Origin: Phoronis australis
Lineage: Eukaryota > Animalia > Phoronida
Length of the DNA: 64,000 nucleotides
Reading direction: 5' to 3'
Assembly: GCA_002633005.1 (NCBI GenBank)
Contig: NMRA01000634.1
Coordinates: 124,001 to 188,000 of the forward strand
Shown here in pieces: positions 1 to 64,000 of the stretch. Positions within the stretch are counted from its first letter, which is position 1; each line of letters begins with the position of its first letter. The position numbers and the translations under genes are program-made. The notes beneath the pieces are model-generated. The model was given only the letters and a program-made list of their open reading frames with translations, was not told the origin of the DNA and searched no databases.

Positions 1-83
1 TGACAAATCTTCCTGTGACATAGTATCGTCTTATTAACTCAATGAACCCAGATTAAGATCTAGATTTTCTACTAAAAGGTTTC

Positions 84-224
84 CGTGTGCAGGAACAGAA
101 CTCGTTTCCCTTTGAAATTTCCCGGATATTTCTCTATCGCTGCATGCATACCTAGCAAGGCCTTTCCAGTATAACTCGGGTCTAATATTATGCTCGTCTT
201 CCTGGAAAGTTTTAGAGAGAGTTC
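84..224 (-). pseudogene. Orphan exon of a D-cysteine desulfhydrase / ACC deaminase-like PLP enzyme (C-terminal part)
   Basis: Translation ELSLKLSRKTSIILDPSYTGKALLGMHAAIEKYPGNFKGKRVLFLHT matches the family motifs LDPxYTGKA and F(L/I)HTGG. The expected splice sites look mutated (tttttctg instead of tttttcag; cacacg/gaaacc instead of gt), and I saw no upstream exons in 250-7000. Confidence 0.6.
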
Positions 225-1355
225 CAGAAAAATAAAACAACAATACGAATTCAATGAGCCGCTAATTAGACCTTTCTATTGTCGCGCCTGTGACTCCATT
301 TTCGAATTAAAAAACACGAACTCCACTTAAGTACCTTACTTAGATCGGACCTGAATTCCGGGCTGGGAAAGAATGAACAACACATAATGCAGAAGACAGG
401 CTCCACGTCCGAACACTACAATATACTGTCACTAGTTGGATGATAGCGAGTATAAATAGAGTCATTTGCTTAACAAGAATCGAGTAGTAAAAACGAATGA
501 AAACAACTGGGTAGCAGTGGTGCGGTGTTGTAGCTGTAGTGATGCATGTAGCTGCTGTCCACGCCAGCTGCCTGCGTTCCTGCCTAGCTTTGAAGCCATC
601 TGCCTTAGTGCCTTCGTAAGTAGGACTGCATTTCTCGTTCAGACCACCTGCAATAGGGACTGGGAAATCAGACCTCACGTAGTAGAGCTTTTCAAACACG
701 TACTGCATCTCGTGATGAAGCAGAAATCGCTCATATGATTGTTAGACATACAGTTCTTATTCACCTATTTCACGAAAGCGCCATCTTCCCGCGCCATCTT
801 TAAATACTTATCGAAAACGAGGCACACTGATAAAACCTCGTGAGTGGTCATCAGCTGGCCATCATGGTGTACTGTGCAGTGCCTAAACGTACCAATTCCA
901 GTAATAACTCGTCGGTATCCTTCGGAGGGATATACTCGCCACTCGCCCAGTCGTCAATGCGAGTAAAAATGGTGCTGGGCGAGTAGAAGTTGACTTGCCG
1001 GTCGCCTAGGTGGCGAGCGAATTTCAGAGCGCAAAAGCACTATCGTTTCCCAGATGAATATGAATAATTTTCCTCCTCCTTGTGCTGTTTTTATCATGAA
1101 TTTAAGGTTCAGTTTGGTCATCGTGTCGATGCTCCGGCAGTAAAAAGCATCGGCGCAGTGCGACCCTACCGATTCAGTACATGTCACCCGTTAGCGATTC
1201 GTCAAAAAAATCACAGTGTGTGGTCGTGCACAAAGAGTTGTGGACTAGTCCGAAACAAAGAAAAGGGGAGAAAGGTGGAAGACCGGTTCATGTGCTCATA
1301 GCAAATGAAATACCACATTTCACAATGTCATTTTAGCCAAAATTATATTTATAAC

Positions 1356-2591
1356 ATTCGTCCTAATAAGCGCCCATGTCCCTATAAGCGTCCCCACTCG
1401 TTTTCAGATTTCGGTAAAGTAAGCGCCCTGTCCATGAATGTGTATATGTGCGAAAAATGTCTTACCTCACAATTCTAAAATTCTACAGTAATGTATTCAA
1501 TTTATCAATAATATCCGACAGTCCTGAAAAATCATTGTGCGCGGAATTTCTAGTAGACCACGAGCTTCGCCGCTATGTGGGTATTTAGCCGTGGCTGTAC
1601 ACTTCAAACCGTTCCGCAGTGCTTCAAAAAGAACGCAAAAGATTTGCTGATCTTGCGAAGAAAGTGTCACACTATATAGTCTGGCCCTTCAGAACAGACG
1701 CAGCGTACTGGTCAACTGGATTGGTATTGTATCTTTCCCCTACAGATCATCTCCCACAACAGGAATCCAGATTGCTTTGTACACGTAAAATTATAAAAAC
1801 CGCGAATCGAAACTTGGCCAAGAAGCGCGCGCTAGGGCCTACATATAATATGTGGGCCTGCTCAATGAGATAAATATAACTACATATACAGCTCATTGGG
1901 CCTGCTACTCTGGCAAATGAACACTGATTACAGGCACGCGCTCGCTCACTCGGTGCACACCTGTTGACTCACTTCAATACAAACGTCACGTGACAACAAC
2001 ATATGTGTTGTCCAGATTTTTCTCGTTGCGGGGTGCGATCTAGCGCAGATTTTGACTTAATCTGCGGTTAATCCCAACTCCGAGTCCACAGGAACTTAAG
2101 AATCTTAGGAAAGGCGATTTGGAAAACTTAAGGAGGATTTCAGGTAATTTGAGTCGAAACTATTTTTACTCGGCAAGAATTCAAGTTGTCCTATCAGTCG
2201 GCAAGTTTTCGCCCTGGGATTTCAGCACATGTTTTTTTTAAAAGATCGTAATTTAACAACAGAGTTTGATAGCAATGCACCAGAGTTTTGTAGAAAGTCT
2301 GTCATATGTTACACATACGTCACAGCGCGTAAATTTGATAAATCCTAGCTTCCGATTTCACCCGTTTCCGAGACCGGGCGTATGTTCAGTAGACGCTAGG
2401 ACCTACGCTAGGACTTAGCTAAAACCTAGTTAAAGTCACGTGTTCTTATTTAAAATGCACGGCAATATCTCACGTAATCTCGCGAAGTCTTGCTTTTTAG
2501 CGAGGTCCTAGCGTTACTGAACGGGAGGCGGGTTTTAACCGCCGTAGGCTACAAAAAGCGTCCCCCTGGGTGCTTATTAGGGCGAATACGG
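1356..2591. mobile_element. Non-autonomous Tc1/mariner-pogo-type DNA element (CCGTA-type TIR)
   Basis: Right end gggtgcttattagggcgaatacgg+TA at 2568-2593; left end ttcgtcctaataagcgccc (outermost bases eroded). An inverted homologous copy lies at about 49340-50522. Confidence 0.55.
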
Positions 2592-3034
2592 TAGCCCTAG
2601 TAGATGGTGACATCAGTGCACGAAACGATGATTTTTATTTAAACTAGCAGCACGTTTGTGGTGACTGGCGCCAACGGCCGGGTGATTGAACTTCGGGCTG
2701 GACGAGTAGAAGTTTTCTGGCTCCGGCACTCGCCCAGCTGGCGAGCAGGGTTTTTCAAGACAATAAAAGCCTGGGTACATGTATATCCCTGACTTCCACA
2801 CTTTTCCAAAAGTGGGAAAACTACTAAGGAATGGCTGAGGAGGGTAAAATTGTAGTTGCCGTGCGTATTGGTATGTTTTTTGGAGATCATTTCAACATCA
2901 GACAAATTGATTTTTGGTAACGCTGATAAGTCTTTTGACCACTCCACCTTAATGGACGATGCCATGTTTGCCAAGGCGCCTCGTTTTCGATCAACACGAT
3001 AGCAGCGCCGCGCGTTCGTGAAATAGGTGAATAA

Positions 3035-3390
3035 TACACGTTCTTAGTGGTCCTAATACTAGGTTCATTGTCTACACAGGAGTCGATCCTAGGCATGAAA
3101 GACCTAACATGGTTATTCTTAAAAGAATTAGAATAACCACTGTCAACTAAAACTTGTTTGAGGCGTTGAACTTCAACGTTGAATGCTTGCCAATGAGATG
3201 CTATCTGGTGCTCCCTCTTGAGGTAACTAGTCAAAACCCCTAGCTTGTAGATTTCGGAGAAATCACTTTTAGTTTGTAAACAAGCACCGATATCCGTAGC
3301 TTTATGATAAACTAAAGTACGAAACCCATCGTCACAACAATGTACAAGGACATCGAGAAAAGGCATTTTTTTCACAAACAGGCAATTCAT
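3035..3390 (-). mobile_element. Penelope-like retroelement, RT C-terminal/thumb fragment (inverted relative to the rest of the element)
   Basis: PFLDVLV...RTLVYHKATDIGACL...YKLGVLTSYLKR...W..F..EVQRLKQVLVDSGYSNSF is the typical PLE RT C-terminal pattern. Confidence 0.8.
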
Positions 3391-3478
3391 ACTTGAATTT
3401 AATATGATAGATTTAATGTAGTCTATTATTATCAGAATATAAATTCACGTCACCTTGTCATGACAAATAACCCCAGTC

Positions 3479-4225
3479 GTGAAAGACTACGACCAGTGGC
3501 CAAATGTAATGTTGTCTATCAATTCACAATGTCTTCGTCCCCATTCTTGTGAACAGAGTTACAGGTACATTGGACAGACGGTGTGCTCTCTCTCGCGACG
3601 GTTGTCCATGCACTTGCAGGGCGGGTCCATTCAAGATCACTTTGTATACCAACATGGCCGAAAGATTACTAGACAGGAGACAGTTGATGACATCAGACCA
3701 CCTGAACTGTTTTGTTTTGTTTTTTTTTATAGTAGACAGTACCATCATCCGCTATGTTGAAAATGACATTTTTCGGCTAAAGATTTTGGAATCTCTGTTG
3801 ATCCGTAACGAAAAACCCGAGTTGAATGAACAGTTCACAGTTGTGCAGCGCACGCTGGCTCTGTTTCTGTAGGGTTGCGGGCTTCCTACCGTGTGATACA
3901 TTTACAGTCTCTGCTTGTATGCCCCTCTTCCCACTGTCACGTGTATTTCAATGTTTATTTCGCTCTGTATAAGTTCATTCAACTCATTGCCTGATGACGT
4001 GACATGAAGTCACGAAATATAGGTACTGCTTTTATTTGTATTTGTTATGTCTCTCGGTCCTTTACTTCATACCTGCACACCAGAAGAAAGGAGACTGTTC
4101 CGAAATTACCAACGTACCAGTATCAAGCTTGTTAACAAAAATCTAGTCGTGTCTTTAACAAAAGTTTGTGTAAACAAAGGGCTACTACCGAACTATACTG
4201 ATATCGAAATACACACAACTCTAAA
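3479..4225 (+). mobile_element. Penelope-like retroelement: GIY-YIG endonuclease, 3' UTR and restart of the ORF N-terminus (pseudo-LTR)
   Basis: YIGQT.CSLSRRLSMHL...IQDHF..QH, then RLKILESLLIRNEKPELNEQ after a short T-rich insertion that frameshifts it. ORF 4047-4244 (MSLGPLL...VCVNKGLLPNYT) resembles a PLE ORF start. Confidence 0.8.
3985..4028 (+). ncRNA. Minimal hammerhead-ribozyme-like motif of the Penelope element
   Basis: CTGATGA (3991-3997), stem II GTGAC-atgaa-GTCAC, GAAA, palindromic TATA, and an imperfect stem I (cattgc / gtactg). It sits between the EN and the ORF restart, where PLE hammerheads normally lie. Confidence 0.6.
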
Positions 4226-4764
4226 GGTTTGTTGTTGTTTATAGAAATCTACATGTATGTGATGCATTAATTCATGTTTGTGTTTCTTCGCGTTGATTAA
4301 CGTAATTTGACCTTGAAGAATTCTCAGCAATGGAAATTTCCATTGAAAACGGATATCTAATATTTCTTTGAAAAAAAATTCCCAATGAAAATATTTCCCA
4401 GTGTAATACTTTTTTCAAGGGTTATAGTACTGACCTAATTTCCTAAAAACTGGTTGACTTCGATCTTCTTCAAAATTCTCATGTCGCACAATTTTCTCTC
4501 CTAATTGGTTAACATACCTAGCCGATGAGTTCATTGAAAACGTACACGCAACCGAACAGTCCAACTTCATTGGATTCCTCCCACCGGAATAGGATAACGT
4601 TTCTCACCCCTTTAATTCCTACAAGAACAATTTTGGAGGAAAAGCCGACACTTTTCTTCTCCCTACCCAGTTTTTGTTAGAAAAATTAATGCAGGTATTG
4701 CAGATATATTTTCTCTGTTATCATATTTAAACAAAAAGGGCAGTTCCCGCAATTGCGCATGCGC

Positions 4765-7085
4765 ACTTACAACTCTGCGCGTGGTATACACACTTGCATA
4801 ATGGATTGTAGGCATAAGTTGCGTCGTTGGTGTGAAAGGGAGAGTTGTCCCTGTCATACTATAAAAAAACAAGTGGCAAAAATTGGAATGTCAACAGAAA
4901 ACTGCCCTTAAGGACCCCAAAATTGAGCCTAATGACCCCGAAGCTTAAAAAAATTTTCATTACTATACCAACCTGATGTGTGAATTCAAGCCCAACAATC
5001 AGTTTGCACCCATTCACCTTTGACCTTAAAATGGGTTCTATTAATCGTATAGGAAATCCGCATGTTCTCTGGATGAACCTATGCAGCACCTATCTGTTTA
5101 CAAAATATAAGGAAATCCATGTCAAAAATTACAGGGTTAAATTAAAGCGTTTCATCAAGTAATTTAGGCTGGTTGAACTCTCTGAGGGCCTTGTATTGCA
5201 TTTTGGGTACTAACAATAGTATCAATGAAAATCAGTTGTTTAATGGTTGAACCAGCATGGATATGAAATATGTCGACAGTCAACTTGGTTGAAAGTCAAA
5301 AACATTTCAGAAAAGTGCGCTTAATGATCCCAAAATTGCACCCAATGACCTCAAACACCGTGTCTGAACTTCGTTGATGAATGACAACGATGTGCATGAA
5401 TTTAAAAGGTCTAGATCAAAAATCATTTTTGCGCTCACTGATCGGTAAGGCCTACACCCGCAGAGTAATAAAATTGGAGAAAACCAAGGAAGAACAGTAC
5501 TATGCGCTTACGTGCGCATGGTAATAATAATAGTAATAAGAATAAGAATGAAATTGAATAAAACCCAGGAACAACATTACTCTGCACTTACACGCGCAGA
5601 GTAATAAAATTCAAGAATAAGAAGGAGAAATAGTTAGAGGATCCAATCGGAAAACATATCCAAACATTTTTCTGTGTTTTCACTGAGCGCCCTTGGGTAC
5701 AAATAACAACGAGAAATCGAATCTGTATTGTAATCCTCTGGGAAAGATCAATGTTACAGTATGTGTTTGACATTTTACAATGAAAGGATGAGACAAAGAA
5801 TAATAAGATGCTACTCCCAAAACAACTTGTTAAATTTTACGTTTCATACATTTCTGCGTTTGACATTTATATATCTGTAACTCGTGTCATTCATAAATAA
5901 AGGGGTACTGTTTGTTTAACATCCTTTGTACTAGACGACAAAAACTCATTGTTTTAATGTGCAGTTACGTGAACATTTAATATTCATTAAATAATCTTCG
6001 TCACGGCAGACTGTTCTCACGGGTCGTCGACATAACTGCTGGTAAATTAGTTGTTGCTAGTGGTTACTATGACAACAACCCTTATGTTCTCGTGGATTAA
6101 CGGGAGTAAATCTACAGAAATGACAGCTCCCCATCACAACAACTACCGGATTCGACATGGTCCAATTTTAATGTAAAGAATTCATGAACTTCTGGTGAAA
6201 AAACGCATCTCTTGCAAATCAGAGCCAAATGAAACCAAATAAAATAACTCACAGATAAAGCAGTTTCTAAAATTCATGTGGAAACGCCTTGAATTGTTTA
6301 TATACCGGCTGGCAACTGGAAAACGTAAAAACCAATAATCATTGGTCATTACATATTGAAATCACCAATTCTGTGCTGAAATTGAAGAGAATTCCTCGGA
6401 AATGTGGAAGATGTAACATTTTTAAAGGTAGTTGCCCTTTGCACTAATTGACCATATCCTGTGCATTACAAGCCTCTTTAAAAAAATATTGCAAAGTACG
6501 TGAAAAGTGTGTTTAATGCTAAGAATCACAGTTGTGTAACTGTTGAATACATACTAGATTAAAAAGTGGGAATTTCGGAAGAAAAATGCACCTGATGACC
6601 CTCATGGCTGCACCAAGTGATCTGAAACCTTGGATTAGGAACTCCATTACATGCACCAATCATATGTGTGAATTTGATATGTCTAGCTCAAAATTTTAGT
6701 TTGCACCTCATGACCTTTGACCTGTTTAATCTGATTGGACCACCCGATACCTTAGAGAAGTAAACTCTTAAATTGTCTTGTTGACTTACGCCTGTTCGCT
6801 TACTTTGAAGAGAAGACCTTTTAAAGTTAAGCAGGAGTGGCATTTTGAATTTTTATCACCTTTCCACCAAATGACCTATTCCGGTTCATTATAGAATATG
6901 ATTATATAATGAATGGAAATTTAAATACCATTAAATATTATACGTTAAATTTAACGATTATACTTGCACTCATGATGTATTTATTAGGCTTCAAACTCGT
7001 CGGAAGAAGAACAAGAAGTGTAAGAATAAAATTGAAGAAAACCCAGGAACAACAGAACTCTGCGCTTACACGCGCATAGTAATAA
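4765..7085 (+). repeat. Cluster of Helentron/HINE-like non-autonomous repeats
   Basis: The 3' hairpin actctgcgc-ttacac-gcgcagagt followed by aataa recurs at about 5455-5475 (partial), 5497-5530, 5576-5605 and 7055-7085. A matching actctgcgcgt occurs at about 4773, with internal tgacctttgacct-type motifs. Confidence 0.45.
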
Positions 7086-7230
7086 ACCTGCTTTCATTTC
7101 TTCCTGGAATGTGCTAAAGCCAGCTCCGTGTTCCATCTTGCCACTATTCAATACTTCGATTCACCATCGCTTGACAACATGCGTGCTCCCCCGGAATGTT
7201 TTTCTATGTTTTTGCTCAACAACGACCATT

Positions 7231-7262
7231 TATATAAGGCAAGTGAAGTGGGGTATGCAGTT
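7231..7262 (+). promoter_or_regulatory. TATA box and Inr-like site of the mosaic lectin gene
   Basis: TATATAAG at 7231-7238, GCAGTT about 28 nt downstream, ATG at 7277. Confidence 0.6.
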
Positions 7263-7276
7263 ACGACGTCAAAGAG

Positions 7277-7328
7277 ATGATGTTGCGAACATTTGTCCTG
7301 ATTTCGCTTCTTTTTCTTCCTTGCTCGG
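7277..7328 (+). CDS. Exon 1: signal peptide
   Basis: MMLRTFVLISLLFLPCS(G): basic residue, hydrophobic core, small residues; donor G|gtaagt, phase 1. Confidence 0.85.
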
Positions 7329-10300
7329 GTAAGTGGGAAGTTTTTTTTTGATAACTCAGAGACATTAAAAAACATGGCGTAGGAAAGAAATGCTAAGAAA
7401 CTGTTAACATGACATCTTTAACGGACTTTGAAGCAAAACGTGTAAACCTTACTTCATTCTGAAACTGCTTGAAACGAAGTAAGTTTTTAGTCACCATGAA
7501 ATTTTCTGAAATATTTTTTCTGAAAGTTTTTTGTTTCGCGCAAACACCAGAAAGTGTTTCCCATACGTTTCAACCAAGTACACACAACAAGATTAAGTGC
7601 TTTATTGTTGTACAGTCAAAAATGTTAGTAGGCTAAGCAACAATTGTCTAGATTACGTGGTCAGCAAAGTGTGATGTGTGTAATAACAATATTCTTTGAC
7701 CTGATTTACACCAATGCCACTTTAATTCCACTACATAACTATAAATCGTCGTGACAGACCGTCCGGAGTTGGTGTATGGTGCAACTCCGGACGGTCTGGG
7801 GTCAACAGAAAACCACAGTTCAACTGTGAGTTTACACCAATGGGACAAAAGAGAGTAGTTCTACTTGCCACGTCAGTTGCAGGTTTGCTTATCTCTTTTA
7901 TGGAACACAATGTATGACTGGGCAAAGCGTTTTCAAAATAATGTGGATAAATCAGCGGAGTGTGAGACCCCTGAGGTCCCTGTCAAGTCCCCACGACAAT
8001 TCTACGTTATGGTATGCGAGACTAGAAACTTACCCAGCGTTTAATAGTTTATTCCATGCGCTGCCTTTTTATTTTGATAAACACAATGAATGGCAACTCA
8101 ATTCATTTTGCAGTGGTGCTAATATCTGAATTTGAACAATTTCATTACTTTTAACAGGTTATTATTTTATAAAGTATTCGAGAAAATCGGTTGACACTAG
8201 TCCTGGTGACGAAGAGACACATTGGTCAGTGACACTGTCACAGTGTGAGCGCCTCTGTGCACAGTGGTCGCCATGCAAGTCATTTACCTACAGTGGCGGA
8301 GAAGGGATATGTACTCTATACAAACAAGACAGGAACTACTTCATAGGAGCCGGAGACTATGTCACCCAATCGGGAGTCGACTTTCACGACAGAGGTAAGT
8401 TTATTTGAGGTCGCAATTCAAGCACAGAGAAGAGTATCTGACTAGGAACTGGTGAGACTTGCTCCGGTTTAGCGTGATCCTTTTCATTTTGTAAACCTCG
8501 TGTAGATCAGGATTGTTCTAAAACACCCCTCGATCCGCGACTGGCTCTACCCACAACCCCCTGAACCCACAACCCCCTCGACCCACAACCCCCTCGATTC
8601 ACCACTTACAATACCCAAAACCGGGTTCGGCTCCGTCAGGTTATCGACTCACCTCGGACTTTGCTGAGTCAGGCAAGGTACTTGTATTAAGAACACTGTA
8701 CAACAGTGCACACCTGTAAAATAAGCAGAAGACAAAGCAGACGGACCGCCAAAGCCTAGGAAACATGCCGATGCTCATTTCGTCCCACAGCGGGACTGGA
8801 AGGCCGACGATGCCGATGGACAGGAATCACGAACTATTTTTCAGTTTGAGGGATCGGAGTGCGACAACAGCTTTTCCGTGTAAATGACTCCAACGGAACC
8901 AGTCCACAGGCTCGGGCGCATTTTCTGAAAATTGTACTTTCCACCTTATTTTATACTATTTGTGTATACGAGGTATGATCAATAGCAATTTGTAATCGTC
9001 CTACTGTGGCAAAATCACCCCATGAACATTTTTGTTGATGCTTTAGTATTTTGCTAAGCAATATATTGTGGGATTACGTCTCTAAAAATTGTCTCACCGA
9101 GTGTGAGATTCCGTGAATGACAAAGTCATTTAGTGTCATACCGCTATTTTGGTGTAATCGTCCTGGCTAAGAGAGATAAGGGGGAGGGAAGGAGGGAGGT
9201 TGAAGCCGGAGATCCTTTAAGGCAAAATCCAATTCATTGAGGATAACGTAATACAGGTAAGCAATAGAAAATATGATAATTATTATTTGCTAGTCGTACA
9301 CTTGACATACCGTTGGATGACAATGAAATCAATCGTGTATGTAATTCAAAACCAAAAATTAATAATTCCCAACGATTTTCATTGAATTTCGTGGGCAATT
9401 TGAAAATTATGCCACTGAAACACTTTAGATGTCCCAATCTAACATCGGAGAGTCTGTCATGAAACAATCTCTTGTTTTTGACTGGCACAAAAGATTCACA
9501 GATGCAAAGGACAGTCTCAAGGATGATCAGCTTACAGCCATGCTCTCAACAACAATGACGTCATTGTTGTAAGAGCCAAATTGTCGGCTGCTGGTCTATG
9601 AAAACTTATGGCTGACAGAACTTTGACCATGAGTAGACGTGTAATGAGATTGTAATCTCATTTGGAACATGAGTTTCTTTGAGGACTTGAGCAGGTGAAG
9701 GGTGCCTGCAAAACTTGTGGTAGGTCAAAAAGGAAACTGCATGAACACTTGCAGGGATCTCAGACAACCGTTGGCCTCATGTCCTGATCTTCTGTTAGTC
9801 ATCACAAGTAGTGATGAGTTGCGAATATACAGCTCATATTCTAAAACAAAATTTTATAGCTCTCAAGTAACATCTCCACCCTTTGCTCGCCCAAAAAAGC
9901 AAAGGTGCAATTAGGTACGTGACCTTAAGTATCGAGGACGCCTTGTTTAGTCAGCGTTCCTTTTGCAGTATCTTCAACTTGTGTTTCTACCTGTATCACC
10001 CAACCAACTATATCGTCGCCTATGTACTTGTTTTATAATTCTTTTGTGCGTGTTCGTTGAGTTCTCAGTGAGTTGTGTTTTTACACTCATCTTTGAACAG
10101 TTTATGCAATATTAATTTAGTTTTTCTCGCGAATTAACCAATGCTATTGAATGCGAAGATGTACTTTAGAGAACTGTGTAATGCACTCGTCATACGAGTG
10201 CATTACGCACGTGGATTACATTCGCTCTAACGAGAACATAGTCTTGTTCCTTCGCCGCCAGGTGAGAACGAGTAAAAATACACTTGTGTGAAGATGGCGA

Positions 10301-13300
10301 CGGGATGTGCAACTCTCTACTACTTAAAAAGAAGTTTGACACCTGTATGTAACTGTGTTCTTTACACTAGTATAAGAGAGTGCAATATAATCGTTCTCAT
10401 TCACCAAAATCGAGCAACCACGACTTCCAGATTCTTGCGTGCAGTATAAACTGACGATTGCAGCACTACTAAAAACAAGTGCATGAACCCGAGTGGCCGT
10501 TGTCCACCTGGCCGCGAAGGAGCTATGCACTTAAGAGCATTTCATTCGTATGACGTGCGCATGTCACTCGTATGACCAGTGCATTACACACGTCACGTTC
10601 TCAAAAGAACACGTCCGCGTTCCATATATGACAGCTCATCCTGTTTACTCTGCTAGCTCGGGAAGTTTTCTTCGCTAACAAATGGTGGACACACACATCG
10701 AACGTTTATGGTCTAAATTTGCATGGCGTTTAGTCCTATAATTTGTGTCATTCTGACCTGTCTACGTGGCACTGAATACACGAAACAGGTCAACATTGGA
10801 GAACTTTGTACGTTTAACTTAGTCCGACTCAAAAAAAAATATGTTATTACTTGTATGGGTGTTCATACTTTTGATTGTATGAGACCATATCCAGATATAT
10901 CTGGTGTGATGTCTTCATTTTCATAGTATCCAGAATTCTTTGCATTTTTTTTTCATACGCTGGTCTAAATGGAGATCAGGTTATATACTGACGTTGTCTT
11001 CCTGAGACAATCATACAATATATATTGAAGGAACTCAATGTAATTGTTTCGTTTCTTCACTGTCAAACCTGGCCCCCACAGCGTGCATATATATGAATCT
11101 TTTGGTCTCTTCTATATTTCAGTCACTAGCTGTTACTTCGACAACATTGACAAAAGTAAACTGAATTATGTGAATAAAACCACAACTGCAGCAGACTATC
11201 TGGTTTGCCAGCAACACTGCCTGAATGAAACAACGTTTGATTGTAAATCGGTGAACTATTACGCTAGCACGTCGACCTGTGAGTTGAATCATGGAAATCT
11301 AGACACCGTTACATCGTCCGTTTCATGGTATCAAGACTCAAGGTCACAGTACTATGGCAAGATATGCCCAGACAACCGTAAGCAAAACTTTTCTTGAACT
11401 TATCTCACAGTAACGACATACTCATTGACGTCTTCAATCTGGTCAAGCTCATAAGTTTCTGCGATTGGAATTGCACAGCAACCAGAAAGTTCTGGCAGTC
11501 ACTTTTATTTAGTGACATCCACTGACTTTACGTGGAAATATCAGCATATCCAGAAAAGTACTCAAAATGCTTCATACAGTCGGTCTTGACCCAATGAGAA
11601 AAATATCTAAACCGTAAACACTGACTGACTAAACTTTATTGCGTAATCTCGCAGTGTTTGTAATCTTGCCAATGTTCAATAACGGTTTCTGACACTTTAT
11701 GTTTCTCATTGTATTGTAGCATGTCGAAGCGGTTGGTATACGTGGCGCGGGCAGTGTTACAAGTTTGCCACCGAAAAAGCTTCTGTACAGTCCAACAATG
11801 CGTGGCTTAATGCCGTCGATGGATGTGCAGCGGAGTCGAGTGTGTTAACGAGTATAAACAGCGCGCAGGAAATGGATTTCATAAAATTCTTGGCAACGTA
11901 AGTTTTTGTTTGTGACTAAGAGTAATAGCGGGTAAACGCCCATAAGGGTGTTAGATGTAATTCCGTAATTTCAGCCTATTGATTGAGATGCTTCGATGAT
12001 TACTAAAAGTTACTCTCCCGATCAAAAAATTCAAAAAAATCATTTGGTGGCGGTAACCATGTTTTACTTTCCGCCTAATATCAAATCATTGTCTCCATTT
12101 ATCTGGAGCGTGAAAGTTTTTACTAGTTTGGAGAGGTCGTGTAAAAAAGTTAGCGAACATATACTATTTCATGAATAAACTCACGGCCATACTAATGTAA
12201 TACAGAAAAATAGCTGCCACTTTTAAATGCTTGGTCGTCTAGACTAGAATGTTGAATTACGAGAACAAACGGTCCCTAACAGATTGCTGCTGTTTCGTAA
12301 ACCAAGAGGTTTCGCACCAAGTATCGTGGGATTGACTGGCGTTACGGAACGCACAGCCGTATTCACCACAGCACAATTGAAGGTATAAAAAGTACTCCAA
12401 TGTGTCAATATGCAATAGAAAAAAATAATTTCACTTTTATTGCAGAAAATATTACCCGACCAGCAAGTTTTATATTGGCCTTTCATACGGCATCCATGGT
12501 AACGAGTGGATTGACGGGTCTGCGACTTTCTTCACAAACTTTGACCATGGTAAGTGTAACTATTTATCGCCACTTTTCGTCACGAAATCCAACACGACGA
12601 GAACTTTGCACGACCAAGTAAATTGATATTTTTGTAATTTAATAGCAACGTCGCGGTTTTGGACATTATCTTCACTGCGTCACAGCTAACCCGAATTGCC
12701 TATTTAACGACAGGAGGCAATACCATGTTCCATGGCTTCGAATCTAAATCCCGGTTCCTCATCAAGAGATTAAGCACTTGACGAAAATGGTCCGTACACA
12801 ATGTCCAAACTCCAACTCCGGAAACAAACTTCAGTTCCTGGCACCGGTCTCTGGGTGAGGAATCTGGTCTCCGGAACTGGAGTATGGCTACCAGAATGAA
12901 ACATATTCGTCGCGTATGTGGGGCGCTGGGGTTTCGGTACCAGGTAGTAGTTGGAAAGGTTAATATGATTGTACAGAATGTAGTTAGTCAGAGACGAGGC
13001 AATGAAGTAGCTTCCGTGATCTGAAGAGACTGAGATCCGGTTTTAGTTGAAGTTTTTTGTCATCTAGCCCCAGAATATACTTTCTAAGTCCGTTGCTGGA
13101 TCTGATTTTATGCAAATAGACGTTTACGCCTTATCTGGTCAATGATGTTTCATGCTCCTGTTAACATAGTCCTTGAAGACAGGTAGTTCCATTCCAATTC
13201 CTGGTGTGGCCTCGATAGTGTTCTAGACAAAGTTTTCCAGGCCAATCCTGTCATGAAACAGCGTCGTTTTGAGGGAGGCCAGTAACCAATTGTTTCCATT

Positions 13301-16300
13301 AAAAACTCAGCTACATCAATAAGTTAATTGAGCTACGGATGAGAAATAACGTGTGATATACTGCCGTCAGCGTGTCAGTGACCTGTCCGATGATCTTGAT
13401 AGCTCGAGAAAAATTTGCTAAGAACTTCAGGTGTGTGTTTTGTTTAGCTAGAGACTGGAAATCTAAACTGCTCAATACCACCCTCGGGATCAAGGCATAT
13501 TTTTATAACCGTCATTTCATGGAAAAGGACTTAGGAGCTGAATAGTAGTACTGTACAACACCCTTGCACGTAAGTCGGTTGCTTATAAGAGAAAATCTGA
13601 ATACGTCTGATTAAAAATTGCGAAGTCGAGAACATAATTTTAATGGACTTACGTTCTTTTAGAAGACCAGATTGATCGATTTTCACATCAATATTTCATC
13701 TAGGCGAATGATATCCTTCATTATCTAAATGGTAGTTGCTACACACAACACCTATTCGATAAAACCAATAAAGGCTCATAACATTATTCTCAGGATGAAA
13801 AAGAAATGAAGTCGGAGTAGTGTTCTCTTACGCTGGTCATTCGAGGAGCACTAGAATTGAATTAATATATCTTCGCGTCGGTAGTTCATATGCATGAATT
13901 GTCTGACATATATTAGGAAAAGAATGCCTGACAACGATTTTTGGACGACTCCTAGTATCTTTTTGCATACTTGGCTGTGTGCAATAAATCCTCTGCATGA
14001 CATTTGTTGAATTTGGAAAATGGATTTTTATGAAAGTAAAAGCGGATGACTAGGTTTTTTTCTCTGTACCTTTAGCATTTGTTTCCAACTAGTGGCCATT
14101 TTTATTTTTGGCTTCCGCCCGTCCGTCGGCAAAATCAATGGCAAAGTCTATTAAGAAAGTTGTTATATGAGTTCCTACCAAAAACGCATGACTGATATTG
14201 GTTTTTGGGACGGCTTTAACTTCTGTTGAACCCCATAGTGGCAAGTTTGCTGTCTTCGCGTTTGCAGCTGTTTCGCCATAACCCCCTGAAGGGTTAGCCC
14301 AGGAACCTCTCTTGTGAGTCCATAGAAATATGGGGCTTGTTGGACAGGAGAGACCTAAGGGACGCGTTGAAGGAGATAAGCCTAGAACGGAGAGAGTGCA
14401 ATCGGTGAAACGCCTGTCCGACGAGCACGCGCCGGACAATGATGGAAGTGATTAACAAAAAGTGGGCGAAAGAAGGTGTGCGGCCAGGGCGCAGGGCTCA
14501 ATGCAGGTGGTGGTCATTCCCACCGATCTGGAGAAAAAGGAAGTAGAGAGGGAACGAGGGAGGGAACTGGTGGCCGATTGGATGGACCTGGGGCTGAGGA
14601 GAAGGCTACCGCCAGAAATGCCCAAGGACGAAATGGTCACCGGGGAAGGCCGGAAGCCGTTACAGCAGTTGGAGAGGGTTGCACACGAAGTTGTCCAACC
14701 AACGAACGTAGGAACTGCCAAGGATGAAAACACGGGGCGACATGTAGAAAGTGATTGCCACTATAAGGGGTTATAATAAAATCCGAAAAAGACGATGGAG
14801 AATGCAGAGAAAATGAGTTAGCAGCACGAGTAGTTGAAGAAGGGTGCACTCAAACACGAGTATGGGGTGAAAAGTGGAAAAATTAGGACCAAAAACGTAA
14901 AAATGAAGAGAAAATGTAGAGTACAAACGGAGGTCTTGTAGACGACGAGTTAGGTGATTGAATGAACTAGACCACGTTAAACTGAACAAAGGGAATACGA
15001 GTGACCAATCAGGTGTCGAGTAGGGAAACGTATGAATACAAAAGTAGACCCTTGAAGCTATAAATAGAGATGAGTAATGCAAAATAAACCCTAAGGGTTG
15101 ACATAAAAATAAAGTGCTACATGGCAAAATAGTGAAGATAATATGCATTTAGCAGCTTAAATTAAATGTAATAACGTTAAGTGGATCGATAATTTTCCAG
15201 AAATTCCGTCTACGACAATTTTTTCATGTGGGCACCACATTCTTACATGTAATTGTACATTAAGACAAGCGATATAGTCGACTCTAAATTGTTACATTCT
15301 GACTATCTTGAGGTTTAGTATTAAAATTTGATAATTAGTGTTAATAAGATCATTTTTCTCAGCTAAGCATTGCTTATCTCAATCAAGTTCTCATTTGTTT
15401 TACTTACTAAAGAAAGAGAAGTAACATAAGAGAATGAACCAAATTTAGCTCTGTCAAAATGTAACATTAAGACACCAAGAATTTAAGGAAGAAATGAAAA
15501 ATATGATGACTGGCAAAAATACAAACATTCCGTTCAAAGCGCAGTTGTGTTTATTTTGGGGGCCAAAATTGTAAAAAATCTAATCAATGATCAAATTCTA
15601 AATCCCGCCATATTGCGCGAACTTCAGTGTTTTGACCATACACATACCGAACAAGAGAATCAGTTTGCTGTGATGACTCCAGTTTCTTTTCTTGTGTTAC
15701 AGCTCATGGAGTTACCAAGAAAGTTGTTTGTTACCCAAACCAACTGTCACTAAAATGTCCTATTGGCAAAGTTCTTCGTATACACAAGGCAAATTATGGA
15801 CGTACGTCATCTAACGTACCAAACTGCGGAGTAAATGTAAGTATAAGAGGCAATACAAAAATGAGGCTTTCAGATTCAAAACGATAAGACATAATAAGAG
15901 CCTCTCACCTCATTCATGACTAACCAATTATCACGCTATCAACAATGGTTCAAAAGTCAAGACAAAATGCTACATCCTTGCTTAATTATTCCTACACTTC
16001 AAATTCTGTAATTTGCGGTTAAATTTCAACAGTGCTTTGAATTAAAATGTTTTTTGAAAACTGGCATATTCAAATGTGCGCATACTTGCTGTTTTATGAG
16101 GATTATAATAATTCAGGGCAATGGTGGTAGTATCGACGGACCTAAATTACTTTTAGAGGAGCAATTTTTCCAGGAATCACATCGACAGTGCACCATCGAA
16201 CACATAAGCACGTGTTCAGTTTGACTTTGATGTCATAAAACACGATATCCTGTTGGCTGAGAACTGAGAACTTCAATACACCCCACACGCACACACACAC

Positions 16301-19300
16301 AACACTGTTCCGCAGCCGCCGTTGAACCAAAAAATGATCTTTCGAAATAGTGAAAGCCATTATGAATGAACGAGAAAACTTTATGGGTTACAATATAATT
16401 GTTTACGCAACGTCTGACTTAGCCCACGTGGGACTAACTATGTTCACCTTGCATTTAATTTTCTTCACCAAAGACGCACAGAAATACGAAGTCCAACAAC
16501 GATTTCAAGAATTCGAAGATTACAGTTTCCCCAAACCTTTTTACCACTCTGAAGATTTTCTGTAGCCTGCTTACGACAGTCGCCCTAGAAGAATACTCAT
16601 TGCCTTTTTCATGCTTGCCCAAAATATGAATATCCCTCCTATTAACAGGAAATCCGATTTACACAGTGTCAGGACTCGACAAATCTTCGACACTGCAATT
16701 TTAAAACAGTGATATCGATCAAAAACGCGAAACCAGAATTACTGGCAATGTTTCACTCATGAGGGTCAGCCTGCTCAGAGAGCGACAGCTTCCCTTCCCC
16801 AGTTGCCCGCTGTCGCTCATGACAAAGGCTTCCGAACCATAGCTCTATAGTGAGCCAGCCAACCGCACAAAGTTTAACATTATAAGAATAGATAGCCGTT
16901 GCACAGTAAGAAATCAAACTAAGTTTAAAAAATAATGTTCTAATTATTATGAAAGTCAATGCAGGCACAATAGAGACGGGTATACCAAATCAGATAAAAG
17001 ATAATTTTTCCCAGTGACTTTCCTGAACGGCTGGCCCTAAAAAGCACGAATCCAAGCTTTTCGATATTTTGCGAGATAAGAAAGAAGCAAGGTGAGTGTC
17101 CGGACGGCTCACTATTATTACCATTTTCACACTTTTAGTGTACAAAATATACATTTTCCCTCCCCCTCACCCTCAAGTACCGAAACGTTGATGTTTTTAT
17201 TAATCCGATCGGTGATCTCTCAGTAGCACAAAAGCGGAACGGACGATATCGAAGTTTTCTCCACGCCAGCCCATCTTTAATTCCTTCTAATTCCTGAGGA
17301 TACACCCAGGGGATAATGTACATGGTTGGATCGTATAAAGTTCCCTAATTCCATAGAGAATGTACGCCAAACCGTAACAAATTCAAATATTTAACAATAA
17401 GCAATCATACACTGACAATGTTATGTATTGATTCTATTGGTTTTAATTTGATGTCGAGAGAATAAGAAGTTTTTGAGTGACGGACGGGTTATACTAGATA
17501 CTGTAAGTACCATAGCCGAAACTACTAAACGGCTGTAATATATCCTAGATCACGATGTGTCATGGAAATGGCGTCACGTAACTTAGTAACGAAGACTGAA
17601 CCTCGTAATAGAGGCACAGATTGGACCCCTCTTCACCACATTTCTCAGTGTCTTTTAATTCCACTGTAGGGGTAAGGCAACACGTTGTCCATCTTATTGT
17701 TCAAATGACCTGGTGATAGTTCGTAACAAATGCACAGCGTTGAAGAGACACATATCAGACCAGTTAACTCACGTGATATTCCAAATAAGGGGTAAATGCA
17801 GTCAGAAACTGGACTGTACTATCGGCTTGCAACAAGCCGTCTGCACGCTGAAGGCTAGAAGGAAGATAAGGAGGTTTTGCAATCCTACCACTTTTTAACA
17901 TTACAATTTGATTGAGTCAACAGCGTGAAAGTTCCAGATAATTTCTAGATCACCCATTGATTTATTTCAATGAAACTTGACACAATGCGCGCGGGCACTA
18001 ATTTAGTTTTGGTAGGATTTAACCCCTGGAACTATCTCTAATGGCTATTTTGTCCGACTGTCCTGTTGTTTCCATATCTCAAAAGCTTCTGGTCATGTTT
18101 TAATGATGAAATTTGGAACGCTAATTTGTTACAAGCCACCTTTCCAGTGTTTTTAGGAACAGCATTTCCGGATGATATCTAGAGAACTGATTGAGAGATT
18201 ACAAGGAAAATTAACGTATGAATACGTGATGACATTGCGTCGGCACAAGTTATTTTTGGGGAAATTTGATAACTGAAGCAGTTTGGTCTTCAAAAGAGGA
18301 TTTTTAGTATTTCGGAGGAAAAGCGTTTCAAGATATCTTAGTGAATGAATTGTCAGTTTCAAGTATGTGACGGCAATGGGCAGATACCAGTCGATTTTCG
18401 GGCGGATTTGACTACTGCAGATAATACTTTCAGCACATTCCAACAACTATTAAGCTCGTTTTTTCGCTTTGTATCGATCTGCCAAACCTCATGATTGTTG
18501 TTTTTGACTAGACCTGCAAATATTGGATACATAGTGTTATGTCCTTCTGCAGCATTTCTTTGTTAAAAATCTTAAAAACTGTACCCATTTAAACTTTTTG
18601 ATTTAATGTTAGTTTTAAAAGGTCAGGTACCAACACTTTGTGTCAGTTCTGGCTCTTGTAGCTACCTCTTATAGTCCAATTGTTGTTATGCACCTTGTAA
18701 CTTATGTGATACTAATGAGCACCCGAAGAAACATACCGTTCAAGGTGCAATGTGGACGCCTGTCAATGTTTTGCGTTGAACTTATTCGCAGAAATACATG
18801 GTCGACTGTATCTCTCCGTCCAGTTTCACCATTATTCACAACGCTTGTCACAACAAGACTTCGTGCTCAGTTGAACTATCAGAAACAGTGTTTGGTGATC
18901 CCTGTGTTGGAGAAAACAAATATATGGAAGTGGACTACGACTGTGTTGAAGGTAAGCTAAGCTACATACACTCATGTAGCAACTTCTCATTGCTACTCGT
19001 AAGGTAGCCTGGAACTCTTGTCAAATATCTACAAAGTTATAAAATTTGGTTCTGCAAAAGTATAATTTTTTTAAAATATGTCAGACGATTGACTGTGGGT
19101 TTGTTTAAAAGGTAGCTATGCTTTGAGATTATGCGTAGATGGAGAGTGAATAATCAAATCCAGTAATTAATTTATTATAATTAGACAAATGAAACCTATT
19201 GTTAATTAAGTAATCAACTACAAAGAGTAACTACGCTAGCGCCTTCCTTAAAGATTACTTTAATCAGAACCCAAAGTTGTAAACACCTTCTAAAAATAGA

Positions 19301-22300
19301 TTTTGACGTTAAAATACATGTCAACAAGTCTGACCCCATGATTTAAAAGTACATATGCACAAATTTTGGCAACTTAAAATGGATCTATTCTTACTAATTA
19401 CTTAATCAATATTTATTCTGACAAATAAGCTCTTCCTCAAGAAAATACTTCTTAAGATTTTCTCAACATGGAAGACTTAAATATTGATTAACGCTTAGAT
19501 CTATTACCCAGTTTCCTTGAATCTTCAATACCCTAACCTACTCAGGTAATCGGCACCAACATTCTCTGAGCCTTTGATAGCTTCAACTTTAAATCGATAA
19601 TTTTGCAAAAACAAGGCCCACCTCATGATGCGTCCATTGACTAACTTGCATTTTTGAATGTAAGCCAGGGGTTGATGGTCAGTATGAATGATAAATTCTT
19701 TACCATACAAGTACTTCGCAAATTTTCTGATGGCAAATACAATAGCCAAACATTCCCTCTCTATGACAGAGTAATTCCGTTCCCGAGGTAACAATTTCTT
19801 ACTAGCACATGCTACTGGGAACCTGCCATCACCATACTCCTGCAACAAAATACAGCCTATACCAGTATCGGACGCATCAGTCTGAACAATAAAAGGTTTA
19901 CTGAAGTCAGGCAATCTCAGTATGGGTGCTCTCGTCAGCAGATCTCGAAGGGTGTCGAATGCATGCTGCTGAGCTTCTTCCCATTGCACGGTGTTAGGCT
20001 GTTTCTTCTTTGTGAGCTCAGTAAGTGGGACGGCGATTTCAGCGAAGTTTGGGATGAACTTCCTGTAGTAGCCAGCCAACCCAATAAAAGAACGAACTTG
20101 TTTCTTTGTTCTGGGTTGTGTTGCATCTCAGATGCGTCCCAGCTTTTCTTCATCCATTGCCAGGTGCCCTTCACCGACCACATGTCCAACGAAATCGACG
20201 GAACGAGATCCAACTGAACACTTAATGGGTCGAATCGTTAGTTCAGCCTCTCGCACACGTTGGAAGGTGTCTCGCAAGGTGGCAAGGTGTTCAGTCCAGG
20301 TCTTATTATGGCACAGAATGTCATCCACATAATGTTCTGTATTATGTGCTCCTGCCAACATCTTCCTCATCATGCGGTTGAAGGTCACTGCCGAATTTAC
20401 CAGACCAAATGGCATCTTTACGAACTTGGTACTACAAACGAGGTCTTAGGCCGTGATTCTTCGCCGACAATGACTGGCCAGTATCCTTTACTTAGATCAA
20501 TCTTCGTAAAATACTGGTCTTTACTGATCTTAGCCATGATGTCATCAGGATTGCCCATCGGTTCCGAGTCGAACTAGGTGATGGCGTTCAAACGACGAAA
20601 ATCGATGCAGAATCGATTTGAACCGTCCTCCTTCTTCTTCCACCGGAGAGTTATAGGGAGCATCAGATGGTTCTGTGACTCCACACTTTAACATGTTGTC
20701 AATTTCCTCCTGCACAACCGACCGTGTGGCATATGGCAGGGGATACGGCTTGACTCTCATCGGCTCTTCACTGATGGTCTCAATCTTGTGCTCAACCAGA
20801 TGGGTCGTACCTGGTACTTCACTAAAGATGTCAGAGTACTCTTCTAGCAGACTTATCACCTCCCTTTGTTGGCTAGTAGTGAGCTCGTCTGATTTCTTGA
20901 CATCTTTGTACGTTTCTTTTTGGTTTGTCGATTCCAGCTCTAGTAGATGTTCATCATCGACAACACCAACTTCATTGTCCATTTCAGGCTGAAGTACAGC
21001 TATGGCTGCGATGTCAGAATTCTGATCTGTATCATCTTTACTTGTAGCCCCACTTTGGTCACGAGATATGTAGAGTTTCAACAGGTTGGCATGGTATGTC
21101 TTGGTCTTTCCACCAACCCTTACTTTGTTGAGTACCTCGGTCACTTCATAGGGACCCCTCCACTGCAGTAGCAGCTTGTTACTGTCAGGTGGTAACAATA
21201 TTAAGACTTGGTCTCCTACTTTGAAGCGACGATCTCGTGTCTTTTTGTCATTATGGTGCTTGTATGCTTCACAAGCATTTCGTAAGTTTTCCCGCACCAG
21301 TTCACATGTCTCTTCCAGACGATGTCGCAAGTCGAGGACATACTCATAAGTATTCCGTACGTCTGGTGCTTCATTGCCAGTCCACAATTCTTTTAGCACC
21401 TGCATGGGCCCTCGCACGGTTCTACCATACAACAGTTCAAATGGCGAGAAACCTGTGCTAACTTGAGGTACCTCTCGGTAGGCGAACAGTACTGCTGGTA
21501 AGTACCGGTCCCAGTCTTGTGGACGCTCTTGGCGCATTTTCTTACGCATACTCTTCAGTACACCGTTAATACGCTCACACAATCCATTGCGTTTCGGATT
21601 GTACTGAGTGGTGAACAGTTGCTTCATGGATATCAACCGTGCAACCTCTTTCAGTACTTTTGAGGTAAACTGTGTCCCACAGTCACGAAGCATCTCTCGT
21701 GGAAAGCCAATTCTACAGAAGGTTTCAAACAGTGCTTCTGCAACTCGCTCAGCTTCCATTCTTGGTAGAGGGACTGCCTCCGGGTATGTTGTGGCATAGT
21801 CTACGATGGTAAGAATGCACCGGTTGCCTCTGTCTGTGATTGGCGACAAAGGACTAATCAAATCAACAGCGATACGCTGGAACGGTTCTTCCATAAGTGG
21901 CATCTCACCCAATGGCACTTTAGAGATCCTGCCCTTAGGAGTTGTTCGTTGGCAGATGCCACATGATCTGCAGAAACAATTTATGTCACTGCCAACTCCT
22001 GGCCAATAAAAGCTACTGGCTATTCTATCACTGGTCTTCTTCACACCAAGGTGCCCACCAACAATTGACTCGTGAGATAGCGTCATAACCTGTTGTCGAT
22101 ATTTGACATGGACAACTATCTGACGCAACTCTTTGGTGTTATCAGCATACACTCGGTACAAGACCCCCTTCTGCTTCTCATACCAGTATTGACCTCTACC
22201 ACGTGTTCTTGCTGGTTTGTCTTTCTCAACAAGTGCCATGAGCTTACGTAGGGAAGGATCATGTTATTTCTCGTCCTTCAATTTGCTGACGTCGAGACTT

Positions 22301-25300
22301 TCCACTCCGGATGGAGTCACCGCCAAAGGCTTAATAGGTTTCTCTCTCTTCTTAGCCTGTGCTCTAGTAGTGACTGCGGACATGACACTGCGTTGTGGCT
22401 GCCAATTGGGATCAGGATCCTTGCTGACGCCAACAGCATTTCCTATGATGAGGTCGTATATTGGTGTTCGCATACACATCGCCTCGATTTCACCAACGAA
22501 GTAAGGAGTGTCTACCTCAATCCTCGCTATGGGGAAGGATCGTGCTGTCCCATCTATTAACACACAGATGTGTTGTTTCCCCGTCAGTTGACTTTCTTTG
22601 ACTAGGGACGTCTTCACCGCTGCACTACTGCATCCGGTGTCACGCATCATGCGTACTTTTGTTTCATTGACGTAACCGTCACAAACGGGCATATTGTGGT
22701 CAGCAGGAGGCTCTCTGTGCTTGTCACAGGTCCCTGTCTCTACGGGTATCGATGTCCCATCGACTAATTGCAGACAGCCATCAACTATGAGCTGCTCTAT
22801 TGGACTACCCTTTGCTACCACAGCTTGACACATTACCGACTTCTTGGTGTCTTCTGTCTTGGCCCGTTGCTGCTGCGAGGCAGACGACTGCTTACCTGCA
22901 GCGAATCTTTTGGACTGGAAGTCTTTCATTCCGCAGTCCCTTGCTAAATGATCTTTCCGATGACAATTGAAACACTCTTTGTCACCCTTGTTTCTGGTCA
23001 TTGACGAACGAGGAGTTTCTCTCCTTCCTTCTTTTGTGTTGATTGGCGATGCCTGTCTTCTGGCTACCTGTCCCAAGTCTTTCTTTGCGAACCCTTTGCC
23101 CAACGAACCAGTACAGTGGGCGTCCATGTACTGTTGAGCAATGGCCGACATCTCGTCGAAGGTCTTCGGTTTCCGTTCCCTCAGGAATACAGACATCTCA
23201 GGATGGCATACTCCCAGAAACTGTTCTCGGATCAGTAAGTCTCTGAGTCCATCATAAGTCGCCTCGACCTCCACCAGTTGTGTCCATCGGTCAAAGAACT
23301 TTTTCAGTCTTGCCCCGAATTGGAACACATTTTCACCCTTTTCAGGCTTGGACTCTCTAAACTTTCGTCGGAACCCATCTTCGGTTAATTCATACCTGTG
23401 CAGCAGCGCCTCCTTAAGTTGGTCATAGTTGTTAATTTGGTCAGACGGCATGTTGTTGAACACCTGTAGGCCTTTACCTGTCAACAATGTACTCAAGTCC
23501 ACAGCCCAGTCCGATTTGTCCCATTTCTGGCTTGTGACGAATGTCTCAAATCGGGCTAGGAAGACATCCATGTCGTCCACGCGCTCGTCGAACCTTGGCA
23601 GTTTGGGACGACTAGTACGTACACCACTGCTTGAAGCCCCACCACTAGGTGTTGCTTTGAGCTCAATTTGGAGTTGCAGTGTCTTCTGCTTCTCAATCTC
23701 AATAGCTTTGGCCCGAGCTTATGTTCATACTCGGCTTGCTCTAGCTCTCGTTGATGAGCACGTTCTGCTTGTTCCCGTGCAAGCTCTGCCTTTTCCAGCT
23801 CTCGTTTGTGGGCGCGCTTTTCACGCTCCGAGGCCTGCCGAAAGAGCTCCTCTGCGCACTTCCTTAACTCTTCACCGGTATAACCGAATTGTTTCGCTTG
23901 CGTAATATACTTTTCAAAATCCATTTTAGAGGAAGGGGTTTATTCCCAGAATGCACTTTATTAATTAATATTCAAACAGTAATTACAGGATTCAAAACAA
24001 TTCAACACAACCACGTAAACCTTTATTTAAACTCTCCCGGACTGGCCCCCAAATGTCAGACAATTGACTGTGGGTTTGTTTAAAAGGTAGCTATGCTTTG
24101 AGATTGTGCGTAGATGGAGAGTAAATAATCAAATCCAGTACTTAATTTATTATATGATAACCCCTAATTAGACAAATGAAACCTATTGTTAATTAAGTAA
24201 TCAACTACAAAGAGTAACTACGCTAGTGCCCTCTTTAAAGATTACTTTAATCAGAACCCAAAGTTGTAAACACCATCTAAAAATAGATTTTGACGTTAAA
24301 ATACATGTCAACAAGTCTGACCCCAAGATTTAAAAGTACATATGCACAAATTTTGGGCAACTTAAAATGGATCTATTGTTACTAATTACTTAATCAATAT
24401 TTATTCTGACAAAATAGAAGAACAGTAGAACTTAATCTCTTATTTCTTTTCAATCTTCCGCTAATTGGGTAACGTGAACATGTCTTTCCATAAATTCATG
24501 ACAAATAGAGATCGACGTTCATGACAAGACAATTGTATGAATAGCACAATCAAGTTCGGCAATTCGACAGCTTTTACCTTACTAGAGGGCGCTCGTGTAC
24601 CCGTGGTGGTTGATTAAACAGCCTCGATTTCGCGAGGACTTTAGTACATGGTGAAATAGATTGAAGCCGTGCCAACTGAATCTGAGATTAAGTGAAAAGG
24701 GTGCTTCTACGAGAAGGAGGAAGTCTGACCTTATAGCAAGGTAAGGTTTGTGATTATTTTTAACGATTGTTTGATACATCGACTTCCATGGTTACAATAA
24801 TAAGATGCCTGTCAACTGAGGTACTGGCCTATGTTGGCTTTGCCGCAGTCGCCCGTTGGGTTAATCATTGTTTTTTGTAATGCGTGTTACGATACTTGAC
24901 GTAGCGCTCGGGGTCTTTTCGTACAACAAAGCAGTATTATTAATGTTCGGAGTAATTTCGTACAGTTTGACCAGTGAAAGTTACATCAATAAATGCTGAA
25001 TGTTTATGCTGACAACTCGATATTGGTTATTAGTTAGATTACCTAATACAGGTTATTATGACAAATATCCATAAGACTATTTGTTTACTCCCTGTGCCGT
25101 TCTGAAATCTATTAAATGGTGACATGGAAATATATCATGTTGTTTTTCACCTGACTTTTGGTTTTTAGCCTTGAGGGCCAGTACCGCGCAGAGAAGATAA
25201 ACATCCCGTCTGCAACCGCCCCTGGATGGACAAAACTGGGTTTAGCAGGTGACTGCAGCTAACTAGCAAGAACTTCCTGTCCAATGCAGATCTGTCGTTA

Positions 25301-28300
25301 ATCCTGCTTTCCATATCGGGAACCAAGAACAAATCCTTTAAAAAATGACAGCTGTATTTTAAAAAGGTACGTAATTTGTTTTGTTAATCCAGGACCTTAG
25401 CGGAAAGTTGGCTTAGTGGGTTGTGTTTGTAAAATTTGATGAAAGTTGAATGTGTGGAAATAACAGGTAATAGTGTCCGGGGGAAAGAACGTGGTGAAGT
25501 AAATCTTAACTTTCACGAAGTTCTTTCACGTTTCATGAAAATGTCGTGCTATCCACTGTAAACCCATAAAAACATATTACATTTTCTGAATTCTCAATGA
25601 CTGAACAGTCTCAAATCATGCCTTGAAACGTGGCAATTTTTTTTATAAAATCATGCGACTGCCATTTTTTGTGAAAATTGCATTTTTGCTTTGAACATAG
25701 GAGTGAGGTCGTATTTGAACATAATATTCTTACTGCCAACACACAATAAATGGATGGTGCCGCAGGATTTTTAATTACTATTAAACAACAGAGAGATTAA
25801 CCATTGTTTTTTAAATGACCCAAGTCTTAATATCTTCTATCAGAAGTAAATTAAATAAAAAAATCTGAGACATGGTTCTTTCAGCCTTAGACAATAAGTG
25901 TGCTAATTTGGCAAATTGACAGACCTATGAAAGGGTAATCGGTTTCAAAACTGCTGAAAGTATCAAAAATTAAAAGGCCTGAAAATGGGTGGCAGAGGTT
26001 TGCCACACTATTGAAGTTGTCTCAAATAACTTGCATATTTTGTAGACAAGTGCTGCATTTAAAGAATTGTTATGGCGAGCAATGAAAAATAAAGATGTAG
26101 TTTTTACAATAGTTATTATATACACTCTTGCTTTCTGGAAATTATTATAATTTAATTTTGGGTGGAATTGTAGACCAGTTACCATATGTTTTCGAAAAAC
26201 AAGTGCAACATTTTTTTACCCAAAATGAAGTACTAAAGTATTTACGTTTCAATATTTGTTCCAGGTTAAGCGACATTCTTAAGGACAATTCCAGCCTCAA
26301 CATATACAAGCTGTGTTACTCGTTTCTCTTCCCACAGCATCTCCACACACCACCAGTGCTACATGGCACAATGTACAAACCAGTGGCCCTGGAGAAATGT
26401 GAATCGCAGCACTACGTTACCATAAGAAAATGTTCCCGTGGACTGTTTGAGTGCGAAGAGGCACTACATCTGGCTGCTACATCAGCCACCCTCGTTGGTG
26501 AGGAATCATGTATGGACAACAATGACTTATTTCCCTTTCTGGAAGAAACCTGATGGACTGAAGCTAAAGAAGACATATTAACACTCCGGTCTAGTTCAGG
26601 GTCAGATTTTGGGCACAGAGCGTGTCAAGTGTTATGTTGTTGTGCTTACCTTCAAGTATTTACATTCTGGATGTTGTTGAGCCTGCAGGAGGTTACAATA
26701 AGGAACGCCACGTGCCGAAATTAGACCATTTTACAAGCGATTCTATAGACCGTTCGTAGCCAAACCCATTGAAACTAGATCCCATTGAAATTAAATCCAG
26801 AATATCTGGTTTACTTTCAGAAGAAAGGCTTTTACACTAATGGTAAAAACTTTTCAATTTAGTACATTCTTTATGGAAATGACATTCAGTGACTGCAGTG
26901 ATTGTCTCATTGTCAGTGGAAAACCAGTTAATGTTACACTTTGATAATTGAATTAAACTTTCATGAACTGACAAAGTATGTCAGTAATTATTCAAACCAC
27001 AATATTTCTTCAGTTTTAAAGCCCCATACAGTGCGCTTGTGCTTTTTATAAAGCTGAAATGATTACTGGTTATGCTTGCTAATTTTCATTTTCCTGCTGA
27101 CCTAATGAAACATCCAGTGATCAAAATGAAGTACCGGTATTCCGTTTTATGCCTTTGATTTGTTCATGTGTGTAACTCTTTTTAGAGCTTTCTTAAGTTT
27201 TGTGTTAACTTGTCTCTAACAAAAGTTCCACGTGCAAGCAAGCCATGCCTTCAATTGCAGGTAGCTGGATGAGAATCTGCTATGTACAAGATTTGAGATT
27301 AAACAATAATCAGTGTACTTAAAAGCAAAATGGCAAACTGAACAAGCACATCCATACAAAGGGGCAACACTGTTAGAAACAATTGTAATTTTTCCAATCC
27401 AACAGAGTCTATAATCAGGGATATCAAGGGTTGACTTTCTGAACTGAGGTGTACAGTTCTCTCAGGTTATTGCTGAAGGACTGCTTTTCACTTTGTCGAA
27501 GGGAAAATAGATGGTAATGCGGCTGGTTTCAGTCGTTTTCTCTCTCCCGTAACAGAACAATCGAAGAAATATTAAAATATAAAAGAAAACACAAGACAAA
27601 ACTATTTTCTTTAGTCAGAAGACACTTGACATTTCGTCTCTATGTTTGTAAGTAGAAACTAATAAATCTCCTCCCCCAAAATTGTGTATTGTTCACTACA
27701 CCTAGAATGTTTTTCTGATCTCAATAAATAAAATACATTCCAGGTGTCAATATTTATTCTATGTTATGAACTTTTGAATATCCCATTCATGTTATTTCGG
27801 TAACTTATCTGCTAGTCCTGGGAGTGGGGTCCACTGAAAAATAAGGAAACTCACTCATCTAAAGAATTTTATTGGACATAGCATTGTTTTGAAGAGTAAC
27901 TGATGTGAAAAAGTCGCCCTCGACTTCTGAGCGGCACGTCCCTTACACCTCTTACATTGGGAACACTCGCACCCATCACAATATGTGCTGCTAGCCTACC
28001 ATTTGGGTCCCTTGTAAGTTTCTGGAAAAAAAAATTCGTTCCACTGAATAAACCCATTATTCAGTGGGGTAACTGGTGGGGATAACATCACTAAACGATG
28101 TCGATAGAAACTAATTACTAAAAACTTACTAAGTATCGTGATTATATGTAGTATCTCAAAGGAAATGCCGCATAGAGCACACGTGGGATGTGAAGCTTCG
28201 GCATCCACACATTTTTTCACTTGGTTGACTATGTCGACCGCAATTCTACACGCTTGTAATAACCTTAGGTCTTTTGGGAGATTGTAACCACCTGTCGAGG

Positions 28301-31300
28301 ATTTGCACCCGGGAATTCAACGATAATAAGGCTTAGCGTGACGAAGTAACAATTCCATCTTTTTACCAGCGGTTTACATGCAGACAGCGACGCATGCGCA
28401 ATTCAATCACTTTTACTACAGAAGTGACACCACGAAGAGAATTCGTCGAATAGCCCCATTAAATGTGATAAAAATGTTCAAGAACAAATATTGCAGTTTT
28501 CTAAATTGTAGAACACTTCACAAACAAATCTTCTCAGAGTTTTGGCGAACAGTTTATCAATCACATATCTGAAAGATTCATTTGAGTCCTATCATAGGTT
28601 ATAGACAACAGACATGTACTATAGTCTATGTTCCTATCAGCCATCTTTGTTCCAGAGTTGGCCAAATTTGGGTATTTTTTTAGGATTTCACATAATGCTT
28701 ACGGCTATCGATGACTTTCATTTCTTATAGTGAATATTCTCTGCTAAATTTATCCCATTTCTTTGTAGAATCCAATTTGGTTCCGTTTTAAGATCCCAAA
28801 CAAAAGGCTGCAAACCTGTCACCAAATAACTCGCGAACAGTTGCGTCTGTTCGTGTTCGCGCCGACAAACGCAGCATGCGCGTTTATCCTGACCCGAATG
28901 TGATGCCACATCATGTGACGTGAAGTCTAACCTTTGATCAAAAGATCTACGGGCACCTCTTGTGGATAACACCACGTAGTCACGTAATGTTTGCGCGGTC
29001 ATCAAGACACTAACTGTTCACGTTTTACAAGTTGTCTACTTTGAATTTATGCCACCTTGGGAATGGTAAACCGAATATTGTCGGGGTTTGATATCTGGAC
29101 CTATAGAGCTATTGTATGATTTGTGGCTATTAAAACGAAGTAGAAAACATAAAGTAAATAGATTAAAGTAGATGATAACTTTTAAATCTTTTAACTGATA
29201 CCAGTCTTTGGCTACAGCAATAGAAAGACTTTAAAAACACCAGAATAAGCATAGAAATTCACGATGAAGCAAGACGTTTCGCTTTATTGCGGTCAAAGCA
29301 TCTTGCAGCTATGATAACATGTTGTTTGTATCGCTCAAATGCGCACTGTGGGATAACGTACTGCACACCTTCTTGAACACTTGCAGCCGATTTCATAAAG
29401 TTGGTTTAAAGTTAAACTAAGTTTAAACTGGACTTAGACCAGGTTTAATGATAATCTGCATTTCATAAAAGTGGTTTAACTTTTAGACCAGTGGTCTTGT
29501 AAAACCTGGTTTAACTCCAGTTTAGACCTGGTCTAAGTCAGTTTTCATTTCACCAACGAAGTCTATATTCTTTAGACCTGTATTAAAATCTTAAACCATG
29601 TTTAACCTTAGACTTGGTCAGACCCAGGTTTAACTGTTAAATATGTCAGACTTGCATGGTATAGGTACAACTGAACGATGCCGCGGTGTGCAATTGCGAC
29701 GCAGTTTTAGAGTGAAAATGGACTATTTTCATTATTCAGGTTTAATACGACACGAGAACAAACGTAGCAGGGGCGGATCCAGGATTTTTTAAAGGAGAGG
29801 GGACGGTCAAGGACTTTTTGAAAGGGGGGACCAAGTCAACAATTTGAAAATTATAGATTTGATATCATTAAAATCAAGGGAAAAGGGGGGGCTCCGGACC
29901 CCTTGACCCTCCTGGATCCGCCTATGCGTAGACCAGTACGTGCTGGAGTGTGACTTGCGGAATCCTCAGAATACGACTGGTCGAGCAGGTCTCATCGTCG
30001 CAAGCCCTACGGATTTGACTTACGACAGCATTTCTCTGATTCTTTGGACTGAGTTCCACCTCCACTGTTCTCCGATTCAATGTTGCCGGGAAGGGGTCTT
30101 GCCAACCCTTTGGCCGCGAAAAATAAAAACTAAAATGACACGGAAATAAATTTGGGCATTTATCATGTTACATCTAAAGGTGAGCATGTTCTTATATAAA
30201 GTGGGTGTGTTGGGCACACAAATTACATTTTTCCTCATGAGAAAAGCTTTTAGACCTTTGTCGTATATGTCTGCACTGATTCTACTGGTGTATGCCATTC
30301 TACCCACGTGATCAAGGTTTCATTGAAGCACTTCAATAGTTTCTTTGTTGGGTTTACCCAGCTCGACACAGTGGGGTGCATTTGATACTTTCAACCTGGT
30401 TCTACTGACCCAGCTCCCTGGTCTAGCAAAACCAGGCTTTCAGACTCTTAAACCATGTTGGTGAAATGTAAGTTAGGCCTGAAATTAGACCAGGTTTAGG
30501 AAGACCAGGTTTAAGTCTTAAACCTGGTTTTGTTAAACCGCCTTTATGAAATCGGCTGTTGATGTTTAATCTGTACTCATTTGATGATGCTGAAACAGAG
30601 AAACGACGTGTGTGGTTTACCATGAATTTCTATGTTATCCCAGTAATTTTTAGTTTTTTAACATGCATAAATCATACTGAAAGACACATTTCTTTGTTCT
30701 CACCGGTTTAAGACGCGACAAATTTCATTAACCGAAATTGGAAACCTTTTGTAAATTACAGTCATGTACACTGTATGTATTTTGCCTTTTTTACCATCAC
30801 TCTTCAGAGTTATTATTCATCGAATTCAAAAGTTAAATACAAAAATACTTTTTTGAATTCGATTAACCTTAAAAGTTCGTGTTCTGTTAAAAAAGTGTCA
30901 TATCAAAATGCGTTGAACTTAAATCTGAGTGCATTGAAAAACGTGTAATTAAGCTTTAAACAAAAATGAAGATGAAAGTATTTTCAAGAAAAACATTTAA
31001 AATTCCTATAACTAAGTTTTCCCTAATTTGTGGTACTTCTAGTTTATTTGCCCCAGAGTGAGCTGTGTATGTCGGCTTCGGAATCTTTTCTACTATAAAT
31101 TTCTATATGAACTAATAAAATGGCGCTCATTTAGTCGACTTTCGCCAACTTTCATAAAGTTATTCTCGTGGTAAACTCTAAGCTAAGTTAAACTTCGACA
31201 AAGAAATGTTGTTGACAGTTAAGTAAGGTTCCTTCGTCTCAATATTTTCTTCGCAAAACCTGCAACTTCCCGTCAACTTTGACTTACATATTGTCTATTG

Positions 31301-34300
31301 CAAAAAATGTTTTGCACCAAGAAAATTAACCGCAGACAGATTGTTAAACGGGGAGAGATTATATCAACTTAATATTGCTTCACCTTCTTAATACTTTAGA
31401 ACAAATTCGTATTTTTTGCAGAATTGAACACTTGTACTCTGTTAGACCCGTTGGCTGGTTTCGCTTGGAAAGATGTATCGTGTAACAAGTCCGACGTGGG
31501 ATTTGTATGTAAAAAAGGTGAGGAAATTTGCTGATAATAATCAATACAGCCAAGAAATACTGGCAAGCACATTATGCCGGTTTTTCTTGAATCTATTTTA
31601 AACATGCAATCCGTTGTCAAAGACGCGAACTTTTGATTTAGACCATATACTGCTATAAAACTGGCCTGAATTTCTGCCTTGTATTTGAGAATGAATTTCT
31701 GGTCTTCTCAAAATATGACTCGTCACTTTTCTTTTGAGACCTTGCTGGGCACATAGAATAATATAAGCCAACATGTATTGCCTGGCATCAAACAGTACCG
31801 AAATCAGAGTTTAATAGAAGCCTTGAATCACCTCTCATTTATTCAAGAAACAATTTGAGAACACATTCATACAGGTAAGAGGTCTAAATCAACTTTTACG
31901 GAAGGCAGATTGATATCCCCCTTTAATTCTTACGTAACTTTGGAGAATAAAAGGCTTCAAACCCACATTTAGAACCAGAACCATGACCGTTTGTAAACAA
32001 TCCTTTAAAATCCACACCAGAAGGTCCACTTTTAAATGATGTGTACGTGTACCCCTTGACCAAATGAGGGCATGCTAATTACATTGTAGGTCCACAACTA
32101 ATTTTGCAAGGTCAGGTTTACTCTCGAATCTAGAGTCGGATGTCGATCTCTGACATCTCTGGTTCTCTATTGGTCAATAAAGGATGAGTTCAGCCGCTGT
32201 AGATAAAAACACAATTTTTTTCAACCTTAACTGCCGTAACTTGAATAACAATCACGATGATAAACGCGGATTGTGATCACCGTGCCATCTGCTCACGAAA
32301 CGTAAGCAGACCACTTTCTTGTGGTTTACAGTACAACACTGTGCTTCTATTTTTGTATCTCAGAAAGGTTAGCTGTGCAATCAAAAGCACTGAGCAGCAG
32401 TTGATAGAATATTTGTCTCAGAAGAACAACACCAAATAAGAGAAATAAGAGACAATTTGAAATGGTGAAATACGCAAACAAACCAAGCGTAGTGCGAGAA
32501 AAAATCTGATCAAATGACCTCGTTTTCGAAATGTAAGCAAGACTCAAGAGCTAGTGATTGAGGCTGTTTTCTTCCCTGTCTAGCTTTCTTTACGTACTTG
32601 AATACCACGCTCTTGTGCATTTACTGCGCATGCGCAACTCAAATTCTTGGACTCCTCTATGATGAAAGTATTACTTATGTTCTCACCTTGCGGAGTTTCC
32701 CGTTGATGACCTTGAACGTGTCAACCATCATCTTTAATAACCATTATTGCATATGGTGCTATTTCCAGCTCGCCAGACCTACTCCCCTTTGGACTGCACT
32801 TCTGTTAGTGGAAATAACCAGACTGCGACATGTCCCAAAGGTAACGTACACCTCAAATGATAACTAGTTCGTCATAATGACATTTTCGATCATCTAGTTA
32901 TCTTTTCCTTTTATTGAGGATCGGCAAGAGGTTTGAAGACATTGTGTGTAAAAAATTGAATTGTTTTTACTGCCAATATAGGACCATGCCTCTGTCGCTT
33001 AACTCGACAAATGTTCGTTTTGTTCCCAATGGACGAATTTTTACGTTACATGTTTGCTAAAATAGACCTTCGTGCCACTGAGCAATCAGAAAATTTTGCA
33101 TACATCTATAACATGCGTCATACATTGAAAATTCGTGCTGTTATTTGTTAAAAAAACTTGATTGTACACACTGCCCCGTGCGCCTCATACAATACAAGTT
33201 GATGCAAATTCTTAATGATTAGAGTCATACCGCGAATCCAACACTATGATATCGGTTTTACATCTTACGACTCCTAAGACACTCGATTCTTTTGCGATGT
33301 AGGATCGGAGGTAGCAGAGACGTTAAAAAGATGGAGTAACTGAACATCTTCTGGCGTGTCAAAACAATGAGGGGAAGATCGTGCACAAATCGTCCGCGTA
33401 CCTACCACGTAAACCAATTTCTGAACATTTTCCGACAATCGCCGGCCGATCTTTTAAGTACCGGGCGACATTGTTTAAAATCAATGTCGCCCGGTACTCT
33501 GCTGGCGTCCAGCGATTGAGAAATCGTCCGAGCATCGGAATACTTTCAATTCTTCTCTGTTGCACCGATTAGTTATTTTTGACTCTGATGCCCACCACAC
33601 GCTCCTAGTCACCCAACTTTCGGCCAATACGTCCATTTTCACTCAGGCAGTCATCAGAGCTTGGTTGGAAGCTTTATGTAACTAGGTCTATGTCATAGGT
33701 TCACCGCTGCTCAACTGATCCGATAAAAATCTCCCCATAGACACTGGGAAAGATCGGTGATAGTCCCCTTCGGCATAAGTCTTTTAATTCGCACTTACGC
33801 GTCTCTCACAATAGGGCGCTGACGTCAAATATCACCAATTGCTGATTCGATGAAAAATCACCCAATCGTGCTAAGCATCGGGAATAACGATATAGAACCC
33901 AATCAGCAGTACGAACCGAGCATCGCCCGGTATGCGACCAAGGCATCGTAATTCACGCAATAACAACTAGACCTCTCGTGATTCATTTCTTATTGATAAG
34001 GCCTCTTCCTAAATTTCAGACTTCCCACAGGGCGTCGCCTGTCGATGTTCGTGTGCTAATGGCCGATGGAAACATTATCGACGCATATGCGACTGCTCTC
34101 TCTGCAGCTCAAACGCCGTTAGTGTGGCGCGCTGTTGCAAGCCACACTCAGGCTATTCACCCGGCCCCGACTACAGAGCCTCTGTTGAGTGCGTAGAAAA
34201 TCGACAAACACCCCTAATTGCGGGACCCAGTGCAACTTGCCCATCAAGTAGGTAGACTTGCCTTTCCAGAAACTTGAACACATAGTCCATTGTGGAAATA

Positions 34301-37300
34301 CAAACCTCTGAAGGAAGTGGCGTATGAATATTGTAGACTTTTTACAAGTTTGCTTCTGTATGAGTATGCTTCTTCCAAACTGTACAAAGTACATCCATTA
34401 ATTTTATACATTGTGCGGTCTGTAGTATCCATAACCTATAATATTTAGTTCAAACTGCTGTTGCGGTGTGCCAGTCACGAATCACGTGAGATTCCTCTCT
34501 CGTTAATGTCAGATGTTATTCCTGCAAAATGGCCTCTTTGAATCGCTTATCTTCTGTCACAGCACACCCTTGGTGTATGGATTGCTTGCTTTAGCTTACC
34601 AAATTTGCATAATGTTGTGTGTGTTGCGTAGACGCGGAAACCTCGCGACAACGCAAGATCAAGCGAGACTGTGAGATATCGACATGTTAACGAAGTTCGT
34701 GTTCACAAAAACTTCTGTCGCGAGATTCTTCTGTTTACGGAACTCAATCCTGGTTACATGCGCTGGAAACGTTTGGTGTTTTGTCTTTTGCCTAGGTTTT
34801 AATAATTCAACGATGTATCATCTTTACGAAATGCCCTTTAATCAAAATTTATCAGTATCAGACGCAATTAAGTTCTCCCGCGCAAAGACCTTTTTTCCTC
34901 CTCCGTCACGATGATGGCTTTTCTAAGAGTTTTGTTTGAAAGAGGTCAAACGCTGTACCTGTGACCTTTAAGTGCATTTGCTACACTTCCAGTTTTCTAA
35001 AATTGGACTACTAAACGTCCAGTTGTCCCTCTGTGCTAGATTGTTTCTGTCATAGTCTCACCGGACACTGATTTTGTGTCAGGAGCACCTATTATACAGA
35101 AAAGTATACCTGTATGATTTTTATGCATTGCATAGGCGGGTTTAAGAGGGGGCCCAGGGCCACGCCAGCTTACGGTCACGACCTTCTATAAAATAAAAGC
35201 ACCCATCTTGGGAACAAGAGTACATTACGTCTTCGAAAATTCTGAGAGGGTCCCCCTTTTTAGAGATCCTATATCCAAGAGTGCACTGCTGCTTATTGTA
35301 CTGTACAGGTTCACTCATATCGGTACCTTAAGAGTCTCCCACGTCTGCTGTCCACACCATCTTAAGGTATAGGAAAAATTGCAAAACAACAGTATACAAT
35401 ATGAAATATATAATAAGGCGCTTTTCGGACCAGTCTGTAATCCAGTCATTTGGTTCATGGCATGCTTGATTCCGTAATTAATTTGACCAAATATGTACTC
35501 TCGGACTCGGTTAAACAATCCAACCAGTTTACATGTACACTCCCTTAAAAGGTTTTGTTATTTTAAACAAATGAAGATGTGTTTGGCATCCCACCATCTA
35601 CCCCATGTTACTTAGAGGAAACATTCATATATGCTTAAGAATAAGGCATTGGCCATGACTATTTGGTAAACCTTTAGCGCTGAGGTAAATGAATGTCGTT
35701 TTTCAGATTTCCCAACAGCTACCGACTGCTCGTGTGGTGATTGCAGTACAGACTTTGAAATCATCAATGACAACACGTGCAAATGTTCTTCTGCCACGAC
35801 TAACTGGGCCGCAGCACAGTGCTGTAGGATCGTGTACATGCCGAGATCAACAGGTTGTTTTAATTGCTAGCTCAAGGTGGCATACCGCGAGGTGTCCCAC
35901 GACAAAATTAAAAAATCAGTCTGGACAGCACAAAGTGTCAGTAGAGTTTCTCAGTGGTAGCGGATTTTTTTTATCAATGTCCCATGCTCCCGAGAGTCAT
36001 GGTAAATTAAAAATATCAACTCGTCTATTAAAAAACTGGAAATTGTGTGCGGAATCGCTGCGGAATTCAAACGATAATGTGTTCGTGAGGCTACTCGTCA
36101 GTTTGACTTGCCATCATAACTAACTGAAAAACACCAAAAAGGTCTCTGCGCTTTGTTCTGGTCCGTCCTGACAAAGGTGAAGTGGACAACTCTGAAGGAC
36201 GTGAGTCTTTCCGAATGATTGGGGAGTAACATCATCTTCCAAAATATCAAGTTCATGTAATCATTACCTTTTCTGTTAACAATTTTCTAAATTAAGATCT
36301 AGAGCTCCACACAATTCAGACAGTCCCGTGCCATGAATTTCCGCCAAACAGCCCCTCCCCATAATGGGCACCGATGGAGAGATTTCCAAATATTGCCCTA
36401 TGGGCGTACTTTCGGACCCACGGTTTGTAGGGTTTTCTGAATTGTGGCAACGAGTGTAAACAAAGAAAAGGCTTTGTGAGAAACAGCACAAAATTCGGCT
36501 TACCTACAAAATAAATGTAACTTCCGTGTAGATATCCGAAAATGCGTCATGGCTTACAGTTGGCAGTTAAACACACGCCTTAAGTCATTTGTGAAGGCGC
36601 GCGGTGTGTCACTATAAATTTCTTCACCTTAGATAATGTTGCGGAGCAGTACACTCCTTAGCTTACTGAACAGTAAGTGTGCGCCCACTATAAACGTACT
36701 AGCTTTAGCATGTATGCACAGTCTAGGCATTCAGGTTGAACATACACCGCGAATCTTCATCGTGCATAACGCCTGATTCTTAAAATTAGATTTAATGCCA
36801 CTCTGCGTTTTAAGTAAGTCGTGAATATACAATTTTTTCGCAGACCTGCTCATTTTAGTAAAGCAGTGGGACAAAATTGAATTGTATTGAATTGTAGTGT
36901 CTGTTGTTCAGATTTTCTTGTCACGTACTTCACCAAGTTCAGTTCTTGTCAATGGCGTAGTGGTGACTTTCAAACCAGTGTAAACTCACGCCGTATTTGC
37001 TTACAGAAAAGAAAACAGCTTCTACTATAATGACTTCGATCATTGTTTTAATGAAATTACAGGTGCGTATCTTGTAGAAAGATACTTGTCAATAGACGGC
37101 ATCGTAATCGACGGACAAGACGATTGGACACCTTTGGGTGTGACGTCAAAGGAGAAGTGTTTGCAAGCTTGTGAAAATCAGGTGATTAAATACCATGACG
37201 ACAAAAATATTCTTTAAATGCTCTCAAGCAAATTAGTTCTAAAACTGCTTGGCGGATTTATTTCATGATGCTAGGACCCAACCTAATTTTGAATCCTAGG

Positions 37301-40300
37301 TTACAATAAAATTTAACAAAAGTAGTGCAAAAAGGGGCCGTTTCACAACCTGCTGTCCTTGTCTTTCGACCAGTTTGCTTCGTTTTAATTACTATTATTC
37401 TCAGAAACCATCACAGCTAACGCTAAAAATTAACTTGAGGGAGTTAATAAATGACGTGAAGTTTACGTTCATAAGATCAGAAAAAAGAACACCTTGTAGC
37501 AGTCTAGTTGTTAAACATTATTTAATAATTTTAGGCCGGGTGTAATTCTGTTGAGTTCAAGTCGTCTGATAGTGCGTGTCGACTGAGTGGATCCGCAATA
37601 AAACACGTCGGCCTTTCAGGGTTGCTGCAACAACAGTCGGGATATACGTACTACGAGAGGCTAGACGGGGAAGGTAAGGATGTGCAAACCATGGTAGGGT
37701 AACATGATCTTAATCCAACCATTTTCTCATTGCTGTCATTTTATTCTATTGCACTATAAGTAAATTCCGACAAACGCAGCCAGGTAACACGCATCGTACA
37801 ATGTAGTTTTAATGCAATTATTTAGTTGCAGTGTCTTGGGTCGACCACAAGGCCACGTTTCTACAAGTCACAGGAACTGTCACCTACATGCGTTCTACGT
37901 GTTTTAATATTTTAACAATTTACGCATATATGCCATTAAACGAAATTCAATATTTGAAAACGGTTATGAAATTGATTTGGTTTCTCTGTGATTTTGTTTA
38001 CCGAGACGTATAATCACCTGATCGTGACACTTGACTGTCAGCGTCAGGCACATTTCTTTGGTCTCCCTTCGTAAAATGTTGAGCTACATTGTAAGTGCTC
38101 CTAACGCATCGCATAATCATCTTTACACTTTCTTTAGCAACCAGTGCTTGTGGGACACAAATGGCGGAATATCGTTATCGAATGAAATAACACTACACGC
38201 TGTGACAAGTAAACTCGTAGGACTTGGGTGTCCAACAATAACGAACAGTCAGTTCTTTTGAGGTCTTCAAATCTCACAGTTTCGTCAAGGGACAGTTTGA
38301 GAACAATTACAAAATAGCAAATGATTTAAATCTGGAGTTTTTTTATGATGGAAGGCGGGTTTGTTATCGCTTCAAGACAAAGAGAACCTTACATTGAGCT
38401 AAACACCAATGGTCGAGTTCAAAATGTAGTCCAAGATCTAATTTTGTTTCTAGAAATATTCACTGCAATAGGACAAAACCTGATTTGGTGGTCTTCGAAT
38501 CATATCACCGGATCAGAAGAGACAATAATTAATAAAGAATTTTAGTAACCACCACCGTGTGGGTGAGCGACCATTTGTTGCTTTTTAACAAAAATGTGGA
38601 AAAGTCTGTCTGAAACCATGGAAAATTTTTATCTTAAGGAAGGAAACGGTGACTCGTTTAGGACACTGAAAAATGGCTGTTCCGCCTGGTCAAATTAATG
38701 TTCTGCCCAGACAGATTAGCGTTCCACCCGGGCAGATTACTAGTCATAGTGGAATAGTAATCAGCCCAGACGGAATACTAATCTGACTGGGCGGAATACC
38801 AATTTATTTTCTCAATGTCTTCACTGAGTCACCGCTTCAAAAACTCATTTTTGAGAATTGCCTTTGCAAAGGTCAGGTCTCGTCAACCTCTATTCGGCAG
38901 TTTGTATTATATCCACTCGGGTACCTTAAATTTTGTTTGTTATTCCTTCTCTCAAGGACCAGATTAATGCATAAAAAGTTTTGCAATGTAAGCAATTTCA
39001 AACTAATTATGATAAAGTAAAATCGCAATAAAACACAAGATCGAGACCGAGTTTGTGGACTGCAATTTTTTTTTTGTAGGAGATATCAAAAATTACTTCC
39101 ACAAGTTTGACGGTGTTTACCTATCTGGTGTAAATGCTACTGATACCATAAGTGACTCCAAGATGACTTTGACTTCATGTATGACTATTTGCTTGGAGGA
39201 CAGATCGTGCAAATCGACAGATTTCGATTTGTCAACTAAAACGTGCTACTTGCGAGATGGAAACAGCTTTGATGGAACTCTGACCGTGTCCAGATTTTAC
39301 TACCACTTTGATCTGATCACAAGCACCCCAGGTGAGACCTGTTGATTTTTAGGAGACAGCGCAGAGCGTGAAGTTGCCTGTGTATAAGTTGAGAGTAACT
39401 GCTATCTTATCAAAAGTACGAGGGCCTGTCGTAAATAAAGGGTAGTGGCACGTTACTGCGAATGTAAGAAAAGCGAATTCCGATGCCAACGATGTAGAAT
39501 TGACTCTCATATTCATATCAAACACCCTTGGTCTCGTCTTATTGAAGGTCTTAAGTCCGGTCGTAACCCGTAGCGTAGACGGTCGTGGCAAGGAGTGTAG
39601 TATATATATATAGGAGAGTTCTCATGCGAGTTCGCTGTTATCGCTACTATTAGCGCCGCCAAGTGGTGAATAAGCAACGGTCAAGTAGGTACCTTAAGAA
39701 CACTGGGGAAGGGCGCATTTTGCAGTGCGATAAATTATTGCAGTGGTTCATCCACGAAAATTCCTGAGGTGTCATTTTGTACGTTTCCTAAGTATCCAGA
39801 AAATAAGGATTATTTGTTATTTCATGATATGATACATTGTAGGAAGACAAGTCGATCGCAGTCTCTGTGCAGGCCGCAGTCGTCTGCAATGTAGGCTACT
39901 GCACAGGCTACGCTCTGCCTTCTGCAGATATTTTGTTATCAGTTACATGTATGGGAACATCAGAATGGAATACAGTGTTGTGATGCGCCTACTGCATAAA
40001 CAATTGTCTACATGGGTAGCAGCCTGGCGTATTCAATAGGGACCACATTCAAAAATGTCGGCTGGACATGAAACGAGCAGTGAGCTGGGGGAACTTTGTA
40101 ATGAAAATTTGGAAAACACCCAGGATGGTACTGGAGCATGATTTCCACTAGTCATTATAAGCAAAAGTCCTTGGGGGTCATGTACAAAACGAGGTGGCCG
40201 AATCTTATCACAACTTCACGCATGGTGTCAATGGACAGGGGAACAACCAACATTTGTCACGATGGGAGGGGTGCAACACTCATGTGACATACCCCAATTG

Positions 40301-43300
40301 GTTTTTACCTATTTAGCACTCCTCCCATGTACCCCCAATGGGAGGGGGTTCACAGGTGCCCATTTGTCGCCCACCTGGTTTGCAATCCGCCCTTGCACCC
40401 CTTTAATTGCTAGCGCCTGCATGGGAGCAAATCCTCCTGAACCAGAAGACTTAGACTTAGAAGAGGGCCAAGGGTGACATGCCTCCCCCCCCCCNGTTCG
40501 AAGGTGCGAATCTCTGACGGACAAAATTCTGGCTAATAGCTGACCTACCCCCCGACCCCGAAATCAAAATCCTCGAACCCCCAGGAGTAATCACCAAAAT
40601 TATGTAGTCCATGGAGGTATGCTTTATTAAGAACTTAAACATAAACATAAACAAAACCATAATGGCTTTTGAAGGGAGCTTCAAGAGAGTGAAAGCAAAC
40701 ACACTTAAATATTAATTAAAAACACATTTTCCTTCTTATTTGATCATACGTGGTTGTTAGTTTACTTATTTTACCCATTTTCAATCACACGGTAATTTTG
40801 TTGCACGTCGAACGTCATTATAATATGAATTTGTCAGTGTTTAAATGGTTCGGACTGCGTTGCTAACTTAGTGTTGCTTATTCACCGCTTGGAGCGCTAG
40901 TGTTCGACCGATAACCAATGCGGCGAATGGCAAGAGTGCGGAGTGAACTCTCCTATTCTATGTATACTCCTTGGTCGTAAGCACATTATTGTAAATATGA
41001 TGCTATGTTAGTATAGCCTTCACGAGCGATGCTGATGACCTTTGATAAACGACCCCGGGCTCACTATATTTGGTGATGTTAGGGTAGCAATTGCAATCTG
41101 TCGTAGGTTGTCGCAGGGGTTGCGCAACAGCACAAGTCATTATTTTTCAGGTGCTACAATAACTTGTTGCAGCACAGTGGGTTTACATACATGAATACAC
41201 GGCATTCACCAAGAACTTCGACTTGGTGTTGTGTCCAATAACCTGCAACTACGACTGTGACTTACCTTATAATGTAGTTCATACAGGGAGTACTAAGTTT
41301 AATTAAACGGGTCCAAGTGTAAGGTTGGTGTGGCTACGTGCTTTGCATGCTATGAGTGACGATATCTCGCAGTCTTGTGTGATCTTTTGTGTCCATAAGG
41401 ACGTCGCGTACATGTATAAGGAAAGAATGTTAAGATAAACGGAAGAGGAAGAGGTTTATATTGCTTCCAAATTTGATGGTTCTCTCTTGCTATAAATCGC
41501 TGCTCTGTGAGGACCATGCGTAGACTACTTTTTGAAGATGTGTTTTTGGTGCTGTGAGAAAGTGGTGTCTTAGAAGATGTGAATGACTTTTGTTTAACCA
41601 TCTTTCCACAGGGAGATATTTCACAGAAATATCTTATAAGATTCGTCATCACCGCCACCATCGTAGCAACTCCCAAATTCCAGCGTCAACTAAGCATTAT
41701 CCCCATAAAGACAGGCTTGAAAAAGTGTGTCCTCGTTTACAACTTTCACACGTGATCGTTATGTTGTTACAGAACATAACAAAATTGATTTTGCGGCGAG
41801 CGCTGCTTCCTGCACTTAATAGAACAAAAAAGACATGGGTGTTGCGTTATGTCATGATTGGATTGAAATTCTTCAAAGAAAAATAAATCAGAAATACTGC
41901 CATTGAAAGTTTACAGTGACCCAAACGTCACATTACAATGGGTTTAGTATGCGGGTCAGAATAAAATCAAACAATGAAAACAGAAAATGTGCCCCTATCA
42001 CTCAAGGCGAAATTAGTGATGCTTATTCCACTTGTCGAAAACCCAATAGCATGGTCCTTGTGACCAGTATTGTTGGAGTAATGGAGTTTTTTCTCAACTT
42101 TATGAAACTGCGCATCAATGCAACATAAAATAGAACAAACGTAGTGGTACTACTTTTCCCTTTCAGATCCCTTCTTCACTTGCGACACCGTGAAAAGCAG
42201 TGCAACTGATGCTAATCAATTCTCTTGCGGACCTATAGGTATATTCTTAAGTTTATTGCGTCATTAAGTATTGTGAGAGTGTTGTTGTACTTTGGTTAAA
42301 ACCGATTAAAATGAACAGAAAAATTCGATATACTATTCTTTTTCTTCATATTCCGGGCCATCGACCATCCCATAGTCTGTAATCTACATAAAATAATTAC
42401 AAAAATAAAACATAGTTCGATAATTACAAAAAAATAGTTTGCTAATCCATGCAACGCATGGGCGGCGTATCGTAGGGGGCTGGGGGGCTATAGCCCTCAC
42501 TTTTTTCAGTGCTGCGCCGCCCATGGTCTATGGGCGGTGCACCACAAGGGGGCTGGGGGGGGCTTGAGCCACCCCACTTTTTCAGTGCTTTGGCTCCAAT
42601 GCAACACATGCAGTTTCAGTCGTGCAGTGGTGTTTGCCTTAGTACAGAGGAACGATACGCAAATCCAGACTGTTCAGCTAACTAAAGGAGTCCAAAATGT
42701 TCAATAATCCTGAATATTTGAAAAGGATATTCTTGGATTATGTTTCGACGCTAACGTTTTGTGTCTCAAAGGAAGATGAGATCTAAATGTGTTTTAACTC
42801 TCATTTCAGCCACCTGGATGGATCACTTTACCTACGTCCAAGCCGCAATGTTGGGGGGTAACGATGATGAATTGCCAAACAGCGACAAAAACTCTTGTCT
42901 GAATCAATGCCACAACTCTGCCAGCTGTAGAACTATCGACTATAACGACAACCTAGGTAATAAACTTCTCAAAAAGTAACACCCCCTTCAGTTTTTGTCC
43001 ATAAATTAGACAGTAAAGATTGTTTTTGAAAAGTTCAAAAATGTACTAATACTATAATTCAAGACACATTCTCATATCAATTTAATACAACAATCCATTT
43101 ATCAATTTCAAAGTGAAGCTTTTGTTGTGACGTGGATCTGAATCAAAAGTCGAAAAATATAGATTCCGAAGGCATTTGGTTCGCACACAGATTCAACGAA
43201 GTGTAAATTTACGAAAACTACAGACTACATATCGTTGGAATAAGCTTGAGTATGCTTCTTGTATGGAGTTCCAACAGCTTGATGCCGGCTGATGGTCAAC

Positions 43301-46300
43301 ACTGATTCCAACTGAGCATGAAAGAATGGAGTCAGTAGACAATAAATCCATCAATTTAGTTTAGGTTATAGTGCATTTGTGTCAGTGTCAGTGTCAGTTT
43401 GCGCGTCAACCATGCCCGTATGGCCGAAAATGACAGACTTCGGGATGTGAGTCAATTCGAATCGGACGCCACGCAAATAAAGATCGTCAACAACTTTGGT
43501 GTATCTGGCAGTACAGTTTAACGCCTCTTTCGCAAGTACCGAGATTCTGGTGCTGTCCCTGACTTTCCACGAAATGGTCGTTCACGCGCTACTGCTCAAA
43601 GCCAAGATAAGCACATACATGTAAGAACTGCCGTCCATCGAAAAACCCCAATGAGATGGTGCAGGTAACGCATTAGCTAGAACCACCATCAGTGGAAGAC
43701 TGTACAGTGTTATCTGATTAGTCTCGTTTTTGCTTGCGGTCCATGGATAGGCGGCAGACTATGTGGAGGCGGCGAGGCGAAAGATTTGCAAACTGTTGCA
43801 TTACGCGCATGACACCATACAAAAGAAGTAGTGTTAAGGTGGGACGTGGAATCTCCTTCAACGAATGATCTCGCTTGTCCATCTACATGTACTACGAAAA
43901 ACCGTAAATGACTAGCGCTACCGCACTCAAGCTTTGGATCTCGTAGCCATACCTTTCGTTCGGGCGCTTGGACAAAATGCTATCCTCTGAGACGACAACG
44001 CATGGCCGCACCGGGCAAGGGCCATAGAACGCCATCTGCAACAACAATGCATATAGCGTCCAGAGGGGCCTGCAACAAGTCCTGAACTGAACCTTACAGA
44101 ACAGCTGTGGGACCAGCTTGGTAGACGAGTTTGTTCTCGTGTCACAAACCATGCCACATCTGACAATCTCCGGCGTCTGTTGGAACAGCAGTGAACAGCA
44201 ATCCCCCAGGACAAGATTCAGCGCTTAATTAAGAGTATGCGTGCGAGATGAATGACTGTGGTGAACGTGGGTGGTGACAGTACACGTTACTGATGAGATT
44301 GACTGGAACCGATCTGCAGTGTTAAGTTACGGCACGCCGCCATTTTGTGACTGTTTAAATTTATCGACAAATTTAATTTATTTTACTGTTTAGGGTCCGA
44401 TTTGGCGGATATTTGGCGCAAAATGCGAGCTGAAATTGTCGTTGGCCACCTGAAATCGAGGCTTACTTGCCACTAAATACGACTTCAGTTTTTCGTTGCT
44501 CTACTCGACAGTGCCGTTCCCACTCTTGAAAAACGGGTCAACTAACAGTCAGTAACAGAACAACAAAAAAAAAACAACCGCGAAAAGCACTCAGCGCCGG
44601 TTTACTTTTGTCGCGTCTGTCGATCTTGTTTGTCCACAGGCGCTCAAAAAATGACACGTTTGAACAGCGCCTCCTACGCAGGCGAGCGAGCGACTCTTTA
44701 GAGGTAGTGAACTTCAGCAAAGTGAGATATGAGCGTCTGTGGTTTCCTCGCTTGCTTATCATGGCAATGGCGATGAAAGAACCTGCGGTGCCCGGTTTAA
44801 GGAGCTGGATTGTAGGGCATCCGGAGACAAAACTAAAGGGAATAGTTGTAGCCGGTGGAAATAATGGCGACTGGAGGAGGGGGAGACAATACAGCAGAGG
44901 GGCGACCGGTAGGTAGTGGTTACCGCCGGTAGACAAAACAGTTGGAATAAGGAGAGAATAGTGGCGGGGCTAAACTGGTAGCGAGCCGAGGGCAAATGGT
45001 ATGTGCCCCCAGTAACTCGTGTTTATCTTCATACGTGCCTGAAAACATAACATATTTGTTTGTCTTTATATTGTCGTATATTGTACAACGCAATAGACTT
45101 TTTGTTATTTAACTCTAGCTAATGATGGTTTACGTTTTCTTAAATTTCATCGACAACGTTACAGTGCGTCAGTGGCGCAGCTGCAATTCTCTACCCCAAT
45201 TGCCAGAAATTCCGAGCGTCACAGCCCCCGCCCCCTCCCTCCTTCCCTCGTCGTCAGCGATGTCACGCAGTCTCAAGCCACCTCTCACCGTCACTGCGGT
45301 CTTTCGGTGGCCTGCACTTGCGGGATGCGGTCTGGAGAGGACCCTCAGCTACGCTGCAGCAGTATGGAGTTGTATCACTGTGAATCATGGAGTGATAGTT
45401 TACGATAAAACGTGCATTGACGAAACTAAATAGTACATTCCAACCTTTAAGCAAATTCAACAATGCAAAATATAATGAATTTAATTGTAGCTTTGGCGGA
45501 AAACCGGGACTCGACGCTATGAAAATCACCAGGTGAAATTTTGCCACCTAGCCAAAATCCAAGGTGGCATTTTTAAAATCCTGCATTCATAAATGCCAGG
45601 TCGCAAAATTTTCCGCTATTTTTACGCGCCAAAACTGATTGTTAGATCATCGAAAAATGTTTAGATTATTCTCTTACCTGCGGTGTAAAATACTCACAAA
45701 TTTCAGGTCACAAAATTGTGTTTTTACATGCAGGTACTGTTACTGTTCTTTACGTTTGCCATTGAAAGGCTCTACAGCCCAAGGCTAGCTGCCATTTGAA
45801 AGTTGAATCAGTGCTCTCTAACAGAAACGCACATTTGAGTAGCTAAGTTTGCAATGTGAAAAGAGAGAAAATACTAGTTGGAAAAGTATCCGCGATTTCT
45901 CTAGGTCCGACCTGCTACGTGACTGTCATCAAAGCCGTTAAAGATCAAAACTTACTATGAGTACAAATTCCCTCCAATTTTTGTTCGCACCCCAATCTTT
46001 GCAACTTAACTCGACTTTTGAAAAACATCCTGTCGAAAAAAATCCGTGAAACGTTGCCCTAGCCGAATGACTTTGTCGGATGCGCGGGAACAGTTCAGTG
46101 CAAAATTCACTACAAAAATGTGGGACGAATGCTGTTTAGGTACTCAAAAATTACACGTAGTTTTCCACGAAACGAAATAATTCCCTATTTCGTGCGGGTT
46201 TCCATCTTTATTTGTAATTAGAGTTTGCTCCTCAATATCTTCCATGTACGGGAAAAATAGGTCAGTGAACGACACCCATGTCACTAGTGTTAACTTTCTT

Positions 46301-49300
46301 TCAGAGGTATAAAACAAAGCCGGGTTTTGTTTTTATCACAATGAGAAAAGACTTTTTTTGAAAACTGAATTTGTTGTGTAAAATGAGAGTGATTTACTTT
46401 ATAGGCTACATGTCAGTTTCAAACCACGTGCCGTTTGTAGTGCGATACGATGGACGCTAGCCTTAACTGTGGGCGCTTATTCGGAAATTCTCAAAAGTTG
46501 AGGGGGAACCTTTAGTAGGGCAATGAGCACTTACATGAAGCACTTCTAAAGTAGGGGGTAAGCGCATGCGCGAGCATAAAATCGATAAAATGAGTGTGTG
46601 CGGTAATAACATATACAAAGACTGTAATAGAACGATGCAAACTCCATCTGGTAGGGCTGGCATTTTGCCTATCATTACCACCTACACTGTACCCTTTTTA
46701 GCCACCCGCTTCAGACGGAACAAGATTCTTTCTATTGGAGACTGAAAAATTTACGGCGTGGTACGTAGAACGATAAAAATAGCGGGGGAGAGGCTGTATA
46801 AAGAGAAAAATAAAAAGTTCACTAATCACTATTTCGCATCGATCCATTTAGTTGTAATAGCTGGCTACGGGCATAGAATATCGGGCCGAGGGAACATCGA
46901 CCGGGGAAACATCCGAACAGGAAAATATCAGTTTTGGGCTACATCGGTCCTGGGGCATATGGTGTCGGGTCTTTTATAACCGCCGGAATGTACTTAGTCC
47001 ATTGTCAAATAAACCACTGGCCTNCAATTTCAAACCACGTGCCGTTTGTAGTGCGATACGATGGACGCTAGCCTGAACTGTGGGCGCTTATTCGGAAATT
47101 CTCAAAAGTTGAGGGGGAACTTTTAGTAGGGCAATGAGCACTTACATGAAGCACTTCTAAAGTAGGGAGTAAGCGCATGCGCGAGCATAAAATCGATAAA
47201 ATGAGTGTTTGCGGTAATAACATATACAAAGACTGCAATTGAACGAAATGTTATTATAATACGAATTTGCGATGCAAACTCCATCTGGTAGGGCTGGCAT
47301 TTTGCCTATCATTACCACCTACACTGTACCCTTTTTAGCCACCCGCTTCAGACGGAACAAGATTCTTTCTATTGGAGACTGAAAAATTTACGGCGTGGTA
47401 CGTAGAAAAGTTCCCTAATCACTATTTCGCATCGATCCATTTAGTTGTAATAGCTGGCTACGGGCATAGAATATCGGGCCGAGGGAACATCGACCGGGGA
47501 AACATCCGAACAGGAAAATATCAGTTTTGGGCTACATCGGTCCTGGGGCATATGGTGTCGGGTCTTTTATAACCGCCGGAATGTACTTAGTCCATTGTCA
47601 AATAAACCACTGGCCTCCAGGTGCTTAACACAGCCAAGCCGGTATACTTTATCATTTAGGACTGTCGCTATTTCTTTGGATGGGCAGTGATACGCCGTAA
47701 AATGTAACAATTTCGTAAAATGTAACAACTCTTACAATTTACATCATTGTTACATTTTACGTTGCTAGGCCTCTCCTAAAATGTAACATTTTATGTAATT
47801 GCTACAATGTACGTCGAATGCACATGCGAGAAATGTACCATTTTACGAAATGGAAGTCATATTCCATGCATTTGCCTGGTATTTGTCACACGGAGGAAAA
47901 CGGTTCACACACTTAACGGCTTCTTTCTCGAATTGTTTGAATAAAATTCTGTCAAATGTGCCAGCTCGAATTTATAGATGTGTCCTTATGTGCTTTCCAC
48001 TGTTTTTTAACATGAACAGTTTCTTAGTACAGTAAAAGGTGTGCCCCGTACACTTTCAACTCCAGTTGAAAGCAGTTTCCAGGACAAGGTAGCAAGTTTT
48101 TTATAGTTAAAGCATTCTTGAAATCCGCTGTTGGTGCTCACAGGTCATATTAGCGGAGTTGCAACGCCGCCATATTGGAAATGGGTCAGAATGTTGCATT
48201 GTGGTTAAGCCGGTAAACAAGTACGTCGGCAAGAGTGGGGGCGAACCGGCCACAGGGAGGTTATACGTGTTGTGTGCCTGGCTGCTATAATACCAGTTAG
48301 CTAGATAAAGAATTTAGTTACTTGCTGTTTCCAAAGGATCAAGATCTGCATTAAGGTGGCACTGAATAGTTAGGCTGCGGCCTCGGCCAATTTGCACTGC
48401 CAAAATATAGAAATTTTGGGGTAGGCCAAGTTTGGGGGCATTTTGTAGGTGGGCATTGCACGTAGGCTCAGTGAATGTGGTTTGTTTGTATTTGTGAACA
48501 TGCTGTGGATAAAAAGGCCACTTTCTTGGCTGTAGCTGCACTCTTCTTCAAGATGGCGGCCCCCGGCTGCAATTGTGCATTGTTGGGTAGCGACCGCGAA
48601 ATTGGCTCTGATTTTAGGTAGCCCTCAAACAAGCAAGAATTGCTAAAAAACTAGTTGGTTGACAGTACTTTTGGACCACATTTTCGGAATCGGTAGGAAA
48701 TTTGCTTTCAGACTAATGTTGGTTTTAGTCGTGCATCGGCAGAGAAGTGGTGTTTTTCAGGTGAAAAGTGCCGATTTTGCATTTTTTTTGCCCTTACTTT
48801 TTTTAGTCTAGCTTGGTTTTCAGTGGGAATGAAATGGTCAAAAATACAAGAAAGAATAAAGTTTCTGTGCTCATCTGGGCTTTTTATGTGAAATAATTGA
48901 AACCATGCCATTCTTTGCATCCTGTTTTTGACAGAGTGAAGAAAAGGTTACAAATCAAGTGATGTGTGTTTTGCTAGGCAAAACCCAGTGAGAACTATTC
49001 TGTGCCTCCTAAACATGGGTCAGACACATCGGCAGAGCTGGTAGCAAAGGCCGACTTAGTCATTCTTTCGTAGCATAAAGTATGCAGCGCTCATTTTGAT
49101 GGCGGCAAGAAAACGTATCTTGGAAACTGCCCAACAATATTTCCCTTGAAAGAAACAGTAACAAATACTCCACGGCGGTTGGCAGTGAAAAAAAAAACTT
49201 GTTTTTGCTTGACCAGAACCAACAACATGAGCAATTTTGAGGATAATGCCTCTGCACAATCACCTGTTCTGGATCGATTCACTCAACGTACGCACACTAA

Positions 49301-52300
49301 CGCGCTAAGATAAAGCATGCAGAATATTATTATTTAGTTTGTACAAAATTGTGGTGCATTGCTATCAAAATTCTTTACGATCATTTTTTAGAAAATTGTG
49401 CTGAAATCCCAGGGCGAAATCTCGCCGACAAATGCGTAGCTGCCGGTCTCGCAATCGTCGATAGGGCTTGAATTCTTGGATAAGAATACAGCTTCGACTC
49501 TCCTCAAGTTTTCCAAATGGCGTCTCTAAGATTTTTAAGTTCTTGTTTAGTCTTCGATTAACTGCAGATTAAGACTAAGTCTACGCTACTAGATTGTAGC
49601 CCGCAACATAAAAAATCTCTGGAGGAACACACCTGTGGTTGTCACGTGACGTTTGTTTTGGAGTTTGTATGCGTGTGTGTGAGAGTAAGAGTTCATTTGC
49701 CACATGTTTTAATATTTAGCTTAGCACTTGCTGGCCTCATCTGCTAAAAAACGTTCGAGAATTGTTTCGGTAAGACCGATATGTCACTCATTGAGTCGCC
49801 GGGTGAGTGGATGCGTGACCGTAGTGTAACAGCTATTTTCCGGAAGATTCGGGGTGTAAGGATGCGAATGTGTTCACTATCAGTGGGCCATTTTGACTTT
49901 AAAAACACCAATTATGATTAGTTAAATAATTTCTCTTAAAAATTATGCAAAAGAAACTTTCGGAAATTAGTGCCAATATTTATTTCTTGCCGATTCTATG
50001 TTACCCGTTTCATGAATAGATAGTTTCCTACTAAATGTCTTCGATGACAGCCGGTACATTATGCAGCGCGCGCTTCTTAGCCGCGTGCTAACACTGGTCG
50101 GGGTTTTTTATTAGTCTTCGATTCACGGTTTTCACGTGTACAAAGAAGTTTGGATTCCTGTTGAGGCCGGAGAAGATCTGTACCGGAAAGAAACAATGCA
50201 ATCCCGCTAACAAGTACGCTTCGTCTGTTTTCAAAGTCCAGACCGGCGTAGTGGGGCACATCCCTCGCAAGAGCAGCAAAACTTTTGCGTTCTTTTTGAA
50301 TCGCGGCGTAAGTTTGAAGTGTATATGGACATAATGGTGAGGCTCGTGGTCTACAAATTCAGGACTGTCGGATCTTTCTATTGATAAATTGGAGACGTTA
50401 GAACTGTAGGTAGGGCCTGAGGCATTTTTCGCTTGTGGTTCATGGGCTGGGTGCTTACTTTAGCGAAGTCTGAAAAGGCGTTGGGGCACTTATTGGGGCA
50501 TGGGCGCATATTAGGGCAAATAGCGTCAGAATTACATAAAGCAGCGTAGTTTAATGCACACAAATCACACGTCGTGCAAACCAATCGACCATTCCATATA
50601 CCCTAATCAATCCCAACAGCCTTTGTGCACCCTAATTTCCGGACATGCGCAATCGTTAAATCGATTCGGTTGCAACTCTGCTATTGTGTATCCGGCATTA
50701 TAGTAAACACACTTGCATTGGTAAGCACAACAAAAACAATGACATCGTGTGTTGGCAAATATTTATCGTATTTCTTCGGGAAAACAACGACAGTCGACCA
50801 TAACAAACATTTTTACGGAGAATTCAATTTCAGAAGCCTATTTGATAGAAAAAACACCCGTTTTAGTCCACTATTGTTTGATATATTTCAGCTAGTGTTT
50901 TATTGCCTTGGAGTCATCGGTAATGCAGTAATAGTCCGGCTCCACACAAAAGAAGCGAGACCAAAGTTTCGGATGGTGACGGGTTCTCTCTACCACCATA
51001 TTAGATGCGAACTTCTCAAAGAGATTATGGTGGAAGGAAATAAAAGCACACATTTATTTGCGGGCAGGTTGAAAGATAATTACCAGTGCAACAGCAAAAA
51101 GTCGTTTTTGAAAAGGGCGATACCATAGTTTAAAACGGTGGCCGCATAGTCCCGTGTTTTAAACATCTTTTTAAAAAGCTGAAAAAATATAATTTTTCCT
51201 ATGATGTCAAACCTGTCTGAAATAGTGGTGGTAGCAACAGATCAAACCGTGACGTGTGTACGTGAAAATGGGAGGTTTAGCCGGGGAAATAGAAAACATT
51301 TTGACACTCTGAAGGGACATGATCATTTTGCTCAAATTGGCTTTCTGTCTATAGTTTAAAGTGGCAACAGTCCGAAAAAAGTTGTCTGTTGGCCTTTTGG
51401 ACTACAAAAACATGCACTTTCTCTTCCATTATTGTTTAAGATGATATATCAATTAAAATTGATGTTTTGTTAATGTTTGTTAGTCCGAAGGACACATAAT
51501 TAAATTCAGAGATTGGATATTCTACAATTAATGGACGTGAAGCCACGTGTCTCATGAGGCCCCATTTTGGGCGGGGGTTGCAGGTCGCTGTCAACAACAC
51601 GCGTGGTTGGAAGCAGATGAGGGAATTTTGTATATTAACCCTTTTGCTACATCGCATAAAAAGCGCACATTAAACATCACTAACTTCGACGTTGGCCGTT
51701 TTTGCTCCATATAAACCATTTTCATTGAAACCTAATTCAAAGCACTCTATTAAATTTCTGTATTCTTCTAAGAATATAGGTGTCCGTTCCACATGAAATT
51801 GTTGCGTGTATTGTCTGCCCGTTACCAGCTTTTCTAACGACCCGCTGACTGCAGCCATAGCTGACTAGTCGCAACTGAGTTCACGAAAAATGTCTGCCTC
51901 CAGAGTTCAACCTAACGCAAGTTTTGAACTGACATATCGTCATGGACTGTTTTCAACAAGAAACAAAAATGATAACATGGTGGGTACCATCACGTATAGA
52001 TGTGAGTCGCAAATAAAAGATTACAGTCTGAATTCAGTTCTTAGTGGCAAACTACAGAAGGATATACCCGGTAGCTATACTTACAAACAATATTGTGCTT
52101 GCCGATAGTTCAGAAATTTTTGAAGTTGGCGCACGTCTTAACAAGATTTAAAATCTCAATCTCCTCGTTTCCAAAAATAGGCCTACTTTGCATCCAGAGC
52201 TGTCAAGAAGTTTCTCTCAATATCCCGCTGAACATTGGTATCCCTTTAAAATCCTTTTGAAATAGCACTGGCTGTCCATTTTTGGAAGCCCGGTGAAAAC

Positions 52301-55300
52301 ATTGAACCATAAATGAGATGATTTTAAAATCTTTGAGGACTATGATGTATCATCACTTTGCTAAACATGTACTGGGAATATTGCACTTTGTCCTCGAAAA
52401 ATAAATCCAATAATAATAATAATAATAATAATACAATAATTATATACAGATAATAATAACAATAATAATAAATAATTATAATAGCAGTAATAATGACAAT
52501 AATAATAAAGATAACGATAAGGATAACGTGTAGCAGTAGTAAAAGTAAAAATAGTAGTAATTGTAAAGTAATCCTAATAAAATGATAACGGGTACCCAAA
52601 TTCATGCCCTGTCAGCCCGAAGAGGAGAACGAAAAGTGCAGCTCAAAAGGGTATTTTTAAATACTGTCCAAAACAGTGCCGTTTTCGATACAATACTATC
52701 TAAAAGAGTGCCTTTTACGAATTTCTGGAACAGAACTGTGCCAAATGTGAATTATTATTCGAAATTACTCTCTAAATGGGTCCCCTCTTTGTCCGAGCCC
52801 ACTCTCTAAATGGGTAGGTATCCAAAATTTTCGGGCAGCACTCCTCGTCCAAAATACTCGAGTACCCCCCGGCCGTGTCGGATACCACTTGTTCATGATT
52901 TTAATAAATTTCTTTGTAATATGACGTGGGTTTCGTAAAATTTAACAATGGTACATTTCTCGCATACGCATTCGATGTAAAATGTAACAATTAGTAATAA
53001 GTAAAATGTAACCACTTGTTACATTTTAGGAAAGGCTTAGCAACGTAAAATGTAACAGTTGTTACATTTTACGAAAATGTTGTTACATTTTACGAAACCG
53101 TTACATTTTTGGCGTATCATGGCAGCTTCTGAGCGATTCACACGCGTGAGTTCACGCACTTGAATCGCTGGAGTAGGCCTACACTTCACGTTGGCAACAA
53201 CAAGTAACAGACAACTATTATGTTGCGCACGTAGTCAACACAACAAGTAAAGGGTTTGAGAAGTTCTTGACGACTCTAAAACTACTTTGCTGAAAGTAAA
53301 GTCCTTGTCGTCGTTTGGCGATTAATAGGGCTGTCATTTTCACATTTGCTGTTTTTTGTGATAAAAAACGAGACCCACATTTCCAAGTCACTATCGTTTG
53401 GGCCCTAGCAACGGGACCGACCAGTGCCGCAGTGCAATATCAGGGAAATTGTCGAGGATATTTGATAATAAGGAGATCTTGCGCAAAAAATAAATGTCTT
53501 TTTTCACCACAAACTTTGGTAAGTTGATCGTTTACGAATCAGTAGAAACACCTCTACGTTGTGAGGTCTTATGACGTGTTATGCCGTGGTCCGAAACTTT
53601 CCTCGGGCATCCAAAAATTTTAGCCAATGAAACGCGGGAAAGATCAATTCTGCATTATCCCATGTTCACCAGACCTGCTTACAAGTCATCGGAAGGGCTG
53701 TTCTGGATTAGTGTTCGTTTGAACTTGATTTGGCAACAACCAAATAAAGGTTGGATTCACACCAATTGCTTTACATGTATATTTGCCGAGAAGTGTAAAA
53801 ATTCAGCTCGCATACTTTGGAAATTCCAGGTCGCATTTTACGACTTCATACAAGCTGGTAAAAATCTCAGCTTGCATTTCCAAACTCCATGTCGCAAATA
53901 CGACCTGCAGTTCGTCATGCCGAGCCCTTGAAAAGTTCATATCTATTGGCAGCGACTTAAAAATACGAATTGCAACTTCGAATATTTTAAAAGAGAGGTC
54001 TTTGACTATTTCAGAATTGACAAAAGCATATTTTACAAACATTTTAAATTTGAGGATTTCATTGAAAGTTGGCCCCTTTATTTTGACATAACTTAGAGTT
54101 CCAAATAAAGCCCACCACACGTATGTTTGTGGGTGTGAATGGTTTGCTAAAGTGAACCAATCACGTTTTCTTTTTTGTATTTTGTATATTGATAAAGATT
54201 TATAACAAAAATGCCTTTCGAGTTGCGTAATTGTTTTAGAAATCTCTTTCAAACAGGCCTGTTACATGTGAAACATAAAATTTACTTTTGTGGCAAGTTG
54301 ACCAGATTTCTCACAAAAATATCCGAGCGACGCATGCAATTTCCGCATCAATTACTACGTAGGGGGGCGCAACTGTCTGTTTTGTGCTTTTATTACGCTA
54401 TCAATGTCTTTCAAATGAGAATTGCGTTTATAAAGGAATGTAAATGCTTCAAAGGAGCATGCCACCCAAAAAACAACCTAATTTGTATCAATTTTGATCG
54501 AGTAGTTCTACTCCATAACGACTCGTACGGTTGCGTTACCTGACACCTGACGGCAGACGGAGGTGTTGAAATTATCCAATGACGTCATCGGTTTCACACG
54601 CAGTCTCTTCAGCAGTTCACAACACGGGTTACTGGTGTCAGCTTATCGCTTGAAGTCATCGTTTAACACCAATAAATCATCAAACTCCGATGTAAAACCC
54701 TTAAAAATACACCGAGTTCTTATAAAAACGCGTTGTTTTATTTCACTCTTACGGATTTATTGGTAATTGGACACACCTTAGCCAGCCAATAAGGTCCGTA
54801 GCAGGAGTTTGGGGTCTGTTCGGACTGAGATAATTTCGAAGTATTTTCCGTGAGATACAGACAGGAGAACCTAGATCTGCGTTGTTTAGACTTGTGATTT
54901 TTTGATTTTCTAAACACAAAACGCTTGTTTTCCTGGCCAGTGGCTCGAGGAGCCCGATCAGGCCCGTCGCGGCCGACCGGACTCGTTATGCAACTAGCTC
55001 GGAAACTGATCAGACATCACGAACATAAACCAGCCAAAGTTCAGTGGAAACTAGTCAAGAAAATACTATACTAGTGAGCCAAAGTAATGTGCACGTGATT
55101 ATGTTGGTGACTTAGCCACGAAACTGCAAATCTACTTACTCCGTCGGGGGCCACCGGAATTCAGGTTCCGCTTTAGCCACAGCACCGTCAGGGTAGAAGT
55201 TGTACTTTGACAATCATTATTTGAGTAATGTAAATGTAAATAAAGATTCCCCTAACACCTGGCCGTGGGATGGAATTCGAGTTGTTTCACAACAGTTTTT

Positions 55301-58300
55301 GCCAGCAAACACTAAATTAGCATGAGCTCACACGGCCTCGGTGTCCCGTAAATTGAGTTTTATTGCACCTAAAGCCGGTAACGCAGTGATTTATTCATTG
55401 CTGGCTTCTCAAATCATTTGCACCCACGAACACTCCAAAGGCATTACAAATTGCATCTAATGAGACAGACTTTGTTTCGGTTTTATATAAGTATTGGTTA
55501 GGTTGAGAATAATTCATTTTGAAACAGAACGCTCAGTAATAAACGCCAACATGGCAACTCGCAATCCCGACTTAGGACGAACTACTAGAGCTCATCAGTC
55601 CCGACTTCGCAGGTGGATCGTTAAGTTTTACAGGCTATTAATTCGAACAGGAATATAGTGATGAAGAAATACTAGAGAGGTGCCGTGAACAAGCGAAGAC
55701 AACGGAACGTATGGAGTTATTTGGTAAGCCGGCATTCGTCAGTCCCTGTCGACGTCTGCAAGCCACAGACACGGAGGTGTTTCAAGGCCTCATACTTGCT
55801 ATTTACAGCGTACATTTCATTCTTCACTACCATGAGCCACTTTCTAAGCATTTCAGACTCTCAAGGAAGTAAAATAAAAACGATATACCCGCTTTCCTCG
55901 CAGCTGCTTAGTTCGGACAAGCGGGAACGATGCCCTGCAACATAGTTTTGCTCTCATCACTTCGAGGAGTCCGTGTTGATGAATGAAGAACAAGCTAGTA
56001 TTGAATGGAGTGCCCGAGCAATATTTGATGTCCCGAATCCACCAAAAATGAAGATGTTAAAAAGTTCTCCGGAAATTATATTACAGCTCTGGAATAGGCT
56101 TTTTTGCATTTCTGATTATCGTCTCACAAAGCAAGTACTGGAACATCACGTGTAGAGAGGACAATTAGTCAAAATCTGGTTTTCCTATTTTGCTAAGGTT
56201 GATCAGATTGAAACATTTCATGAATGGTTAAGCCTGTGATTTGGAGAGAGCCAAAGTGAAACTGATGGATCTTTCAGAGTCTGAATGGTGGGCTGAAATT
56301 TTGTTAAACCCAAACTATCCGTATCATTTTACTTCTCGATGACAAACACCTCTGTGAGTAAATTAGTTTTCAGCTTTACTTATAACGCATTTCTTTGGCG
56401 AAAAGTGTCGTTGTTTACTAGTGAATTAATAGAGAGTGACAAGGTTGGTCAGATTTTCTTGTTGTATTGGTTTATATGTTGGCTATTTTGTACGTTTTTT
56501 GGAGATTGTGATTAATTTAAGCCCCAGTTGTGGCTAGGTAACACATATGATCTTGTGGTCTGGCTTTCACTTACCTGAAATACTTGCTGTTATTGATAAT
56601 AGGAACAGTGGGTTTATAAAATTAAATTTTGGTTTTATCATCCGAGTCACTCTTTTTAATTCAGTTTTGTATGAAGCTATGTGGGTAGTGAATATTTTGA
56701 TTGCTGTTCAGTACCTTAATTCTTTGTCATGACATTTTGAACTTGGACTAGTTATGAGTGATATACTCAATGTTACTTCGTTTTGTAAGTTGTGAGCTAT
56801 TCTACAAATTAGCAACTGACTAACTCACTTGTAACTGTTGGTGATTATATTGGGAGAGTGGAATCGAGTTTACACTACACTGGCATGTCTAAGAAATAAT
56901 GGAATGTTCTAAAATTATATTACGATTTTGTTGTAGTGACGAATTGCTTTAGTTTCTTCTTCTTACTTGTGTAACACCCACTGCACAAAACAATTGTTTG
57001 CATTGCTAGTATCCTGGCCTGGTGCATTGAATAGGGAACACATGGGAAATTGTTGGGTGGAGATGAAACCAGCTGGGAGCTGGGAGCAACATGTTTGTCA
57101 ATGGTCAGGGGAGCAACCAAAATGTGTGACGATGGGAGGGGCTCAACTCCCTTGTGGCATACCCCATTGGTTTTTACCCGTTTAGCACTCCTCCCATGTA
57201 ACCACCTTGGGAGGGGGTCAACACCCATTTGGCGCGCACCTGGTTTTTGCTTGGTATCCCCTTAGCTGGCACCTGGAAGGAATTCCCCTATGAACCCCCC
57301 GGAGCAATCATTCATATGATGTAGTCCATGGAGGTATGAACTGTTATAAGGAACGATAATTGCCTTGTTAAGAACTCAAACATGAAACAAAACCATGATG
57401 GATTTTGAAGGGAGCTTCACTTAAATATTGATTAAAATACACATTTTCGTTCTCACTCGATTATAAGTGGATGTTAGTTTATATATTCTAACCATTTTCA
57501 ATCGCACAGTAATTTTATTGCCTGTTGAATGTCATTAAAGTATGAATTTATCAGTGTTTACATTGTTCGAACTGCGCTCCTAACTAAGTGTTGATTATTC
57601 ACCGCTTGGGGCGCTAGTGTTTCGATCGGTAACCATTGCGGCGAATGGCAAAATGGCGGAGTGAACTCTCCTACTCTACTACACTCCTTGCTAAGGTGGT
57701 AGACAGAACCCGTCTGCATAAGAAACTTTGGTCTTGTTCGTTTTGTGTGGTAATAAAACACTGGCTGAAATAAATCAAACTATCGTGGACTAAAACGGGT
57801 GTTTTTATCTATCAAATTGCATGGCTTCTGAAATTGGATTTTCCGTGAAAAAAATCGCTACTGTCGTTTGTTCACGAAAAAATACGATAAATATTAGCCA
57901 AAATACGATGTCATTGTTTCTCTTGGGCTTACCAAGGGAAGTGTGTTTACTGTAATGCCGGATACACAGTTGGTTTATGACCTGTGAGCGTCAACAAAAG
58001 ATTGCAAGAACGCTTTAACAATAAAAACTTGTTACCTGATACTGACAACTCCGTTCGTCTGGAGTTGAAACTGTACGGGGTACATTGTTGACTATACCAA
58101 GAAACTACTCATGTTAAAAAAGACAATGGAAAATACTTAGGGACACATCTTTAAATTCGAGCTGGCACATTTCATTCAAACAATCCGAGAAAGGTGTTAA
58201 GTGTGTGGACAGTTTCCCTCCGTGTGACAAATACCACGCAAACTCATGAAATATGACGTTGCTTACGTAAACTGTAACAATGGTACATTTCTCTCATGTG

Positions 58301-61300
58301 CATTCGAAGTAAGTTGTAACATTTACATAAAATGTAACAAGTTGTTACATTTAAGGAGAGGCCTAGCAACGTAAAATGTAACAATGACATAAAATGTAAC
58401 AGTTGTTACATTTTACGACATTGTTACATTTTACGGCGTGTCAGCGCACATGTGTGGTAGGACCAATTTTCAGAACATCATTATTTTTGGAACACAGGTT
58501 AGTTTCAGTGAGACAAAACTGCGGGTGAATCTTTGAGTGCAGTTCAGTGTGTGAATTGAGTTTAGACAATGGGCGGCGTACCATAGGGGGTTGGGGGGCC
58601 GCATAGCCCCCCCGCCACTTTTTCATTGTCCCGCTGCTCATGGTCACATGGGACGCGAACCATAAGGGGCACTCATGTAGACGGTGTAAGTACTTCGGGA
58701 AACTCGTGTATGTTCGTAACACAATGATAGATATAGTGAGCATTGTGTTTAAGGATCGTACAGTGGACGTGCTAGGGCACTGACAACGTGTGATAGCTTG
58801 TGACCGGCGTAGTCATGAGCAGACGGTCAACTGTAGGGCTGCGTCTGAGGGAACTGGCAATGAAAAAGCGCTCTATTCCAACATGACTGAAAATACATTT
58901 GTTGAATACAACGGAATGATACGCATACTTACTTTACAATATACCATAAGAAGTTAATGAATATGGAACACTATATTAAATATTCCTATCACTGTAACAG
59001 TCGGGTTTCTTTGCTGTTTTTGGGTCGTGACCTACTGGACCTGGTCCGCCGCCGGGCGGCAGCGTAAGCATCACAATGGTCTCGCTGGTTCCTTGCGTGC
59101 TTAGCCCAGCCAGCACGCGCAGGTATCCCGCAGTGGCACACGCTTTAGCATTGTTCGATGTAACCTCGGCAGTCATTTGTTAGCTTTACAACACCGTGAA
59201 AAATGGCGGCCTGTGAACGATTTTTAGTCTTGTCATGCAAGTGGCGTCGCAGCAACTGTTTCGTTTCTGCTAGTGTGATGTTTAATAGCCGCGTGCTTGG
59301 CACATACCGGTACATGTACAATAAACACATATCTGGCCGATTTAACCGGTGTGTTATTCATACTGTATGAATGTATGAATACAGGACACTATCGTAAACA
59401 AAGGTCATCAACAGTAGAAAGATGCAATCCGAAAGGGCGCAATCATAATTTCTACTAGGCTTCACATTTCCTGAACATGAATTTTAAGCACCGACCACAG
59501 TTACACTTCAGTCCATCAGTCATGACAGTTTGTTTGAGTAAAGTGCTGCCTGTTGAGAATTCGACTAGCCAATCAGAAACGCCGGTGTAAAACAATTTCC
59601 CGAGGAAAATTAAGCGATACCTGCGTGCTGGCGCGGCTACCGCCCCACCTAGCGGCACGCAGGGAAACAGTGAGCACAATGGGTCGCATCCCAAGCGACA
59701 CCTGTCGGACGTTCCCTCTACTAAAATTTGGCGACCTCAAATCCTTAATGGCGAGCTGAGATTTTACCCAACTCGTCAATTGCATTTTGGGCATTTTCTT
59801 AACATCGGACGCTGCTGTTCTAGCAAATACGATATCAAAATATGTGTCTTGAATTAAACTTTCTCGTAGTGCAACAATTTTGTTATTCCTTAGTGAAGTT
59901 ATTCTGAAAATTATGAAGGGGGCGTTACTTTTTTAGTAGTTTACAATATCACTGATTGGTAGCTACCGCTATAATTTGCCAGTGTCAACTTCAAAACAAA
60001 CGGTTACCAGACAGATTACGGGATATTAAAGGTCGAATATCCGACTGCCAGTGATAATAGAACACGAGTACGTTATTCGAGCTTTGATAGATTAAGAATT
60101 GTTTGAAGGTGCTTACAAATCGCACGTCATCAGTTTTTCGTTTCGTTCCAGGTAAAACGTTTATGTGCCACATCAGTTACTCAGACCGCTTTGTTGTCTC
60201 TGAGTACAAATCGGGCAACACGCATGTCGAGCATTTTATTTTTGACAGTTATCGAGGTAAGTGTGAATGAATTGTCTTGATGTTATTGTTTAGGATACTG
60301 GTATGTGTATGTTTGCCCCTGGAGCCCTCCCTCTTTACATATGTGGGTGCAGTGACAGACTGGCCTTTCAAATGTTGGGAAAAGGCGACTTTAAAGGAAA
60401 ATGCCACCCGATTTAATTAGTCTTTTTTGCCGTCTTAATCGGTCTATATCCATATCGCCTCGCATACGGTCGACCTTACCTTGCCAAGAGGTGTCGCGTT
60501 AACCTGTGAGGAAGGTGAGAAACGACGCTAGCGACGTCAGTGGTTCATATGCAGAGTGAATGTCGCTATGTTGCGGTGCATCGTTCCCGCTTGTCCGAAC
60601 TAAGCAGCTGCGAGGACAGCGAGTATATCGTTTTTTTTACTTCCTCGAGAGTCCGAAATGCTTAGGAAGTGGCTCAGCAACTATGAGGCCGCGAAACATC
60701 TCCGTGTCTGTGGCCTGAAGACGTCGACAGTGCCTGACGAACTTATGCCGGCTTACGAAATAACTCCATACGTTCCGTTGTCTGAGCTTGTTCACGGCGC
60801 CTCTCTAATATTTCGTCATCACTGTATTCCTGTTCGAAATGATATCCTGTAAATCTTAACGATCCATCTGCGAAGTCGGGACTGATGAGCTCTAGCTCGT
60901 CCTAGGTCGGGATTTAGTTGCGAGTTGCCATGATGTTGGCGTTTATTACTGAGCGTTCTGTTTCAAAATGAATTATTCTCACCCTAACCAATACTTATAT
61001 AAAACTAAAACAAAGGCTGTCTCATTACATGCAATTTGTAATGCCTTTGGAGTGTTCGTGAGTGCAAATGATTTGAGAAGCCAGCAATGAATAAATCACT
61101 GCGTTACCGGCTTTAGGTGCAATAAAACTAATTGACGGGACACCGAGGCCGTGTGAGCTTATGCTAATTTAGTGTTTGCTGGCAAAAACTGTTGTGAAAC
61201 AACTCGATTTCCATCCCATAGCCATTTATTAGGGGAATCTTTATTTACATTTCCATTACTCAAATATGAATTGTCAATTTACAACTTCTGCCCTGACGGT

Positions 61301-63574
61301 GCTGAATTCGCGGCCCCCGATGCGAGTAAGTCTAAACAACACAGATCTAGGTTCTCCTGTCTGTATCTCACGGAAGATACTTCGAAATTATCTCCGAACA
61401 GACCCCAAACTCAAGTCCTGCTACGGACCTTATTGGCCGCCGAACTTTGTAGGCTACGGTGTGTCCAAATAGGCCTACCAATAAATTCGTAAGAGCGAAA
61501 TAAAACAACACGTTTTTATAAGAACTCCGTGTATTTTCAAGGGTTTTACATCGAAGTTTGATGATTTATTGGTGTTAAACGATGACTTCAAGCGATAAGC
61601 TGAAACCAGTAACCCGTGTTGTGAACTGCTGAAGAGACTGTGTGTGAAACTGATGACGTCATTGGATAATTTCAACACCTCCGTCTGCCGTCAGGTGTCA
61701 GCTAACGCAACCGTACCTGTCGTTATGGAGTAGAACTACTCGATCTAAATTGATACAAGTTAGGTTGTTTTTGGGTGGCATGCTCCTTTGATATGCTAGA
61801 TAACTTTGAATATTGATTTTAACGGAATCAAACTACAAAGAAAAGAAATATTTTACATAATCGCATTCAAGCTGAATAACACGAAAGTTTTGCCACACAG
61901 TCTTACAGTCAACACAATATTCTCAGCCGGAAGTTATTATCTTGAGTTTCTACACCGTTTCATCAAACAATCCCATGGTGTCATGTACGAAGTACGCTCT
62001 GTCACAGCGCCACCTATATGGAAATGTAGCACTGGGAAAGAGCGTTGTTGCTTGGAAGCTGCTCTACTCGACATCGTATGTAAACCAGGCATCACGTAGT
62101 GTAATGTGATATTGCACGGTAGAACACGCCTCAGTTTCTTTTTACATATATACATATTATCATTGGTAAACAAATACAAAAACACAAACAATAACATCCA
62201 TTCGTACACGCATGTGTACATCAAGAAAGACTATTCTGGTATAAAGTAAGTTACTGCTACATGGAGTTAACGTGAACACTTAAATTTCCCATTCCCCAGA
62301 AAAGCTGTCATTCACAAAATTTTATACGCAAATTAGTTTTCACCATTGTAGTACTCGTGAGTAAACGTAACAATGAGTAATTGCTAAAGGCATGCAAGGA
62401 GAATAGCTATTAACACTTTTAAATTTACTTTGGAATATACTTTTTGAAACCTTGTTAAACAGAAACGACAACTTTATATTCTCATGCGCGCACCCAGCCT
62501 TTAATATGGGGGCTCAAATTTCTGACGATGTGGACCTTCTACTAAAAAAAAGCGTGAGGACTAAAAACAAAAACAGGGTACCATATTCAGAGCTGTGAAT
62601 TGTGCGTTTGCGCCTTTTTAGTGGATTTTTGTCTCGTTTTCTTGGACCTTTCGTTTCTCTGAGGCGGAACTTTTTGCGCACTTCGCCAAAATGTGACCCC
62701 CCCGGGTGCGCGCATGATTCTACTAAGTTGGTTTTCACAACAAACCCGTTTATCATATGGTTTAAACTAAAAACTCGCCATCAGAGGTATACATATCTCT
62801 GATAAATCTTAAGCCTTTCACAAACCAAGACATAACAATGACTTCTCTCTGATCCCTAAAGTTACTATTAAACCACAAAGGTTGATCTAAAAAGTCTACT
62901 TTACGGGCAACGATTATTTTCTCATAAAACTTTGTCATACTTCCAAATACATAGCACCTATACGATTTATCAATAAGAGTGAATTTCTACTTAATAAAGG
63001 CTTCTTCAAATGAAGCAAAATTGTTTAAACACGGGTAGAGTGAGTATAGTAACTGGCAATTTTCAGACGTAGGGCTAATTCAAGATATCTACTGGCCATG
63101 GCAAGTTTTAAAGCTTTGCTGAAAGTATGTATATTGACCACTTGAAGTCCCCCCTGATCTAGTCCTAAATAGGCCGTAGTTCGTTGAATTAATATTTATG
63201 TATTACGAAAAATACAATATACAATAATAATGGTTAAGCCTAGAAAGCGCTGGAAAGCATTGTAACTGGACGTAAAACAGTCATTGACACATGGTTGCTA
63301 TTTTATGATTATCATTGATCATCAGGAAATTACGTGAAGGACTCTTTCCTGAGAATAACCAGGCACGCAATTAAGGGCTGCAATTTTGCCACTTACTGGA
63401 GCAAGACTGTAAACCAGTGCATGCAACTGTGTTTCGACAACCCTGCTTGCAAGTCCTTCGACTACATACCCTCAGATGGCACTTGCTATCTGGGAACTGT
63501 ATCTCGGCACACAGCATCCAGGCTGTTCGCAAACTACGCCGTGTATGATTACTACGAGTTTACCGGCAGGCGAG
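7277..63574 (+). CDS. Multi-exon gene (18 exons in window, 3' incomplete): secreted PAN/apple + C-type lectin(SUEL insert) + resistin-like mosaic protein
   Basis: Exons 7277-7328, 8158-8394, 11123-11377, 11720-11897, 12446-12549, 15703-15836, 18792-18951, 31422-31517, 32769-32840, 34020-34247, 35707-35853, 37063-37181, 37535-37673, 39080-39331, 42167-42238, 42810-42956, 60152-60256, 63326-63574. All are AG/GT-bounded, phases match at every junction, and the 2746 nt join without a stop. Confidence 0.88.
8158..8394 (+). CDS. Exon 2: PAN/apple domain 1
   Basis: YYFIKYSRKSVDTSPGDEETHWSVTLSQCERLCAQWSPCKSFTYSGGEGICTLYKQDRNYFIGAGDYVTQSGVDFHDR; ttaacag| and |gtaagt; phase 1-1. Not in the ORF track. 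Confidence 0.9.
8969..9915 (+). mobile_element. Degenerate mariner (DD34D-type) transposon fragment
   Basis: Starts TA+CGAGGT. Relic translations DWHKRFTDAKDSLKDD and VITSSDELRIYSSYSKTKFYSSQVTSPPFARPKKQR correspond to the mariner WHKRF..GR.SLEDD and ITGDETW.Y.YDPETK.QS motifs. Confidence 0.65.
10148..10623. mobile_element. MITE with imperfect long TIRs
   Basis: gagaac..tgtgtaatgcactcgtcatacgagtg at the left is inverted at the right as cactcgtatgaccagtgcattacaca..gttctc. Confidence 0.5.
11123..11377 (+). CDS. Exon 3: PAN/apple domain 2 (6 Cys)
   Basis: TSCYFDNIDKSKL...VCQQHCLNETTFDCKSVNYYASTSTCELN...YYGKICPDN; tttcag| and |gtaagc; phase 1-1. Confidence 0.92.
11720..11897 (+). CDS. Exon 4: C-type lectin domain, N-terminal part
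   Basis: CRSGWYTWRGQCYKFATEKASVQSNNAWLNAVDGCAAESSVLTSINSAQEMDFIKFLA; phase 1-2. Confidence 0.92.
12446..12549 (+). CDS. Exon 5: C-type lectin domain, middle (WIGL region)
   Basis: KYYPTSKFYIGLSYGIHGNEWIDGSATFFTNFDH; ttgcag| and |gtaagt; phase 2-1. Confidence 0.9.
14180..14743 (-). mobile_element. Degenerate SGNH-hydrolase-like ORF, probably from a DIRS/Ngaro-type retroelement
   Basis: Frameshifted motifs in order: MSPRVFILGSSYVRWL, LGISGG, FLQIGGND, RRVLVGQ, FLWTHKRGSW. The segment is GC-richer than its surroundings. Confidence 0.5.
15703..15836 (+). CDS. Exon 6: SUEL/rhamnose-binding lectin domain, N-half
   Basis: HGVTKKVVCYPNQLSLKCPIGKVLRIHKANYGRTSSNVPNCGVN contains the ANYGR motif; ttacag| and |gtaagt; phase 1-0. 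Confidence 0.92.
18792..18951 (+). CDS. Exon 7: SUEL/rhamnose-binding lectin domain, C-half
   Basis: KYMVDCISPSSFTIIHNACHNKTSCSVELSETVFGDPCVGENKYMEVDYDCVE contains the FGDPC..KY motif; phase 0-1. Confidence 0.92.
19079..19423 (-). repeat. 3' LTR
   Basis: Direct repeat of 24054-24411; by eye about 10 substitutions plus 12-bp and 1-bp indels. Confidence 0.95.
19525..20640 (-). pseudogene. Gypsy reverse transcriptase and RNase H (frameshifted)
   Basis: MPFGLVNS...HYVDDIL; GYYRKFIPNFAEIAVPL...QTDASDTGIG...YSVIERECLA...TDHQPL...ADYLSR. Confidence 0.92.
20641..22239 (-). pseudogene. Gypsy integrase (located upstream of RT), running into the RT N-terminus
   Basis: HESIVGGHLG...CRSCGICQ zinc finger; IAVDL, RDCGTQF, GLCERING catalytic core; GPY/F module. 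Confidence 0.92.
22264..23924 (-). pseudogene. Gypsy gag (SCAN-like capsid, CCHC) and protease, frameshifted near the 5' end
   Basis: LRDLLIREQFL...FLRERKPKT SCAN-like segment, CFNCHRKDHLARDC knuckle, MRDTGCS protease. Confidence 0.9.
24035..24051 (-). other. Primer-binding site, tRNA-Pro-like
   Basis: Minus strand TGGGGGCCAGTCCGGGA immediately inside the 5' LTR, close to the canonical PBS-Pro TGGGGGCTCGTCCGGGAT. Confidence 0.75.
24054..24411 (-). repeat. 5' LTR
   Basis: TG...CA termini, adjacent to the PBS, direct repeat of 19079-19423. Confidence 0.95.
26338..26520 (+). mobile_element. Degenerate YqaJ-like exonuclease fragment (ISL2EU/Harbinger-related transposon relic)
   Basis: PPVLHGTMYKPVALEKCE...RGLFECEEALHLAATSATLVGEES resembles HG..YEP.A...GLF......LAA(S/T)PDGLV, with the catalytic PDG eroded. 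Confidence 0.5.
29384..30558. mobile_element. PIF/Harbinger-like non-autonomous element
   Basis: TIR CAGCCGATTTCATAAAG / CTTTATGAAATCGGCTG, 3-bp TSD TTG on both sides, subterminal arrays of agaccaggtttaa. Confidence 0.75.
29768..29926. mobile_element. Mini-MITE nested in the Harbinger-like element
   Basis: TIR CAGGGGCGGATCCAGG / CCTGGATCCGCCTATG with a 5-bp TSD CGTAG. Confidence 0.75.
31422..31517 (+). CDS. Exon 8: C-type lectin domain, C-terminal part
   Basis: LNTCTLLDPLAGFAWKDVSCNKSDVGFVCKK fits the C...WxD..C....F(I/V)C pattern; ttgcag| and |gtgagg; phase 1-1. Confidence 0.9.
32769..32840 (+). CDS. Exon 9: start of resistin-like repeat 1
   Basis: RQTYSPLDCTSVSGNNQTATCPK (C-X11-C); ttccag| and |gtaacg; phase 1-1. 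Confidence 0.85.
34020..34247 (+). CDS. Exon 10: rest of resistin-like repeat 1 and start of repeat 2
   Basis: FPQGVACRCSCANGRWKHYRRICDCSLCSSNAVSVARCCKPHSGYSPGPDYRASVECVENRQTPLIAGPSATCPS; tttcag| and |gtaggt; phase 1-1. Confidence 0.87.
35707..35853 (+). CDS. Exon 11: rest of resistin-like repeat 2
   Basis: FPTATDCSCGDCSTDFEIINDNTCKCSSATTNWAAAQCCRIVYMPRST; tttcag| and a weak donor |gttgtt; phase 1-1. Confidence 0.85.
37063..37181 (+). CDS. Exon 12: PAN domain 3, N-half
   Basis: AYLVERYLSIDGIVIDGQDDWTPLGVTSKEKCLQACENQ; phase 1-0. Confidence 0.85.
37535..37673 (+). CDS. Exon 13: PAN domain 3, C-half
   Basis: AGCNSVEFKSSDSACRLSGSAIKHVGLSGLLQQQSGYTYYERLDGE; phase 0-1. Confidence 0.88.
38647..38835. 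repeat. Small foldback element
   Basis: Termini cggtgactc...gagtcaccg, with internal gttccgccc..cagattag units mirrored on the opposite strand. Confidence 0.5.
39080..39331 (+). CDS. Exon 14: PAN domain 4
   Basis: DIKNYFHKFDGVYLSG...TLTSCMTICLEDRSCKSTDFDLSTKTCYLRDG...YYHFDLITSTP; phase 1-1. Confidence 0.92.
39589..40973 (+). mobile_element. P-element-like non-autonomous transposon with a THAP relic
   Basis: TIR CAAGGAGT..TAGGAGAGTTC / GAACTCTCCTA..ACTCCTTG; imperfect 7-bp flanks gtcgtgg / gtcgtaa; GKGAFCSAINYC...KIPEVSFCTFPK (THAP N-terminus-like) at about 39706-39805. Contains an N at 40495. Confidence 0.6.
42167..42238 (+). CDS. Exon 15: short two-cysteine module
   Basis: PFFTCDTVKSSATDANQFSCGPI; polypyrimidine tttcag| and |gtatat; 72 nt, phase 1-1. 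Confidence 0.7.
42457..42600. mobile_element. Two adjacent G-rich mini-MITE copies
   Basis: catgggcggcg...cgccgcccatg (42457-42525) followed by a partial copy; a related copy is at about 58568-58642. Confidence 0.5.
42810..42956 (+). CDS. Exon 16: PAN domain 5, N-part
   Basis: TWMDHFTYVQAAMLGGNDDELPNSDKNSCLNQCHNSASCRTIDYNDNL; phase 1-1. Confidence 0.9.
43412..44293 (+). pseudogene. Degenerate, internally deleted Tc1 (DD34E) transposase
   Basis: FGVSGSTV*RLFRKYRDSGAVPDFPRNGRSRAT (HTH/GRPR region) and DDNAWPHRAR...PATSPELNLTEQLWDQLGRRV...IQRLIKSM...GGDSTRY*. Confidence 0.85.
46418..47617. repeat. Tandem duplication of about 600 bp joined at an N (probable haplotype or assembly overlap)
   Basis: 46418-47023 and 47027-47617 are near-identical with reciprocal indels; N at 47024. 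Confidence 0.8.
49340..50522 (-). mobile_element. Inverted copy of the 1356-2591 element family
   Basis: Shared blocks in reverse orientation (gacagtcctgaa, gtagaccacgagc, cgccctgggatttcagcaca, gatagcaatgcacca) and a TIR-like end gcgcatattagggcaaata. Confidence 0.6.
52408..52582. repeat. Degenerate (AAT)n microsatellite
   Basis: Long imperfect aat/agt runs. Confidence 0.85.
54453..55945 (-). mobile_element. Kolobok-like non-autonomous element, truncated copy, inverted relative to 60395-61787
   Basis: Begins tcaa|AGGAGCATGCCACCC; more than 1 kb is colinear in reverse with 60570-61787 (ORFs 54563-54766 and 61475-61678 are near-identical). Confidence 0.7.
56040..56320 (+). mobile_element. Highly degenerate non-LTR retrotransposon ORF2 C-terminal fragment
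   Basis: LQLWNRLFCISDYRLTKQV and CDLERAKVKLMDLSESEWWAEIL resemble post-RT motifs of invertebrate LINEs. Confidence 0.4.
57040..57690 (+). mobile_element. Right part of a second copy of the P-like element
   Basis: Colinear with about 40240-40973, ending gaactctcctactctactacactccttg. Confidence 0.7.
57691..58443 (-). mobile_element. Second, inverted and truncated copy of the TG...CA aaaatgtaac element
   Basis: Reverse match to 47688-48100 joined directly to a reverse match of 50690-51000; ends gttacattttacggcgtgtca. Confidence 0.7.
60152..60256 (+). CDS. Exon 17: PAN domain 5, C-part
   Basis: KTFMCHISYSDRFVVSEYKSGNTHVEHFIFDSYR supplies the missing fourth Cys; tttcgttccag| and |gtaagt; phase 1-1. 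Confidence 0.85.
60395..61787 (+). mobile_element. Kolobok-like non-autonomous element, complete
   Basis: ttaa|AGGAAAATGCCACCC ... GGGTGGCATGCTCCT|ttga; AGG termini with TTAA-like flanks are Kolobok hallmarks. Confidence 0.7.
63326..63574 (+). CDS. Exon 18: PAN domain 6 (gene continues beyond the window)
   Basis: NYVKDSFLRITRHAIKGCNFATYWSKTVNQCMQLCFDNPACKSFDYIPSDGTCYLG...YDYYEFTGRR; |gtaagt; phase 1-1. Confidence 0.92.
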
Positions 63575-64000
63575 GTAAGTGCCGGTGCTCTCTTGTGGAA
63601 AATTTCTGCCAGGAAGTGTTTAAAAGGCCTAAATATCCGTTTTGTGTTTCACATAGTTCCCTTTACGTCCTATAAACGAGATTTTCTCACACATTTCGGT
63701 AACCGTGTTGATGGTGTTTCGAACGATAATTGAAACTTTACAATTTATGGAACCTCAAAATATGACTCCACAATTTTTGCGTAAGAGTGCTCTTTTTATA
63801 TTTTGCCCGTATAAATTGTCGAGACATATTCGAAGCAGGTGTATTGTGAATGCTAAATACAAAAATAAATAATTACCGTCGTTTTCGGTTTAGCAACTTC
63901 GTTTTTCGGCATTTCAAAAACAGAAGTGTCGGCAATTTTCAATTCGGCGGTTAATAAATAACTCACAAAAAAATAAATGAAAAATCATGGCACACCATTG

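Follow-up and report, generated by a model that had tools for sequence, protein, structure and literature searches.

A SUEL exon pair within the long loop of a C-type lectin domain in a predicted mosaic gene of Phoronis australis

Introduction

Can a whole lectin domain be carried inside the ligand-binding loop of another lectin domain and, if so, what would such a protein bind? The question is raised by a gene in a 64,000-nucleotide stretch of the Phoronis australis assembly (contig NMRA01000634.1, positions 124,001 to 188,000; hereafter, the window). The long loop is the variable part of a CTLD (C-type lectin domain) and carries the EPN/QPD motif (PMC6468738). A reading made from sequence only proposed that, at 11720..31517 of the window, a complete SUEL domain is inserted in this loop, having replaced a Ca2+-dependent site with a galactose/rhamnose-type module that splicing might switch. 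Our gene model places the two boundaries of that interval exactly at the start of exon 4 and the end of exon 8. The sequence-only reading noted no earlier description of such a nested arrangement, and we found no SUEL domain inside a CTLD among the titles and abstract openings listed in open-access literature searches.

Results

Domain organization of the predicted protein

The gene (7277-35870, + strand) comprises 10 exons joined in one open frame of 483 aa, with GT-AG boundaries at all nine introns and phase 1 at seven of the nine. An open reading of the exons predicts, in order, a signal peptide, two PAN domains, a CTLD with a SUEL domain inside, and a resistin head. Specifically, exon 1 (7277..7328; 17 codons, phase-1 donor) contains the start codon and a hydrophobic, signal-peptide-like stretch (best 9-residue hydropathy 3.19), and exons 2 (8158..8394) and 3 (11123..11377), each phase 1-1, encode PAN/apple domains 1 and 2 (Pfam PAN_1, E 6e-9 and 1e-10, respectively). 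At the other end, exon 10 (35707..35870) supplies the second part of the resistin head along with a short tail bearing two cysteines and the stop codon; it matches Pfam Resistin over profile positions 50-88 with 28.1 bits (cut-off, 25; E 3e-6) and RELM-beta with E 1.5e-4. Exon 9 (32769..32840), which has no Pfam match alone, contains two cysteines 11 residues apart, fits in frame and phases, and, judging from exon 10, is likely the first part of the head.

N bases are absent within the gene, the only two in the window being at 40495 and 47024. Introns 5-7 together span 18.9 kb and are repeat-rich; the sole internal duplication is the LTR pair of a retrotransposon located within intron 7, outside the protein (19079..24411, - strand; LTRs of 345 and 358 nt, 335/345 aligned bases identical, identical 5-nt flanks), which accounts for 5.3 kb of that 12.5-kb intron.

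Protein searches with exons 4, 7, and 10 did not reveal a relative of the whole gene: a set of 5.8 billion proteins, at the longer length setting, yielded one candidate each for exons 7 and 10 and three for exon 4, none of them scored. The sole phmmer match of exon 10, a Ser/Thr-rich repeat protein with lamin-tail domains, was rejected as compositional, and an ESM Atlas search with the same exon gave nothing useful. Among 79 metagenome SUEL loci, no CTLD, PAN, or resistin match was better than E 0.2; several of these loci end the domain in a phase-1 donor, as seen in a crude intron survey in which the SUEL internal intron was unplaced.

Exons 4, 5, and 8 encode a CTLD core

The core features of a CTLD are present over exons 4, 5, and 8: the four core cysteines (C1-C4 and C2-C3), the WIGL-type strand, and the beta4 Trp. 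In particular, exon 4 (11720..11897, + strand) encodes the first strands, both helices, and C1; exon 5 (12446..12549, + strand) encodes strand beta2 (YIGL, the WIGL equivalent) and the start of the long loop (WIDGS), ending in a phase-1 donor; and exon 8 (31422..31517, + strand, phase 1-1) encodes C2, WKD, C3, and FVC with C4. Exon 4 retrieves 80 PDB sequences at E<=1, headed by the PLA2 receptor (E 2e-8), and 60 of 60 among the matches listed are C-type lectin-family chains; scanned as a single exon, it reaches 15.4 bits against Lectin_C (PF00059; positions 3-33, E 0.03; gathering cut-off, 22.6). Exon 5 alone has no Pfam match and no lectin match in the PDB, and was assigned from motifs read directly and from its pairing with exon 8 strands in the model described below. 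The signal of exon 8 alone is weak: it also has no Pfam match, four of its five PDB matches are CTLD ends (E 2-8), its cysteine pattern occurs once in the window and arises in 8 of 300 shuffled versions of the region, and CTLD fragments stand at ranks 2, 3, and 5 in the ESM Atlas (scores 0.76-0.81, a lead only).

The sequence-only reading had called for a check of whether exon 8 completes the fold begun in exons 4-5. We modelled the exon 4, 5, and 8 peptides as a complex of three chains with the SUEL insert left out. The model scores 0.85, compared with 0.08 for the best of three controls, with runs agreeing in at least 97% of contacts and partner pLDDT of at least 88; the pass mark for such models is reached by 51/78 solved versus 2/108 mismatched pairs (eukaryotes, 71/105 versus 2/126). 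The best contacts include those of the exon 4 helix cysteine (C1) with the last exon 8 cysteine (C4), and of the YIGL strand with exon 8 strands. The modelled contacts have the standard CTLD layout and, by likeness to solved lectins, suggest that the exon 8 peptide closes the fold begun in exons 4-5.

Neither EPN, QPD, nor WND occurs in either possible product of the gene (with or without exons 6-7), and the beta4 strand reads WKD, in agreement with the earlier reading. The domain is therefore not a classical Ca-dependent C-type lectin, the EPN/QPD and WND motifs being missing.

Exons 6 and 7 encode a complete SUEL domain

Exons 6 (15703..15836, + strand) and 7 (18792..18951, + strand) lie between CTLD strands beta2 and beta3. 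Together, they comprise 294 nt, or about 98 residues, flanked by phase-1 introns and divided by a phase-0 intron, and the phases chain exactly 1-0-1 across exons 5-6-7-8. Exon 6 encodes the first half of the domain (Cys 1-3, YGR; Pfam SUEL_Lectin 1-22, E 0.004), and exon 7 encodes the second half (Cys 4-8, DPC, KY; Pfam SUEL_Lectin 33-80, E 4e-13; 12 of 12 PDB matches being RBL/latrophilin domains). Against a SUEL profile that we constructed, the pair matches over 87/87 positions (E 4e-25), and the features of SUEL/RBL membership are present: eight cysteines, YGR, DPC, and the loop-2 Lys. Exon 7 ends as internal exons do, in a strong phase-1 donor seven bases past the last cysteine. The proposed cassette is thus a complete eight-cysteine SUEL domain by Pfam and by profile, and its nesting in the CTLD long loop is borne out at the level of the DNA and gene model by exon order, phases, and open frame.

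Extra exons completing two separate CTLDs on either side of the SUEL domain would give a different picture. Searches of the + strand of introns 5-7 for CTLD-end, CTLD-start, WIG, and W.DG patterns gave none, and for helix patterns gave one loose match, at 16069. No Lectin_C or SUEL match was obtained in 120 intron frames by a profile scan that is weak for short CTLD exons, since frames with exons 4, 5, and 8 likewise gave no Lectin_C. Intron 5 contains no signal-peptide-like first exon (best hydropathy of four candidates 0.89, versus 3.19 in exon 1).

Splicing and RNA data

Joint skipping of exons 6 and 7 keeps the frame, as had been claimed, and yields 385 aa; skipping either exon singly breaks the frame, with products truncated at 302 or 321 aa. 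Exon 8 is equally skippable in frame. With phase 1 in seven of nine introns, symmetric phases are usual for the exons of this gene; in-frame skipping is therefore no sign of a splice switch, and we rejected skippability as evidence of regulation. Moreover, the donors of exons 6 and 7 fit the consensus at 8/9 positions, level with most other donors of the gene, a score reached by 11/1151 GT sites in 12560-31400. The suggested splice switch thus finds no support in phases or donors.

In four RNA runs (X1-X4), the gene is essentially uncovered, and no read spans junctions 5-6, 6-7, 7-8, or 5-8. At 95% likeness, in a search that took in 18-19% of each of X1-X3 and the whole of X4, every run had zero depth over the bins of exons 4, 5, 6, and 8, and the bin of exon 7 had a depth of 0-0.04; the joints listed were all in 25688-29864, inside intron 7. 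At 80% likeness, X2 left traces in the exon 4, 5, 6, and 7 bins (about 213, 84, 56, and 142 bases, respectively) and X1 in the exon 4 and 7 bins, whereas X3 left none and X4 gave a single contig signal, located in the bin of exon 5; nothing fell in the bin of exon 3. These traces correspond to a few reads less than 95% alike, fewer than the three required before a joint is listed. Their bins include intron sequence as well, and traces of 0.05-0.19 occur in exon-free bins too. The pattern would accord with a read joining exons 5 and 6 but gives no evidence of one.

Tyr stands at the sugar-gripping Glu position of the SUEL domain

The residue that follows the first SUEL cysteine, in exon 6, is Tyr. 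The earlier reading had noted Tyr where many RBLs have Glu; Glu occupies this position in 31 of 31 SUEL relatives in the profile set and in each of the 8 PDB domains for which the site is displayed. The other pocket residues are kept: Tyr of YGR, Gly after DPC, and Lys of KY. As reported in PMC2430599, this Glu supplies two hydrogen bonds to the sugar, substitutions E42D/Q in latrophilin-1 raise the rhamnose Kd from 1.8 to ~140 mM (~80-fold weaker binding), and E42A/R abolish binding, the requirement deriving from this one domain. The same paper favours non-carbohydrate ligands for receptor RBL domains. Because Tyr stands in place of the required Glu, it is unlikely that one sugar site was exchanged for another, contrary to the proposal of a working galactose/rhamnose module. 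Both the CTLD and the SUEL domain are without their usual sugar-gripping residues; the ligand of the predicted protein is therefore likely other than a simple sugar.

Discussion

We consider it somewhat probable that the gene encodes a secreted mosaic protein in which a SUEL exon pair sits inside one CTLD, with the CTLD core as likely pedestal and a ligand that is likely something other than a simple sugar. A two-exon, phase 1-1 SUEL module would have landed in the phase-1 intron of the CTLD long loop; the intron inside the module would point to transfer at the DNA level rather than to retroposition. The symmetrical phase-1 flanks support exon shuffling as earlier proposed, and domain exons that have been shuffled show a phase 1-1 bias (PMC4284660); counting against this explanation, intronic insertions make up <10% of animal domain gains (PMC2926785). 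Two features may make the insert tolerable: the long loop is external to the CTLD core, and the SUEL first and last strands adjoin in one antiparallel sheet, leaving the ends close together and the pocket at the far pole (topology from PMC2430599). Exons 6-7 would normally be included, the CTLD core would hold the SUEL domain outward toward a ligand in mucus, in matrix, or on microbes, which may be a protein or else an unusual glycan, and the odd cysteine count (11) of the resistin part may permit links between chains. That the module "replaced" a Ca2+ site goes further than the data as a shown history: whole-gene relatives were not found, and the host loop could already have been short and Ca-free.

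The nesting could be real and the SUEL domain a working Ca-independent binder of rhamnose, galactose, or a related glycan that took over from the CTLD site. Its fold is intact, YGR, DPC, Gly, and KY are kept, it occupies the place where EPN/QPD would be, and a sugar ring could be stacked upon by an aromatic side chain next to the pocket; the Glu shared by all the relatives compared and the effects of the latrophilin-1 substitutions make this reading unlikely. Rather unlikely, too, is that exons 6-7 are an optional cassette, giving nested and short-loop CTLD forms, or a mostly skipped form in which the SUEL exons are a recent passenger. The joint skip would reduce the stretch from the WIDGS Trp to the next cysteine to 18 residues, the modelled core assembles without the SUEL domain, and relaxed selection could account for the loss of Glu; against this, both exons must go together, their donors are strong, and phase symmetry is general in the gene.

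The nesting could also be only apparent if the assembly is misjoined here, if the intron houses a separate SUEL gene on the same strand, or if undetected exons complete two CTLDs. Introns 5-7 are long and repeat-rich, and Pfam misses short CTLD exons; the exact phase chain, the internal-type donor of exon 7, a gene free of N bases and of duplication beyond the LTR pair, and introns in which neither CTLD patterns nor a signal-peptide-like exon were found make this improbable. Beyond the preferred reading of one CTLD carrying a normally included SUEL domain, the long-loop intron might be a reusable socket by which this lineage fits whole binding domains onto the recognition pole of CTLDs, with joint skipping of exons 6-7 switching between SUEL-tipped and bare short-loop forms. 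We regard this extension as quite improbable; if true, the same intron in relatives should hold different passengers or be empty, and the two forms should have different ligands.

Exon shuffling mostly lines domains up one after another; in this gene, the intron boundaries reveal a path for a whole domain into the ligand-binding loop of another, with the host core left able to fold, as the three-chain model predicts. The gene offers a natural precedent for display from the CTLD loop and gives the resistin head an invertebrate-type mosaic context. Since Pfam recognised neither of two of the three host exons, more split CTLDs may lie unannotated in invertebrate genomes.

Resistin and RELM are small stand-alone hormones with a ten-cysteine head, which in resistin is preceded by a helical tail. 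Our predicted protein shares the cysteine-rich C-terminal head (PF06954; PDB 1rh7, 1rfx) above the Pfam cut-off, but lacks the full stand-alone layout: Ser stands at one cysteine position in the C-x-C-x-C run, and the head directly follows a CTLD, bears an extra two-cysteine tail, and ends a 483-aa mosaic. Sea urchin REJ proteins carry a CTLD and a SUEL domain; in these and in PKD1-like 2, large membrane receptors not known to have a PAN or resistin domain, the two stand side by side rather than nested. The presence of both folds in one protein, as here, agrees with the occurrence of RBL in PKD1-like proteins (PMC3269628 and PMC2430599). Known SUEL/RBL domains (PF02140; PDB 5h4s, CSL3 2zx0, latrophilin-1 2jx9) share the eight cysteines, YGR, DPC, and KY, and the best of them are up to 52% identical to exon 7; they are strung in tandem and have Glu, whereas the present domain is embedded in another domain and has Tyr. 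CTLDs that lack Ca site 2 (snaclecs, PMC6468738; CBCP and group V short-loop CTLDs, PMC514892) share with this gene the core and its cysteines, the missing EPN/QPD and WND ligands, and the long loop as the changed part; in those proteins the loop is shortened or domain-swapping, whereas here it holds a foreign domain of about 98 residues.

Gene model and completeness of the SUEL insert

The gene rebuilt from the window comprises ten + strand exons with GT-AG introns (7277-35870; intron phases, in order, 1,1,1,2,1,0,1,1,1) and has an open frame of 483 residues. A Pfam run on single exons assigns PAN_1 to exons 2 and 3, the start of Lectin_C to exon 4 (E 0.03), SUEL_Lectin positions 1-22 to exon 6 (15703-15836) and 33-80 to exon 7 (18792-18951), and Resistin positions 50-88 to exon 10, all on the + strand; exons 5, 8, and 9, each scanned singly, give no Pfam match. 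The predicted product comprises a signal peptide, two PAN domains, a C-type lectin domain (CTLD; exons 4, 5, and 8) interrupted by SUEL, and a resistin head, the last lying outside the coordinates given in the sequence-only reading. The observation made in that reading, that SUEL exons lie between CTLD exons, is confirmed as a gene model. The source is presumably an animal with an intron-rich genome and probably an invertebrate. The resistin/RELM-type head that ends the gene (32769-35870) is above the Pfam cut-off, has one cysteine replaced by Ser, and carries a two-cysteine tail.

A SUEL profile was made from 31 distinct domains without interruptions, which a pattern search had located in 17 of 79 metagenome SUEL loci; exons 6 and 7 together align to it at all 87 positions and retain all eight cysteines (E 4e-25). 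The PDB matches are rhamnose-binding lectins (RBLs) or latrophilins in 12 of 12 cases for exon 7 and 12 of 12 for exon 6. As judged from these alignments, the SUEL of exons 6 and 7 is complete.

Exon 8 and modelled closure of the CTLD

Sequence evidence for exon 8 by itself is modest. In particular, four of its five PDB matches are CTLD ends (E 2-8), its ESM Atlas neighbours are CTLD fragments with scores below 0.9, and its cysteine pattern occurs once in the window and in 8 of 300 shuffles. Stronger support for closure comes from a complex model in which the peptides of exons 4, 5, and 8 were supplied as three chains, with the SUEL insert left out. In that model the score for packing of the exon 8 peptide against those of exons 4 and 5 is 0.85, versus 0.08 for the best control; runs share at least 97% of contacts, and partner pLDDT is at least 88. 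In calibration, 51 of 78 solved pairs and 2 of 108 mismatched pairs reached the mark used (for eukaryotes, 71 of 105 solved and 2 of 126 mismatched); the three-chain exon job does not resemble that calibration set. In the top modelled contacts, the exon 4 helix cysteine meets the last exon 8 cysteine, and strands of exon 8 flank the YIGL strand, a layout common to any CTLD; the pass of the model rests on likeness to solved lectins. The model shows that exons 4, 5, and 8 encode compatible parts of one CTLD, in agreement with the earlier proposal that exon 8 finishes the fold begun in exons 4-5; their joining in the cell is beyond its reach.

Alternative arrangements

Extra exons completing two CTLDs, which the sequence-only reading had named as refuting, were not found by pattern and frame searches of the introns. 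Specifically, a + strand pattern search of introns 5-7 that does recover exons 4, 5, and 8 gave no CTLD start, CTLD end, WIG, or W.DG pattern. A scan of 120 intron frames (minimum length 30 aa, each containing a cysteine and a potential AG..GT) yielded no match to Lectin_C or SUEL; it is a weak scan, as frames with exons 4, 5, and 8 also lack a Lectin_C match. As regards a separate gene, intron 5 contains no signal-peptide-like first exon; as regards assembly, the lectin gene is free of N, and an LTR pair in intron 7 is its sole internal duplication. The pair belongs to a − strand LTR retrotransposon (19079-24411) with LTRs 97% identical over aligned bases and identical 5-nt flanks.

Protein searches with short queries and low power yielded no relative of the whole gene, and none of the 79 metagenome loci has CTLD pieces. 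Neither a SUEL within a CTLD nor a PAN-PAN-CTLD-resistin layout was found in a literature search of titles and abstract openings of open-access papers, and the passages covered of PMC514892, PMC8878817, and PMC3269628 do not describe the former. Overall, nesting of SUEL in the CTLD of the mature protein is probable, at roughly three chances in four or slightly better.

RNA and splicing

Four RNA runs were aligned twice, at 95% and at 80% likeness. At 95% the lectin-gene exon bins contain no reads or almost none; at 80% one run, X2, has a few reads in the exon 4-7 bins, fewer than are required for listing a joint, and these may derive from a paralog or from intron repeats. With the gene nearly uncovered in these four runs, no exon junction was seen, whether for inclusion or skipping. 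Reads of related copies fall on the intron 7 retrotransposon.

Skipping exons 6 and 7 together would leave an in-frame product of 385 aa, as the proposed splice switch had it, and skipping either singly would truncate the protein. The exon 6 and 7 donors match most other donors in strength. In-frame skipping is possible, yet expected, because 7 of 9 introns are phase 1; the proposed splice switch is unsupported.

Downstream gene and repeats

Downstream lies another + strand gene made up of PAN exons (about 37065-63575), which runs off the window, with PAN_1 matches (Pfam, + strand) at 37065-37181, 37538-37675, 39076-39330, 42812-42958, and 63334-63585. Two of its PAN domains are apparently intron-split, one of them by an intron of possibly ~17 kb (from 42958 to ~60153 as judged by eye). 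Within this gene, a small candidate phase 1-1 exon (42149-42220), as yet unassigned, has two cysteines and no Pfam match. Outside the lectin gene, a near-identical tandem duplicate of ~600 bases (46410-47620) surrounds an N at 47024 and is possibly an assembly overlap, and an inverted pair of roughly 900-base repeat copies (by eye) lies at 54700-55640 and 60860-61700.

Probable origin and display of the SUEL, and the sugar sites

The CTLD long loop contains a phase-1 intron. The SUEL forms a phase 1-1 unit that has an internal intron of its own. Several SUEL domains in metagenome loci (L009, L010, L017, L033, L037, L044) end in a phase-1 donor just past the last cysteine, in L017 and L033 at the same offset as in exon 7; such donors are compatible with SUEL moving as a phase 1-1 module. 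According to PMC2430599, the RBL fold has strands 1, 5, and 3 together in a single antiparallel sheet, with its pocket located at loop 2 and the turn between beta1 and beta2. We infer that the two ends of the SUEL would be close together, with the pocket facing away from the host. The CTLD core would likely serve as a pedestal holding the SUEL at the pole of usual ligand binding, and the whole protein is likely a secreted recognition or adhesion protein.

The motif search found none of EPN, QPD, and WND, which are Ca site 2 ligands (PMC6468738), in the host CTLD; the loop part that would bear EPN is therefore missing, with loss before, during, or after insertion all possible. In the SUEL, the residue after the first cysteine is Tyr; it is Glu in all 31 profile domains, a redundant set selected for similarity to exon 7, as well as in 8 of 8 PDB domains with the position visible. 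Retention of the remaining pocket residues makes an altered glycan site possible. The proposal that a galactose/rhamnose module replaced the Ca-dependent site is unlikely, as is SUEL being a plain module of that kind, with Tyr replacing the Glu needed for rhamnose binding in latrophilin-1. In that receptor, this Glu forms two hydrogen bonds with the sugar (PMC2430599). The changes E42D and E42Q weaken the binding of rhamnose (Kd 1.8 mM, rising to about 140 mM), and with E42A or E42R it is lost; the same paper favours non-carbohydrate ligands for receptor RBL domains.

Follow-up and report, generated by a model that had tools for sequence, protein, structure and literature searches.

The closest described relatives of the domains analysed here are resistin and the resistin-like molecules (the resistin/RELM or FIZZ family), which are secreted proteins of about 110 amino acids encoded by three coding exons (PMC4467842). 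The cysteines of human resistin are spaced 11-8-1-3-10-1-1-9-0 (taken by eye from S1 Fig of PMC4467842). An intron of the human gene, RETN, falls after c.196 (c.196/197), the first base of codon 66, and is thus in phase I after C63-P64-R65 (PMC10608506, excerpt); S1-S3 Figs of PMC4467842 also back this placement. Resistin genes have been traced to the coelacanth at the deepest, and only within lobe-finned vertebrates, and ray-finned, cartilaginous, and jawless fish yielded no member; the survey covered vertebrates only and cautions about its limited sensitivity (PMC4467842). Older work, in the excerpt available, counts Resistin among the late-arising domains (PMC1654190). The isolated head of murine RELM-β binds anionic lipids and was purified as a folded monomer (PMC13647132, excerpt). 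In larger proteins, the V-domain of PCSK9 has pseudo three-fold symmetry, and a related β-prism in Toxoplasma PLP1 binds membranes (PMC6294395, excerpt).

In the 64,000-nucleotide stretch of Phoronis australis DNA that we analysed (the window), we predict a gene of 18 exons, with 915 codons, no stops, and a frame that is still open at the end of the window (see table). In order, the predicted protein would comprise a signal peptide, two PAN domains, a C-type lectin domain whose loop encloses a SUEL domain, a pair of resistin heads, and four more PAN domains, and phase-1 introns lie at nearly all of the domain borders. We infer from the sequence that the protein is extracellular or exported; its C-terminus lies beyond the window, so the window is compatible with either a secreted or a membrane-anchored form. 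The CpG observed/expected ratio in the window is 0.90, which agrees with a non-vertebrate genome, as the preliminary description of this DNA had supposed.

Predicted exons and domains of the mosaic gene (positions are those of the window)
Feature	Position	Strand	Description
Exon 1	7277..7328	+	Predicted signal peptide; top hydrophobic 19-residue stretch in 915 aa (1.55)
Exon 2	8158..8394	+	PAN domain; PAN_1 E = 6.3e-9
Exon 3	11123..11377	+	PAN domain; PAN_1 E = 1.1e-10
Exons 4-5 (11720-11897, 12446-12549)	11720..12549	+	C-type lectin-like domain, first part
Exons 6-7 (15703-15836, 18792-18951)	15703..18951	+	SUEL / rhamnose-binding lectin domain
Exon 8	31422..31517	+	C-type lectin-like domain, end; no Pfam match
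Exon 9 (A)	32769..32840	+	72 nt; N-part of head 1, ends after C-P-x; phase 1-1
Exon 10 (B)	34020..34247	+	228 nt; C-part of head 1 and N-part of head 2, joined by a 17-residue linker; phase 1-1
Exon 11 (C)	35707..35853	+	147 nt; C-part of head 2; phase 1-1
Exons 12-13 (37063-37181, 37535-37673)	37063..37673	+	PAN domain; PAN_1 halves E = 0.024, 0.037
Exon 14	39080..39331	+	PAN domain; PAN_1 E = 1.4e-8
Exon 15 (candidate)	42167..42238	+	24 codons, two Cys; AG/GT, phase 1-1, in frame; no Pfam match
Exons 16-17 (42810-42956; candidate 60152-60256)	42810..60256	+	PAN domain in two halves
Exon 18	63326..63574	+	PAN domain; PAN_1 E = 2.1e-11; gene continues past window

The fusion of the heads to sugar-recognition domains had also been proposed, and it is borne out by the PAN domains and by a SUEL_Lectin match of 49.8 bits (E = 0.0038 for exon 6 and 4.4e-13 for exon 7). 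In the PDB, the region of exons 6-7 matched rhamnose-binding lectins (E = 4e-36). The C-type lectin-like domain was recognised from a match of exon 4 to Lectin_C (E = 0.032) and by eye from its motifs; exon 5 had no Pfam match, and exon 8 had weak PDB matches to domain ends of the mannose receptor and Ly75 (E = 2-8). Towards the 3' end, exon 16 matched PAN_1 (E = 1.8e-5), while exon 17 is the candidate with the best splice score and had no Pfam match. Exon 15 might have been an isolated third N-half, but it neither aligns to exon A nor matches a Pfam family, and we leave it unassigned.

The preliminary description had placed two tandem resistin-like repeats on exons 9-11 (A, B, and C), and its coordinates proved exact: all three exons have AG/GT flanks and phase-1 borders on both sides, and leave the frame open. 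Exon B ends directly after the C-P-x of head 2. In the predicted splice, the cysteines are spaced 11,9,1,1,11,1,2,9,0 in repeat 1, which has 10 of the 10 cysteines, and 15,9,1,2,11,1,11,0 in repeat 2, which has 9 of 10, and both repeats end in CC. The splice and an alignment to RELM-β thus reproduce the spacings that had been read earlier, including the serine that replaces the eighth cysteine of RELM-β in repeat 2. Neither repeat has the exact vertebrate spacing (11-8-1-3-10-1-1-9-0). The repeats are identical to each other at 20 of 66 columns. Head 1 has a net charge of +5, a pI of 8.8, one tryptophan, and an N-glycosylation sequon; head 2 has a net charge of -4, nine cysteines, and the conserved resistin tryptophan. 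Head 1 begins 11 residues after the last cysteine of the lectin, and 17 residues separate the heads. By eye, the flanks of the heads contain no R-x-x-R cleavage motif. The six frames of the window contain two resistin C-halves and no third, in a gene that runs past the window.

Exon C alone passes the gathering cut-off of Pfam's Resistin family (PF06954, 25 bits), with 28.1-29.4 bits (E = 3.1e-6 / 1.2e-6) across profile positions 50-88. Repeat 1 was scored in pieces only, at 16.4 and 12.0 bits, both below 25: the frame of exon A (E = 0.014, profile 28-49) and codons 1-45 of exon B (E = 0.32, profile 52-87) are each in the chance range when taken alone. These two matches cover complementary stretches of the profile and are in the correct order. 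The N-half of repeat 2 had no Pfam match by itself. Against the PDB, exon C matched the RELM-β and resistin structures 1rh7 (E = 1e-4), 1rfx (E = 0.0025), and 1rgx (E = 0.0037), and the sole matches of exon A were 1rh7 (E = 0.18) and 1rfx (E = 1.1); the first half of exon B had no resistin match. As a control, we used the 148 cysteine-richest stop-to-stop frames out of 204 in the window (at least 4 cysteines, at most 160 amino acids). Just one of the 148 matched Resistin at E ≤ 1, and this was the frame of exon C; the best match of a non-exon control frame to any family had E = 0.0093. A better match to PCSK9, which had been named as an outcome that would count against resistin, was not seen: the exon pieces matched no PCSK9 model at E ≤ 10, in a search of pieces only in which HMMER's filters drop weak matches. 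The trait to compare is the six-stranded jelly-roll of the head with its five disulfides; only half-domains were modelled here with AlphaFold (pLDDT of 51 for exon B and of 62 for exon C, the latter from a two-row alignment), and they gave no fold match and are uninformative. At the level of sequence, the homology proposed earlier is supported: the two predicted repeats are tandem homologues of the resistin/RELM head.

Both repeats are split by a phase-1 intron after C-P-x, and the earlier suggestion that human RETN has its intron at the same place agrees with PMC10608506 (excerpt) and PMC4467842. If introns fall evenly, the chance of such a match is about 1 in 180. Exon A has 72 nt, versus 78 nt for its counterpart, the middle coding exon of RETN, and a phase-1 intron lies 11 codons ahead of the first cysteine in human RETN versus 9 here. 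A single shared position could also stem from parallel gain, and the two repeats do not count as separate pieces of evidence. Because both heads are interrupted by an intron at the spot used in the human gene, the resistin head is likely to predate vertebrates by far; that it is an ancient module, as had been proposed, follows provided that the homology is accepted. Such agreement in sequence and intron outside the vertebrates suggests a new occurrence of a domain whose family had been placed in lobe-finned vertebrates.

Our searches with exon pieces, alignments, profiles, and contigs recovered no other invertebrate protein with a resistin head. None of the 6 candidates from a search with exon B among longer proteins was kept, nor any of the 10 obtained when the two C-halves were aligned and used as the query; none of 347 stretches of metagenome contigs and none of 218 from genome contigs was confirmed; NCBIfam gave 0 of 3; and the ESM Atlas had no usable match for exons C and B. 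In a profile search of 1.84 billion representatives, we rejected all three matches, which were tandem-repeat frames without the cysteine pattern. The query alignment for this search had the tail of exon C misplaced, and vertebrate resistins also fall below its threshold, so its blank is uninformative about the range of the domain. Of 2931 candidates in a search with aligned PAN domains, 3 were returned, all generic multi-PAN proteins. In the literature, we found no report of an invertebrate resistin domain among the matches listed.

RNA-seq data from the same species (four runs) were examined over positions 26200-43200 only. Between 30736 and 39240, run X1 had reads in 8 of the 9 exon-holding bins and in none of the 6 intron-only bins, with the first mate on the minus strand. 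In runs X2 and X3, only the bins of exons 8-9 had coverage, to which a repeat contributes. No read from any of the four runs fell on the second half of exon B, and the read listing contains no splice joint for exons 9-11. Only a few reads back the predicted splice.

We think it probable, if by no great measure, that the heads in this PAN/C-type-lectin/SUEL mosaic are disulfide-locked surface-binding modules, and neither a hormone nor a pore. The exported protein would recognise microbial or mucus glycans via its SUEL domain, and perhaps via the PAN domains as well. Head 1 (+5, one tryptophan, ten cysteines) would raise avidity by holding on to surfaces with a negative charge, for instance bacterial lipids or sulfated glycans, a property known from the isolated RELM-β head, and head 2 (-4, nine cysteines) would be a spacer or a partner face, whose odd cysteine could link chains. 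The head and its intron would be older than vertebrates and would have spread as a phase 1-1 module, and the vertebrate hormone would be the same module placed behind a helical tail.

It is conceivable that the exons are in decay or are skipped in most transcripts, so that the main protein would lack the heads. The very few reads, which leave the second half of exon B uncovered, would fit this, as would the weak donor score of exon C (5.4) and the symmetry of the exons, which makes them skippable in frame. However, there are 915 codons without a stop, the cysteines have been retained in both repeats despite their low identity, and the reads of run X1 are restricted to exon bins; we consider decay or skipping extremely improbable. 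The low scores of repeat 1 and the shifted cysteine spacings could also indicate a distant member of a resistin/PCSK9/perforin β-prism group, or a convergent cysteine pattern, with a coincidental intron match. This too seems very unlikely, as Resistin was the top or only Pfam match for three separate pieces (with no PCSK9_C at E ≤ 10), the repeats have 9-10 cysteines and end in CC, repeat 2 retains the conserved tryptophan, and the intron equals that of RETN in position and phase, with 72 nt in exon A versus 78 nt.

The heads might instead be an oligomerisation module: heads of three chains would form resistin-like trimers and make the lectin multivalent, and the heads would bind no ligand. 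Since two copies are seen here and the window holds no further C-half, other chains would have to complete a three-fold unit. Resistin heads do occur in trimers (PMC8253364, excerpt), the PCSK9 V-domain has its pseudo three-fold symmetry (PMC6294395, excerpt), and the opposite charges of the heads and the odd cysteine would suit such an assembly. But the resistin trimer is held by a coiled-coil tail (PMC8253364 and PMC13647132, excerpts), which is absent here, and recombinant RELM-β folds as a monomer (PMC13647132, excerpt), which leaves this reading doubtful. We also think it unlikely that the protein is a targeted killer whose lectin domains dock on bacteria while head 1 permeabilises the membrane as RELM-β does. 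The RELM-β head alone permeabilises liposomes (PMC13647132, excerpt), and head 1 is cationic, has a tryptophan and all ten cysteines, and adjoins a domain of the rhamnose-binding type. On the other hand, RELM-β requires assembly of 6-8 subunits and has its optimum at pH 5.5 and 25 mM NaCl (same excerpt), whereas the heads here are embedded in the middle of a chain longer than 915 amino acids, without a flanking R-x-x-R (by eye); head 1 carries a sequon and head 2 is acidic. Pore-type killing by the heads is possible but unlikely.

Besides our preferred reading of the heads as surface-binding modules, the match and the common intron in a non-vertebrate point to a head that would be older than vertebrates and a shuffled module. 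Its setting among lectin domains bears on whether resistin's original job was that of a metabolic hormone or of a host-defence protein. A bolder idea, to which we give little credence, is that resistin first served invertebrate lectins as a warhead against membranes, with the sugar-binding domains aiming the cationic head at bacteria, and that the vertebrate hormone and the RELM bactericides are that exon pair freed behind a coiled coil. If this were true, the innate-immune ancestry of resistin would go back at least to the split from this animal's lineage.

The resistin/RELM (FIZZ) family (PF06954; PDB 1rfx, 1rgx, and 1rh7) shares with this locus the ten-cysteine head, the C-P after the second cysteine, the C-x-C pairs, and the terminal CC. 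Its cationic head is also seen in repeat 1, whereas repeat 2 is acidic and lacks cysteine 8; furthermore, the spacings here are off by 1-4 residues and the host is a non-vertebrate. The hormones stand alone at about 110 amino acids, whereas these two heads are inside a mosaic of more than 915 amino acids and at least 18 exons. The hormones also have an N-terminal helical coiled-coil tail and tail cysteines, neither of which is present here. Because it has no helical tail and does not stand alone, the predicted protein falls outside the hormone family.

The C-terminal modules of PCSK9 are structurally akin to resistin and contain 6 cysteines each (versus 9-10 per module here); three modules form one prism there, versus two C-halves in the window here. 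Tandem disulfide-rich β modules within a larger protein, as predicted here, are found in both the PCSK9 V-domain and the APC-β domain of Toxoplasma PLP1 (double-layer β-prism; PMC6294395, excerpt). Bivalve multi-PAN proteins have PAN arrays as well (28% identity), and PF06954 is listed for 0 of the 3 multi-PAN proteins returned. The SUEL domain contains the YGR, DPC, and KY motifs of rhamnose-binding lectins. The carbohydrate recognition domains of Ca2+-dependent C-type lectins have EPN or QPD, plus WND, in the long loop region; here, by eye, EPN/QPD is absent, the SUEL insert occupies its place, and W-K-D is found instead of WND. Mosaic lectins of the mannose-receptor type have the C-type lectin-like domain in common with this protein; here, a SUEL domain is nested within it. 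Within one predicted protein, this locus would offer two natural heads, the first cationic and the second acidic, for comparison with RELM-β.

We found that exon C (exon 11 of the gene model), which with the end of exon B encodes the second of two tandem repeats (head 2), matches the Pfam Resistin family (PF06954) by itself, at 28.1 bits (the cut-off is 25; E = 3.1e-6; profile positions 50-88). Its top three matches in the PDB were RELM-beta, a relative of resistin (E = 1e-4), and resistin (E = 0.0025 and 0.0037); the next match had E = 0.67. The resistin-like domains claimed in a preliminary description are real. The exon A frame matched Resistin at positions 28-49 (E = 0.014) and had just two PDB matches, RELM-beta (E = 0.18) and resistin (E = 1.1). 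In exon B, codons 1-45, which belong to head 1, matched positions 52-87 (E = 0.32), with no resistin among their PDB matches, and the N-terminal half of repeat 2, scanned alone, had no match. As a control, 148 Cys-rich frames from the window were scanned, and just one, the exon C frame, matched Resistin at E <= 1; the best chance match of these frames to any family had E = 0.0093. This implies that the scores of exons A and B are unremarkable singly and that their weight lies in the right parts appearing in the right order. PCSK9 modules had been named as a possible better match, but the Pfam scans, which took exon pieces rather than whole heads as queries, gave no hit to a PCSK9 model.

On recomputation, the cysteine spacings (11-9-1-1-11-1-2-9-0 in repeat 1 and 15-9-1-2-11-1-11-0 in repeat 2) were identical to those first described, as was the serine of repeat 2 that aligns to the eighth cysteine of RELM-beta. 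The two repeats are identical at 20 of 66 aligned columns, which marks the duplication as old, with its cysteines preserved.

Both repeats are interrupted at the same C-P-x point as the human resistin gene, RETN. According to the accessible parts of two papers, both RETN coding introns are in phase I (PMC4467842) and sit after c.118 and c.196 (PMC10608506). Counting by eye in the human coding sequence of S1 Fig (PMC4467842) puts base 196 at the start of codon 66, right behind C63-P64-R65. In the accessible part of the same paper, the camel exon 2/3 mark falls beneath the same motif (the layout is approximate), and a duplicated alligator exon likewise ends, by eye, after C-P-x plus one base. 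The intron match proposed in the preliminary description agrees with these portions of both papers, in position and in phase (1). Under even placement, and with the introns of the two repeats counted as one match, the chance of coincidence is about 1 in 180; splice-site bias would increase it. Furthermore, exon A (72 nt) starts in phase 1, 9 codons ahead of the first cysteine, and seems to correspond to the entire middle coding exon of RETN, although the latter has 78 nt and 11 codons before the first cysteine. Judged by Pfam score, cysteine pattern and intron, both repeats belong to the resistin head domain family, and they are very probably homologous to the resistin head.

The gene model was extended on the plus strand to 18 exons and 915 codons with no stop, and the frame is open at the window end; all three head exons were confirmed at their original coordinates. 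The N-terminal part comprises a predicted signal peptide, two PAN domains, and a C-type lectin-like domain holding a SUEL domain. These are followed by head 1, head 2, two PAN domains, a 24-codon exon without an assigned domain, and two more PAN domains. This order bears out the proposed fusion of resistin-like repeats to lectin domains (SUEL and C-type lectin-like). Downstream of the signal peptide, the 915 codons seen hold no hydrophobic stretch, and the protein may be secreted, although its C-terminus lies beyond the window. The SUEL domain is inserted into the C-type lectin-like domain, in its long loop, the site expected for the Ca2+/sugar motif, and skipping both SUEL exons would give an uninterrupted C-type domain, still in frame. 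The CpG observed/expected ratio of the window is 0.90; vertebrate genomes are strongly depleted in CpG, so the value points to a non-vertebrate animal as the host.

Head exons and other features of the locus
Feature	Position	Strand	Remarks
Exon A (exon 9)	32769-32840	+	AG/GT ends, phase 1 at both ends
Exon B (exon 10)	34020-34247	+	AG/GT ends, phase 1 at both ends
Exon C (exon 11)	35707-35853	+	AG/GT ends, phase 1 at both ends
SUEL domain	within 11720-31517		Complete; its two exons total 294 nt and together form a phase 1-1 unit
Gypsy-type LTR retrotransposon, intron 7	19078-24414	-	LTRs 338/361 identical; gag/pol frames interrupted
146-codon open frame, intron 7	26113-26553		Probably a repeat, or a piece of an element, that is transcribed; diverged RNA reads cover it to a depth of at most about 40
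Element with long inverted ends	29400-30560		MITE or DNA-transposon-like; heavy read cover from other copies
72-nt exon, equal in length to exon A	42167-42238		Phase 1-1; two Cys 11 residues apart; no similarity found to Pfam families or exon A
Candidate 17-kb intron	42957-60151		Interrupts one PAN domain; exons may be missed; tandem duplication near 46400-47620 with N at seam, plus inverted repeat copies

We compared three same-species raw-read RNA runs and one contig run with positions 26200-43200. From 30736 to 39240, reads of one run (X1), few in number and not independent of each other, were present in 8 of the 9 bins that hold exons and in none of the 6 bins with intron only, and the first mate is on the minus strand, as for plus-strand RNA in most stranded libraries. 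Runs X2 and X3 contribute little, and a repeat inflates the read count in the exon 8 bin. Across 26200-43200, no splice joints were listed for exons A-C, and the second half of exon B had no read coverage. These data weakly support splicing of the head exons. That these exons are dead is very unlikely. Predicted folds of half-domains were of low confidence and gave no structural match; given the Pfam score and the intron position, a mere fold-level likeness to resistin is very unlikely.

As to function, the RELM-beta head on its own is reported to bind anionic lipids and to make liposomes permeable, acting as a 6-8-mer with an optimum at pH 5.5 and 25 mM NaCl, and the resistin/RELM trimer is built by a helical tail (accessible parts of PMC13647132 and PMC8253364). 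That tail is absent from the heads here. As computed from the spliced sequence, head 1 has a net charge of +5 and a glycosylation sequon, while head 2 has a net charge of -4 and an odd cysteine. The liposome activity would fit heads that act as pore-forming killers, which we consider possible but unlikely, and the odd cysteine would fit heads that serve purely for oligomerisation, which is about as likely. On balance, we lean towards the heads being binding modules: the lectin domains would recognise glycans, head 1 would provide an extra hold on anionic surfaces, and head 2 would keep spacing or join chains.

InterPro may include some invertebrate proteins in the resistin family, in which case the presence of the domain by itself is already known at the database level. 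Our sequence searches for relatives are too weak to serve as a survey of the domain's range. The literature covered, which included the accessible parts of PMC1654190, PMC12804077 and PMC7244123 and few subscription journals, yielded no account of a resistin domain in an invertebrate (supplements may hold annotations). The protein carrying the heads falls outside the resistin/RELM hormones. The contribution of this locus is a match to resistin at the sequence level that comes with the vertebrate intron and with fusion to lectin domains.
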